A stretch of DNA of 63,443 nucleotides, counting the filler, from Choristocarpus tenellus KU-1152 (Eukaryota > Protista > Phaeophyceae): assembly GCA_964200185.2 (NCBI GenBank). It is 10 parts of 10 records of this genome, joined end to end, with 100 filler letters (N's around TTAATTAATTAA, not from the genome) between each part and the next. Parts side by side here need not be neighbours in the genome. Positions count along the whole stretch, not along the records: positions 37,600 to 50,738 come from CAXNAD020001574.1; 9 more parts are not named here. One strand, 5' to 3'. This document shows positions 1-63,443 of this stretch, piece by piece; the stretch's first letter is position 1, and the number at the start of each line of letters is the position of its first letter. The position numbers and the translations under genes were made by a program. The notes under the pieces were generated by a model that searched no databases, was not told where the DNA came from, and was given only the letters and a program-made list of their open reading frames with translations.

Positions 1-13
1 GGGGGGGGTACAG

Positions 14-108
14 GTCTCTCTGGAGCAGATCTAGCTAATATTGCGAATGAGGGTGCCATTTCGGCTGCCAGGCGTGGAGAGCAGGAGGTCACACAAGCAG
101 ATTTGATG
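14..108 (+). CDS. ftsH: Internal exon of an FtsH-like AAA+ metalloprotease (AAA lid region)
   Basis: ag|GT CTC TCT GGA GCA GAT...TTG ATG|gt translates to GLSGADLANIANEGAISAARRGEQEVTQADLM, matching the FtsH lid motif G(F/L)SGADLANLxNEAAxxAAR...V. It is flanked by a canonical AG acceptor (12-13) and GT donor (109-110). Confidence 0.85.
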
Positions 109-2539
109 GTAATTATGCTGATTTCTGTAACCAATTTAAAATACATACATATATATATAGCCGGATTAGTAGTAGTAGTAGTAGTAGTAGTAGCTCCTAG
201 AGTAACTACTGTTTCAATTCAGGAATGATTAATCAGTCTAATTATGGACGAACTAGTCTATGATAGTGCTTTGTTCTTTGTTTTAGATATTTTTAGTTGG
301 TGTTTCAGTACAGAGTAGTTAGATGTTCATTGTTGGTCGCTTAGGGTTAGGGGTGAGGAGAGGGGTCAAAATGCCTGTGGGCAAAGGTGTTCAATGGATT
401 CTGGATATGAATAGGAACATAAATATGTATATATTTATTTATATATTTATATTTATATTTATTTCGTGCAATATTGAAAATTTTAAAATGAAGGTAATTG
501 GTATGTTTTGTGGGGGGGGTTCTCCTTGGGACTGATTTAGAACGTATACATATTTATATTAAGTAATGGTCTTGTGCCTTCTTGGCACTCCTTACGGCCA
601 CTACTTCATTTAGGGTTAGGGTTGGGGTTATCTTGTTTGGTGGATGCTTATTTGCTTTTGCTCTCCAAGAAGATGGGTGGACATGTGATTGTACAGTATA
701 GTATAGTATAGTAGGGTGTTAAATCCTACTAGGGTTTGGAATTAGTGTTAGGACTGACAACTGCTACGCCATACTGCTTATAATGTAAACTTGAGAACAC
801 TTCATTAGGGTTAGGGTTTGGGTGCTGGTCGTGAGTATTATGACTATTTATATACAGTTAATGATAATAACAATAGTACTAGTGAAATTCAGGGGAAGGG
901 AACATTGCCCTAAGAGCAACACCTGAAGTGTATACAGCAGTACCACCGGTACATACAGTGATTAACTATTCGTCACATTATATTTACATGCTAAACCGAC
1001 ATAGCTAGCTCCTTCTAGTTGCCTTCAAATCACTTTCAATATTTTATTATTATTATTGGAGGGGTTCTCAATCATAAAGGGTAAATCTGAAGGGATCAGT
1101 CCATATGCTGGACCAGTTCTAAAATGGTTTCTCACATGTTGGGACCAGGACTGTCAGAGTTTGTGTTGGGACCGGGACACGGGGCTGGGTTATGACATCA
1201 TCGAAGCATAGATGGAAAAGACAGCGGGAGGGTGTGACTGAAGGGGTATGTATGATAATATGTTTTGACTGGATTAGTCCAGTCAAAGTACTTTTTTCTC
1301 CATGGCCGTGAGTTAACTATTACACTAGGACTGGAGTACAAGATGAACCGGTACCACAGTACAAGATGAACCGGTACCAGTGTATTGTAATAGGGCAGGT
1401 CCATGACAGTCAACTGTTTCAACATGTCCATGACTGTCACTGGCTGTTACGACCATGCTAACTGCCCGGAGTGATGAAAAGTCTTGGATTTCTTTTTTTG
1501 CCATTTTGTTTTTTCTTCTTTTGTGATAGTTGCAAATTCTACCGTGTATGTAATGTATGTATTGAAGTGAGGTTTGAATAGTTTTGAGCCAGATAGTTGT
1601 GCAGTCCACTGAGGTCTAACTGAGCAGCGCAGGTGAGGCTTGTAGTAGGAAGGTAATAATAATAATAACTATTATAGAGTGTGATGCAGATCGAGAAATA
1701 CTCCCACTTCAGGAAAAATATATAAAAAATATTCTGTACTTACATGATGATGATGAGGTCAATATAGGGTTTTTTTTTTCATGTATGCTCCACTGATACT
1801 GTTATTACGTGTATTCATTGTAGTGTAGTGAATTTTGGGGATTGAACAAACCACTGCGCTTCAAATATGGTAGAGTAAAAATCACGGAAGAGAGTAGTCG
1901 ATTTCGGAGGCATCTTTGAACCCTTGTGCAAAGTATGCATTGCCCATGCCTGAAATGCGGTAACCTCTCCCTCAGGACGGGGCAGCTGTAGAAGAGAAGA
2001 CTAGTTGTGATCACATTATCTGCCAAAAGTACCCTTCACCGTGGTCAAACACATGAACCACACAAGACAGTCCTTGCAGCCCTGCTGAAGATCTAACAAT
2101 ACCCCCTCCTCCTCCCCCCCTCTTAGATGGTGTAGCTTGTATGGAAGATAGTTGAACACACCAGAAACACACACATATTTTGCTACCTTTTTTTCTGTTC
2201 TTGTGAGATTTCTGTTCACATCACAAGCACTTGGTCCTCAAAGAGAGACACTTGTTGAAGCGGCGTTGGGAAGACTGCTATCTTGGAGGCAAGCAAAGTG
2301 GTTAGAACTGCCTCGTTTTGATGTCCTCTTATCACTATTTACCTGCCTCTGCCTGCCCTTGTGCTTGTGCTTGTGCTTGTTCTTTTTGCGTCTTGTGCCC
2401 TACCTTTGTGTATGTGTGTGGTGATTCGTAGGCATCTGTGAAGAACTACTATGTCTCGAGAGGAAAAGGTGTCAACCCCTTTGACACACTGTTCAAGGGG
2501 TTATTGCCACAACAATGAGACTGTCGCAAGCACTGGTTA

Positions 2540-5500
2540 CAGTCCATTGTGTAGTACTTCTATGGGGAGGGGGTTCGGAGGAGAAGCTGGGGGAGAGGGT
2601 CGAAGATGGTGACTACCAAAGTTGGAGGGATCGTTGATTTGGTTTGTCCTGTGTTGAGGTTGTAATGGCTCCTGCTTCCCTTCGTGAGTTGTATTTTCCC
2701 CAGCACAATGCTTGTCACAGCTTGCAACACAGGTTGATTTGTATCATTTACCACAGGTTCTACTCGTGGGGAGGAAGGCAGTAGCCATCAATCCAAGTTT
2801 GCTGTAGTGCAGTTGATCTTCCAATTATCATAGTGGTTTACTTTTGGTCATTGCTTGAATGGAGAGCCTTGGTCGGTTGTGAGCTCACGTGTTTTCCAGG
2901 GAGTAGATCGTACAAGGTTGCTAGAAGGGTCAACCATTATTAGCAATGGGGCGATACATCCCAACCTTGATATTGTGTGTGAGTTTCTACCCTCTTTTCT
3001 GTATGACCAGTTAGTCGTTCTCATTTGGGTTGTGTTTTTAGAGCCGTTTTTACTGCTGTTTATCCCTACCTTCACTAATATTAACACTTTCAAAAGGAAG
3101 TGCCCCTATGTTGTAGGTGGGATTTATTCCCTGCCGTCACAATTTGCGAATGGACTGTACTCTCTTTTTTTTGTCAATTCAGGCAACGAGAAATATAGCA
3201 CATGTCTGCCTACTGCCTACTACTGTTGTATGCATAATATGAGCCGTCTCCTTATTGTTTCTTATCCTTATTCCCCTCCATAACAAGAAGAACATCGAGA
3301 GTGCTCTGGTGGGCAAATCTGTTGTGTCTTGTGTGTGGTGTTGATGTTGAAGACATCCTTATGTTGTTAGAAAATGAGTTGTGTCCAGAGCAACCCCAAC
3401 AGAAAAATGATGAACTACTCTTGAGTGCTGACATGTGTTTTTACACTCCATGTTGTATGTACATTATTGCTTGCTTTTGTCAGCTAATGAATCGGTCTAT
3501 TAGAGGGATCAAAGGTCTGCTGTAGAACGAAACCTCTCATATATATTTTTTAACTAGCTACAAATAGATATGTGGACCCTTTCGGGCCAACTCTGGGTTG
3601 TGTTTACGATAAATGATGGACTAGAAAGTCAGGGTTAACAAATGTGCATTTGGATTAGTTCAGGTGAGATGAGAAAATTGGAACAGTACGACCCTTTCAG
3701 GTCAGTACAGAGTCTAGTCTTTTTTAATTCACTAGTGGACGAGCTACCCAGGTGCAATAAGTGTGTACTCAGATAAGGTCAGGTGAGGAATCCAGAAACT
3801 GGACCATGATTGAGGTGGTTTATGTATATAAACCGGAGCATGAAGCAGTTTATGTATATATATATATATATTGCTTGACGTTGGAAGGCATGGCATATTA
3901 CACAGGGTAACTATTGCATATAATATTGTGTTGTTCGCGTCCTAATCAACATGAGTGACAAATGATAGGACCAACTGACCCAAATGGATGGTTCGACCCC
4001 TGCAATGTTTTTTTATAAAACTGATTATATGAGAATGGTCGAAGGTTACCAGATGAATTCTGATATCTGAATGCGCACAGGTTGGGGATAAATGAGGTTG
4101 TGATGAAACCAGATGTTCATGAGATGGAGATCACATGCAAACATATCTTGACAAAAGCATGTAAAATTGCCTTAAGAAAACATCTAAGGTAATACCATCT
4201 TCAGGTTTTGAGTAAGTATTCAGTATGTACCACTATCAAGCACTGAGGTCATAACATCCTTCCAACAAAGTGCATTCTCGCCCTGAAACACATCATGTGC
4301 CACTAAGCAGCGTCGGTGCTCGAGCAGGACCAGGCGAAAAGTGACTGAGGGTGGGCTGTGTGTTCTTCGTGAGGGTCCCAGGTCATGTTGACTCACACAT
4401 CCCCCTCTCTTGAAGTATCATTCCACACACCAGGCATCCAGCATTACAGGGAAATAATAGATACTATCAGGTGTGTAAATGAATATTTTGCAAAAGAGAA
4501 CTATTCAAGTAGAGTATTTTGCTTTGTGTGGTATGGATATATTTATTAGCGGAGTGAGCACAGCCCTCGGTGGTGGGAGGTGCTCTATCTCATTATCTTA
4601 TTGTTTATTGCATATGTCAGCTGATACATCAGCTAACACATCAAAACGTGTCCTGCCGTTACATCTTAGTATGTCACTTATCTTATGTAGCCAGTACTAT
4701 ATCAGTAATCCTCCATCAGTCCATTTATATTGAGTAATGAGAAATCGATAATCTGAGATTAGAACCCATTACTCTGAACACACGAAAACAAGTCAACGAC
4801 ACTTGTTCGACTTAGTCAACATTCCTGTTGCCTGATAGTTGTCACTAAACACCTATAGACCATATAGATTACCAGCCTATATTGCACAAATATATCAGAT
4901 GAAGTAGACTCCTTGCCTACAGCTGTGATGTCCATAATCACCCCCACCTTTTCTTACACACGGCACAGGTACAATGGGAGTAGAAAAGCGTGCATTATAC
5001 GACCTTTTGGTAATTGGTTTGTACCCCCTCTCCTTGTTGGCCACTCTACGTAATCTGAAGCCATGGGTGGGCGCGCTACACATTATTTCCTGGGAGGTTC
5101 TTCTCGCTCATCTTCCAGGGCACATTCATTGTCAACGAATGTTATGGCCATCATCATTCAATCCTGCTCTCCCTCCACAGCCTATGGGCATTGAAACGTA
5201 TGCCACCCTACTTGACACGTGGTGGTTATTTCGCAGTATCCCCACCTCGTTGTGACTGTGTTCTGTATCATGATGATGTCCAATTAGGGGGTGACTATGC
5301 AGACACATCAACACCCACCTGACGTTTTGGATTTGTAGCATACATACATAGTTATTTCCTATTGTTTGTTGTTCCAGTGGACAAGTATCTGTACCTCACA
5401 AACATGCTTCAAATGACAATGATCACTTTGGCTCACAGTGGTCGCCCTAGATGTGAATATACTATGTTCTGTTCCATAGATCTGAGGCTTGTTCTTCTTT

Positions 5501-8030
5501 TCATAGATATGACAGGTGGACATGTGTTCGAGAGGCACATAAACAGAAAACGCACACCTTGCAACCTTGAGTTTAATCTGCCTTTGGTGTACGCCAAAAC
5601 AGACACCTGGACACTACGTGCTCACGCCTATCACCCACAAGGAAACAAGCCTCTCCTCAGAGCATACCGTCCGATTCATCACATTTGGTGCTTCATTCCA
5701 TTCTGTTTAACCAAGCCTATTCTCAGAGCACATTGTCCGATCCACCACATTGGGATTAAGTCGTGTATTTAATTGCTCTGGGCCAACCTCTTCCTTTCAC
5801 AAGACCACGAACAATTCTACTCTTCAAGAGCACTCCCTCTGAACTACCACATCACACTTGATCTGTACTTCAGTTCATCTCTTTTTCCAATCAAAGGTAT
5901 ATCAGCAACGGTTTGTGGTGCCCTCTCATTTCTCATTGCCACACTCTTCTTATTTTCTAACATATTATGGATACTCTGTATTACTTGACAGGGTTAGCTA
6001 TACTACAACACAAAAGACAGGGAGCACGAGAGATGAGGATTTTGTACCACAGTCCAATGTACTCCTCTTGCTCCAATAACAATCTTGGTAGGAGTGCTGA
6101 ATACACCTCATCAGGGGTGGGATCCTCTACCCACGCACAGAGTGTTTACCACGTCCACCAACCTCAGACACTGATTGAAGAGGTAGCACAATCCCAGATG
6201 GGCATTTATAAGGTCAGGTAACTAGCACCCCACCGAGCATGTGAGAGCCTCTTGGCCCGACAGGGTCCCTCTGCCCTGTCCGCCAGCTCTGCCGATGGAC
6301 AAGGGCCACTTGTTGGCCACACACCTTGAGAGTGGTAGTGTAGCCACGGGATGCCATCCGACTAATCTCCCTGGACATCCAACAAGAGATACTTGAATTC
6401 TCCCAGGAGGGGGAAGTGTATTTCTCGGCAGTGGTCTCCACCCACTTGATTGGAGACAAGAAATACATTGGGATATATCCATCACCAGCCACGTACAGCA
6501 AAGGACTGAGGACAAAACAGGGAAAAAACGGATTTAAGGACTTTTACCCAAAAGTAGTAGGCTATAACCAGGTGCTGCCCCTGCACTCCACAGCTAACAT
6601 TGATTGTCATAGATTGACTATTGACATACTCCGCTGGTGATCAAGGGGTGCAGCACTAGTGAACAAGTCTAGAATACACTCAAGTACTTTTTCAATGGGA
6701 CTAACATGCTTTGGGACCACCTACTAGTACTAACAAAGCTCAAAGAACGTGTGTAAACAGTACCTGTTTTCCAGTCATCCCGGACAACCTCTTGCAGGCC
6801 TTGCCTGCTTTCCGAAGAACATCTTCCGCAACATGAGCTTGCTGAGAGAGTGTGACGGGAACATGATCCTCCCTCCTCCTAAGGAAGTTCGAGGGGTGGG
6901 GAATCTCACAGGAGTATATATAGAGCCACTTGAGGGATAGAGATATCGAGCAAATCACGGTCAATGCTGGTCTGGAGATTTGTTGCACACAAACAAGTTG
7001 CTATGCCACCCAACTCCCTCTAGTCCACAAGAATCTCAGAGCAACAGAGTCCTAGGAATTTAGGGACCCAAATAGAGACAAGTAAAGACCGCACATCCTT
7101 ACGTTATGAGAGGTCTGACTGTCTTCTTGACGGTCTACAGCACGGCCAGGACTTTGATCGCAACTCCATCTGCCTTGATCTCGCTGGACGTCACCTGAAC
7201 ACTGAGCTTGGCGTTGATTCTGGCAGCGTGTACACTTGCTGTGCGAACTGCCTCGGAAAGGTTGGCAGCGCCGTTAATGGTCTCTACCATGTTCCGAAAA
7301 GCGTTGAGAAGCCAAAGATCGATAGCCCTCTTGGCGCATTTATGGTCATCTCGGTGGTTGACTTTGGACGCTTAGCCGATGGAGGCATTGAGAGCCTCAT
7401 AGTAAGCAGTAAACTTCATCGTGAGGACCTGTGTTGGGGGTGATTGGGCATATTAATAGGGATGTGGGATGTTACAAAGCGGTACGATCGAGGCGACCGA
7501 AGGGACAGGTCAGAAACAAAAAGGGAGCGGGTGAGTCGAGTGAGGTTGCGACACAGAAATATCTGTGTCATACACATGAAAGCAAACGATGGTGCGGAAG
7601 TATTCTATATGGTCTCTGATCCACTCGTCAACCTCCCTGGGAGTGGGGCTGTGGGGATGAAGATCGAAAGGCTTGCGGTCACCTTTTGGAGTAGTGACAT
7701 CAATATCTCTCCGAGGTGAAACACTACAAGGAAATAAAAGGTGGCCATTGGCACGAGGACGGAAGGCAGGGCGTGTAGAACAGTTTCCATAACCGTGGGT
7801 AGGTTGCCGGAAATAGTGCCGGAGACGAAAAGAGGACCAAAAGCCCACATAACCCGTTGGGGTATCTCCACTAGAGCTAGAGGTTTGGATACCAGAGAGT
7901 TGGACACACGTACTATTCGCTCCAACAGTGACGTGGGGTGCGAAGGTCCTCAGATGTCTGGATCAAAGTGAGGTGCGTTACTGCTAGGAGCAACGACAGG
8001 TTTGTCAAAGGAAGGCATATCTCCCCCATA
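2540..8030 (-). mobile_element. Highly degenerate LTR-retrotransposon (Gypsy-like) internal remnants
   Basis: Minus-strand fragments are broken by stops and frameshifts. An integrase-like stretch LIMVDPSSNLVRSTP...ELTTDQGSPF (about 2850-2950) resembles rve 'VD.FSK...SDNGSQF'. Coding-like gag-position fragments lie at about 7100-8020. Boundaries are approximate. Confidence 0.4.
4487..4888 (-). mobile_element. Solo LTR of the Copia family seen at 60233
   Basis: Its reverse complement starts TGTGCAATATAGGCTGGTAATCTATATG, identical to the LTR start after the Copia PPT at 60233. A 5-bp TSD AATAT sits at 4482-4486 and 4889-4893. Confidence 0.85.
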
Positions 8031-8409
8031 TGAAACGTTTTCTTCTGAGTTGAACGTTCCTGTACAAAAAAAGATGACACCAAACAATCTACTCGGAAAC
8101 ACCTAATCTATTTACTATTCTATACTATATATATTATCGTGGAATAATGGTACTAATGGTTATTCTTCCGCATACAATATATGATACGTAGTGTTCTTCT
8201 GTTGTAAAGTATTACAGCTAGTTCTACTCATTATCCGACGTATATACCATGGTACAATGAGCACATATTTTTTGCACGTCAGCCTGACAGTACCACATCA
8301 CAGACCTACTTCCTATTCTATATTATATAATACTTGGACTAAACGTACCATTTGTTTAGTCTAGAATACAAAATATATGAGTACAGTCGGCGTACCTATA
8401 TATGAGAAA

Positions 8410-8479
8410 GGGTCAAAGTATCTGGGGGGGGGAGGGGGGNNNNNNNNNNGAGAGGGGAAATACGATAGAAGGGAAGAGA

Positions 8480-8514
<35 letters not shown>

Positions 8515-8677
8515 AGGTGTACACCAGGGTGTCCATTCGGACCATAAATAACCACCAGGAAGAGTGAACTTTCATTATCCATTCGACAAGTAAGTGCAAT
8601 CAAACCACCCAAAAACCGAGACAAGAAAAAATTGGCCCCAATTGGACAGCTTCCAAACCCCCCAGATACTTTGAGTC
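8410..8677. mobile_element. TIR MITE (G-tract subfamily)
   Basis: Terminal inverted repeats GGGTCAAAGTATCTGGGGG ... CCCCCAGATACTTTGAGTC. The internal sequence is shared with copies at 34396, 37600 and 38955. Confidence 0.8.
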
Positions 8678-9275
8678 AATGCAGGATATATTAGAGGGTA
8701 ATTTGCCTTGTCACAGTTTTTCAGGCTGTAAGAGAGGTTTCGGCGTTTTCCTGACAATTCTCTCTTATATTGAGCAAACTCCCAGTTTTTTCACTAATTG
8801 ATTGAGGGAGTTTCCCAAAAAGTCATGTCTAAAGTTAAGCAAATACAACAACGTAAGGCACAAACCTGCTCGAGACCAGCAGTACAAAGCATAGCAGTCT
8901 CTTGTCTCTCAGTACTGTTACCTTACAGTACGTACACTATATCACATCAAGTTTAGACAACTGCATTCTACAGATGTAACGATGCCCTGCGCAGCGGGAT
9001 CCAGCTGGTCCGTCACACTATACATGGCATAAGTGTCGCGTTTGTACCGGCTGTCTTCATGGTATTTGCGGCGTCATGGACCCCTTTTGGCACCAGCAAA
9101 ATGAAATGCATGTGGAAATTGTGCGTTAGCCCCACCAAGCGCAAGGCTTTGAGTCCTCCAGCTGGTGACAACATGGCATTGAAGCGCCATGATAACAAGA
9201 ACAAGGGCAAGGGCAAGGTGCTGCCAAATAGATCTACGGAGAAAGTCTCTCCCTACAAGCCTTGGGGTGCTGACA

Positions 9276-9900
9276 ATCGTAAAATTTGAGCGTTGCAGAG
9301 GAGGTGGAAGCGTTGACACTCCTCAAGACCTTGATGGGAACTGCGGTTGCTCAAAATTTTGGAATCGATCACAGCACCCTGTACAGTTTGAAGGAGGCAA
9401 CAACCATCATGGAGAAAGTGCAGATGCTGAAACCTGATGGCAAGTCTGTGAGGGGTGCCAAACTTGTTGAGGTGCGTCGTTGCGTGGATTGAAATCTGAA
9501 AGTAGGTTGATTGTGATTATGACTGAATTGTCTTTCTGCACTGTCTGCAGATGAGGATTATGATTTAATTTTTTGAAATTTCGCGTGCATTTCTGTTGTA
9601 CTGTAATGTCTATACGGTGTATTGTAGAATCACGAGTGGCCATGTTGTTAATGAGGATCTCTCTAATGCTCTTGACACTCTGCACCTTAAACCCAGCGGA
9701 AAGCCGTCTCAGGCTTCCATCAATGCAGCAAGAGTGTGGATCGTTGTGAAAGACAACGATGAAGTGGCCAATGTGATACTAGAGGACATGAAAGACCAGC
9801 TGCTCCAGAAATTCTTGTACCAGTCAGGCAATGAAAGCTCGGGTGACGAGGATGGCAATGGGTTTATGGGAGGGTGCAGCGCATCGGGGGCCGTGAGGAA
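9276..9900 (+). pseudogene. pogo/Tigger (CENP-B-like) transposase remnant
   Basis: RKILSVAEEVEALTLLKTLMGTAVAQNFGIDHSTLYSLKE...KSVRGAKLVE matches the N-terminal psq/CENP-B HTH of pogo/Tigger transposases. An acidic fragment follows at 9630-9900. No DDE core is visible. Confidence 0.6.
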
Positions 9901-10499
9901 AGGAGCAGCCTTTTCTGTGTTATCGATTCTCTCAAGTAGCTGACGAGTTTGCAAGATTAGAAACAACCATCAAAGAGTGCAGCATGAACGATGTTTCGAA
10001 TAATCTCCGGAAAGCAAAGATGGCTTGGCTCAGCACAATCTGGGCAAGGGAAATCACACATGTGGACATTCGAGATTTTTTTGGCAGTCGCATTTTTTTT
10101 TATCAGCGATTAAGTTCTTTTACTCAGTGCATGCGATGGGAGGTGCATGGTGGTGCAGCTACATTTGATCTACGGTGGTGTTTTTGATACTGTACCGTAT
10201 AGTATCCTTGTAGAGTGCAATTGAATACGTAGGGCCGGGCAACTGCGAGTCATCTGTCCAGCCATCCAACAGCTTGCATATGCTTTTCGAGGGCTGGAAA
10301 AAGTTTGTCCTTCCTTCAATCTGGACAAACACGGCAAAGAACATGTCCTCGTGTTCAATGTTGCTTTGAAAGTTATCGTTAATAGTATAGGTGGTGCCTT
10401 CGAGAAGTATGGGGTTCACCCATCCCACAACATCACACTGAAGGAGAGAAGGCACTTGTTATGTCTAGCAACCTACCCTCGAACATGAAGGTATCAAGA

Positions 10500-10700
10500 A
10501 AAAAAAACTACAATATTTATTGTGGGTAATAATAACAATATTGATGAAAATAAAGCAATAATGATAATAACAATGACAATAATGATAATAACAATGACAA
10601 TAATGATAATATCATAACAAAAGCAATAATAATGATGGCAATAATAATGGCGAATATAATAATGGATATTCAAAACAACGGTAACACAAATAATGATAAT
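10500..10700. repeat. AAT/GAT-rich low-complexity microsatellite region
   Basis: Runs of AAT/AAC/GAT triplets, including a duplicated ATAATGATAATAACAATGACA unit. Confidence 0.8.
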
Positions 10701-10847
10701 GACAGGTGCCCAGTGGCAGGGTGCAGGAGGCAAAATGTCGATACCAGATATGCCCGCACCTGCCCCAGGGCAGGGAGACAGGTACGACAGCACACGCCAA
10801 TGGTGAAACGCCTGCACCAACTATGCAAGGGGATGGGCATCCCTTGC

Positions 10848-10947
10848 NNNNNNNNNNNNNNNNNNNNNNNNNNNNNNNNNNNNNNNNNNNNTTAATTAAT
10901 TAANNNNNNNNNNNNNNNNNNNNNNNNNNNNNNNNNNNNNNNNNNNN
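10848..10947. other. Artificial contig-joining linker (N44-TTAATTAATTAA-N44)
   Basis: The same 100-bp spacer, with stops in all six frames, recurs at 17625-17724, 21029-21128, 24090-24189, 37500-37599, 50739-50838, 53790-53889, 57291-57390 and 60811-60910. Confidence 0.97.
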
Positions 10948-11245
10948 CCCCCCCCCAGATACTTTAGGTTCATCTCTGTCTCTCACTATGTCAAAAGTGG
11001 GGAATGGGGCAAAGGAAGCTGAGTGCTGCGATTTTGGAGTTGAGGCGGAAGTGCTAGTTGGGAATTGTGAAACCCTAAGTTCGTTGGCTACTTCATACTT
11101 TAACACTAGACTCCCTCTGAGATTTTCTCTATGGGAGTTGCATCCAGATACAAGTAAAGCAGTTCTGATTTTCCACTCTGCTATTCCACACCGTCGAACT
11201 GTGAAAAAAAAAACACATTCTTGAATGCCGTTCCCTTCTGCAAAG

Positions 11246-11421
11246 ACCTTTGAGCCCGAAAGAGTAGCAGCCTTCGAGCTAGAAAAGATTGCTTTGGACG
11301 AAGAGAGGAGGAAGCAGGAGGAGGAGGAGAAACCTAAGGTTAGTGGATGAGTCCCAAATTTTCAGAGTCGCCTCCATCAACGCACTTGTCGGCTAATCTC
11401 TGCAATGGAATGTGTGTGTTA

Positions 11422-11456
<35 letters not shown>

Positions 11457-14400
11457 ATATTTTGTGATTTTTTGTCCCTGAGCTGAATGTTGGCCTCCAC
11501 ATAAATCCTCCACACATGACTCACCCTATGGCAGAAACGCCCAAAAAGTATTATAATCCCCGGTCCCTCAAGTTCACGTTTCCATGGCTCATTCTTTCAT
11601 TAATTTCCTTGTGTTGCGGGTAGGAGAGTGGCATGGGTAGTGCCGCTGCCATCGTCAGTGTGGATCCTGATCTTCACGGCGATCTATCTTTCACAGAAGA
11701 AGAATTGGACAAGTTTGACTATCTTGGCATGGAGGCAGAGATAGGGGAAGGGGAGTCGGGCAGTCCACACAATAGAGACCCTGGAATGGCTGTTATTAAT
11801 TTCCTTCTCCAATGCGGACAAAGACGATCATGTGAGTACCTTGCTGTATCGTGTTGCTCTTGCCATGGTTGCGAAATGTGACCAATTTCTGGACAGCCTT
11901 CAACTGTGCATCAAAGCTGTCCGACCTCCCCATATTTTCTCATCTTGGGCAAGACAACAAGAGTATTATGCCATTTTCACCTCCTCTTTCTTCTCACCTT
12001 TGCTCCTCAGTTCTTCCCCCTCCTACCTCCGCCCTTGATGCATTCCATTGCCTAAGATGCTGAGCGCTATACCACAAATTGGATATTATTTGGTGGTTGC
12101 CAGGAGCAGACAACTTTGTTTGATATGTGCCATTGAGGGTTATCTTTTGTGCTGCTGCAACACGAGTTCTAGTTCAGAGAACACATCTTCATGCCTCATC
12201 CCCCCTTTAGGTAAGGACAAGGCCAGAGAGGCCCCATCCTCACCCCGGCTTCCACAAGACAAGTTACCGCCCAGATCTGCTCCAAAGCCTGCTCTTGGAA
12301 GCTATATCTGCCATAATTTCGTTCAAAAGGTGGATCAGGCTGCCATCCCATCTCCAACAGCAAGTGCTTTGACGAAGAGAATAGAGGAGTCGACATTGTC
12401 TCTATCCGCCACTTGCCACTCGAATACTGGCATTGATGCCTCTTCAGAGGCTGCTGATGGAGCAGCTACATCACTAACTGCTGAGAAGGTATGGCGCACC
12501 AGTGAGCTTCGCAGATTCACTGAGATTGAGATCACAGAGGATGGAATGGAGAAGGGAGAACGGGATATAGAGGGCGAAGAAAGAGCCGAGTTGGCCAATG
12601 GCTTCCTTGTGTATGGACGAACCCTAGGGTCATCAGTCAGTATCCTTGATGAGCGCGATGCAGTTGCAAGGGGGGTACGAACAACCTCCTCCTCCAAAGG
12701 GATAGCTTCTGATCAGGCTCGTCTCAAGGCTCAGGATCCCTTCCAGTGGATGGGCAGGCTCCAAGCGTGTGTCATGTCCCTTGGTGAGTTGAGTGATGAG
12801 GCTGCTGCCTCTTTGCACAGTGTCAACGAGACAAAAGGGACACCTAAGAGTCCTGTCAAAGGATCACCCGTGGACAAGTCAGTTGACAAGGGAGACAGAG
12901 GAAAAATGGAAGAAAGAAGAGGGTTTCCAGAGGAGGAGATGGATTGGGCAGCTACTGAAGATGTGCATGGGACATTGTCCATGTTTAAGTATGATGGTGA
13001 GATTACAAAGACCTCAGACAGAGAGACATTTTGGAGAGAGGGAGCAAGGGGTGGGGAGATGTTGGACTCGACAATAAATGGTAACAATTTGACATTTTCA
13101 AACTCAGGTGATGACAAAGACAATGACATTACTGGGAGTGACATGGACTGGGGTAATGCTGTAAGGCGAAAAAATTCTGAGATTTCAGTGTCAGAGAGAG
13201 TCCCTGGAGAGGATGGTGCAGGAGTGTCAACAGTGAGGAAAAAGCCCGACAGAGTGGCTGGGCCACTTCTTGAACAGGATTTATCTGTTAGGGAGGTCAA
13301 GGTAGCTCATGTATGATATCAGCTGATTATTGACCTGAAGTTAAATTTGCTAGCTACTGCCACTTAAGAATTCAGTTGTCTCTGAACCTAGTACCAAGTA
13401 AATTGCTGGTTCTTGAATCCCTTCTGGTACTAGATTGCATAGTAAAAGACTTATGTATCCCCTATTGGGAATAGAAACAGAGTAGTATGGCTGCAAGGTG
13501 TTAGTTACATCACAGGTATTCACAGCTTTTTTCCTTATGCAGCATGCTGCTACATTTGTGCTGATTCTTCGAGAACTAACTTACATTCTCATTGCTCTAC
13601 TACCATATCGATCTTCCATCTCTCTTCTGGTCCCTGGAACTTATTGTGGATATCTATTCGGGTATCAATTCTAAGCCCCCAGTTTCAAGTGTGGAGTACA
13701 ATGACTCTTCGCCTGTGGCGCCCCCTCGGCTCAATTCAGTGGGGCCTTGCCCCATGCCTGGCGGAAGAGGTGGCAGAGGTGGTCGAGGCAGCAATTGGCT
13801 CCTGCCACGAAATGCAATCACTAAGGTGATCCCTCGCATAAACTCCACACTGCCCACTGTTTCAAAGCCTGACGTTGCCGGTGTGGCTCAAGACAAAGAT
13901 GGCACCTTGCAGGTGAGCTGGGGGCTCTTGGGCAGGCCTCTATCACAGCTGGTGAAGGAAAGGGTTCAATGACTGTTGGGAAGAACGATAGACTCCTTTT
14001 CAAGGCAGTTACTGTGAATCTAACTTTGCCTTCACAATCCATTAATTTGCATTGCACAAAGGTAGAGCAGAAAAAACGGAAATATTATAGAAACTTGTGC
14101 CTTGTTACTCTAGTCAAGAAACTAACACATACCCTAGGATTACTCGAGATACTGCATCTGAAAAAACACAAATCGAATTTGTATTAGCAGTGGTATTTCA
14201 CCGAGTAACTGCACACACAACCTGATCCATATTGGAAGGTGTCCCACAAAACAATAGTAGACAAGGCCCTTCAAGGCAAGTCCTCATTTCCACTCCGGAG
14301 TAGAGCTCTTTACTTCACCCGGAATTAATGATTCCGAACAAATCCCTCCAGTGAAGGCCGCACCACACTCTAATCATACTACCAAATTGGCTGTAGCTTG

Positions 14401-16928
14401 GTTGAAATGGATTGTGGGCGGGACATTCTTGAGGTGCTGTGAATGATCTTTTCGAGTCCTGCCTTTGGAGAAGGAGATGCAGGATTTGGAATGCAATACT
14501 CTGTCGCCTCCTCTACCTCCATCATCTCTCCTAACTGTAATCTATGGTATATTTGGTGGAAACAATTGCCCAGGAAAATCTTGAGCAAAATTTCTCTCTG
14601 GACATTGGGCTAGAAACAGGATCGGAAAGGGTGTTGGAAAAAGTGGGGCCTTTGCTGTCTGTGAACTCAACACAGCATCCATTGACGGGCAGGGAGGAGT
14701 GCCTGAAGCAAGACCTTGTTCCTGCTCAAGGTGAAACTCAATACAACCTGGTAAGCTGTGTGAGTGAGAACTAGGCTGCGTGTTATATTTTGTACCCTGG
14801 GCCAGAGCATTATTTTGAGACATTTCCTTGTTGTGCAGGGAAGAATTAAACTTCCATCAATCTATGGTTGATTGTCCTTCCTGCAAAGATGTTTCAAAGT
14901 CAGTTCATCACTTTTATGAAGGAATGTGCTTCAATCCTTCCCCTCTCTCCCCTTCCCGACTTCTCTCTTACCCACATCTCCATGTAATGTCTCAGTAGAC
15001 TCACTCGATACATATTTTCAGTCAAGACAAAACACGGGGAGAAGTGGAAAGTCAATTCAATGGGTATGTAGTGGTGATTCAGCTATCTATCGCAGGTCTA
15101 TACTTGAGGTGTGGGCACGATTTGGTGTTGCCACTCAATTCCAAGGAAATGATGACATAGGCAGTCTCACACCTCACACAAACTTGTAATGTCCTTGTGG
15201 ATGTCCGTTTTATTCATGATACCATAGTAGCAAATGCTACCTCATACGCTAGTTGTGACGCATTCTCCCTCATCACGATAGCCCATGTTCAGACTGAATG
15301 GTACGGCAGCACTCCCTACTCTCCTCAATCCCCACACAGAGTACCACATGTAAAGAGAAACAACAGAACGACACCCTAGAGCTCAAGGAGCTGAATGATA
15401 AGGAGGAAGGCAGAACATCAGTGGTCTTGAAGAACCTTAAATCGATGTGAGTATCTTCTGAAGGGTACCATACTTTGTAGTGGTTGACCCTATCCTTGGA
15501 ATCGTTTTTGTAACACTAGGATGTAACTTGGGATCATGAATCTGGGAATGAGCTGTGATAGAATGAAAATTCTTAGATTATTTCCAGGTAACCCATAGCT
15601 ATGATCTAGTAAAGGGATCGATTTTAGCTCCGAGTTTTCCTGAGGTATGCTTCCAAAGTAGTACGAGTAGGACTGGAGAGAGGGGAAATGCTTTTTACTA
15701 GCACACTGATATTCCACTAGGTAGGATGCATTCCAATTCAGACTTTGTAGATTGTGGAAAAATCAATCACCCGAGGTCCTGTTAAAACAATGATGTTCTT
15801 CCCGTTGCTCTTTTCTTACAGCTCATCATCCATAGCAATATCTTTGCCACCAAGGCCAAATTCCAGTCCGGTGGGGGGAAGTCGTTCAGAGTTGATGCAG
15901 CAGGAAATAGCTGGTTTCTGTCATCCTCTGCCCGCTGAGCTGGAGAGCATCTTTGCCCCTGTCTTTATTGACCAAGACTATTCCTCAGCGCCTAAGAAGG
16001 TGCTTTTTTTGGAATACTCAATAAATATGGAGTCCGATTTTCATAGGGCACACTGTAGATGAGACTTTCTTCCCTTTGTAGCAAAGATATTCTGAAATTT
16101 GCTGGTCATACATGGAATGGAACTTGGAGGTAGTAATGGGCAGCCAATGTCTTGCTCTATATCTAGTAAGTGGGCATGTTTTGAGTGGAACACGAAACCA
16201 TAGTACATGAATCTGACATACCTAGGACAAACGTCCTGGTGAACCTTTTCCCCTCATGTCATGTAGCTCTCTATTCTCCTTCGTGCTTACGACCCGATCA
16301 ATATACTATATCCTCTTACTCACCCCCCATTCTCATTCACACTGCTGTCTTGTCAACTTTTTCTGTGACTATATAGCTCATCCGCCGATTCAGTGCCAGT
16401 GCTTCTATTGGCAGTAGGGATATCTCTGTCAATTCAATCACACCAAAGAGCAGGAAGAAAGAGCTGGCTGTTCATGGTTGTGCTATATTGCAACAGGGAG
16501 CTATTGAGCCCCATGCGTTGTGTCAAGAGCAAAAAAGTGAACCAGAACAGCGGGGGGAGGGAGCTAAACCTGTTGTGAAAAATGGAGGGAGCACAACGGT
16601 TGAAGATGGAAGGGAAGAGGAGGATCATTGGAAACCACGATTAAGGTGATATCCCAGGAATAGTGATACTTGTACTGTGTAAAATACTTGAAAATTGGGT
16701 TGCTTTGTCAAAGCTCTGATCCAGTTTTGATATCAATTACTATGGTCTTTGTTATCCTAAGCCTTGACTCCTAATCCCAACACTAGATATAAGTGTACTG
16801 GACTATAACGCGAGAGCATGGGCAAAGTATTCAATCTTTTTGTTTTTAGAGTACAGCGAATAGGAGTCACTTCAGGCATTCACATAATCGCCTTCGATGC
16901 CAACCTTGGAGTCTACAATATTTTGTGA
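11246..16928 (+). CDS. Multi-exon hypothetical protein (low-complexity, charged/Ser-rich), 5' end missing
   Basis: AG/GT-bounded exons at about 11246-11338 (TFEPERVAAFELEK...), 11624-11831, 12211-13301 (within the 422-aa ORF), 13676-13912, about 14578-14750, 15380-15446, 15821-15999, 16377-16645 and a terminal exon about 16850-16928 ending in TGA. No recognisable domain. Confidence 0.6.
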
Positions 16929-18619
16929 GAAAATACTTTTCAAATACCGCACTGATTTGCAGCACAAGAGATTGCTGTGTGAAACACGTTTTGATAAGAT
17001 TCAAGGAGGTGGTTTTCCAGTCATGCAAGGTCATTGTATTCCGTCTCAAAAGCGTAAGAAGCCCTTGTCATGGGCGAGGATTGTATGACTCAGAAGTTAA
17101 TTCCAAAAATCTGTAGGTATGTTGCAGTAATGTCCTGGTTAGAAGAATGCATCCACTTCAAACACGTTGGATTGTTCTGATATCATTTCTTAAAAACCCT
17201 AACCTTCAACCTAAACTCACAACATATCCATACACACACTGCATGGATATCCATGCCAAATAGCTGTACTCACCCTTTCCCTCCTTTGTCAGTATTCCGA
17301 CCACCTACATCTACGTACGATGGTTCCTTAGCATGGTATGACGCACCATACAACACAGCTTCACTTTGTGAACTTCAGAACGTTATCCGAGCAAAATGTT
17401 CACAAAATAGCTCTACTACCGCATGTGTTTACTGTTGTTGGATAGTGGATCAAATGGTACCGACACCACCACCCCTCTCACATGCAAGAGCCTCACGAGT
17501 AAGATTACATGGAGCTGAGGGATAAGAGTTTGATTTAATATGCTCTGAACTATGTTGCACCATCCTAATGAGTGAAAGTATCTGAGAGGGTACGAGTTTT
17601 TCCCTGTTTGTCCATTTGGGGTTTNNNNNNNNNNNNNNNNNNNNNNNNNNNNNNNNNNNNNNNNNNNNTTAATTAATTAANNNNNNNNNNNNNNNNNNNN
17701 NNNNNNNNNNNNNNNNNNNNNNNNCAAAATCGCGACATGAAAAAATTGACCCCAAATGGACAGCTTCCACCAGGAGGTTGATGTCACATGGGACATTGTC
17801 CGCCTTCGCGACGCATTCGATTGTCTTCAGCACCATTATGCGGTGTTGTCCATCAGACAAAATAAGAGGTTGTCGCTGTTGTCTTTATCCCTATTGTCAC
17901 CATTCTCGTTTACGTCCAGGTTGCCGTTGGCGATGTAGTTTGCAAGTAGTTCGCCATCAGGCACACTAGAGAAGAGGGCACGTTTGCCTTGCGCATGTTG
18001 GCTTTGAAGTCGCTTATGGTTTGCCATCTCGAGGAGAGTGAAAAAGGTTGCCCACTCAGGATCCCCACGAGCCTATATCAGTGGTGACCTGTGGGTCTGG
18101 TCCAAACTTCAAGAACATCGACTCCACTCTACCGTTGTCAAGAAGGTTGGCGTTGTACCTCTGTGACAAGAAGTCAGATGTGGCCAGGTCCATCGTACTG
18201 TCGTCTTTTGGTCTTCAGGATTCCTTGGGCCTCCAGCCGACTGTCTGCAAAGGTAGGGGGGAAAATGTGACGGCAACGGTTTCAGCAAATGAGAAGGATA
18301 TCGACGCAGGGGTGGATGCTATTGTTAGGCGATCACAACAAGGGTGTTTTTGTACAAACAGTGATAGACTATGTGATTAATGATGACGGGATCTGTACAG
18401 AGTGCAAGGTTCGTGTCCATGCGTGGGCTATGCAAACGTGATATGAAAAGGGCGTAGCGATGCTGTGGACATGAGGACGGTGTAGCGTTTTCCTTGAAGG
18501 CTGCTCTTTGCTAACATGTATTGAACAATAAACCCCGCCGACATGGGATGAATGTTGAATATGAGAACGTATCAATACCGTACGCAGACGGGAAGGAATT
18601 TTGCGCCGACCAAGGTCAC

Positions 18620-19045
18620 ATGCCGAGAGGGTAATCATGCATAGGTTTGTGCTTGACATAGGGCAGACAATAATTAATGAATTTGATGTGTTTTCTGTCG
18701 AACAACGGTAAAGGCCATCAATTCCCAAAGCGCGAAAAGACGGTTAGGTTGTCGATTTGAAACAAGAATCTTGAGCAGGAAAAAATTACGTCGAACCGCG
18801 AAAGTGAAAGATGAGGATGAAAGGAATTTATGAGTCAACCTGGGTTGGATGTCGGGAGGGCAACCATGCACAGGTTTGTTCTTGACATATGGCAGATAGT
18901 AATGAATGAATTTGTTGTGTTCTGTAGAACGGTAAAGGCCATCAAATTCCAAAGCGCAAGACGGTTGGGGGGTGTGTATGTCGATTTGAAATACGAACAA
19001 CCTAAGCAGGAAAACATTACGTCGAACCACGGAAGTGAAAGCATG
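18620..19045. repeat. Diverged direct duplication (about 230-bp unit, two copies)
   Basis: GCATAGGTTTGTGCTTGACATA...ACGGTAAAGGCCATCAATTCC...TTACGTCGAACC occurs at about 18639 and again at about 18868. Confidence 0.8.
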
Positions 19046-19593
19046 AATGCACCAGTTTGATACGTACATGTCCATTTTGGAACGTACTTCTAAGCATAAA
19101 TTTGATATGTTCTGTCGGTTGGTGGAAGCGCGATCAAATTCTAAGTTTAGGGTTAGCGGGGTTTTTGGACTAAGATACGCGCGCGTGATGATACCATCAT
19201 GCGAGTTGTATCGAGATTGCATTGTTACGCGATACAAACCTTATCGGAAAGGTCCCAATGGTATTGGAGCCCTTACACGTGCGTATCGAAGGTGTCACCT
19301 TGTCACACTCGACAGGCAGATGTTGTGGTGCGTGTAATTGCATCGTGGAATTTTTCTTCTATTTCGGATCAGTTGTCTGGTTACTCCCAACATATGCGAC
19401 TGCAACACATGTTCTAATTTTGGAAAAAGGTTTGGTCAAATTCGCTGCTATCAGTTCAGATGAAAGCCACTGAATTGATTCTACATTGACATGTTCGATG
19501 CAAGGTGAAATCTGTCTCTTGGCGGATTGGGATTAGTGTTCGAAATGTAGGCATCTTTTTTTTATAGGGCTAGGGTTGGTATCATGGGTGCGC

Positions 19594-19845
19594 GGGTCGA
19601 AGTATCTTAGGGGTAGGGTCGCGTCCATTTGGCGGCCGAATTCAAATGTGTTGCATTTTTGCTGCAATTCTTGCCATCATTTTGTTTGGAGATGTCAATG
19701 TCCTTTTTCTGAACGCTCCTTTCCATAATGTACACATTGTACTTCTCCAAAACGTTTTAAAGTACAATGTCGTTGAAAACCCGCGGGCAGCCAAGCCCCA
19801 AAGGACAACAAGCGAAAAACTCGTAGCCTCTAAGATACTTAGGCA
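19594..19845. mobile_element. TIR MITE (AGAGGG subfamily, diverged copy)
   Basis: Termini GGGTCGAAGTATCTTAGGGG ... CCTCTAAGATACTTAGG resemble the family TIR. Confidence 0.6.
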
Positions 19846-19952
19846 ACATTGACATCAGGGCTTACGCTGTCAGTGACTGGGGTGGCAGAATATGCTTTAT
19901 GAACGGTTTCGATCAAACACTATATAGATGCGACAGTTGTGATTTTGATGAT

Positions 19953-20762
19953 ACCACTATTGACAGCTGGTGTGTACACAGTGGGAAAGGTAATGAATAC
20001 AGGGCATCGAATTCGAAAATGTTGGTGACACCACCATCTGCAGCTGGTGAGTATACGGTTATAAAGGTAAGGTAACAAATACAGGGCATTGAATTTGAAA
20101 ATTTCGGTATTACCACTGCTTACAGCTGGTGCGTACACGATTTTAAAGGTAATAAATACAGGGCATCGAATCTGAAAACGTCGGTGACACCACCATTGAC
20201 AGCTGGTGTGTACACATTTGTAAGGGTAGTAAAAGCAGGGCATTGTATCTGAAAACGTTGGTGACACCACCATTGACAGCTGGTGTGTACACGGTGGAAA
20301 AGGTAACAAATACAGGGCATCGAATCTGAAAATGTTGGTGTTGCCACCATTGACAGCTGTTGTGTACTGTACAATATAGGCTAGGTAGTCTATAGGCTGT
20401 CTTTAGTGTGTTCGATACTATAAGATAGAAGCATTGCCTGAATGGAGTAATTGTCAAGGACTTGTTTCCGTGTGCTTAGATTAGTAGGTTCGTGTCTCGA
20501 TGGAATGATTTCTTGTCTTCGTTTTAATATAAGTGGCTGACGAGCGCGACTAACACAGACACATTTTTGACGTGTCTGCTGACGTGCGCAATATATAATA
20601 ACATAAGGGAGAGCACCACCCCACCGAGGGTTGTGCTCACCCGGCTAATAAATACATCCATACCACATAAAGCAAAGACTCTTTGGAATAGCTCTCTTTT
20701 GCATATGTACACGGTTGCATAGGTAATAAATACAGGGCATCGAATTTGTAAAGATGTTGGTA
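19953..20762. repeat. 77-bp tandem repeat array (about 6 units) interrupted by a solo LTR
   Basis: Unit is approximately CCACCATTGACAGCTGGTGTGTACACGGTGGAAAAGGTAACAAATACAGGGCATCGAATCTGAAAATGTTGGTGACA. The motif CATTGAC recurs at 20194, 20271 and 20348 (period 77), and the array resumes after 20706. Confidence 0.9.
20368..20705 (+). mobile_element. Solo LTR (Copia family related to 60233) inside the tandem array
   Basis: Starts TGTACAATATAGGCT and shares GAGAGCACC...CCACCGAGGG.TGTGCTCAC...GCTAATAAATA.ATCCATACCAC with the 4487-4888 copy. A 5-bp TSD TGTAC sits at 20363-20367 and 20706-20710. Confidence 0.85.
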
Positions 20763-21859
20763 CAAGCTCTGAATACAAATGAATACGTAAACATGTTTTG
20801 CCGTGTGGTTGTGTTCACGACCAAGAAAAACGCAATGAGGGGTAGATACGTTGGAAACTCTTCACGTCGCCAATCTTGGCCTAGCGTGAGCATTTCCTCC
20901 CTGGATTTCAAAGCGCCATGACATGGAGGCCTCTTAGTATGCACGAAACAAAAACTCGCCAGCGTCGACAATGCCATGGACATTGGGTCAAAGCATCTTG
21001 GGGGGGGGTGTCGGCGTCCGTTTTTCACNNNNNNNNNNNNNNNNNNNNNNNNNNNNNNNNNNNNNNNNNNNNTTAATTAATTAANNNNNNNNNNNNNNNN
21101 NNNNNNNNNNNNNNNNNNNNNNNNNNNNGATTGGGTACACGCGGGGGGGGGGGAGAGGGGTGGGGGGTTACAGCAGGAAAGGAGCTGTCAAATCCCGTTT
21201 ACTACAGATAGTGTGTGACTACACAAGTGGTTCTCTCCAAGACTTGTCATGCGTTTTAAAGTGGAGACATCAGGGAGATGGTCTAGGAGGGCCCTGTCAT
21301 ATTCTTATGGTGCTTCCCTACCTCCTCGTCCTGTAGTGTAGGGCTAAGCTACGTTGGAGGCAATAGCAGTAATATAACATAACACTTTAATTACGAGGTT
21401 TTGATGGGATTGTTGTGGTATAGCTGGTAGTCAAATAGTAATGGATTTTGGAGAGGTATCTTTCACATTTACAATTATCACTTTTACTGGGGCCCTTATG
21501 ATATTGAATGGGCTTTTCCCCTGACACATCCGCAAAATGTCAGAGGGCATAATAATATAAAAAAAATTAGACCTAAGAAGATGAAAGACCACACCCATCC
21601 ACCATGGTGGGTACAAAACTGTTTTCTACCGACACTTTAAAATGGTTCAAGGTACCTCCCTTACGCTAGTAACGAATCTCTGTTGTAAGAAGACCAAGCA
21701 CTCATCATGAAATGGTGAGCCCCAAAACTTCGAAGTGGTCAATTTACAAGGTTGACCAACCTCAACCATGCCCTTAGGGCAGGAGCCCTAGAACAATGAT
21801 CCACTACCTATGTATGTAGCACCCACTGATACACCAACAAACTGGTGCAGGTGACTGAC

Positions 21860-22120
21860 GCAATCTGGGCCATAGGAAATGGGAAGGCAGCGGGTCAGAA
21901 TGACCTTCCACCCGAGATCCTGAAATGAAGTATGATTGTTATCCTCCAGAGTTTCCATGAGAAGAATTGTGTTGGCTGTATGGGACCGGAAGGGATATGC
22001 TACAGGTTTGGAAGGATGCAGTCATCAATGTGTTCCACAAGATGAAGGACTGTACAGATTATGGTAACTACAGGGGTATGTCATTGGTGGCACACACTGG
22101 CAAGTGCTTTGTCAAGAGGG
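21860..22120 (+). mobile_element. Non-LTR retrotransposon (RTE-like LINE) reverse transcriptase remnant
   Basis: AIGNGKAAGQNDLPPEILK ... WKDAVINVFHKMKDCTDYGNYRGMSLVAHTGK matches the LINE RT N-terminal motifs KAPGxD and NYRGISL. It contains stops and frameshifts. Confidence 0.8.
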
Positions 22121-22789
22121 ACCGTTATGACATTGAAGCGACTGTGAACCATGTAAATGGTCCCATACCATCACTGGTTTCTGCATAATCATACCATGCT
22201 GTAAAAAAAATAAACCGAAAATCTGTAATCACCGACAGATCACGTGGTGGGTGGTAAGGGGGGAAGAGAGTTCAGCAGGAAGGGACCAATGAAGGTGCAC
22301 CTGTTACAAGATTGTCTCCGTAACGACACAGCAATATGAAGGAATTTTATACGCTTCAAGTTGGTTAGGAGGATACATTGAGTAGCTAGGCGCGGCAGGG
22401 CCTGACAACTGTTGGGATTTTTTTCTTGTATCTAGACCGCCTTCATAGTGCCAGTCTAGGAGTACCTTCAGTTAGTTGTGTGTGTGTAATGCAGTTTGTA
22501 TCTTGTTTTTGGATATACTCCCACTGTCCCACAGGTCTGGGCCGTTAAGTTGTAGCTCTCCGATTACAAAAACAAACTAAACTTTTGCGTTGGATCCTTG
22601 GAACATTTTATTGTAGAGAACTAAATTTCAAAGGATTCTACAAAGAATTCTGTTCTAAATTGGTTCCGAAAGAATGAAATATAGAATGGGGCATATTCTT
22701 ACTTCCTTGTCCCATATGTCTGTTTTCTTGTGAATAACGTTTTCAAATGTGAGACTCAGAAACTACAACAAATATTTATTGTTGGATAG

Positions 22790-23360
22790 CCAACATCACC
22801 TTAAGAATAAATACCTTCAAAATACTCTTTCATTTTGAAATGGTTGAGAAACCACCCTCTGAACACAAACATTTTTTTTCGGAAATGGCAGATTTAGCAA
22901 CAACAGCAAAACTGGTCAAAAATGACTGGAAATGATGGTTAATTTGCCATAACGTCTCAACGAGACGTCCGATTAAGTCGTGGTTAGTTGCATTGGATTC
23001 CTTGGCGTTTTTTGTAATAAATTAAGTACTCGTCAGTCTCATTTTCTCCTGAGGGCGTTCTGGATCTCTTGATCCCCATTGACAGAGGCGTGTGCAACCC
23101 GGGCGCAACTTGGTGGATTGAGGGAGAGAACGAGAGTGACGAGTAATATATTATAATTACGAAAACGCCAAGGAATCCAACACAACTAACCGCGTCTTCA
23201 TCGGAAATCTAGTCGAGGTGTTATGGCCAGACATTTTTGGGCGTTTTTTGCTGTTTTTGCTAAATCTGCCATTTCTGATTGTGTTCAGAGGGTGGTTTCT
23301 CAACCATTTCGAAATGAACAAATTTTTGAAGATATCTATGTGCAAGGTAGATGGCGTTTG
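22790..23360. repeat. Long inverted repeat / foldback-like element
   Basis: The left arm (TTGAAATGGTTGAGAAACCACCCTCTGAACAC...GGCAGATTTAGCA...TTGGATTCCTTGGCGTTTT) is the reverse complement of the right arm at 23155-23360, around a central spacer of about 130 bp. Confidence 0.8.
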
Positions 23361-24501
23361 TGTTTATGAAAAATAAAAAATTATAAATTTAGGATTGGAC
23401 CCTAAAGAAATTGCAGCAAAAATTGCTGAAATATTTTTTGTGCAAGCCAAAGTTGTTGGCTTTGGAACGATATTATTTCTGAATCTCACCTGTGAAAAAG
23501 TTATTAGCAAAAACCTTAACGACCCAAACTTATGGGATAGGGAGAATACAACAGTTTTGCATACTCCTAGCAGTTTGGAAGGTCGATTTCATTAAAATAA
23601 AATGTAGAGTTACTGTTACAGGCGAATAGAGCGAGCATTTCTTCTCGTGTTCTAGCAAGCGCGAGCAGTATACACACGTGAGGATTCTTACAAGAGCAAT
23701 TCTGATTTGCCAGAAGATGCAGAGTAAGATTTGTAACGTATAAGTAATCTTACAGAATGAATACCGATTTTTTATAACTTACAGGAAAGATTTGTAATTT
23801 GAGTAAGTATACAACAGCTAGCAAATGTCTTTTGACTTGTAGTCTGTAGAAATCGGGTGGATGATGACGTAAATGTGAGAATACTTTGATGGTCACTCAT
23901 TGTATTTCTTGCTCACTATATTTTTTTCTCGAATAAAACATTAAGTCAAGCATTGACATAATAAGCACTGAGTGAAGCATCGAGAGAAGAGTGGCTGACA
24001 CTGCAAGTGTCTATCAACTGTTGAAATACCCAATAACAGGGGATTCGCAAAATTGAGGATGGCGCGGGACTATGAGGATGGTTGTTTTTNNNNNNNNNNN
24101 NNNNNNNNNNNNNNNNNNNNNNNNNNNNNNNNNTTAATTAATTAANNNNNNNNNNNNNNNNNNNNNNNNNNNNNNNNNNNNNNNNNNNNCCCCCCCCCCA
24201 GATACTTTGACCCAATATATTTGCTGGGAGGCTTACACTTGCTGGGAGGCTTACACATAAATATAGACTTTCCAAAGATGTAGTGGGCAATGCATGGTGA
24301 TTCATTTGACAAGCACAGACTATAAACAAGTTTTAAGACTGAATGCCACTATTGCCAAAAGCCTTATTATTCAGGCCACAGTTCATAGTGTGATGCACGT
24401 GCATACTAAGCAAAAGACGAAAGCAGAGATTTGAAAAGATGATAAATGAGATTAACAGAAGGGTACCCACAGCAGGGTAACAAATTAGTGCGCTTGCTTG
24501 C

Positions 24502-26223
24502 CTGTTTCTGGATCATGTACTCATTCTCTTTCGCAGCATTTACGCCTCCCATCATCTTCCTCTGCTGAAGTATTTTGTTTTTCATCAGTCCTATCTGGAT
24601 TCAGCCAGTATGAACCACATTGTGTGGGTGTGCGTGTTTAGCCCACAAAGTCCACCACCAGTACATTACAAAGAATAAAAATACAGTAGATGTATTCGTT
24701 TTTGAAGTAGTTTAATAATATGTGTCGCAGGAGAGCAGGAGTTATGTGCTATAGCAGTGAAGAGGATATGTTGCCAAGATCGTCTATGGCTACTTTATCG
24801 ATTCAATAGCAAAGGGATCAAAGTGTATTCAGTGCTCATGCTTTGCACTGCCAGCCAGTCGACTCCTCAAAGTTGTGTGGTTACAAACAAACAAAGCCCT
24901 TGCCCTGTTCTTGATGATTAGAGATACAGGGGGAGGAGTTCCCAAACGTTGCTTCAACTAAATATTGTTCTATTTCTATTTCAATCAATCGGAAAGAGGT
25001 GATGAGCAGTCTCAGTGAGAGAGCTTACGGGAGAGGTACATTCACAGGAGGGGCCACATCACGTCTTTCCTCACATTTATGTCAATGGGCTGCTGAAGAG
25101 GGTGTGCGTTGTCCTTCAAGAGGTTTCAGCTCCAGGCTAACAATCAATTGTTGTGTCAAACTAGTGGTGTTGGTAGGGCATGCGACCCTTAAACTAGAAA
25201 AATATGGGGGGGCACTTCTACGTAAAGCAGTAGCGTGTGGAAGCGAAAGGGAAAAACTGCCAGGGAGATATAACTACGTTTTAGTATTAATATGTGCTCG
25301 CACCCCCAGTCATTGCTCTTCTCCAGGAAAACAAAAGGACCATTTACAAGTTCAGAATTTCGGTTGTTTTGGGCAACTTCACTGTATTAATGCAGATATA
25401 CTCGCTTGCTCATCCACTGTGCTGATGTTACGCTTCTCGCCCTCTATAGCTGCTGTGTAGTGGTCCACATGGTCTTGGAGCTATTCGTCGAAAGAAGCAT
25501 ATCAATGCACAGAAGTACAGTAGATTGCAAGGGTCGGATAGAGGGAAGTATGGGATTGGGTTTTTTCTGTGGAGAATTCGAATGAGTCTATGCAAGTGTT
25601 TGAGTCTAAGGATCTAGCTGGACCTGATACCATATTTTATCGAGACATGTGAACCTCAGTTAAGGAACAACGAGGAACAAGGAGAAGCGCAGGATGGATA
25701 TGTAATACCCTTATCTCTATACGGTACCTGCGATAGGCGTTCGGTGGAGCTGGAGTCGACGGGTTTCTTAAATTGGCGAAATTCCATTGCAAGTTCCGTC
25801 TTAAGACCAGTGTTTTCACGCCTCAGCTTCTCCATATTGATCTGAGGGAAAGACGGCCAAAGCTTTCTTGTGCGTGTTGCCATTTACGAGCGAGTTGTTC
25901 AGACTGCAAAACCTCGCACGCAAAAGCATGCTTCTAAAGGAAGAATCTCTTGGTCCAACTCTTATCCACCCTCGAATTATTGCTACTGGAAGAAGTGAAG
26001 CATGTCGCGCACAGAGGTCCCGGGGTTGACATTATCGGCAATATCTGACTCCCAACAAATGGTCTTGCACCTGTTGCTTGCGGAGGAGGTGTTGACTTTC
26101 CTCAGCATACGCCCTGCGATTTAGCTCCATGTGTCGATACTCCCTTTGCAGTTGTTGTAGGTCTTGGACTCTCTGGGCGTCACCTTGCCCGGCCCCTACA
26201 GGGCGTGGCATGGTCGACGCCAT
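24502..26223 (-). CDS. ODAD1: Outer dynein arm docking complex subunit ODA1/DC2 (CCDC114/CCDC63 family), 5' part
   Basis: Exons 26223-26071, 25841-25728, 25480-25406 and 24594-24502 splice in phase 0 to MAST...LQQLQREYRHMELNRRAYAEESQHLLRKQQINMEKLRRENTGLKTEL...QRKMMGGVNAAKENEYMIQKQ. This matches ODA1/CCDC114 motifs (coiled coil, MGGVNA). The gene continues past the contig end. Confidence 0.85.
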
Positions 26224-26414
26224 GAACGCAACTCACAGTTACCCTCACGTTGGTGAAAGTATCACAGTTCGAACAATTGTTTGGGTCATGGAGTCTAGAC
26301 GTATTCAGAAAAACAGTGGAACTTTCCAACCTCTTTATTGTCGTTTCACTTCTTATAGAGAGGCGTTTGACCAAAAATACCACGTTCAATACTTGTATAC
26401 CCACCAACACTAGT

Positions 26415-29400
26415 ATGAAGAGTCGAGACAGCGAGATCAAGGTTTGGTGGGCAAATGCCGCTGATGATGGTCCCACGATAGATCATAAATCCCACCAGAA
26501 GCACGGAGTCCTGTGGGAGAAAGCCGTCGGCATTCCTATGTCTGAAGGTCGACAGGATCCAAAGTCCCTGTTCGGTCCGTTGCCCAACTCGACCCTCGAT
26601 CTGGCGGATGTGGGTGACCCCATTGAAAGAGAGAGGCAACGGTGTGGGATGCATTCTCAAACTGTACATAAGAAAGACAACGATCAACGATTTAAGCAGA
26701 GCGTAGAATTTTTTGGAGGCTCTGGAGATCAAGATCGTACCTCTTTTCTGCAAAGAGAGTGCGTCCGCCTACGGGAAGAGCTGGAGCGCACTGCGCAAGA
26801 AAAAGAGAGGTGCGTTAAATTGAGACCACTATTTTACATTTTCGCAAGTGAAGAGCAACATCGAAGTGATTGAATAGGGGTTTTTAGGTAATAGATATCA
26901 TATTAGACACACTCAACCTCGCGATCCAGGTGGAATGCCGAAAGGAGGGGTATGTTCCAGACATCCATTGACCACAAGCGCGAGCTGGAGGGGCTGCGGC
27001 GTGCAGTGGAATCACAGAGCCAGCTTGTGATGGAAAGTTTAGTTTCTGTGCAAAGGTGAACTTGTTCTATTGCTTTTGGATATCTGTCCTCCTCAACTCT
27101 CAGGAGATAGTGATATGATATGGTATGGAACATCTTGTCACTTTGCCTCCAGGACAATATATCATTATATTGATACCAAAGCGAGGGATTCTAATTACTA
27201 TGAATAATGATAGAACATAGATATTGTGGGGGTACCAAACTCCTCGAATTACCATGCACAGTGCTTTTATCCTTGAATCCAAAGCAGTGTAATATTGTGT
27301 TATATTGTTGTAATGTATCGGTAACACTCAGCAAATCATGTTAACACTGGATGAGATAGGTTGACAGAGACTGTGTTATTTGTTGGCAGGCTCTCAGCGA
27401 CGGAAGCAAGTGCCCCAACTGTTGATACCCAGGAAATTATGGGATATGGGCCGTGGAATCCACCACAAGCACCCTTCGTTCCCCATCTCCCCTGGGACCC
27501 AAGGTCGTCTTCCAGAAGACTAGAAGCACCTCGTGAGTCATCATCTGCTGAGCCAAACTGGACAGCACATTCCGTACCACATAATTTGCAGGCAGCAAGT
27601 CCGTTAGCTGCAACTAGATTTAATAATCCTCCACAACATCTTGAAACGTAATCATGATGACATCCCCTCAGGCGAAAACAGCATCAAGACAGAGCCAGGG
27701 GTGCAAGGAGTTTCCGAGCATGGATCAGTTGTAAGTTGGCCCCAGTATAAAGAGTTGAGTGGTGCAGGAACTCTGCCGCAAGGAAAAAAAAAGTCAAGGG
27801 GTTATGGTACTGACTGGGCCCTTCATATGGGAAATATGAATAGGCTGGGTGGGGAAAGTAATCAGAGGATGTGGGAGCAAGATTCCCTCCGCCCTCCCCC
27901 TTATGCCCCTGATCGAAGTGCAAGCAGGCACCAGTCAGAGCCCCTTGCCCTAGTTTCAGTTCCAGGCTGGGGGAAGAGGGAGAGCAAAGATAATGCAGGT
28001 TGGGAGTGTGTCAAAAGGGGACAAGATAGATGGGGGAAGGATAAAGTTGGTGTTGTAACTGACAAAGGAGGGATAAGAAAGTGGGAGGAATGGGAGTGGA
28101 ATGGTCGGAGAATGCTCCTGGACTTCTCACCCCAACCAGTTCGGGAAGTGGCATTATTGAAGCACCAGGGTAAGCGAACAACAGACCTTTGTGTGTGTTC
28201 TCATGTCCTGCTTTTGTACTTTGAGCTAACCAAGGTAGAGGATATGAACTACAAGTTCCCACATAGTTGTTTAGAAGGGAGGGGGCGGGATCTTGTGTCA
28301 GATGTGTCAGGGAGAGCATTTGAAGGTCGCGTGAAAATGTCCTTGCAAACATTTTGTCAATTGTGTGTCATCATTTGCATAGTCAATTGTTCTATTATTT
28401 TGTAAAGGCATACCACAACTTCTTTGTTCTTTACTCAACCTTGGTTGTTTCCTTTCATCTACGTCCTTTCTGAACCTACTTTAAGTCAGGTATGTTTCAG
28501 CAACAGCGCTGTCGAAGGGTTGAACAAGGTAAGGGCCCAATAAGCAATGCAAATGGGTTCATGGCGGAAGTAGGTGAGATAAAGGAGGCTGTCTTGGATA
28601 TGGCTGGGGCTGTTGGTTTGCAGTTGGGGCACCATGATGAGATGGGGGAGACTCTCTTACAGATTGGGGCTGGGCAGTCAAGGAGGGAAGAAAACGTGAC
28701 AAGTACTGGCAGTGAGAAGTTGCCTAGTCTTTTGAATCAACAGGGCCTAGGGGTGGGGCTAGAGGTGGCAACAAGGCAAGGCCAGGAGGAAAATAATGTG
28801 ATGACTCCAGAGGTGGTTCCCAACCACTCCATATCAGGGCTTGAACCAGGTGCAATCCTAGGAGATGCGTCAGAGTCAGGGCCGGGATCACAACACAGGT
28901 CTGAGTTGACACCATTGCAAGTAATGCCTGAAGAGTTGCCTGTAATGGAAAGGGTAGATTGCCCAACAAATTTTCCGACTGTTCTACCAGCAGTAGATAT
29001 AGTGGAACAGTTGGAACAAGGTGCAGGGATGGGTTCAGGAGAACATCACGGTGAACTCAGGGGACTGGGAATAGAGGAGCAAGGGGAAGAAGATGAAGGA
29101 AGTGGAACAGAGAAGCAAGATATGAAGGGTGGAAACCCCTCTAGTACTCCTGAATGCGTTGATGGTAGTCAATGCCCTGGAGAAGACAAGGGTAGGTTAA
29201 ATTCATCAGATGAGATAGGGAACAATAGAGAATGTAGAGAAGGAGATGAGGTTGGACTTTCGAAAGTACGACTCCCCGCTGAGGAGTCTTGCAATCAAAA
29301 AGAGAACACGCCTGTCCCGAGAGACAGTTCAAGCGACGGTATTCTCCCAGAAGCAGGGCATGACATGAAGCCACTGCTCTCTGAGCCCCGAGAGGTTCAT

Positions 29401-30279
29401 CTTGTTAGTGTGAAGGGTCCTGTTGATGGAAGTGAAGCAGGAGGAGCAGCTTGTGCCAGCCAATTACTCAACACTATATCATCTGCACCAACCCCGTTCC
29501 TCAGACATGATGCACTTGGCAATTCCAGTATGAAAATCAAACTACCCAACAATGACATACTGCCGCCTGGGGAGAAAAAACCTGTGCTTGAGGCTAAGAC
29601 AACGTCTCTATCCAAGTTTAATGAATCTAACGGCGCTGCTGTTGCACATCATTTAAGGGGGAAAACGTCCTCTCAAGACACAGATGACAGTGACAGAAAT
29701 GTACTGGATATTGATGTTGCACCAACGGGTGTGTTGGAAAATCAGGTCTCGGAGGAATCACCACCTGCTAAGGGCGACAGGATTAGGGTGGTATCCGAAG
29801 AGGGGGCAGACTATCTCAAAGGGCTTGGCACGGGCCACTCTAAAGGGAAAGAGTCTGTTGATGCTGCCATGGCTAGTGGTGGTGATGATGGAGCGGTCAG
29901 CAGTGTGATCATGGAACATGAAAAGTCGAAACTTGGTGAAGGAGTCGGGGAGGATGCACATTCCTTGCATGATGTCATTAACAATGCCAAGGATGAACTA
30001 AGCCCTCCTGTCTACTCTGATGACCTAAGAGATGGTAGACTTCCTTTGAGTGATGAGCCAGCTGCCAGTTGGCAGGAAGCAGTGGATGCTCAACACAATG
30101 AGATTGGGGAAGCCTTTGAGAAGAGGATTGATTGGGCGCATGGTGTGGGGGGTGAGGTGAATGAGGAGATGCCAGAGGATGGACTGGGGGATCAGGAAGG
30201 CAAAAGGATAGGATCTGAAGGTCCTGGAGGAGGACTACCGTTGCTTGATGGCAATCCTCCTGAAGGTGAAGGTAAATGA
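26415..30279 (+). CDS. Hypothetical protein: N-terminal coiled coil plus long acidic disordered region
   Basis: Exons 26415-26809, 26930-27055, from 27390 to about 28169 (with an apparent frame change near 27640) and 28490 to about 30279 (595-aa ORF). Splice phases are compatible for the first three exons. Confidence 0.6.
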
Positions 30280-32298
30280 AGGTGCATTTAGCCTGCAACA
30301 GAATACATGCTTGGGTTGCACATATGCCGGTGTGCTCCTTCTTTGGGTAACCTCAGTGCAGCAATACTGCTTCATCGAGTTCTACTCTATTGAATGTAAG
30401 ATCGTCCCTAACATCTCTCCACTTGCTGCTCCACACAAACAATACTATTATCATCATTGATCTTGTCTCCTCAGTGCTGTTTCCAATTTTCATCAAGTAT
30501 GTGTCGGATTAGTACAATTAATCCAGATGTTCCTGCTATGTATGTAAGAGACAACAATAGCACAAAACAACTCAGTTACAACTGCCTTTGCATAGTACAC
30601 AAAAGCTGATGCTGTTGTATCTAGTCCAGATTTATCGAAACCCTGTCTACCTTGAAATAATGTGTTGACTGTATATGGTTGGTACTAGACCTGGGATTCT
30701 TGTTTCGTGTCCGAACCGCCTTTCACAGTTCTCGGCCAGAATGTCAGGTGTATCATCCTATTCTTGTTGTAGGCAATAGTGCAAATATCTGTCATGCCTA
30801 AGATCATTGTCGCAAGCAATACATCAACACTTGTGAGCAGTAGAAACACCATGTGTATACGTCTTATTGTACATTTGTTGCGTTTTTTGTCGCTGTCTCC
30901 AGCCTGAAAATGCCAACCTGCAAGAATGCGTTACCAGTTGGCGCACATCCATGGTATCATTAGTGCTGCAATCCGAGAACATTCACAGATGAAATGATGT
31001 TGACACTAATTTTTTCGATCAAATCAGTTAAACTGTCAAGATGGAGTGTCAAGCGGTGCATAGAGCTGTGAGGCAGAGGGTCCCCAGCCTGGTAAGGGGC
31101 TTCCAATGGGGGCACGAAATCGAGAAAATGACCTTCAAACTAGATTTTTTTTAGATGAAATCTTGGTCACCTTAAATTGATTGAACTTGATCCGATTGAA
31201 CTGTTATGGCTCTCAACACAATATACCATACAGCGAAGTACTCGGAGTAACAAGTAAGTACAATCAAATTAATCATTTTCACAGTTGGTGTCTGCCTCAC
31301 TGCAGCAAGAAAAACTGGCTATTTAAAAGGTAAAGACAACCAATCCACTCTTCTCCATATTGTGTCCAATTCTGTGCCCCAGAACAGAACCTGTTAGGAG
31401 TTGTGGTAACAAGTTGTACTTAGTGTTATCCCAGGACCTGGTCCCAAGTCCCAATCGGTATGTGCTGATTCTACCATCAATGCATTGCACATACGATACA
31501 TGATAAAATGCGAAAAATGGGAAGTTTGTGGGATTATCATTGCTCAATCAGCATGCATCTCTCTCCAATACCATACAACGTCATTATTTCAAACATGAGA
31601 GGTACCTGATGGCCAGCGTGCTCACCTCAATAGGAGTGTAACGTTCTTGAAATGTAATAATACAGAAAAAATTTGTTTCAGTGATCGGTAGCATATTCTT
31701 TGGTAGCGTATTCAGCGAAGGAGGAGGTGGACGGGGGTTGGACTTAATGTTCCGTACGAATGGCTTTAAAGCGTGACTGACTGATCAAGCATTAATGAAT
31801 TTCCCCCCCACTGAAGAATGTGCCTCAACACCCAAAAAAAAGTCACAATCATTGATGAATCTGGTCAAAAATAAAAATCATTTCAAGAAGGACCAGACAC
31901 CAAGAAGAGAGTGGTTGTATGTTGATTCCCCGCCTATCTATCCACTACACGCCGTGATATCAATAATATTTACCGAGCTTGTCCTACGTGAATATCTGCT
32001 GTGATTGGTCCATTGACAGTTCTAAACTCAATATAATTAATGATATGCAGTAGAGCAACATAGCCTAAGTTCAAATGGATTGGTCCAGAGTCGTATTTAT
32101 CTTAACCTTGGGGTTTTCTCTTACATATGTAATACCAATCCCAACCAAGAAGGTGCAACATCTGTGTACCCACTTCCACTTCAAGTCTCACTCAGTTGTG
32201 GGGTAAAAACGTTTTTAGTATTGGGCGCCTTCTTGTCCTCTGTGTTGGGCAGACTCTCCCCCCCTTCCATGTTGCCTACGACAACAACAACAGTAGTA

Positions 32299-32540
32299 GA
32301 GTGAAAGTATCTTAGAGGGTACGAGTTTGGCCCTCTTTGTCCGTTTTTTATGACATTTTCCTATTCCGAAATGTTCCGAGTAAGTAAAATGCATACGTTT
32401 TGGATTAGTTATCATGCTTATGTCTGGAACAAGGATACTGACACTTCCTAACAAACACGATAGCCAAGATTACATCAAAATCGCAACATTGGATTTTGTC
32501 CCGAATGGACGCAACTCTACCCTCTAAGATACTCGGACTC
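32299..32540. mobile_element. TIR MITE (AGAGGG subfamily)
   Basis: Termini GAGTGAAAGTATCTTAGAGGG ... CCCTCTAAGATACTCGGACTC, flanked by AGTA on both sides. Confidence 0.85.
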
Positions 32541-34395
32541 AGTAGCAAGCAAGGAGTGGGAGTAGGACAGAGTATCGTTAAGATTTTCCACAGCGAGTCA
32601 GAAAATATGATGCTCCTCCTACACCACCAAGCTCATACTCACTTACTGATATATAAATAATGATTTTATATTTGTTATCATGCTCACGTTCAATTGNNNN
32701 NNNNNNCCTCATCAAACGCATCAAAATTCATTATTATTGTTTTTTCACCGTCTGTATCAACAGGCAACGGTTTATCATTTGTGATACTGTATAATGAAGA
32801 AATTATTTCTTCATTATACAGTATCAGATATGACAAGAGCCGTAAAGTTGTAACACAAGGACTGAAGTCTCTCCCGGCTGAAGCCGGGGGTTTTAACCAA
32901 AAAGGGGACTATAAACTTAGATGATTTTTTGGAAATATTCCTATAGAGCAATTAATGTATTCACCTACGTTATCTTTTATTGCTTTTTTTATTATTTTTC
33001 CAATTGTCTAGCGACAACTATAATTACCTATAAACGACAACTATAATTACCGGAAAAAAAGAGTCAAAAAACGAGTATAATATTGGAGTAAAAAGAACGA
33101 CTAAAATGTAGTTTTTTATAATCCAATAAAATAAATATTCAAATGACAATAACAAACCAACAGGTAATAAGGTTAAAACAAATGATACACAAATATAATC
33201 AAGAAATTGCCCCAACAACCGCAAGGAATAGCATTTAATTGTACCACTGATATCATGGTGGCCAAATTAACGTGGAGTCATTAAGAAACAGTTATTTTTC
33301 GTACAACATACCCTACCCTATTGACAAATTATGATACTTCGACATCATCAATGATTTCTCTCATTTGATCCTAGCTGTGGGAAAACTTGGAAGAGTAGTA
33401 GATACAGGTAGATTCTGCACCCTTGTGGTCGAAACAGTAGTGATTAGCACAATTTTGAAAGAATTAATTTCTACTACTGGTGCTTGCCCCTTCTAGTTGG
33501 TTCCAAACACTGTAGGGGGCACGCAGGGTGTGAAGAGATTTTTGCACCACCTGAGGTTGCTTCTGGGTAGAGCAGTGGATGGCAACCAAACAAAGCCCAC
33601 ACCTCCTGCTCCACTCAAGCACGAGGACGATTCCCCAGAGCAACATTAACAGGGTAGCAAACACACACCAGGATCCCCAGCCCCCAGGGGCAGCACAGCC
33701 TTCGACCATAAATCGTAGTCCAACAAGGCGAAAGGAAATAATAATATTAGTATGAGCGAGTATGGTGAATATATCTTGAGAAGGCTCTTTGTTATGCCCT
33801 TGCATTGGACGGTCCACCAGTGTGCGGACTTTCGTTTTTTTAATTTGACTTTTCACGAGAGATGGATGCGGAGTGTAACCCCTACCCGATAGCCCTCAAA
33901 AGAATAGAAAAGTATACAGTGAATACCACTCCTTAGTAGAAGGGGATTTGTGAGGTGTGGTTAGCGTACAACAACTGACTACTGCTCTCGGAGTGACCTG
34001 GACCACTCTCAGTGTGCACAAGGATTGTGAGAGAGGCAAGGTGCGTGAAAAGGAGGTGAGGTGCGGCATTGATGGTATGACTTGGGGGTGCAAAGGAGAG
34101 TGAATGGCAGTGGTGGGGCAGAGCCTATACTATACGACTTTGAACGTTTTATGTCAGAGCTGAGAAGCAGAGTAATTGATGGTGAGCACCAATTCAAGGA
34201 ACTTTCCTCTTGGTTTTTCGCCACATCATGCTCGCTTGAGACCAATATAGTAATGTGGACCACTACTTCAGGTATCATAGACGGCATTTGCACTTTACGA
34301 ACCAATGCACACCACATATTACATACAAGTTATTTGTATTAGACTGCCATGCTGCCTGGTTGTGGCACCTCCTACTATAGTCTTGTCCACACCTC

Positions 34396-34593
34396 CACTC
34401 AAAGTATCTGAGGGGGAGGGGGTGGCGGCTGTCCATTCAGGGTCCAACTTTCCCTCTCGCGATTTTTGGGTGATTTAGTTGCATGCGTCAGATGGATAAA
34501 TGTAAGTGCACTTCTATTGGTCAGGGTCCGAAACGACTCGCTGATGTAGACCCCCCCCCCCCCCCCCCCCCCCCCTCCCTAATACTTTGAGCC
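34396..34593. mobile_element. TIR MITE (G-tract subfamily)
   Basis: Termini CTCAAAGTATCTGAGGGG ... CCCTAATACTTTGAG, with internal GGCGGCTGTCCATT...GATTTTTGGGTGATTT shared with 38955. Confidence 0.75.
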
Positions 34594-36311
34594 TCTCTTG
34601 GAGATGCTTCTTGGATGTCCCGAATAAATTATAGTGAACCAAATATCCTTATGGTGAAGTTTAGGTGAGTTGCCTTGCCAGATGAAACAATGTGTTTGAG
34701 TGTATCTTGTCATCGTTGCAGGGGGTTGCTTGGTCAATTTGCTCATCCTCAATGACCACAGTGAGATGAAACAACCAGAAAGTAGGAACATATTGGTTAG
34801 TAGGACTCTTACAATAAGCTAGTACATCTGATTCGACCAGGAAGACACAACAGACTGCATCTATTTCCCCGTCTTCTGCACCACAACAAAAAAGGTTAGG
34901 TAGTTAACTAGAACACTCTTCACTTCAAATATTGCCTCACTCTAGCGGACTAGGTAAATTTAAAGTAGAAGATAGCCCATCAAAGTACTTTCCTTTGTGA
35001 TACGATAGAATTGGAGGGCTCATCCACGTCTTTGTGGTCTACAAGCTTTTTTCTAGACGTGCTTTCTTTTTTGGTTGTAATGATCATGGAGAAGTTCTCC
35101 CTCAGTGCCTGGATAGCATGGAGTAACAATGTAGGGGTCGAAGATATTGCATACCCATACAACAACAATCATTTGGGCAAATGAAGGCTAAAATAGTATC
35201 TTTCTCTTGGCATGGAAGCTAAAAACTATGTTCCATCGTCAAATGTCGTATGAGGTACTCAGAATTAGATCAAAATATGTCGCCCTTTACTCTGAAGGCT
35301 GCAAGTACTGTAGTGCCCGCCCCCCACTGCTTTCTTCACAGTCCTATTAAGTGCCGTGTGTGCATGTGTATATTGAATGTACTAGTAGCATAATCCTGAG
35401 AAAGCAAAGTAGAAGCAGCTATACATTTTGCAGGAACCTCTGCCAAAATAGCGCATGCTGTCAGCAATCCCCCTCCTCCTCCCCAACAAGCATCTTCACC
35501 ACTACTATCACTTTTCTACGTACCATGTAGAAGAAAAAAATGAATCAAGAAAAGTTCCACAACAACACAAACGAATACACAACTCTCATGGCTGCACACA
35601 AACATGCACATAGCCACAAACACAAGAGTCCCTCCCTCACTACCCATCGATCAATGCATCACATCATGATCCATGACCCTCTTTGCATTCAGATATTTCA
35701 ATTCCCCAAGACCCCGCCAAGACAAGGCTCAGCACTTATTCTGAACAAGGGCAGCTGAACATCAAAAGGTTTGTACCACTCTTCATACCTACGTCCACAG
35801 TCAGATACACCCTAACCTAACCCCACCCCTTCATGGACACATGTCCTACTGCTGTGAGCACCCCCTATCCCCCCCCAGCCTATTGTTCCTTGTCAATCAA
35901 AAAAGCTCAGTGCAATCAATCACTGTTCAAAAGGGCACGATTCAGGCTTGACAACTAATAACTCCAAAACCATTTGTGCCTTCCATCATCATGGGCACCA
36001 TCTACCAGACCACAACACCTAGACCAGTCATGAAATGCATGGTTCTCGAAAAGAAATTCAAATAATTACAGTTACAACCCAACAGTCAACTACATCACAC
36101 AGACAAAAAGAAGGAACACCTCACAAACCAAAGTAAACAAATCTTGGATCATATGTTAACTGTCAACAGGGTGCTCTGATCAAAGTCCTTTTGACACTGT
36201 TTTGAATCACTTGACTCCTACAATATTCTACTCCTGCTCTCACAACTTGTACACCACATATTTGCCCTCATGAAACCACATTTGAGACAATGCCCCTCTC
36301 GCCATCCCCCC

Positions 36312-36348
<37 letters not shown>

Positions 36349-36391
36349 CTTGTCCCCCCCACTTTTGCCCCCCAAAACCCCCATTTGAAAC

Positions 36392-36435
<44 letters not shown>

Positions 36436-38184
36436 CCCCTCAGACGCTGTTCCCTGTCTGGTCACCGAACATTGACACCTTGTGACAGTACCTATAGTCC
36501 TGCACCATAGTGCATTGTAAGTTGGTGTCTTTTTCACACCGTCTTTTTTCTGACATGTTGTGACACACACAGACATACACCAGACAAGCAACAGCATGGG
36601 AATGCAACTGCAGGGACTGAGAGCACAATTTGAAACATAGTGTGTCCATCCCTTTCCTTTACCACTCCTCATATTAGGCAAGTGCTTCAGAACCACTTCA
36701 ACCTTTCACAATGAACCCTTCTTGGAACATTAGAAGATAGTGGCAGAGAAATCACCTTATTACATCATGTCTTGGTGTACCCCTCCACCCCCACCCCCCC
36801 TGAACTGATCAGAATTCCCCTTGCGATCCCCAGCTCCCCACTCAGGTACAACGGTAACTAAATACACCATCAGGAGGAGCATATACACACCATCCACCAG
36901 CAAATGAACCTGAAACACCTTACTAGCTTAATAGGCTACACTCCTCATTATCTCACAGAATGAAGTGGGGCAACCTCTTGGGCAGTCTAGATGAGATGAA
37001 TACTCTCTTTGTTCTTCTCATCCACCCCTTCCATTAAGCCCACCTAGCAGTACACAATCTCGCTCACATCCACACGCCATCCCCCCACCCCTATCCCCTG
37101 CTTCTCCCACACCTGGGACTTACAGGCAGACAAGATGCTCCCGCCTCAGCAGAATACCAAAATCCATTCCATCCTCTAGAATCCTCACTAAGACTACACC
37201 AAATCCCTAGCCACCCCAAATACCTCTTCTCTTTCCACAGACAAAAGGTGATAAGAAAATAACTCTCTTGATATCAATAACAAAAACACAACAAAAAGTT
37301 TCAATTTTCCAAAAGGCAAACAAAGGACTCTTGAGTTCACTTGCCCATTCCCAACATATAGTCCAGAGTCCCATCGACTAGAACATCATTCCTTCCCCGC
37401 CCTGGTTCTCCCTCAACAATCTCCCAACACACTACAAATGCCCCTCCCCTCCCCTCCCCTCCCCTCCCCCCACCACATCTAGGCACCTATTGACCTCCCN
37501 NNNNNNNNNNNNNNNNNNNNNNNNNNNNNNNNNNNNNNNNNNNTTAATTAATTAANNNNNNNNNNNNNNNNNNNNNNNNNNNNNNNNNNNNNNNNNNNNG
37601 TGATTTGGTTCCATACGTTGGATTGATAATGAAAGTGCACTTTTCCTGGTTTTGGTCCAAATGGACACTCTGGTGTAGACTCCTCCCCCCCCCCAGATAC
37701 TGTGGGTCATACGGTTGAAAGAAAGGTAATGCACCAGAACTTGCATGCATGAGGTACGCCATCCAAGAATTGTACCATTGATCCTTATATCTGATTATGT
37801 CGTTTGATGCACGATCCAAGCAAAATGATATATATTTGTGTATGTGTAATATTTGTGTGTGCATACATTTATCCAATCTACACGATTTTTATATATTGTA
37901 GGTCTGAATTCTCCATGTAGAATACAAATACTTTTCAACCCTACCCATGTATTGCTGATAACATTGAATTGTGATCCCACATTGCCTTGGAGTGAGTTCA
38001 CATGATGGCTCCAGTTATTAGCAGGAACCCAATGGCACAAAACAATTTGAGAAGAAACCAAATCCGTTCATGCATAGTGTGTAGGTCGCATGCAATGTTG
38101 TGCACGGAAAGGCAGGGGTCTCTGCTCCCTGCTGCTCTCTGCTGACTAGATTGAACATGGACGACAACCTTGTAAGTCACTCAC

Positions 38185-41100
38185 CCCATCATAAACATCT
38201 TCTGCGACAAGTTGCATTTGTCCCTGTCCTTCAATTATTCCATCCTTGAAGCCTCCCTCATACTGCAGCACAAGTGCCTGTTGTAGAATCAGGGGAAATA
38301 TTGGACGTAGGATTACGTCAAGAGTCACTTTCGTCAATTACTCCTAAAATTATAATTGTACCCCTTGTCCAGCAGTGCAAGTCAACGGCGAGTAGTTCAC
38401 CTTCTTGAAAATTCCTCACAATTATTTATCACAAAAACCTCAAAGATGGCTTACCAAAAGGATCACCACTGCTCCAGTATATAGATGTCAAATCAACACA
38501 TAATGGGCACCTAGAAATCCCTCGGCAGCAACATCTATAATAATTACGGTTTTGCCCTGACATTGGAACCGTTTTTCCTTTGAGCAGAACCAATACTATT
38601 ACATTGTTCACATCTGCTACAAAATGATACCTATGGGACAACCCACCTACTCCTATGCAGCTTAAGTATGATCAATTACGACAAAGCATGTCTAGAATAG
38701 TCAGCGTCCAGTCACAATCGATCCCAATCCACTACAATGAAGAAAAGGTTTCCGACAAACCTTAGGTATACCGTCAGGACTGGTACAACTTGCTCATGCA
38801 GAAAGAGAGATAAGCCTTCCAAACATCGATTTGTATTTTTTGTACATATTCCTTGGAGGTATGGTAGACTAAGCTAGTACCATGTTCTGAAATTCTATCA
38901 TCTTGAATACAGTATGTATGAAGGACATATTTCCCTACTTATGAACTGCACACAGGGTCAAAGTATCTAGGGGGGGGGGTGGCGGCTGTCCATTTGGGGT
39001 CAATTTTTTCATGTCGTGATTTTTGGGTGATTTGGTTGCATCGTCGAATGGATAATGTAGATATACTTTTCCTGATTTTGTCCCAAATGGACACCCTGGT
39101 GTAGACTCCTCCCCCCCCCCCCCCTCAAGTGTTTCCGCCGCTGTAGATATACTTTATNNNNNNNNNNTTTGTTTCTTCGTCGAAAGGATAATGTAGATTT
39201 TTTTTTCCTTTTTTTTGCCCAAAGGGGCCCCCCGGGGTGGCCCCCCCCCCCCCCCCCCCTCTAGATACTTTGGGTCATGCAATTCATTCCGAGGCATTTG
39301 GGTTGACAATTGATTGATGCCTCTAAAGGATATGTATGTGTAAGTGGAGGTAGAAGCTATCCACTAACCAAGACTCGCATAGCATGCACCAATACTCTAC
39401 AATCCAACAACACACATTTGTTTCGGGATTAATTATAATTGGAGTGAAATTATCTTAGAGGGTACGAGTTTCGCCCTGTTTGTCCATTTGGGGCTTTGTT
39501 TCCCACTTTTTTTTTACATTTTGCTACTCCGAAATGGTTCAGAGGAGGTGAAAATGTGTAAGTTATGAAAAGGTGTGCCTGGAACAAGGATATTGACACC
39601 TCCTCAAACAAAACATTACATCAAAATTGCAACATTGGATTTTGGCTCCCAAATGGACGCGGCTCTACCCTCTAAGATACTTTGACTCATTGATTATATT
39701 GACAAACCTTTGGCACATAGGTATGTATAGGGGTGCATGGCATACTACAAGTAGTAACTGTTCCAGTTTCTCCAGTACTGAATTTCCTTCAGAGAGCGGA
39801 CTCTAATTATGGGTGGCAAACCTATCCAACAAACTGTGGAAGAGGCTTAGCAGTTTGAGACACCACAAAAAGTAATCACATACGGGAAACGTGGAGTTTT
39901 CAATACACAAAATGGATCCCTAAGTGTGCATGTAAAAGATTAAAGAACCTACTATGTACTCATAGACATACAATGCAGTACAACCACCTACACACACACC
40001 TCTGGCTTGTCATAGACCACCAGGTACCCTTTCCATTGTGGGACCATATCCCCTGGGGCAGCACTGATGGGCCTCACAGCGTATCCTGAGAATGGACCCA
40101 GCTCAGTGTCTATGGATGAAACTCCATGGAGCGCCAGTGCCTCTCGGTATAGGGGAGTAAGGCTATCCAGATATGACTGCACCTTAGCATTTCCCACCTC
40201 CTATATAAGAGCAGGGATTGAGGTTCAGTTGGTGATCCATACCAAGGTGAAGGATTCTTGTTGTTGAATTGATACTGATGTCGAAATATTTGGGCGAATT
40301 GTCTGAGCTTTCACCACCCAGTACAAAAGAAAGGGGGTCTGCTTAAACACTTTCGAGTTGCTTCTCTAGTATATGGACCTAAATATCTAGGTCTATTGAT
40401 GTGTACTCCAAACTTAGGTTGAGTCACTTAATCAAATGTAGAGCTCCATGTGGTAGTAATTGCTCCTAAGGGACCCCTTTCACCAAATTTACGGTTAGAA
40501 TATACCTTTGAGTATTCCTGAAATAACATGAACTCTTTGCGAAATAGCGAAGAGTGTAATCGTGGCATACCTTTGGAATGCTACAGGTAAGGCACACAAA
40601 ATGGGTAGGAAAGTTATGTCAGTTATTGCTTTATGGTGGTACAGCATCATGTAAGATAGAAGACACAGAAAAATACACTTGGGGACATTGTGGGGCATTG
40701 AATATGGCATTCAATTCATGACACATGTAGCTAGTAATGCTCACCTTTTTCGGCATAGGAAGCTCAATTAAATTCTGAGTGCCAAATAATCAGCATATAT
40801 AACTGACTACCTGAGAGAGCTGGGTGTATCAGCATAGTTCCAACCAACACGATCGCATAATTCACTCATAAACACGGCTAACATATCAACTCTAAACAAG
40901 ACTCAGCACGGGACACTTGTTTCCTGTTGCACATACCTTTATGGATTTTTTCATGATGAAGTCTGCGCTCTCGTTAAGATATTCCTGCACAACATTCATT
41001 GCATCTAACTCCTGCTTAATACGATTCGCGGCATCCGAGAACACTTGACGGAATTCCTGTGGTGGCTGATACGCTGGATCTGACTCTGGGGTACCCTGAC

Positions 41101-44100
41101 CTTGAATGATGGCATCACAGCGCCGAACAGAGTCTGAGTACAAGAGCAGATACTCATTTGCCTCCCTTAGGGTGAGAAGAAGTCATAATCGAAAAAAATA
41201 CATTCATTTATTGTCAATGTTGTGGAGAGCTCTAGCAGATAGGAGAAAACATACTTTTTAATTCAACAACTAATAGGGAAATTCTGTCCCTCCCTAGCAT
41301 CAATACTTCACATGCAGCATTAGCCTAGTTATGCAATGTATGAGCAAGTACAGATTTCAAGGAGCAGGTGATAGTTCCACCAGTCAGTCCAGTTGCGCTT
41401 TGTTTGCAGGAATTGATCCCCTCCGTACCCTGTGCTCGAGGCTAGAAAAAAGGCAACTGACCTGAGGTTGGCCTGCAAAATTCGTAGACTTATGTTGTTC
41501 AGTAGCATTGGAAATCTTTCCACCGGGAGGGGGCGGACCTGTTTGAAGCGGTGTGGAGTCAGTTAGTGCACAGGAAGATAGCTTCCACACACGTCACTGG
41601 AACAAAGCTATTCTGTATCAATAGCCAAGAATTGTGTACAGGGTAAGATATATTCTCAATCTGAGGTAATCCATATCCTTCGAAACTGTTTCATTTTGAT
41701 CACTCTCTACTGCTATGCCTGCCAACTGAACTCCTATCACAGAGGATGGTCCCACCTGTACACTCTTTCTAGCCATGCTCCATGAAGCCACAAAGCTTCA
41801 GCTGAGTTGCTATTTTTGGCTCTTAATCAATGTAATAGATATATGAAAACCTGCACCCCCACTATCAGCATCAAAATATATAGCCCTCTGAGTATAACTT
41901 ACACTTACATGGGAATTTACCCGCTGTCACATATGCATAAATACACAAACTACATATACACAAAATTGCCGGTGTATATGTCAATATTGATCCTGCAATG
42001 TTTGGTTTTTGGTTAATCAGAGAGGAGGAGGGAGAGAGACAAAGAGGAATGGGTAGAAGTACCATGTCGCAACATTATCTGGGAGTTCCTTCTACCACAC
42101 AATAGGGCTCAAGGTCCCTTTAGGGTTGAACATAGTCAGAGACCAACTCAGGTTAAATTTACTCGTCTAGCAAAAGCCAAAAGGGGGATTACCCAGACAG
42201 AACCACATTTACCTGGAAGCCAACAATAGCCAGCTGCTCGTTGTCATTGACTGTTGGTTGGAATGCTTTAATGCACGCGAGAGCCTCTTCTGGAGATTCA
42301 CATCCCATCTTATCGACGACAGTGTTGCCTGCTACACGCTTTGATAAGCGCACAGAGATCTGCGACTCCTCTTGTTCCTCAAATTCTCCAAAGTGAAAAC
42401 TCTTGCTTATCTGTGGACACCCAAGTGAGCAAGAAAACAACAAGTTATATATGGTTTCTAAAAACACAAGTCAACCCTAACCTGATCCAATTTAAGAAAA
42501 GTCGAGAAATTTGTCCAAATCTAGTCTTAGCAACGTCGCATTATTCTATGACATAGAATGTTTACTAGACAGCAGTTTAGTCTGCCCATTGCATGTGCTC
42601 AACAAGGTGTCCCCCCTGAAGATAACTTCGCCAAAATAGCAGCTTCAGAAGATCATACACTTCACCAGCTTAGAATTATATCATTTTTTACTGAGGCCAT
42701 TGTCCATAACATGAACACTGAGCCAAAATATCTTAGAGGGTAGAGCCGCGTCTAATTGGGAGCCAAAATCCAATGTTGTAATTTCGGTGTAATTTCGGCT
42801 ATCGTTCTTGTTAGGAAGTGTCAATATCCTTGTTCCGTACACACCTTTTCAAAACGTATACATATTACCTCCTCCGAAATATTTTGGAGTAGGAAAATGT
42901 CATAAAAAACCCCGTGGGAAGCCAAGCCTCAAATGGACAAACAGGGTAAACTTGTACCCTCTAAGATACTTTCACTCACTCTAGGGTGCCACCAGACTAA
43001 GAATTGGCATTCGTAAGGTACTCAGGTGCATATGGTACAGCATGGTCCAAACATATACTCCAACACTTCCAAGAAGCACCTAGAGTGCTTCAACAGGAAA
43101 CAAAAGGATAGATGACCGAATAGAAAGAATTTCCCACCTTGAAAAATCCCAAGTTGATGCTTGCTTTTACCTTAACCTCCCACTCTTCCTTTTGGTACAC
43201 AGAATCTGAGTCGTATATGAAATCTATCTCGAGAATGGCTCCATACAGGATCTTATGGATGTAGTAGCCCCCGAGCATTCTCAGCACCTCATTGGAGTTA
43301 GTCAACTGCTTCGCATCTCTGGTAAGGTCGGCATTATACACTGATCAATTCGACGACAAAAGATAGCACAAGAACGGTGGGGATGTTTGTTGGTACAAAA
43401 AAAAAGAGTCGAGGGAATAAGCAAAGGCATCCGTGCCTAAAAAAATTGAGTGCAAAAGCGTGCTTCAGCACGCATTTGGATTTTGACACCCAAATGGACG
43501 CGGCTCTACCCCTCTGAGATAAATTTGTCGCAGTGCAACCATGCGATAAGAGTGGCATTGAGCGTCCATCATGTGGCTGATATCGAGGACAGAGGCGTCT
43601 CACCTGTTTTACTCTTCAATACAACATTTTTTCGGTATCTTAGTATAAATTTTCGCCCACTCGAGTTGTTCACCTGTAACAATTGGAATAATGAGTTCAA
43701 GGGTACAAGATGAGAAGATAATGGAGGTGGGGGGAGAACTGCAGATCAAAAATCTGTCAAAAAAACGTAGGTGAAATGATAAGGCAAACTAGTCTGGACA
43801 ACTTGTCTGTGAAGCTCTACACATTGTAGGGGCCGGTCGCAAGATGTGCTCCAGATAGACTTGAGATCGTGATGACATCCAGCCCAAGGATGAGATTAAA
43901 AATTTTCCCGGACATTCATTTCTGGTTTGGATCACAACGTGTGCCTCATGCATACCTCTTCGAAGCTTCCCGTTGCCTCTCCTTCAATAATCAACACTTT
44001 GGCTGACGCTTCAAAGGAAATGTCTAAGCTTTGCAATACGTCCCTCGAGCTTTGTATCAAGGAGAAGCTCGCTCTGGCCGAAGACTGCTGCTCCTCATGC

Positions 44101-44243
44101 ACCCCGTATTCACTGTCATTATCCACAGCAAAAACTCTGAGAGTGCTAGACCCGTTCAACGCAAACCCATCACCGAGGACAGGCTGATCCTTCTCTCCCG
44201 GAAATGGGAAAGTAGACGGAATGAACAGATCTGTAGATGCCAT
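38185..44243 (-). CDS. Stonustoxin-like MACPF/CDC pore-forming protein with C-terminal MORN-like repeats, paralog A (3' end missing)
   Basis: Exons 44243-43956, 43673-43604, 43340-43138, 42410-42213, 41538-41462, 41165-40937, 40774-40745, 40200-40000 and 38277-38185 are all AG/GT-bounded and join to 1389 nt (463 aa) without stops. Motifs: PVLGDGF; LDISFEASAKVLIIEGEATGSF (TMH1-like); LRMLGGYYIHKILYGAILEIDF (MACPF signature-like); EVKVKASINLGFFKISKSFHF (TMH2-like); VGFQVRPLP; QYEGGFKDGIIEGQGQMQLVAEDVYDG (MORN-like). Confidence 0.8.
38955..39276. mobile_element. TIR MITE (G-tract subfamily) in an intron of paralog A
   Basis: Termini GGGTCAAAGTATCTAGGGG ... CCCTCTAGATACTTTGGGTC, with an internal 10-N gap. 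Confidence 0.8.
39442..39688. mobile_element. TIR MITE (AGAGGG subfamily) in an intron of paralog A
   Basis: Termini GAGTGAAATTATCTTAGAGGG ... CCCTCTAAGATACTTTGACTC, flanked by ATTG on both sides. Homologous to 32299 and 42720. Confidence 0.85.
42720..42977. mobile_element. TIR MITE (AGAGGG subfamily, opposite orientation) in an intron of paralog A
   Basis: Termini GAGCCAAAATATCTTAGAGGG ... CCCTCTAAGATACTTTCACTC, with a 3-bp TSD ACT at 42717-42719 and 42978-42980. Confidence 0.85.
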
Positions 44244-46115
44244 CTATCCCAATATTATTGTGGTGCGATGCCACCTGCAGAAAATACAATATATGGCGGA
44301 CATGTCGTCCGATTGAGCATCTGCTACCCAAACCAGGATCAGAATGTGAAGTCTTTTATGATCAAGATGGTTTAGCGTGTTGCCCACTTTGTCAAGTCCA
44401 CGCTACATTGTGCAATCGACAATCTACGTACCACATATCTCGATAGATCCTGCAACCCCAAAAAGGATCGAGGGTGTGAACAACGATATTCAAGTGATAT
44501 CAGTTAAACGCAGCATCGAGAGAGTTTGTCAACAGGGTGCTGCATAGCCCAACCCACAACATAAGTCCTGTCTATAACAACGACAGCAACTATATATGGT
44601 AGGGGATTCACTGTATCTGCATCATTACGCAAACACGCCAGGCACTCTTGCATGATAGCCGAACCCCCCCACCTCAAATACCCACCCTGCTTGGTCCAAA
44701 GATCGAGGTTTATCCAGATTGTCGTAGAAGCGACTCCCTTTTACCCCCTGCTACAGTGGATGCTTCTGGAACCTGATACTCTTCCCATCCAGTTTAGTGA
44801 AGAGAGGGATAGTAGTAGTAAGATTCACATTCAACAAGGAGCATTGAATATCTATACTTGGTAGCAAATAATTTAGTTCTGATGATCAAATTTTTTTTAG
44901 GAAGGTCACTCACGCTCGAGACAAACAGTTAAACCGGTACGTTTGATATATAATTTTCATTGGTTTCCCCTCTGACACATCTGCAAAATGTCAGAGGGCA
45001 TAATATTAATAATATATGGAGAACCTTCCTTACCATTGGGTTTTGTCTACCACCTATATCAATTCTATCTTAACAGAGGAGTAAGAAATAATGGAAGATA
45101 AACAACGATTGAGAAGATTCTCCCTCTGTTCTATGAAATATCAATTTGAATATAAGAAATTGATAAGTTCAGAATAGTCAAATGTGGTGATTGTCGAGTT
45201 ATGGTAAAGGGTTAAAACTATTAGACATATCTCAAAAGTATCTATAACATCTATACCCTTGTTCTTTGGAAGTCTCGATCCACCAAAAATATTAATCATT
45301 GGAACTTGTCATGTCCTACTTACTACCTAGTAGTTTGCAAGGTTTTTACGAGACCCATATTTCAACCAACAATTTTGATTGCGACTTGTCAATTCAACCT
45401 ATAAACTCGACAATATCTGTAAATGAAAATGCAAGTAACCAAAATCTGAACAAAACCTTGCATGTCCTTCACAAGAACGGAAATTTCCACATCATCTGCT
45501 TACCTTGTCCAAATCACCAACTCATATCAACACTCAACCCTTCCTTCCTCAGCAGGCCCAAAACAGAGTAGTGTGCAATCGGGGTCACCTTCACATCCAC
45601 CAAGTGCACAAAACAGGTACAAATAGAAGAGCAGTTCACATGTTTTGATATCTTTTGTCATTCGTTGGTCATCATGAACGTTATGAGCGAAAGGTTGTCT
45701 ATGAACTCCTTCCTCACTATATCAACAACACAGGGGTGCGCGGGCAGACCTCTCGAAGCCTTTATCGAGCCTCCAATAAAATACACATGTTGTTGACACT
45801 ACACCGACAACAGGATGTCGATGTTCGCATGCCAAACAGCAAATACTCAGACCGACCAGACATGATATCGGATCTTTCACCATTGTCCACGCCCTATACC
45901 CCACTCTCATTTGAACCATTAAATCAATCCCAATGTCCAACTGAAACCAACGCCTATATCGCACCCAACACCTCCGAGCCTATTTTGGTGACCACCTTCG
46001 GTACGCAGTCTCGGTTAAAGTATGTTGCTTGAGTTTTGGGGACTTCAATGACTCAACACGTTCATTCATTCCCGATGTGAAAACCCTCGCACACTGGTAA
46101 ACCAAGCAACAGATC

Positions 46116-49100
46116 ATGTCGGGAGAGCTCTATTACCCACAGGTTCTTGGCGAGCCAACCGTGATGGACAAGACCAACCTTGGGGATGGTTTCTCAGTTC
46201 ATTCCCAGGGACAGGTGCAGAAGGCGCTTATCATTGACATGGGTGATGATGGAAAGCTAACACAAGAGGACTTCCACTACGAGAACCAGGTTACAGGGCA
46301 GAGTTCGTATGCTGTCATCACGAGCTCTGCAGACCGGAGTGAGGCCATGGGCATCAGTGGGGCGGTAAAGCTCAAGTACAAGGTCTTCACAGGCGAAGCT
46401 GCAGGATCGTTCGATAGCAAAGAAGAAACTAGCACGAATTCCATTTCTCTCTTGTACAGGAAGAGTGTCACTTTGAAAACTCTAGCAGGTGAGTGCCGTA
46501 TCTAATTAGATCGCTGTACTTTATCGTGATGTGTTATCTCCATAACAAACACACCTGTTGCGAGTGGGATGCATTGACATCATAGCCAAACCATAGACAA
46601 GAATCGATCGTGTCCTTTGTGTTCCAGTACTGACACCCATCAACTCTGGTCCATTCATTGCAGTGCCTGAGAACATGGAAGGAGTCACAATTTCGAAAGA
46701 AGCAGCCGCGATGAGCGATGCGACGCTTTTGAAGACGCTTGGTGGCTATTATGTCTCCAAGATTATGTCAGTGTGCCTCCTTTCTGGGGGGGTGTTGATT
46801 GGACATTTTGACAAGAACCAACTCTAGCTGTGGGTCTGCAATGTAGGACAGGATTTTCAATATACTACGGCCACATTGTATACCCTTTGTAGTCAGCAAG
46901 AAGAGATGCCTATTTCTCCTATGGCAAGGCTTTTGCATGTCCTACCTTAGGCACTGACATACCCTTTTCCCCTTCTATGCTATGATGAACTTGCACCACC
47001 AACCCTAACTTGGGTCGTTTAAAGATTAATCTCATGGTACAGTTTTGGTCCACGTAAGATATCTTGACCCTTAGTAGAGTACAGACTTGGGCTCGGTGTT
47101 AAACCAAACTCACTCTCCTTTGTAAGTTAGTGTAACCTCACAACCACTTAATTAATAGATTTGTGGGTACTTCTTCTCTACTTACTACTATGCTCTTCTA
47201 CCCACATATATATCTGAAATCTTTTTGGTGGTGTATTTTCCCCCTTGGTTGAATCCCCCTCCCTTCACTGCCCTCTTCTCCTCTATTGACCTGAACAAGC
47301 TCTCCTCCTCTCTGCCCTCTATTCTTCCTCATTCATTCGAGTCCTCTGTACCCTGCACTTCCTCCCTTCTCTTCTTGTCATTTCCTACATTAACATTGTA
47401 GAGGGTGGCAACCATACACAGGTAGTGCATTGATTCTGGTAGAGTGGTTCATACCTCCCTTAGCAATTCTTCAAGGAGCAGTCGTAGTCCCCACCACTTC
47501 AGCATTGCGAAGTGATATATAATGTGTACCTCCGATCACTTCCCTACCCTCCATGGTCCTTTCTTTTGCCTTGGTCTTCCTCCTGCCACCCTTTTGAAAA
47601 GTCCCACATTTCTTGCAGGTTAAAAGACTGACCTTGTACAGAGCAGAATACAATTTATTGACTTGGTGAATACGTGGACTTACTAGATGGGATGATAGTT
47701 GCTGCTTCTAAAACTTGGGGTATCTCATACAGCAAGAATGTGAAACATCTTAGTTCATCTCTCTTGTACTGTCACATCTTTACGACCCCAAATGTCAGGT
47801 ACGGAGCAGCGCTTGAAATAGACTTTACCCTTACCACCTCAGAAACTACTGTCACCAATGATATTAAAGCCAACGCCAAGGTAGCACTGGAGACTGCCAT
47901 GCTTGAAGGCAGTGCTGAGGTTGACGTGGCAATTGATGATTCAGGGAGAACTGCCAATTTCTCTGTGAGCTCCACGATGCGTGTTGCTGGGAGTAATGCT
48001 GTAGCTGCTCTAAACGTGACAGACATGCTGAGTGCTAGAGAAGCAATCGATGCATTCAACCCTAAGGCCGATGACGAAGATCTAGCAGTCGTTGGCTTCC
48101 AGGTTCGGTCACTGCCCATCACCATGTTCCGCCAACTGGCCTCCACCAACTTTGAGGCCCGGAGGTGAGTTTGAGGAGCTTCAACAACTACTTCCTCCCC
48201 TGTATCTTCTTCCTCGCAGAGGGATCATTTTTTTCACCCCACACACTGTAAACAAACTTGAGGCTTATGTGTATGTAAAATTTGTGTGTGTGTGTCACCG
48301 AATGGAGTCAATCCTACATAATGTAACCGCACACTGGTACTTAAGTTTACGCATGTTGGTAGACTCGAACTGGGAGCACCAGTTTAGTAGTCCCATTTGG
48401 GGGTTCGGTGTCATTGTCATCAGATGTATAGATCTTCACGGTATAATGCAAGCTCTAGGACGTTCTGCAGATACTTGAGTATATGCAAGTACAGTTGTTT
48501 TTGAAATAATCCAAACATCCAATGTAAATTGAATATTCTATTCTCCTGTCAATCAACCAATACTAGCATGTACAATTCGCAGGTATGAGGAGAACGTGAA
48601 CGAGGTAGCAGAGCTGTACTCACAAGTTCAGTCAATCAAAGCTCTTAGTAAGTCTGCGGTGGAAATATTTGGCAATGTTGGTGGCGGGGACCCAGCCAGG
48701 CCATGGAAGAACAGGTGAATTGGAAACATTCCCAAGAGAACAGTTCTACCAACTGACATTGTACGATAAAATTCCTTCACGCCATTACTGTGACAAACAC
48801 TTACGGAGTTTGATGGGTATGACAATATTCTCAATTTTTTCCGCAAATAGACAAAAACGGGTGCAGGGTGGTTTCATGCAACACTATGTGATCGAAATTC
48901 CACTCAATCACATCAGCGAAACCTGCCCCTGACCAAAGCTTCCTCCTGTCAGTCCTGTTGATAGTTCAGTGGGAAGGTGGACTATTCTATAACTAGACAA
49001 ACAGTATTTGTAACACAAGTGGGGGAGGGATGTAAACTAGACTGGATATACAACTACTCTATAACAATACGTTGAGATAAGCATATACCTGTATTTTCTA

Positions 49101-50680
49101 GTGGGGGACACAGACCTGCCTGTCCTTGTCCATGTACACTTGTCATGCACTAGACCCAATTCCGTCCACTGACCTCACTTCTACATGTACCACACCAGAG
49201 ACAGCAAAAGATTAGTACTACCCTACCACAACTACCCACCGAGATTGACACTGAACTATTCTACTGAAATTAGCTCATCCTCTCGATATCAGGAGGTATT
49301 CCTTCTCTGCAACTTTGTAGGCTTTAAGATCACATCTCAGTGACACACAGTTTGAAGACCCATATATATAAACAGCACATACTAGTATATATATAACAAT
49401 GTCATTTTGAGCACGAAGTGTAATGGTGTCTTTCGGACTTGCTTCTTCCCTCTCCCCAGGTTCATCAGGGCTGCTGAGGCAGTGATTGCAAAGACGAACG
49501 ACTATGATTTTATCGTAACATATCTCCAGAAGGATGTCGAGGCTATCACGGAAGAGAGCATCATGGTTCGTGCTTTAGGGGTCTTTGTCTTGATGGTATT
49601 CGGCCTGATAATGTGTTGTGCAGTACCATAAACGAGTGGGCAAGCTAAATCATTCAAAACCCTCATACATGTTGCAATACTCCATTAAAATTGGATCATG
49701 GAATTGAAATAGAGAGATGGCGAAGTGGTGATACGGCATGGTTGCAGAGAAACCGTAGACATCAATATCCAAGTATGTTTAGATTTTACCATCAGTATTA
49801 TGCCTCCTACTACTGTACTTACTAACACACCAATTGTTTTTACTGTAAATCCGAGTTTTTCGTAAGACAATGCAGCCTTGGATAAAACTCGAGCCCCCCT
49901 GACATGGCTGGTAGTGACGTAGTTGAGTCAATGTCCCCTAAGAGTATAGGACTTTGGTTGTCCCTTCCCTTTCCCTATTCAGACGTGGTTGACAGAACCC
50001 CGGTTCCAAAATGAGGCAGGAGAGGAGGCCATCAACAACCTTGGCAACCTGGTTCGTGAGGTGAGTAGAGTCTTCAGTTTGTTCAGCACGAGTTGACTGT
50101 CATGTGTGTGTTGCAGGTAACACCATGATTGTGGAGCAGAAGGGATAGTCACAGTAGCTTCTTTTCTTTTATACTTCGACAAATGCATACCAATGACCCA
50201 TCCTTACATGGCAATTATCACTACATTTGATCTCCACGCCCCTCTACTTGGCACTCAATTTTCTTCTTTGCAGGTGGATGGCCTCATCGGCAAGGCATCG
50301 GTGGACCTTCCCCTTGGGGCCTACGATGGTTATGCCTTGAGGGGTGATGACGGCTCACTGATCCCTGAGTACAGGGGGATTCTGGTGAGGTGTAGGGACT
50401 CAATGTAACCAGTTTGAAGTCTTATGCCCAAAGTGATGGTTTGAGCATTATGTGTGTGCTCATGAAATGATTGCTCATTCCATCACAGCAAACTATTCCA
50501 AACTTGGCCTATCCTGTGTTTCTTTCGATGAACAATATACTCAATGCATGATTTCTGACAATGTTTTGGCAGGTATACTATGATGCAGTGGACACTATCA
50601 AATCACTTGACGGCCTGTTTAAGAACGGACTATTCATTGAGGGTACGGTAGTGTATGAGAATGGTGACGTGTACAATGGG
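46116..50680 (+). CDS. Stonustoxin-like MACPF/CDC pore-forming protein with C-terminal MORN-like repeats, paralog B (3' end missing)
   Basis: Exons 46116-46488, 46664-46766, 47799-48164, 48583-48714, 49460-49565, 49983-50060, 50274-50384 and 50573-50680 join in compatible phases to 1377 nt (459 aa) without stops. Motifs: TNLGDGF; MGISGAVKLKYKVFTGEAAGSF; LKTLGGYYVSKIMYGAALEIDF; IKANAKVALETAMLEGSAEVDVAI; VGFQVRSLP; GLFKNGLFIEGTVVYENGDVYNG (MORN-like). Confidence 0.8.
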
Positions 50681-50970
50681 GTGAGTGTGAGTGTTGTTAG
50701 TGATTTGTATGCACCTGGGGGTGAACACATAATCACGTNNNNNNNNNNNNNNNNNNNNNNNNNNNNNNNNNNNNNNNNNNNNTTAATTAATTAANNNNNN
50801 NNNNNNNNNNNNNNNNNNNNNNNNNNNNNNNNNNNNNNGGTGAAAAACGGACGCCGACACCCCCCCCTCCAAGATACTTTGACCCATGGGATTACAGAGA
50901 TAAGGCGGGTATGACGAGGAAAATACAGCAACTGATGAAATGCTCTCTACACAATGCACTGAGAGCTCAC

Positions 50971-52269
50971 CATAGAGATAACGATCTGGGTATCCGCCAG
51001 ATTCTGCCATCCCAAGGCAAAGGCAGTGCCAAAACGCATAGAAGCACAGAAAGTGTACCAGTGGTGAAACCGTGGCCATTAACCACACAACCCATGCAGT
51101 GCACTCTAAGGCGGACAACCCTCCCTCGGCCTCCATTCCCTCTTGCCAAGTGGGCCACCAACCACCCTGACCGTTCATGGTCAGGGCCACATTCGAGTCT
51201 CCATCTACCCACGATGGTTGAAAGCAAGCAGTGAGTATCCGCAGGGTCGGGGCCAAGAGCCCATTACCAATGATGTGTACGGACAGATAGGTCATACACG
51301 CGTGAATGAACTCTTGCGCTGCCTTGCGCGGCCTCTTTGGAAGGCGTGTGGCATTGGTCAAGAAACGGGGCTCACAATGCAGTGCTGGGACAAGGAATAA
51401 GAAGAAGGCATATTCTCCCAGGCTTAGATGTAGCGAGGGCATGGTAGTCATGGGTTTTGCCTTTACTGAACCACACGCGCTGACAAACGAGACTACCTTA
51501 AGGGTGAAGCAGGTGCAAGCGAGACCAACCCATAGTCCCGAGGCCAAGCCCCAGATGAATTTTCTGCTTCCCCAGAGTCCAATTGCCCAGCCCAGTGCCG
51601 ACGGCACTGCTGCCGCCGCCCAGGTGGGCTTCTTGGCCCAAGCAGCAAAGTAGAGGAGTGGGTGGGCGGAGAGCGCCAACATGGCGATAGCCACCCTGTA
51701 TTCGTTATCCGAGTAGAGCGTTTGTGGAACATTATGGTGGGGAGGGAAAATATTTTTGATATCATGAGACTCCACATAATAGAGACAAGATATTACTAGT
51801 ACAACTTTAAATGCTGAAACTGCAGCGCTAGAGCTCTAGAGATGGAAAGTGTCACCGGCTAGCTACGAGCTATTTTAAGTGGTAACAGAGGAATGTTTTT
51901 GCTGTGGGTAGGCTTGTGATCTAAAACGAGGGCAGCTTACATGCACGCGAGGGCCGAGCAGAAACCCAAGAAGTGAGCTATCATCAGGTCAGTAGAGAGA
52001 GCAATGGAGAACAGTGCCTGGAGTTCCGCCAGGCTAATACCGTCATGCCAAGAATTGGGCAATAAATCCGTTCGAAAGGCGGAAATCCCAAGAGCTATGG
52101 CTGGGGATATGGCAAGAAGGACTGTACGATGGATGTGAAAGAACCTCTTTGTGATATGGAGACCACGATGTCGTGTGACCAAAAAAGCGTACTCAGGGTA
52201 CAAGTCTGGGGCATCGAAAAAGGTCTGAGTTCGGACAGGGTGTTTGGAATGGAGATTTGCATGTGACAT
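50971..52269 (-). CDS. MBOAT-family O-acyltransferase (DGAT1/sterol O-acyltransferase-like), 5' part
   Basis: Exons 52269-51941 and 51695-50971 encode multiple hydrophobic segments. FLCFYAFWHCLCLGMAESGGYPDRYLYG matches the DGAT1/ACAT motif FYxxFHxxLNxxAELxxFxDRxFYxDWWN. Truncated by the contig end. Confidence 0.8.
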
Positions 52270-52559
52270 GATGCAGTTGGTGTGGCCCTCCTCGCCTCCT
52301 TCTTCTACCCTCCCATCCCTCGAATCCGGATGTGCCTACAGGATAGATACCACCCAACTGCTCTTTGCTCTTTCCTCGTTGTCACCTTCCACTCCTTCCA
52401 ATAATCCCCGATATGGATCGCCGATTTTGCTTTGGTGGTGCAATGCCATTGGAGAAAGTAATGTGAGAGGTTGTGGGGTTTCAATGTTTTATTATACCTT
52501 GTTTTAAATAACGGTATGATTGTAAGAGAAATTAATTGTGCCCTCTTGCATTTCACAGA

Positions 52560-53700
52560 TGTCTACACACTTTTAACGTCTTTATGGCAACTGTGACTTT
52601 TCGGGGATTTTATTTACATATGAATAGTTTATTGGTTTTTCCCGAGACACATGCACAAAATCTCAGCGGGAAAAGTAATAAATTGTCTTACGCACATCTT
52701 TCCCATTTACGACGTGTTTTGCAGGGGTCGTTGTGTGTAGGTGGTAGGTTTGTTGGTATTCATGATATCTCCAAAACCATTGGTTTCCCCCCTGACACAT
52801 CTGCAAAATGTCAGAAGGCATAATAAAAAAATATATATATCTCAAAAAAAAAAAATGTCCAATGGCAAAATAAGTTATATTTTATTATTATGCCCTCTGA
52901 CGTTTTGGAGATGTATTGGGGAATAACAAAAGCCATTCACATACATGTATGTCGAAATAGTAAGATATATTAAATATTTTTGTAGGTCCTTGTTATGTAG
53001 GTTTGGGTTTTCATGAACACATCCACAAAATGTCAAATGCAACCAACCTTACTATAAACAGGGCTTAGTTAGGGTATAAACGGGATGCCAGCCACCCTTT
53101 TCAAATCTGTTACCTTACTACATGGTCAGATATAAATATCCCGCCTACGACAAATAGTGTCCGTAAGAACACAGGTGGCCTGTCTAGATGCGTCATGCGT
53201 TTTAACCTGGAGTCACCAGGGAGATGGGCGAGGAGGAGCTTGTTAGATTCTTCCCTACCTCCTCACCCTGGGGTGCAGGAATAGGTAGGATAGAGACACA
53301 GGGAGACAGTAGTGGTAAAACATGGATGGTAGCAAAATAGCAAATTGATAAATGTTCCTCACATTTGTGACAACTGTTACTTCTTTAGGGATTTTTCTGA
53401 CATGTGAATAATAACTTTCATTAGTTTTTCCCCTGACACATCTGTGAAATATCAGAGGGCATAAAAATATATATATATAGGAGATGCCTCCCTAGCCCCT
53501 CACCCTGGAGTATAGGACTAAGGTAGGTTAGAGGCACAGGAAGGGAACGGTGAAGCATAACTGGTAGTAAATTAGCGAATAGATTAATGTTTTTCACATT
53601 TATGACAACAGTTTTTAAAGGTTATTCTGACATGTGAATAGTTTTTGTTGATTTTTCCCTTGACACATTAGCAAAATGTCAAAAGGCATAATAATAATAT
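52560..53700. repeat. Cluster of a dispersed repeat family (core TTTCCCCTGACACATCTGCAAAATGTCAGAGGGCATAAT)
   Basis: The core recurs at about 52785, 52890 (inverted), 53428 and 53655, and elsewhere at about 21515 and 44965. The associated segment CATGCGTTTTAA..TGGAG..CAGGGAGATGG is shared between about 21250 and about 53195. Confidence 0.75.
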
Positions 53701-53955
53701 AAAATAGTATGCCCACTGATATTTTCCAGATACAGTACCTACCCCGATTTTGTTCACCCATGGGTATGCCCTAAAAAAACGGCACACAANNNNNNNNNNN
53801 NNNNNNNNNNNNNNNNNNNNNNNNNNNNNNNNNTTAATTAATTAANNNNNNNNNNNNNNNNNNNNNNNNNNNNNNNNNNNNNNNNNNNNAAACACAAAAA
53901 GATGTGTACACAATACACAACACCAGACTGTACCCCCAACCCCCCCCCCCCCTAC

Positions 53956-56698
53956 CTTAACGTAGGGGTCTGCCTTGTTGTCATGAGCATCAAGGGCTCG
54001 AAGACGGAAAGCTTTTAGGACATACAGTCGAACCTGTAACCAACCAGACAGATAAGAGATGAGAGATGAGTTCAAACAATTGTAATAAATCACAGAGTTT
54101 GAATGATTCATGCAAGGTGGGAGGGGAGAGAAGCATTCAAACTAGTGAGTCTGTCTGTGCCTTTAGGGTAAAAGGGAAGAATGCCTTCAAACATTAAAAC
54201 AAAACAAACACTTAATGACGGACAACAGAAATACCATCTTGATCCAGTCATTATTAACATGATGTAATCAGTAAAATAATAATAATAATAATAATGCTCA
54301 TTTCGGTGTATAGATGGTACATCTCCTCTTATGAAACAAAGGGGGAGGGAGGGGGGGGGGATCGTCCAATTTTCATTAGCCTTTTTACGGCTTATTACAT
54401 GAAATGAGAAAACTGTAATTTATATATATATATATATGTATATTTAAATCGATTTTAAGAATAAAAAGTAAGCAATGCAACAAATAGCAAGAATCACCAA
54501 GGAAGAATGTAACCCAACCAAAAGAGACATCTTATAAAAAAAAGAAACATCTTCACGCAAAGCGCCAACCAGATACCCAAAGACAATAAATACCCTGTTC
54601 ATATCAACGAATCTAATATTCAAAAGAAGTGAGACAGATATGCATTTGCAATTGCGTGCCTTTGTCTCTATGATGGTGTCATAGTTCAGGCATTGTACAA
54701 AATCAAACTTGAGTACAAAGCTTGTACCAAATGTAGTACACTACAACAGTGACATGACTCAGTCCAAAAGCATCTGACAAACTTTTTACCCCACAACAAA
54801 AAAGTAGTCACATCAGATATTTCACATCACATAGCCCACTTCTGGGCTGTTCATAACTCCTACGCCTTGCCCAAGATCAAAACCAATTACCATCCCATAT
54901 AATCTCCAAAAGATGGTATCAATGAGTTATCCATTACTATAAATAACATTGCTTGCAATAGCCGGTCTAACCTCATCAGAGTGAATAAATCCCCTCATAA
55001 CACTGGAACAAAAAAAATATCAAGTTCAATGATGTGTTCTGTTTGAATGTTCTCTGAACAAGAAATAAAATAGATTTTAAAAAAACAAGTGTTCTAGCCT
55101 TCTGTTACTTAAACACGACATACACCAAGGATGCTATTACAAATATGACATTTCGGTACTATTAAACCAATCAAATAGTTGATACCATAGCACCAGTAGC
55201 ATTTTAATATCAACACCATGATACTACTAAAATAAATTAACCAATCAAAATCGCACCTGGTATGCACCAGGGCGCTTCAGCAAATCAATGTCACATGGGA
55301 ATGGATCCACCACCTCTCTCCCCCGGGAGTCCTTCCGAACAACCCGAACCATCACCTTGAAATAGCCCACCTGCACAATGCCAACAGTATGACATTCAAC
55401 ATTCAAAATTCAACAGTGTGGTGTGGTGCCAACAAATACTGCTGATCAGACAAGTAGCAATGCTGGATGTAAGTTGGGGAGGGGGGGGGGGAGAGGACTG
55501 AAATCCGAAGTTCATTCATATTCCAGATTCATGCCAGTCTTGAAGAGTGCATCATTTCATATTATTTGACTCTTATGACAACAAACACACTGCACATGTC
55601 TGTGTACATCAACACACAAATGGGTGCTAAAATATTGATATTGACTTTGAATAGGTATACATGTATCTGATTGAAGGTATTAGAGACACATTACCTATAT
55701 ATATATATATATATATCTCAAACATGAAACATCTATAAATCATGGCGTACCTTCTGGAAGGGAGTGCTGAACATTCCCGAAGTCTTCATGCCCCGGTTGA
55801 GTGGGAATTCCTCAAAGGGCGTTTTCTGGCGTAAAAAAGATGAAGCAAAGAGGCACCACAGTGGTGTGGAGTAGTATGTACAATGAGGAAGTGTAGTTCA
55901 GCATAGAAAAAAATACAAAACAAGTGCAACATGACAAGGCAAATACTCAGAGTGGGGACAGGGACGAATTACAAGGGCTAGGATTAGGGTTAGGGTTACA
56001 AGTAAAAAAAAAACTATTGAAATAGTTTGGTAAACATAAAAAGAGTTACGGTTATGAGCAAAATTTTTCTTGCAGGGAAAGGAGCCTCTACTCCTAATCA
56101 TGTAGTATTAAAGACAGTTAATCATATGAATCGAAATATTACCGTACCATCTGACATGTAGGGTTAGGGTTAGCATTAAGACAACGCCTTCATGAAGGTC
56201 AACCAAGAAACAGTCCACACTTGTCAACCAAGATACGGTCCAACACTTGTCAACCAGACCATCCTCATCGTACTCCTCCACAGTACAACAAAGGGATTCC
56301 ATTCACAAGTTCGGGTGGAACCACATTCCCCTTCCCCAACCCCCACCCCCCAAAAGTAACAATAATGATAAATACTGTACCTCTGTAGCACCATAACCCT
56401 ATCCCCAATGATCACGAAATACTGACATTTAAAACAATTCCACTCCACTCCTAATCTGAAGCACTGATTAAATCTCGAAAGACATACAGATGTGATATAC
56501 AGATACGACAGATAGGTGTGCTCACAAAAAATGGCAACCTCTGCCCCCAAAGCTATGATACTATTTTATTTTATTCTATACTATACTATCATACCACAAA
56601 GTGCAAGAGGTTATCCCAACCCTAACTTAACCCATCATAAAAATAAAGCTAGTGTGGTGGACTGAAAAGAAACTAACACTACAATTAAATCGGGTATA

Positions 56699-56729
<31 letters not shown>

Positions 56730-57088
56730 CCCTCCCTTATGAGAGTGATAATAAACCTTTCACACACAAGATGAACCACATGCACGCGCCAAGTGGCACA
56801 TTGTACTGGCAACAAAAAACTCCAAACCATCAACAGGGTTTGTCTAAATGTATCAATCACACATTGCACAAATTCTCCACAGCCCCCCCCCCCACCTCCA
56901 CACATACACCTGCATCTGCCACTCCAGCTCTGAGTGGTAACGAGCCTTTCCTGTCAAGTACTTGGGCTTCAGTGCAGCATCCATATCAATGTCTGGCTCT
57001 TTTGCCTCCCCAGGAAGAAGATCCCGTGTCACGAAATCACCAAGCCCATCAATACCACCTCCAATCTCATCCCCTATATCCCGAATGG
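53956..57088 (-). CDS. Ferlin-like multi-C2-domain protein, internal exons
   Basis: Exons 57088-56910 (...RYHSELEWQMQ), 55825-55751 (KTPFEEFPLNRG...), 55370-55257 (VGYFKVMVRVV...) and 54033-53956 (VRLYVLKAFRLRALDAHDNKADPYVK). The order YxxELE / FxLxRG / VGxFK / C2 start VRxYVxxAxxL...DPY is characteristic of ferlins. Confidence 0.8.
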
Positions 57089-58049
57089 CTGAAGGAGTGC
57101 ACAGGTAAATGGCATACAATATAAATATTACGTTGAATAATGATAGTGATGATAAAATAACCCAAATAAATATTATATTATCTTGTTAGTATTCATACCT
57201 TGAATGCGTGTTCACAAATTGCTTGAAAAGTTGGGGGATGGGGGGGGGGGGGGGGGGGGGGGGGGGGAGAAGGAAGAAATAATGTTCTTTNNNNNNNNNN
57301 NNNNNNNNNNNNNNNNNNNNNNNNNNNNNNNNNNTTAATTAATTAANNNNNNNNNNNNNNNNNNNNNNNNNNNNNNNNNNNNNNNNNNNNGAGGCAGCCC
57401 CGACAAGAGGGCAGCCTGTCTTGAATTAGAGCAGATCTATGGGGGGCGCGCTGTGAGTCAGCGGCCCATGCAGCTCATAGCTCCAGAGATGAAATTGTGC
57501 GACATGTACTGCTCGTCAGTGGAGGACACTGCAGATTTCGTAATTCGCCTCGATCCTATCTGGACAATAGTACGAGCAGCTGGAGGCAGCCAGGATCATG
57601 CCAAGAAAGGAGCTCTGATAGGCATCAGGGACAGCATGCCGCAGGTATTTGCGCAGATGTGTCCGTATGGAGGATGAGATCCCCATGCAGCTCGACAAAG
57701 GACGCACGGAGGACGAGAGATCCCCGTGCAGCTCACTGGAAGTCGCGCGGCCTTGTGTTTCCTGCTGGGACAGGCCACAAAAGGGGGGCCGCAATTATGG
57801 TGATCAGTACTCATGAGAGTATCAGCAGCCCTGATGGAGGGCTGCCTGGCTCAAATAGGACCAAATTTATGGAGGGCATCGCGAGGTCTTGTGGTTCCTG
57901 CTGGGACAGGCCATAAAAGGGGCTGCAGCGATGGTGATCAGCAAATCCTGGAACAACTGTGGAGGTAAAGAACACCTTCAGATCGTTTGTCGCCAGAGGA
58001 GAGCGACACTGTCTAGATAATAAGATGTAAAAACAATGGACAATTGGGG

Positions 58050-60194
58050 CCTGGTCGGGTATGGAGACTCAGACTGGGGCAATAACACTGCATCAGGGCG
58101 GGGCATGACAGGGCATCATTATGCTGGCACGTGTGGATCCCACAGGAAGGTAAAGCTGGTGATTTCAGCTTAGGTGACTTTCCAGCCTGAAGCCAAACTA
58201 CTGGAGCTAGTGGGGAGCCAGAGCTGGACATACTGGGGGAGCCAGAGGTTCATGACGACATGGACATGGATATGAAAGATGAAGAAGAGGCTTCCACAAC
58301 AGGGAGCGAGACTGGGGGTAAGAAGAAAAATATTGGGCGTGGGGCTCAAGATACAAAGCGCCCAGCATCCCCTCAGAGTCAAGAAATTTCTCCCAGGATG
58401 AGACAACGCCAGCGCATGGATAGGGCTGCACAGATGGCAGCCAAGCGCCTGACCCCACACTCTGGACTTCGGAGATCTGCCAGGCTGGAGCAACGCCAGC
58501 GGGTAGCCTACACATCTCAACTACGTGACCAGGAAGAAGATGAAGAAACAGACATAAACCACTTTGTGTCAACCCTCATGCAGCAGAACAATGAAGAAGT
58601 GTATTGCTTTATGGGTCTCATGGGGGAAGTAACAACAGGTCCAGACGAGCCATCTACAACCAAGGCGGCCTTGAGTGGGCCAGATGGAGAGCAGTGGCAA
58701 GAGGCAATGGAGAAGGAAATGTCAGGGTTATGGCAAAAGGGGATTTTAGTGACAAGGCCCTGCCCCAAGGGAGGAAAGCAATCAAGACACGCTTTGTTTT
58801 CAAGATCAAGCGCTCAGCAGACGGGTCAGTGGAACGTTACAAGGCAAGACTTGTGGCCCGTGGGTACACCCAAAATGCAGGAGCGGACTTCAATTTGAAA
58901 CCTTCAGCCCGGTGGTGGGATATGACACACTACGTTGCATCATATCAGTCGCAGCGTACAGAGGTTGGAGCATAGACGCCCTGGACTTTACACAGGCCTA
59001 CCTCTACGCAGATCTGCAGGAGGACATCTGGTTGGAGCTTCCTGATGGCGGCACAGTCAAGGCAGAGAAGACAATCTATGGGCTGAAGCAGTCAGCAATG
59101 GAATGGTACCGTGAACTACGCAACACCATTATTGCAGAAGGATGGACAAGCAGCCAACATGACGAGAGCCTCTATACTTCAAGAAGAGTGAAGACGGACG
59201 CATCGCCATTCTCACGACCTATGTGGACGACACTTTCACCACTGGGGACTTCAGTGAAGAGATCCAGAGGATAAGGGCATCCCTACTAGAGAAGTACAAG
59301 GGGCGGGACCTAGGTACGCCAGACAAGCTGATTGGGGTGGGCATCACTGTGGGTAAGGATGGCATCACCCTGGACCAACAGATATGTACGCTAAAACCAT
59401 TGTCATGGCCGGGATGGATGGGCTCTATAGAAGTACGAAAGACATCAACACCACTGGACCTCTCTGTTAAACAAGGTCATGAGGAGGAACTAGATCCCAT
59501 CATATACCCCTATGCCAGTATTCTTGGGAAACTTATGTTCTTAGCAGGCATGACTCAACCAGATCTGGCTAACAACAGTGTTCGTGAACTGGGGCGTAGA
59601 GCAGCATCTCCATGCATGCGACATTGGCGCGGACTGCAGCACGTTCTGCGTTACGTAGCAGGGACATTGGATGTCTGTATTCACTATGATCGAGGGGACA
59701 AAGATATGAACGAGGGGGACGAAGAACTCCTGGTGGGTTATGGAGATTCTGACTGGGGCACAGACTCCCAAACACGCAGGAGTGTCACAGGCTACCTGCT
59801 ACTGTTCAACAAGTCGCCGATTACCTGGCGCTCCAAACTTCAAAGTGCTGTCACCCTCTCCAGCTCGGAGGCAGAGTGGACGGCAATGGCATACGGCATG
59901 CGCCACTATATTTTCCTTCAAGGCATTCTGGGGGAGATTGGCATATTACAGGATCAGAATCCCTGGTTCGGTGACAATCGTGGTGCTATCCAGGCGAGCA
60001 GAATCACAAGCTTCAACGGGAGGACAACACATGTAGACATGAAGCTGAAGTGCACTAGGGAATATGTGGATCAAGGTCTGTTTCATGTAGAATATGTTCC
60101 AACATCGAAACACCTAGCTGACATTTTGACTAAGTCTTTGCGTAAGAGTCTTACTTCTAGTTTTGTGCATTTCGTGCTTTCGCGTCGGGGTTGA
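58050..60194 (+). mobile_element. Ty1/Copia retrotransposon pol (RT and RNase H), frameshifted
   Basis: Motifs EPSTTKAALSGPDGEQWQEAMEKEM; RFVFKIKRSADGSVERYKARLVARGYTQ; LDFTQAYLYADLQEDIW; KTIYGLKQS; YVDD; GYGDSDWG...RRSVTGY; TLSSSEAE; DNRGAI; LADILTK are spread over several frames. Confidence 0.95.
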
Positions 60195-60224
60195 GCTTTT
60201 GCCAGCAACTTTGCTGCACGCTCA

Positions 60225-60642
60225 TGGGGGAGTGTGCAATATAGGCTGGTAATCTATATGGTTTACCTGTGTTTAGGGGCCACTACTAGACTACAGATAT
60301 GTTGAGACAAGTCTCATTGGCTTGCTTTCGAATGCTTAGAGTAATAGATTCGAATATCAAATTATTGGTTTCCTATTACCTGATATAAATGGATTGATGG
60401 GAGATCACTGACATGGCACTAGCTACACTAGCTACACAAGAAAGTGACATAGTACGATGTGACGGCAGGACACGTTTTAATGTGTCAGCTGATGTGTTAG
60501 CTGACATATGCAATAAACAATAAGATAATAAGAGAGAGCACCCCCCACCACCGATACTAGCTACACTAGCTACACAAGAAAGTGACATAGTACGATGTGA
60601 CGGCAGGACACGTTTTGATGTGTCAGCTGATGTGTTAGCTGA
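60225..60642 (+). repeat. Copia polypurine tract and 3' LTR (truncated, internally duplicated)
   Basis: PPT GGGGGAG is directly followed by TGTGCAATATAGG (LTR start 60233). A segment of about 85 bp is duplicated (about 60418 and 60556). A TIR MITE begins at about 60643. Confidence 0.85.
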
Positions 60643-61050
60643 GAGTCAAAGTATCTTAGAGGGCAGAGCCGCGTCCATTTGGAGGACAACATCCAATGTT
60701 ACAATTTTGATATAATTTTGACTATCATGTTCGTTAGGAGATGTCAATATCCTTGTTCTGGACACTTCTTTTCATAACATAAATATTTTACCTACTCCGA
60801 AACATTTGGANNNNNNNNNNNNNNNNNNNNNNNNNNNNNNNNNNNNNNNNNNNNTTAATTAATTAANNNNNNNNNNNNNNNNNNNNNNNNNNNNNNNNNN
60901 NNNNNNNNNNACTTTTTTTTAAAAAAAAACTCTTAATATTTTTATTATGGAATATTATGCATTTTTTCCTATCCCCCCCCCCCCCTCCCAACAAACAAAC
61001 AGCACTCACAAGTCGATCTCTCTTATCTTTTCTTTCTTTCTTTCTTTCAG

Positions 61051-62067
61051 GGTCGCAAGCGATGGCGTGTATTCTCTCCCCCCCCCCCCTCAGCCAGACC
61101 CAATGCTGACCCCATGGCTAGGGGGAAGGGGTTGGATGTACTTTCTGTGGAAGAGCTCTTGGGGTACAGAGAGCCGCTGCTGGATGTTGTTGTGGAACCT
61201 GGACAGGTGATTGTTCTCAACCCTAAGTAGAATTGTATTGTAACAGACCACTTCCCTGTCCCCCCTTCTTTCACCCCACACCCCTCTATTACATAGTATT
61301 TCTATTGGAAGCATATCATCTTGACACTAATAAAAAAAAGACCCCATTTATATGTAGGCCAAGTTATATATTCCATTTAATGTATATTCCACAGTTGATG
61401 TTATTGATAATTATAGACATGTGTGATTTTTACATTGAAGGAGTGGGATGTATATATAGTATATATGCCGTGTTTATATAGTATATATGCCGTGTTTATA
61501 GGGTTAGGGATGGAGGGATTTGGACAAATTGGTCCAGGGGAATCATGAGGATAATTTCCGGTAAGTGAAGAGGACCTGTATTATGTAATGTGAGGAGTGA
61601 CTGACTACTCCAGAGGTGTTATGCAAAGTGAGAAGAGGCACATATGATATGGTGTAGTAAGTAGGAGAGAGGGGCAACAAGGGCCCAACTGATAGGAGAA
61701 CAATGGGTGACTAAGTGACTAAGTGGTGTAGTGACTGGAGTTAGCCCTTTTCTACTATGTTGATGCAATTTTATATTTATTTCTTTACATGGTTGCTCCA
61801 TACCTTTGCACTGACATCAGCAAAGACAGACCCTAACCCTAATCCTAGAGAGGAATTATGAACAAGTGGGATAAATATCACATGAGAAGCAATAACCAAG
61901 AGTGTGCTCTCCCGACCCTTCCTATGTCTCTCTCTCTCTCTCTCTCTCACCACTGTGGTTTCCTTATTATTATTAATATTATTATTATTAATATTAATAT
62001 TATTTTGTAATACATGGGTTTCCCCTACCTGTGACTCTTGGTATAAGCTCAAGTGAAAAATATAATG

Positions 62068-62102
<35 letters not shown>

Positions 62103-62851
62103 TCTATCTATTTTCTTTTTTTCACTTGATAGTTTTTTTGTATGTTATCTCGGTTCCTCTAGTGATAATGTTGTAGGTTGATAATGTTGTAGGTTGCTAC
62201 ACATTCAAAGCCTTATATTGCTACATAATTTGCTTTCAAGTTGATGCAGGTGTGTAATAGTAGTGGTAATAATAATAATAAAACAGCTTCAACCCTAACC
62301 CTGGCTATGATTTTTTTTTTGCTGTAATACACCGTTGTATATACGTTTATGGACCTCTCTAAAACTACATTTAATTTCTGCACAACATACCATTTGTTTT
62401 TATTTTTTATTCTACAACAATTTAATTTAAAAAAAAAAACTTGTTTATGTATGTATATATATATATATATATATTTTTTTTTTACCATTTATTATGTATT
62501 ACTGATTTTTGAACTTCTGTCTCAGATCCTGTATGTTCCAGCCGGGTTTCCACATACGACAGATACTGTGACCCGAATGGACTTGGATCAAAACACAGAA
62601 CCTTCTGTTCACCTCACAATGGGTGTTGACACTCACATCTGGGGTCTCAACTACGCCTCTCTTCGGACATTCAGTCTTGCAAGGGCAGGATACAAGGACC
62701 CTCTTGTGGCTGGGGGACCTCGGGGAGGGGCAGATGCCTGGGCAGGGGGAGGGGGGTTGGAAGGCAAAGTGGATGATGATGCCTACTGGGGTCTTTTTTC
62801 GTCGCTACCGATGGGTTTCCTAGGGAGTAAGGCGGTGGTGGGCTTGACCAG
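61051..62851 (+). CDS. JmjC/cupin 2-oxoglutarate oxygenase (ROX/NO66-like), internal exons
   Basis: Exon 61051-61206 (GRKRWRVF...LLDVVVEPGQ) joins exon 62526-62851 (ILYVPAGFPHTT...SVHLTMGV), giving the cupin/JmjC motifs GxKxW, LEPGDxLYxPxGxxH and SxHLT. Confidence 0.85.
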
Positions 62852-62877
62852 GTGAAGGCGGGGTTCGTTTTTTGAGG

Positions 62878-63065
62878 GGATGTGATGTCAATGATGGTAG
62901 ATGCGATATAAAATGGTGGCAGATGTGATGTCGATGATGGTAGATGTGATATAAAATGGTGGCAGATGTGATGTCGATGATGGTGCGGCGTGTTGTGTCC
63001 TGCTGATTTTGGTGAGAAATTGGAGGGAGATTGTTGGTGAGAAATTGGAGGGAGATTGTTGGTGA
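62878..63065. repeat. Short intronic tandem repeats
   Basis: GATGTGATGTC.ATGATGGTAGATG.GATATAAAATGGTGGCA occurs more than twice, followed by TGGTGAGAAATTGGAGGGAGATTGT twice. Confidence 0.8.
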
Positions 63066-63443
63066 TCGGTGAAGGATAGGATGGGGGGTGAGTGTGATGG
63101 TACGTCCATTTTTATGAAACCAAACCACACTTGTGTTCTTGACTGTGATTGTTCTGATTTCTGATAGAGAGTGGTGGTGGTGGTGGTGGTGGTGGTGGTG
63201 GTGTATTTGACGCAAGTGTAGAAAAGAACTGTCTTCTGTTGCATCTGTTGGTCTGTTTTGTAACCTCTCATGTCGACAACCATTTCGATCAGAATGTTTA
63301 CTAATGTTGACTCTGCTCTACATATTTTGATGAGTGATGAGGTGTGGCTTGGATCAACGGGGGGGGGGGGGGGGGGGGGGGAAGTTGTTTTTTTGGTTTT
63401 TGTTGTATTCTAACATATTTTTGAAAAAGAGAGGAGAGGAAAA

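Follow-up and report, generated by a model that had tools for sequence, protein, structure and literature searches.

We describe two head-to-head, intron-rich paralogs from a brown alga, gene A on the minus strand and gene B on the plus strand, each of which is truncated at its 3' end by the end of the contig. The explanation that we consider best, with a probability of about 0.7, is that these are two divergently transcribed, anciently duplicated genes for cytosolic proteins built from a MACPF/CDC domain, a probably helical region and MORN repeats. In such proteins the MACPF domain would oligomerize on a membrane reached from the cytosol, the two amphipathic segments would refold into beta-hairpins to form a pore, and the MORN array might act as a targeting or assembly module, as the C-terminal domains of other MACPF/CDC proteins do. 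In immunity and venom, large pores are formed mainly by MACPF/CDC proteins, which are usually secreted or act from within vesicles; to our knowledge, machinery for cell death or intracellular defence of this kind is essentially unknown in brown algae. We found no cytosolic MACPF/CDC domain fused to MORN repeats in the literature searched. Should the domain form pores, the proteins would be candidates for brown-algal effectors of cell death or intracellular defence, and a stonustoxin-like branch of the superfamily would extend outside animals with its targeting module swapped; if it does not, they would be a further case of the MACPF/CDC fold being reused for another job.

Gene models and transcripts

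The locus is the contig CAXNAD020001574.1 (13,139 bp) of the Choristocarpus tenellus assembly GCA_964200185.2, and all coordinates are those of the window, by which we mean the whole stretch of 63,443 nucleotides that was analysed. The ATG codons at 44243 (minus strand) and 46116 (plus strand) given in an earlier note on this DNA were found again, and the distance between them was re-measured as 1872 bp; an in-frame stop codon lies upstream of each, TAG at -3 for gene A and TAA at -18 for gene B. The features derived are listed below, where X3 is one public RNA-like run that yielded the spliced contigs 19 (gene A) and 21 (gene B), and P0002 is an annotated protein corresponding to residues 43-172 of gene A.

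44244..46115, no strand: inter-ATG region, 1872 bp, with a high-copy repeat at approx. 44790-45189
39158..39167, no strand: assembly gap, within the 1722-bp intron that separates exons 7 and 8 of gene A
43956..44243, minus strand: gene A exon 1, with the ATG, LGDGF and a TMH1-like segment; X3 spliced contig 19 covers 44190-43954
43604..43673, minus strand: gene A exon 2, ILRYRKNVVLK; the sequence of P0002 confirms it
43138..43340, minus strand: gene A exon 3, LGGYYIHKILYGAILEIDF, with the MACPF-type signature and the start of a TMH2-like segment; X3 contig 19 (43340-43138) and P0002
42213..42410, minus strand: gene A exon 4, remainder of the TMH2-like segment, RVAG and AIVGFQ
41462..41538, minus strand: gene A exon 5, VRPLP...; its end, in phase 2, coincides with that of gene B exon 3
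40937..41165, minus strand: gene A exon 6, probably helical middle region ending in KSIK, in agreement with the NCBI partial model length
40000..40200, minus strand: gene A exon 7, the block LG.FSGYAVR...WKGYLVVYDKPE
38185..38277, minus strand: gene A exon 8, first MORN repeat, ending in DVYDG at a GTGAGT donor
46116..46488, plus strand: gene B exon 1, with the ATG, LGDGF, the first amphipathic (TMH1-like) segment and ISLLYRKSVTLK; donor GTGAGT
46664..46766, plus strand: gene B exon 2, ending in LGGYYVSKI, the first half of the MACPF-type signature; fits by AG/GT sites and frame
47799..48164, plus strand: gene B exon 3, YGAALEIDF, the second amphipathic (TMH2-like) segment, RVAG and AVVGFQVRSLP
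48583..48714, plus strand: gene B exon 4, start of the probably helical middle region; AG/GTGAAT sites, phase fitting exons 3 and 5
49460..49565, plus strand: gene B exon 5, middle region ending in ESIM; polypyrimidine tract with CAG acceptor, GTTCGT donor
49983..50060, plus strand: tentative exon 5b of gene B, with 26 codons and phase 0 at both ends; strong acceptor, GTGAGT donor
50274..50384, plus strand: gene B exon 6, the block LG.YDGYALR...YRGIL; AG/GTGAGG sites
50573..50680, plus strand: gene B exon 7, degenerate first MORN-like unit ending in DVYNG; AG/GTGAGT sites

All 16 exons have GT-AG sites and compatible phases. In their respective genes, X3 contigs 19 and 21 pass from exon 1 to exon 2 and on to exon 3 without the introns, so that the RNA-seq junctions suggested as a check in the earlier note confirm exons 1-3 of each gene, and the data support the conclusion that both are real genes whose spliced transcripts occur in this one library. 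Within gene A, P0002 bridges the junction of exons 1 and 2, and exon 2 is the sole AG..GT interval of 70 nt compatible with the 68-70 nt missing in contig 19, whereas exon 4 was delimited by its AG/GTAAAT sites, the X3 depth in bins 42190-42589 and the reading frame. In the public annotation gene B is absent and gene A is represented by three nameless partial models, which tile the gene with exon lengths identical to those derived here: the lengths sum exactly for the 130-amino-acid NCBI model at 42269-40174, and the 88-amino-acid model at 40170-38185 is obtained only with this end of exon 7 and an exon 8 start at 38277. No further gene A exon was found between exon 8 and the contig end at 37600.

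For gene B, contig 21 begins at 46108, departs from the genome at 46484-46488 (the four bases GCAG fit either side), rejoins it at 47799 and departs again at 48164-48166; the 107 nt that it carries between exons 1 and 3 correspond to the 103 nt of exon 2 plus the four ambiguous bases, and it exceeds the exons visible here by at least 55 nt. Exon 3 aligns with residues 154-269 of P0001, the sole relative detected, and exon 4, predicted from splice sites and phase, is colinear with gene A exon 6 and P0001 residues 285-313. Exon 5 ends where gene A exon 6 does, in both position and phase. Gene B probably has one further exon, tentatively placed at 49983-50060 (exon 5b), which occupies a stretch that gene A and P0001 possess and has a GC content of 0.55 compared with 0.42 in the flanking introns; its similarity to gene A is not significant (z 0.3). 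Exon 6 is homologous with gene A exon 7 (blastp E 3e-6; z 11 against shuffles), and exon 7 can be aligned with residues 477-490 of P0001, the first MORN repeat there.

Coverage in X3 extends over 45390-46134, upstream of the gene B ATG, so the 5' UTR of gene B or an upstream start may reach deep into the inter-ATG region, which is possibly a shared divergent promoter. Under a second organism label of the same study, the run X4 contained only two short contigs at a depth of approx. 3, and as these are identical to the window they offer no comparison with a relative. An Rfam search of the locus gave no match.

On either side of the assembly gap lies a copy of the repeat family D1, which bears poly-C (39032-39123 and 39168-39259). 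Judged by gene B and by the annotated gene A model, no residues are missing here: the NCBI model splices across the gap, and gene B is without extra residues at the matching position. The genes had been described as intact, but the last visible exons (A to 38185, B to 50680) end at a GTGAGT donor inside a MORN array that is just starting, and the contig ends 585 bp beyond the last exon of gene A and 58 bp beyond that of gene B, at 50738. As both genes leave the contig at the 3' end, intactness is not claimable.

Paralogy and domain architecture

The best reading of A and B is that they are anciently duplicated, diverged copies of a cytosolic MACPF-MORN protein. Frame-by-frame blastp bore out the claim that they are colinear paralogs, returning colinear blocks in exon 1 (E 4e-11), from RVAG to VGFQ (E 2e-6) and at LG.Y.GYA.R (E 3e-6). 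Overall the two are approx. 35% identical (128/370 aligned positions in per-exon local alignments, with z up to 16.5 against shuffles), gene A exon 4 and gene B exon 3 being 40% identical (z 13), and four intron positions are common to both in place and phase. The motifs listed previously all occur in both genes, namely LGDGF, YRKxVxLK, LGGYYxxKIxYGAxLEIDF, RVAG, A(I/V)VGFQVRxLP, which in gene A is divided between exons 4 and 5 after the Q, SI(K/M), which sits at an exon end, and DVYxG.

Among 1.84 billion representatives, only P0001 was detected as a relative (E 7.5e-4); it is colinear with exons 1 and 3, and among approx. 15 billion predicted proteins it is likewise the one detectable relative. 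In three word-indexed searches of proteins nothing came up besides P0001 and P0002, the latter from the window itself, although a blank there means little as only 8000 candidates were scored in each, and two metagenome scans gave no relative. P0001 stands alone on a short, probably transcript-derived contig and is therefore uninformative on gene pairing. Alignments of many exon fragments to P0001 with MAFFT misplaced the fragments and were discarded. MAFFT also repeatedly overlaid the TMH1-like and TMH2-like segments; BLASTP found no significant internal repeat, and this candidate was rejected.

The N-terminal 265 or so residues most likely form a MACPF/CDC-type domain, recognized by remote methods only. 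With each exon and P0002 searched at E up to 10, Pfam gave no family match except MORN in gene A exon 8, and neither PF01823 nor PF01289 reached its gathering score with any exon, P0002 or P0001. Phmmer against the PDB with gene B exons 1 and 3 and P0002 as single sequences gave blank or unrelated results, and a profile of the N-terminal block gave chance matches only. Profiles of the family, run against 177,635 PDB sequences, ranked PLP1 and stonustoxin alpha first, with weak E-values (0.038/0.059 and 0.02/0.022), with intermedilysin and stonustoxin beta as runners-up, and all of these matches fall on the signature and TMH2. P0001 matched the Pfam MACPF model (PF01823) below threshold, with E 0.011 for the whole protein and 0.0029 for its N-terminal 330 residues (16.4-18.2 bits; cut-off 21.5).

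The ESM Atlas holds a stored model of P0002, half a domain, with a pLDDT of 0.70. Its top feature neighbours, at 0.96, are MACPF, MACPF_SNTX and Thiol_cytolysin clusters, and 10/10 of the named ones share a family or clan; a first-match score of 0.96 arises in approx. 1/100 shuffles, whereas according to the tool's own note one-third of shuffled proteins likewise give 10/10 matches in one family. All eight structure neighbours are MACPF, CDC or SNTX-like (TM 0.55-0.60 over 104-119 residues). AlphaFold2 models of P0001 1-440 without an alignment (pLDDT 33) and of P0002 with a four-row alignment (pLDDT 34) were both unusable, so that the structural evidence consists of the Atlas model of half a gene A domain. 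For gene B, the link to MACPF runs only through its paralogy with gene A and a common profile. The signals from Pfam, the PDB profiles and the Atlas depend in part on one and the same signature region. For the fold proposed in the earlier note, which in this superfamily is a bent four-stranded beta-sheet flanked by two helical clusters (TMH1 and TMH2), the remote support is the agreement of Atlas neighbours, profiles and P0001; a sequence match at a curated or conventional threshold was not obtained.

The MACPF/CDC signature is [YWF]-G-[TS]-H-[FY]-x6-G-G and lies ahead of TMH2. In A and B it is degenerate (G-G-Y-Y-x6-G-A), much as in stonustoxin (..T-H-V-V-x..Y-G-A), and P0001 has a near-canonical FGTHF version, F-G-T-H-F-x6-G-T, exactly where A and B carry theirs. 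At the TMH1 and TMH2 places there are two amphipathic segments of approx. 65 and 55 residues, rich in S/T/A/G/E/K, with a period-2 hydrophobic moment of up to 2.5 in gene B exon 3, strong over its first 55 or so residues, and 2.3 in gene A exon 3; this describes a sequence pattern rather than a function. Neither protein has a hydrophobic N-terminal stretch or a signal or transit peptide, and from these N-termini both are predicted to be cytosolic.

The domain is followed by approx. 120 residues, probably helical (predicted so in P0001 by AlphaFold2 at low confidence), then a short conserved block and then the MORN array. A MORN unit has approx. 23 residues of the form Y-x-G-x-[WF]-x2-G-x3-G-x-G. 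Gene A exon 8 contains one such unit by Pfam PF02493 (E 7.3e-4, 19.7 bits; cut-off 22.5), and the degenerate unit of gene B exon 7 gave no Pfam match. As the array starts at the contig ends, most of it is missing here; P0001 has seven repeats (E 3e-34, 115 bits), which match solved MORN proteins with E down to 3e-22. MORN repeats are not proven lipid binders, and in solved cases they are dimerization and protein-binding modules (PMC7725318).

Alternative explanations

That the N-terminal domain is not of the MACPF/CDC type, the matches being due to chance or composition and a lineage-restricted domain of another fold being fused to MORN, seems improbable to us. Consistent with it are the family-to-MACPF E-values, all between 0.003 and 0.06, the lack of any match for the window's own sequences alone, the unusable AlphaFold2 models and the one-third of shuffled proteins that also score 10/10. 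However, three methods using very large libraries (the Pfam HMM on P0001, the PDB profiles, and the Atlas features and structure of P0002) agree at colinear positions, the first-match score of 0.96 comes from only about one shuffle in 100, and P0001 carries its F-G-T-H-F-x6-G precisely at the A/B motif. A tentative alternative is that the proteins have the fold but use it for something other than lysis, for example signalling, scaffolding or the regulation of cell death, in which case the MORN array would serve protein-protein assembly. The degenerate signature (G-G-Y-Y..G-A) and the predicted cytosolic location, atypical of lytic MACPFs, would suit such a role, as would the dimerization and protein binding by MORN repeats in solved cases (PMC7725318) and the documented non-pore uses of the fold (PMC5483515); a role of this sort has been proposed for several conserved perforin-like proteins. 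Yet both TMH-like segments have kept a length of 55-65 or so residues and an alternation of polar and apolar positions, as membrane hairpins should, and stonustoxin is lytic although its signature is just as degenerate and it too lacks a signal peptide.

It is rather unlikely that A and B are obligate subunits of one putative heteromeric, stonustoxin-style pore, co-regulated by a shared divergent promoter and acting in algal defence or cell death. The head-to-head arrangement with 1872 bp between the ATGs, the presence of both spliced genes in one run (X3), and the retention of all core motifs at approx. 35% identity, which fits long co-retention, all point that way, as does the top rank of stonustoxin alpha as a profile and structure neighbour, stonustoxin being a heterodimer of paralogs (PMC8704401, PMC10566576). 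This evidence nevertheless amounts to adjacency and presence in one RNA-like run, in which the contig depths are unequal (47.5 compared with 7.1; depth is in any case a poor measure); inverted tandem duplicates are common, most MACPF/CDC proteins are homo-oligomers, and the sole relative, P0001, is uninformative on pairing. A long shot is a brown-algal perforin-fold executioner acting inside the cell, in which a stonustoxin-like A/B heteromer would be held by MORN at the cytosolic face of a membrane and, on a trigger, would perforate the plasma membrane, an organelle or a pathogen-containing compartment, as a functional analogue of gasdermin or MLKL made from a MACPF domain. We favour two duplicated genes for cytosolic proteins with a MACPF/CDC domain, a probably helical region and MORN repeats.

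Comparison with known systems

Stonustoxin (PDB 4WVM) is an alpha/beta heterodimer of paralogs (PMC8704401, PMC10566576) with the layout MACPF/CDC-FAT-thioredoxin-PRYSPRY (PMC10566576), its MACPF/CDC domain being residues 1-265 (PMC8704401). A and B resemble it in having a domain with no signal peptide before it, which begins at residue 1 and extends to about residue 265 in gene B, then approx. 120 residues, the size of the FAT domain (266-385), a likewise degenerate signature (..ILYGA) and two neighbouring paralogs; in addition, stonustoxin alpha is the best PDB profile match (E 0.02) and an SNTX-like cluster ties as best structure neighbour (TM 0.60). Unlike stonustoxin they have a MORN array, so that possible counterparts exist only for the MACPF/CDC and FAT domains, the paralogs are approx. 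35% identical compared with approx. 50%, neither Pfam model of the stonustoxin family (MACPF_SNTX or Stonustoxin_helical) matches them, and the host is a brown alga rather than a vertebrate. We rejected the possibility of stonustoxin orthologs: neither the exons nor P0001 contain a thioredoxin or PRYSPRY domain, and a MORN array begins instead. The description of the pair as stonustoxin-like thus stands weakly, since stonustoxin alpha is top or joint top, but generic MACPF/CDC proteins score equally and thioredoxin and PRYSPRY are absent by Pfam.

The position of the signature and the TMH2-like segment are shared with canonical MACPF proteins (PF01823; Toxoplasma PLP1 5OUP, perforin, C8/C9 and Bacteroidota MACPFs), whose clusters make up most of the structure neighbours of P0002, and so is the overall plan, with a targeting domain placed C-terminal to the pore domain. 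In contrast, A and B fall below the Pfam threshold, have no signal peptide and carry MORN as the C-terminal module instead of C2, APC-beta, EGF/TSP or lectin domains; no description of a MACPF-MORN protein was found in the literature searched. As in MORN proteins such as MORN1, junctophilins and radial spoke proteins (PF02493), gene A exon 8 and, in degenerate form, gene B exon 7 fit the repeat, and we know of no MORN protein that carries a MACPF/CDC domain. With pleurotolysin A/B, the Bacteroidota CDC-like pairs (PMC7527733) and complement C6-C9, the locus shares adjacent genes of which at least one encodes a MACPF/CDC-type domain. Unlike those two-component systems, A and B are full paralogs with the same architecture, eukaryotic and divergently transcribed.

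Gene models and expression

The piece discussed here, window positions 37600-50738, is the reverse complement of CAXNAD020001574.1 (GCA_964200185.2) from the brown alga Choristocarpus tenellus. Exons of the two head-to-head genes, A and B, were taken singly and derived from frame-by-frame homology and splice sites.

Exons of genes A and B and public gene models
46116-46488, 46664-46766, 47799-48164, 48583-48714, 49460-49565, 49983-50060 (tentative), 50274-50384, 50573-50680, plus strand: gene B exons
44243-43956, 43673-43604, 43340-43138, 42410-42213, 41538-41462, 41165-40937, 40200-40000, 38277-38185, minus strand: gene A exons
44120-43186 (6619-7553 with the piece reversed), minus strand: P0002, NCBI partial model of 130 aa
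42269-40174 (8470-10565 reversed), minus strand: second NCBI partial model, 130 aa
40170-38185 (10569-12554 reversed), minus strand: third NCBI partial model, 88 aa

Every intron of both genes has GT-AG borders with phases consistent throughout, and GC content is 0.44-0.60 in exons (0.34 in one exon) versus 0.40-0.47 in introns. An in-frame stop precedes the ATG in both genes, and the N-termini of A, B and their single relative, P0001, align starting at residue one. The visible coding codons number 459 in B and 453 in A, and in each gene a GTGAGT donor closes the last visible exon; the contig ends 58 bp past this donor in B, and no further exon of A was found in the 585 bp between its donor and the contig end. 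Both genes are therefore 3′-incomplete in the contig, and the description ‘intact’ in the earlier note has to be withdrawn.

Contigs of X3, an RNA-like public run of unrecorded library type, are spliced, with intron depth absent or low. Contig 21 (1440 nt) comprises 46108-46484 and 47799-48166 with 107 nt in between, and contig 19 (1110 nt) comprises 44190-43954 and 43340-43138 with 68 nt in between; once 2-4 junction-ambiguous bases are allowed, these lengths are exactly those of exons 1-3 of B and A respectively, and the full lengths of both contigs leave room for the exons further downstream. The public annotation misses the genes as such: the NCBI record holds three models, each an ‘unnamed protein product, partial’ on the gene A strand, and none for gene B. 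The derived gene A exon lengths give 390, 390 and 264 nt, exactly these three models, and the P0002 sequence crosses the derived exon 1/2 and 2/3 junctions. A single library, X3, thus contains spliced transcripts of A as well as B, splicing of both having been proposed earlier, and this shared presence is the sole evidence bearing on their co-expression. Coverage in X3 extends ~700 bp upstream of the B ATG (45390-46134; contig 20, 45587-46134, is contiguous with the genome), a sign that the 5′ UTR of B is long or that a start lies upstream, in which case any shared promoter would be shorter. A 125-aa ORF in this region (45655-46032) found no support as a gene. Two short contigs (depth ~3) from X4, a run from the same study under a second organism label, are identical to 45327-45490 and 45963-46221; this looks like sample carry-over or the same species otherwise labelled, rather than a conserved relative.

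Assembly gap, repeats and sequence versions

Gap and repeats in the piece
39158-39167: assembly gap, in gene A, inside the intron (1722 bp) that separates exons 7 and 8
37606-37697, 39032-39123, 39168-39259: repeat family D1, each copy ending in a long poly-C run
42720-42978, 43390-43589, 44790-45189 and, inverted, 39474-39700: interspersed repeat of very high copy number, in gene A introns and the intergenic region

The gap probably arose because of the D1 poly-C copies that flank it on both sides (39032-39123 and 39168-39259). One NCBI partial model is spliced across it, and gene B, which lacks an intron at the matching place, has no extra residues there; the gap therefore leaves the reading frames untouched, barring a hidden exon predicted by neither paralog nor relative. 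The high-copy repeat, which has no Rfam match, reaches a summed contig depth of 3e5-1e6 in X1 versus ~50-60 in single-copy flanks, and its arms I1-I3 pair with 39474-39700 at 83-87% complementarity. Within gene B intron 2, window 47051-47422 occurs in two versions in each of the public runs X1 and X2: that identical to the window has a depth of 16.2 in X1, and the other, with 42 substitutions and 34 gap letters, is deeper (45.9). The sequenced material may include a further haplotype or strain.

Paralogy and probable MACPF/CDC assignment

The earlier description of A and B as colinear paralogs was borne out by colinear blocks with E values of 4e-11, 2e-6 and 3e-6, by per-exon alignments (z up to 16.5; 128/370 positions identical) and by the recovery of every shared motif listed. 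Four introns sit at identical positions and in identical phase in the two genes, namely those following ..LK(T/S)xx, the arginine codon that precedes the middle region, SI(K/M) and DVYxG. Each remaining intron is private to A or B, a pattern indicative of an ancient duplication and later intron turnover.

Pfam searches with the window exons matched no family except MORN, just below its cut-off in gene A exon 8 (E 7e-4), gene B exon 7 being a degenerate MORN-like unit, and single exons gave no matches in the PDB. With B exon 3 as query, exhaustive HMMER searching of 1.84 billion cluster representatives returned a single protein, P0001 (E 7.5e-4), a 731-aa intron-less ORF at 196-2391 of a 2430-nt contig with 46% GC (L001; JGI 3300056957, Ga0530678_009705). 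The 39 nt from the ORF to the contig end are A-rich. L001 is probably a transcript of a eukaryote. P0001 aligns colinearly to B exons 1 and 3 and to the first MORN-like unit, and carries seven MORN repeats (E 3e-34), past which its C-terminal 30 residues matched nothing. Its match to MACPF is sub-threshold (E 0.011 for the whole protein, 0.0029 for the N-terminal 330 residues), and F-G-T-H-F-x6-G-T lies at the exact place of G-G-Y-Y-x6-G-A in A and B.

Profiles built from P0001 and the window exons ranked Toxoplasma PLP1 and stonustoxin alpha top among all PDB sequences, with E values of 0.038 and 0.059 for the shorter profile (followed by intermedilysin and stonustoxin beta) and 0.022 and 0.02 for the longer one, in which positions 54-186 aligned to stonustoxin residues 50-209. 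Independently of these profiles, the ESM Atlas feature neighbours of P0002 were MACPF, MACPF_SNTX and Thiol_cytolysin clusters, at a score (0.96) that ~1/100 shuffled proteins reach, and all eight of the structure neighbours were MACPF, CDC or SNTX-like (TM 0.55-0.60). Each of these signals is weak singly, and they overlap at the signature region, but the three methods are concordant in family and position; we put the probability that the N-terminal part of A and B is MACPF/CDC at roughly 85%. The literature searched contains no description of MACPF and MORN repeats in one protein, and the database searches gave no members beyond A, B and P0001; the pair would be a novel domain architecture and lineage within a known superfamily.

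MAFFT repeatedly laid the TMH1-like segment on the TMH2-like region, in B exon 1 (46116-46487) versus exon 3 (47800-48162) and likewise in gene A and P0001. A tblastn search with P0001 residues 19-104 gave an additional match at 47716-47967 (E 6.7e-4), and BLASTP between the two halves was not significant. The resemblance probably reflects common composition and alternation, not internal duplication.

Possible mode of action and comparison with stonustoxin

Other MACPF/CDC proteins combine a pore domain with a C-terminal membrane-finding module, PRYSPRY in the case of stonustoxin (PMC8704401). An analogous role of the MORN array would be to position or assemble the A and B proteins at a cytosol-facing membrane, after which the two amphipathic segments, both with an alternating pattern, would insert as hairpins. 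Both proteins lack a hydrophobic stretch at the N-terminus, which in a brown alga argues for a cytosolic location. Targeting by MORN is the weakest link of this mechanism, because lipid binding by MORN repeats is insecure and dimerisation is often their role (PMC7725318). A non-lytic role, as is known for the MACPF fold (PMC5483515), is a serious alternative to pore formation. Neither A nor B is known as a toxin of crops, animals or people. That A and B form a two-component system is a reasonable idea, given their adjacency, their divergence with motifs kept and the stonustoxin analogy, but we consider it unlikely; inverted duplicates that act separately account for the same facts.

Counted exon by exon, the MACPF-type part of gene B runs up to ..VRSLP, near residue 265, and is separated by ~120 residues from the LG.Y.GYA.R block; in stonustoxin the MACPF/CDC domain spans residues 1-265 and the FAT domain 266-385 (PMC8704401). 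The middle part of P0001 is the sole region drawn as long helices, in a low-confidence AlphaFold2 model (pLDDT ~45-54), a hint that the middle region may be helical. The label ‘stonustoxin-like’ given earlier fits the profile ranking of stonustoxin alpha and the sizes of the first two domains, but not what follows, since a MORN array starts in A and B in place of the thioredoxin and PRYSPRY domains of stonustoxin (PMC10566576).

Follow-up and report, generated by a model that had tools for sequence, protein, structure and literature searches.

Within the window, i.e., the whole stretch of DNA that was analysed (63,443 nt), the 13,139-nt piece at 37600-50738 is one entire public contig, CAXNAD020001574.1 (GCA_964200185.2), deposited as Choristocarpus tenellus, a brown alga. 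This contig holds two intron-rich paralogous genes arranged head-to-head, with gene A on the minus strand (ATG at 44243) and gene B on the plus strand (ATG at 46116). The 1.9-kb spacer between the divergent start codons (44244-46115, as delimited by the positions of both ATGs) is presumed to hold a shared or bidirectional promoter region. The two genes are colinear along their length in tblastx comparisons, with a protein identity of about 30-50% per block and of about 30-45% as a whole, and their models comprise eight exons in gene A and seven in gene B, all of the introns being GT-AG with a consistent running phase. All of the sequence searches described below were done exon by exon, using either single exons or exon profiles.

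In gene B, exon 1 (46116-46488) provides the start codon, with no signal peptide, followed by an LGDGF strand and a first amphipathic, TMH1-like stretch, and ends in phase 1. Exon 2 (46664-46766), placed by its splice sites and its alignment with exon 2 of gene A, ends within a MACPF-type signature (..LGGYYVSKI-M), and exon 3 (47799-48164) contains YGAALEIDF, a second amphipathic, TMH2-like stretch and VVGFQ, ending in phase 2. The helical linker is encoded by exon 4 (49460-49565), which has splice sites and a tblastx match to exon 4 of gene A, and by exon 4b (49983-50060; GT-AG, phase 0/0), which was read from the frames and was absent from the earlier, sequence-only reading of this DNA. By eye only, exon 4b is like the start of exon 5 of gene A. 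Exon 5 (50274-50384; GT-AG, phase 0) forms a Gly/aromatic junction with 50% identity to gene A over 20 aa (tblastx), and exon 6 (50573-50680; phase 0) encodes one MORN repeat and the start of the next, with a GT donor after 50680.

The equivalent parts of gene A are distributed differently among its minus-strand exons. Exon 1 (43956-44243), which lies within the public product P0001, supplies the start codon and lacks a signal peptide, and exon 1b (43604-43673) is the counterpart of the last part of B exon 1, from which it is set off by an extra intron in A, as indicated by both tblastx and P0001. Exon 2 (43138-43340) carries the signature uninterrupted, LGGYYIHKILYGAILEIDF, while exon 3 (42213-42410), which has splice sites and a tblastx match to B exon 3, continues through the TMH2-like stretch up to IVGFQ. 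Exon 3b (41462-41538) reads VRPLPVERF.., which matches VRSLPITMF of gene B, and shares its phase-2 end with B exon 3. An alternative frame for this exon, containing "STNF", was rejected because the VRPLPVERF frame has the match to gene B and an AG acceptor, and reproduces a 130-aa public product. The helical linker is found in exon 4 (40937-41165; tblastx match to B exon 4), and exon 5 (40000-40200) combines the end of the linker with the Gly/aromatic junction. Finally, exon 6 (38185-38277) encodes one MORN repeat and the start of the next, and is then followed by a GT donor.

The public annotation has gene A as three partial "unnamed protein product" entries (130, 130 and 88 aa) and leaves gene B uncalled, so that the family is effectively unannotated. 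The sizes of these three calls fit the exon model of gene A exactly, given that P0001 joins exons 1, 1b and 2 precisely as in the model, exons 3b and 4 are the 102 codons required by a 130-aa product, and the 88-aa product spans 40170-38185, i.e., the junction of exons 5 and 6. The sequence-only reading had described a MACPF domain fused to C-terminal MORN-like repeats in both paralogues, and the spans which it assigned to gene B (50274-50680) and to gene A (40000-40200 and 38185-38277) are those of exons 5 and 6 of the respective genes, in which the peptides that it quoted were found as written. As that reading also noted, both genes run off the contig, since the last exon that the contig has of each is still followed by a GT donor. 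On the side of gene B, the contig stops at 50738, 58 nt past exon 6, and in the 585 nt downstream of A exon 6 (to 37600), no further MORN-like exon was found in any frame.

The MORN tail and a metatranscriptomic relative

The identity of the C-terminal repeats was examined with a profile of the exon-6 peptides of genes A and B, which matched 14 PDB chains at E<10, every one of them (14/14) a MORN-repeat protein, with FAP207 as the best match (E 3.4e-7). When the Pfam MORN model (PF02493) was applied to single exons, exon 6 of gene A scored 17.6 bits (E 0.0034; cut-off 22.5 bits) and exon 6 of gene B gave no match. After the repeat of exon 6 come four residues, VY[DN]G, with which the next one begins. 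The stretches of exon 5 (GAYDGYAL/GPFSGYAV and PEYRGIL/PQWKGYL) had also been listed as repeats, and this candidate was rejected, since a profile of these stretches found no MORN protein in the PDB, only chance matches. Given that they do not score as MORN, what the contig holds of each gene is, as judged by these scores, one genuine MORN repeat, with a Gly/aromatic junction before it and the beginning of a second repeat after it. Of the three repeats listed in the sequence-only reading, the one in exon 6 is thus retained, and the two in exon 5 are lost.

Only one other relative of these genes was found. A profile of the N-terminal exons (B exon 1 with A exons 1 and 1b) was searched with HMMER against 1.84 billion cluster representatives, and returned only P0001 and P0002 (E 1.1e-5), the latter being encoded by a 2,213-nt JGI metatranscriptome contig with a poly(A) tail (L002). 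As found, the family consists of two loci among about 15 billion proteins, the contig described here and L002. Word-index protein searches with exon 2, the linker and the whole of exon 3 of L002 each found the query alone, and no further member of the family turned up when metagenome contigs were scanned twice and viral contigs once. A family that is almost absent from the databases in this way is one that annotation pipelines would have missed.

The relative has three colinear exons (86-415, 514-1068 and 1217-2065 of its own contig) and two in-phase GT-AG introns. Its introns, at 416-513 (98 nt) and 1069-1216 (148 nt), are canonical and are retained in the polyadenylated contig; an earlier account of them as non-canonical was rejected once these in-phase pairs were found, which also gave exon 2 a size like that of its counterparts in A and B. 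Because the two introns are retained, the metagenome gene caller split this gene into three "hypothetical proteins" of 164, 193 and 289 aa.

The three exons follow the order of the paired genes. Exon 1 matches B exon 1 (E 7e-12) and A exon 1 (E 3e-8), exon 2 matches B exon 3 (E 3e-6, over 118 colinear residues) and A exon 2 (E 6e-5), and exon 3 consists of a helical stretch and then a MORN array, with a Pfam score of 61.3 bits (E 4.5e-17) over four stretches. Against the PDB, exon 3 matches MORN proteins at E 4e-32 to 1e-9, the best being the MORN1 crystal structures (6T4R, E 4e-32). An AlphaFold model of this exon, made from the single sequence, had a pLDDT of 33.4, too low for the fold to be read, and it is by its sequence homology to solved MORN1 that the exon is predicted to adopt the elongated antiparallel beta-hairpin fold of MORN. 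About six or seven repeats can be counted by eye, and the MORN sequence runs up to the stop codon. The best full-length match of the exon-6 profile of A and B in this gene is its first MORN repeat, whereas the Gly/aromatic junction of exon 5 has no detectable similarity to the junction found here. A tandem array would be represented in A and B by a single repeat and four residues before the contig ends, against the four Pfam-scored stretches of L002.

Given that the N-terminal domain, the linker and the MORN array are carried colinearly on one polyadenylated contig from another organism, the structure of L002 argues that these are the parts of one gene. The possibility that the C-terminal exons of A and B belong to separate genes, which the sequence-only reading had named as a case against itself, is made less likely by this architecture, together with the continuity of phase on the contig.

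The origin of the contig bears on how the family is distributed, and it may be that the DNA derives from a contaminating eukaryote of the culture or sample rather than from the brown alga, in which case the taxonomic surprise would be an artefact and the gene architecture would stand. The piece is a stand-alone 13-kb contig, its public annotation breaks gene A up into three partial products and omits gene B, and the searches gave no relative in the other genomes of the collection. Its GC content is 36-48% across the piece, with a mean of ~43%, and brown-algal genomes tend to be more GC-rich. On the other hand, the record was deposited under Choristocarpus tenellus, the intron-rich genes and dispersed repeats are as in a large nuclear genome, the GC3 of the exons is 54%, and no specific contaminant is indicated, human DNA not being considered the source, so that contamination is considered rather unlikely, although it deserves to be kept in mind.

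The N-terminal domain and the MACPF/CDC superfamily

The assignment of the N-terminal domain begins with the MACPF signature, taken here as [YW]-G-[TS]-H-[FY]-x6-G-G. The corresponding sequence is I-G-L-H-Y-x6-G-A in L002 and L-G-G-Y-Y-x6-G-A in both A and B, and this common form, G-x-[HY]-Y-x6-G-A, keeps the spacing and the key Gly of the signature, has its His in L002 only, and replaces the last Gly with Ala, as occurs in stonustoxin (SNTX). Stretches of alternating polarity are also recognised by eye at the expected places of TMH1 and TMH2 in all three proteins.

A profile of the signature region, to which A exon 2 and B exon 3 contribute, had eight matches in the PDB at E<10, and these (8/8) belong without exception to the MACPF/CDC superfamily. 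The best of these was SNTX-alpha, with an E-value of 0.0064 that is somewhat optimistic, since the profile had been trimmed to this region after a longer one had shown stonustoxin at E 0.12; it was followed by SNTX-beta (0.023), and by vaginolysin, intermedilysin and a thiol-activated cytolysin at E 0.65-0.94. All of these matches align at one strand and the TMH2 region that follows it. Similar results were obtained with exon 2 of L002 alone, for which the top PDB match was SNTX-beta (E 0.028), colinear over about 100 residues, and which the Pfam MACPF model (PF01823) scored at 14.6-14.7 bits over profile positions 72-161, i.e., the signature region, below the cut-off of 21.5. The sequence-only reading had chosen stonustoxin for comparison, and it is this protein that gives the best match among the solved structures.

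Other searches were less informative. The Pfam MACPF model had no match in the exons of A and B or in P0001, single-exon phmmer searches against the PDB found nothing, and the profile of the N-terminal exons did not find stonustoxin there. Among the ESM-Atlas neighbours are clusters of MACPF, Thiol_cytolysin and Stonustoxin_helical (0.92-0.96), with a low recognition value, and the two nearest clusters (0.97 and 0.96) are without a common Pfam family. The AlphaFold inputs were single-exon fragments backed by hardly any alignment depth, and the model of L002 exon 2, from a five-row alignment, had a pLDDT of 37.7, too low for the fold to be read. For the bent central beta-sheet of the superfamily, with its two flanking helical clusters (TMH1 and TMH2) that refold into hairpins, the support is indirect, in that the PDB matches of the signature-region profile are all superfamily members.

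Every piece of the MACPF evidence is therefore below a curated or conventional threshold, though the pieces are mutually consistent. The domain may alternatively be a lineage-specific fold unrelated to MACPF/CDC, which would make the protein an ordinary cytoplasmic MORN scaffold with no pore-forming activity. In favour of this are the lack of any Pfam match to the N-terminal exons of A and B, the N-terminal exon profile with nothing in the PDB, the low ESM recognition value, the poor pLDDT of the L002 exon 2 model, and the sub-threshold level of all of the MACPF and SNTX matches. Against it, four independent weak signals agree on one superfamily and one structural element, the signature-region profile retrieved that superfamily exclusively, the SNTX-beta alignment is colinear, and the signature motif is accompanied by the two alternating-polarity stretches at the places of TMH1 and TMH2. 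An unrelated fold is, on this balance, unlikely, and the N-terminal domain is likely to be a distant member of the MACPF/CDC superfamily.

Domain order, possible activity and significance

Taken together, the proteins of genes A and B are proposed to consist of an N-terminal distant MACPF/CDC domain, to which the SNTX-like branch is nearest, followed by a helical linker and a C-terminal MORN array, a reading to which a probability of roughly 0.6 is given. The N-terminal domain has ~270 aa and the linker ~80-125 aa. The order MACPF-helical-MORN put forward in the sequence-only reading is borne out by the colinearity of L002, and its MACPF part remains dependent on the sub-threshold matches.

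Stonustoxin (4WVM) is built of a MACPF domain (residues 1-265), a FAT-like helical domain (266-385), a thioredoxin domain (386-517) and a PRYSPRY domain (518-703), the last of which is the first part to touch the target surface and holds a position analogous to that of the C2 domain of perforin and domain 4 of the CDCs (PMC8704401). The FAT, thioredoxin and PRYSPRY domains thus stand where the present family has its linker and MORN array (PMC8704401), the thioredoxin and PRYSPRY domains having also been pointed out in the sequence-only reading. The likeness extends from the signature and TMH2 region of A, B and L002, for which stonustoxin is the best match of known structure, to the "ILYGA" type of signature ending, and to the presence of a helical region after the pore-forming domain and a beta-rich recognition module at the far C-terminus. 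The sequence similarity is marginal, however (E 0.006-0.03), stonustoxin is a vertebrate protein, whereas the record of A and B is from a brown alga, and a MORN array is found where SNTX has its thioredoxin and PRYSPRY domains. No exon of A, B or L002 has a match to the Pfam models of Stonustoxin_helical, thioredoxin or SPRY. As predicted from their exons, the three proteins depart from the domain order of the SNTX-like family (MACPF, FAT-like helical, thioredoxin, PRYSPRY; PMC8704401).

Perforin, MPEG1 and the CDCs are laid out by a similar logic, in that the MACPF/CDC domain comes first and the target is recognised by a beta-rich module at the C-terminus, and the CDCs are among the weak matches of the signature-region profile, at the same strand motif. 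Unlike A and B, which have MORN and no signal peptide, these are secreted or luminal proteins, for which the docking domain is C2, MABP or domain 4. On the other side of the comparison, the MORN proteins (MORN1, 6T4R/6T6Q; junctophilins; RSP1/10; FAP207) are matched by L002 exon 3 and by the exon-6 profile of A and B, and share the 23-residue repeat with its Y-x-G-x-[WF]-x-x-G ... G-x-G pattern, whereas the solved ones among the matches listed have no MACPF-like domain, and the array of A, B and L002 is C-terminal, after a helical linker.

If this architecture is correct, the MORN array would take the place of the C-terminal recognition module, i.e., the C2 of perforin, the domain 4 of the CDCs and the PRYSPRY of stonustoxin. 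It is most economical to regard MORN as a putative docking or assembly module, and the swapped targeting or sensor module proposed in the sequence-only reading is a reasonable hypothesis. It might then hold the protein at a membrane or a protein partner, or pair the protomers in the manner of MORN1 dimers, after which the N-terminal domain would oligomerise and its two amphipathic stretches would unfurl into a beta-barrel pore. A, B and L002 have conserved N-termini, in which no hydrophobic signal peptide is seen, and MORN-repeat proteins are typically cytoplasmic, so that the A and B proteins would act from the cytosol. SNTX is not known to have a signal peptide either. The target would, in this case, be reached from the cytosol, as for an executor of cell death or of intracellular defence. 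The fullest version of this proposal, in which a stonustoxin-like MACPF pore-former of a brown alga is docked by its MORN array to the inner leaflet or to a cytoplasmic partner, and serves as an intracellular executor of cell death or of anti-pathogen defence, the perforin-fold counterpart of the gasdermins, is highly speculative and is regarded as quite doubtful.

It is just as doubtful that the protein has a MACPF fold that makes no pores (cf. the astrotactins), with its MORN array anchoring or dimerising it in a cytoplasmic assembly, for example, a cytoskeletal or flagellar one, even though many of the solved MORN matches of L002 exon 3 come from the axoneme or the cytoskeleton (FAP207, RSP1/10 and MORN3) and brown algae have flagellated zoids, since all three proteins, as seen by eye, keep the alternating polar and apolar TMH-like stretches, a pattern suggestive of selection for insertion into membranes. 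A structural study of MORN1 is in line with such a non-lytic role, given that it questions the binding of lipids by MORN repeats and stresses dimerisation and protein binding (PMC7725318).

The sequence-only reading did not recognise the architecture from characterised proteins, and the literature search agrees, given that, by their titles and abstracts, none of the matches listed combines MORN with MACPF or stonustoxin in a single protein architecture. Nor was any literature found that deals with both stonustoxin and the MORN repeat, or any brown-algal literature on an algal MACPF protein. The MACPF-helical-MORN combination may thus be undescribed in the searched literature, and a silent record in a domain-architecture database is possible.

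The proposed architecture is of interest because MACPF/CDC proteins are aimed by an ancillary C-terminal domain, and a MORN array in this position would, if real, be a previously undescribed module of aiming or assembly. Given that MORN is typically cytoplasmic, it would also imply that the pore-former works from within the cell. If the contig is truly brown-algal, the stonustoxin-like branch would extend past the vertebrates, the home of its characterised members, and a candidate executor protein would be available for the brown algae, a group in which immunity and the machinery of cell death are little understood.

Intron positions and repeats of the contig

The history of the gene pair may be read in part from its introns, the positions of which differ between the paralogues (43674-43955, 46767-47798, 41539-42212, 49566-50273, and 38278-39999 vs 50385-50572). 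For example, gene A has an intron inside the stretch equivalent to B exon 1, and another after VGFQ that is missing from gene B, while in gene B, an intron splits the MACPF-type signature at a place where gene A has none. The last introns of A and B (38278-39999 and 50385-50572, respectively) are offset by seven codons. Only three positions are held in common, these being in phase 1 after the LK..G strand, in phase 2 before the linker, and in phase 0 after SIM/SIK. Because their intron positions differ in this way, the comparison of the paralogues points to an old duplication, with the gain or loss of introns.

Finally, the introns of gene A harbour a dispersed repeat family, with copies at 37606-37697, 39032-39123 and 39168-39259, as well as inverted copies at 39474-39700 and 42708-42946. 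No match to the contig piece, these repeats included, was found in an Rfam search. The copies are ~76-87% alike, and some of them have long C/G homopolymer runs at the end, which gives them a SINE- or MITE-like look. An assembly gap of 10 N (39158-39167) lies in the last visible intron of gene A, and is adjoined by the degraded-looking homopolymer sequence at 39168-39259.
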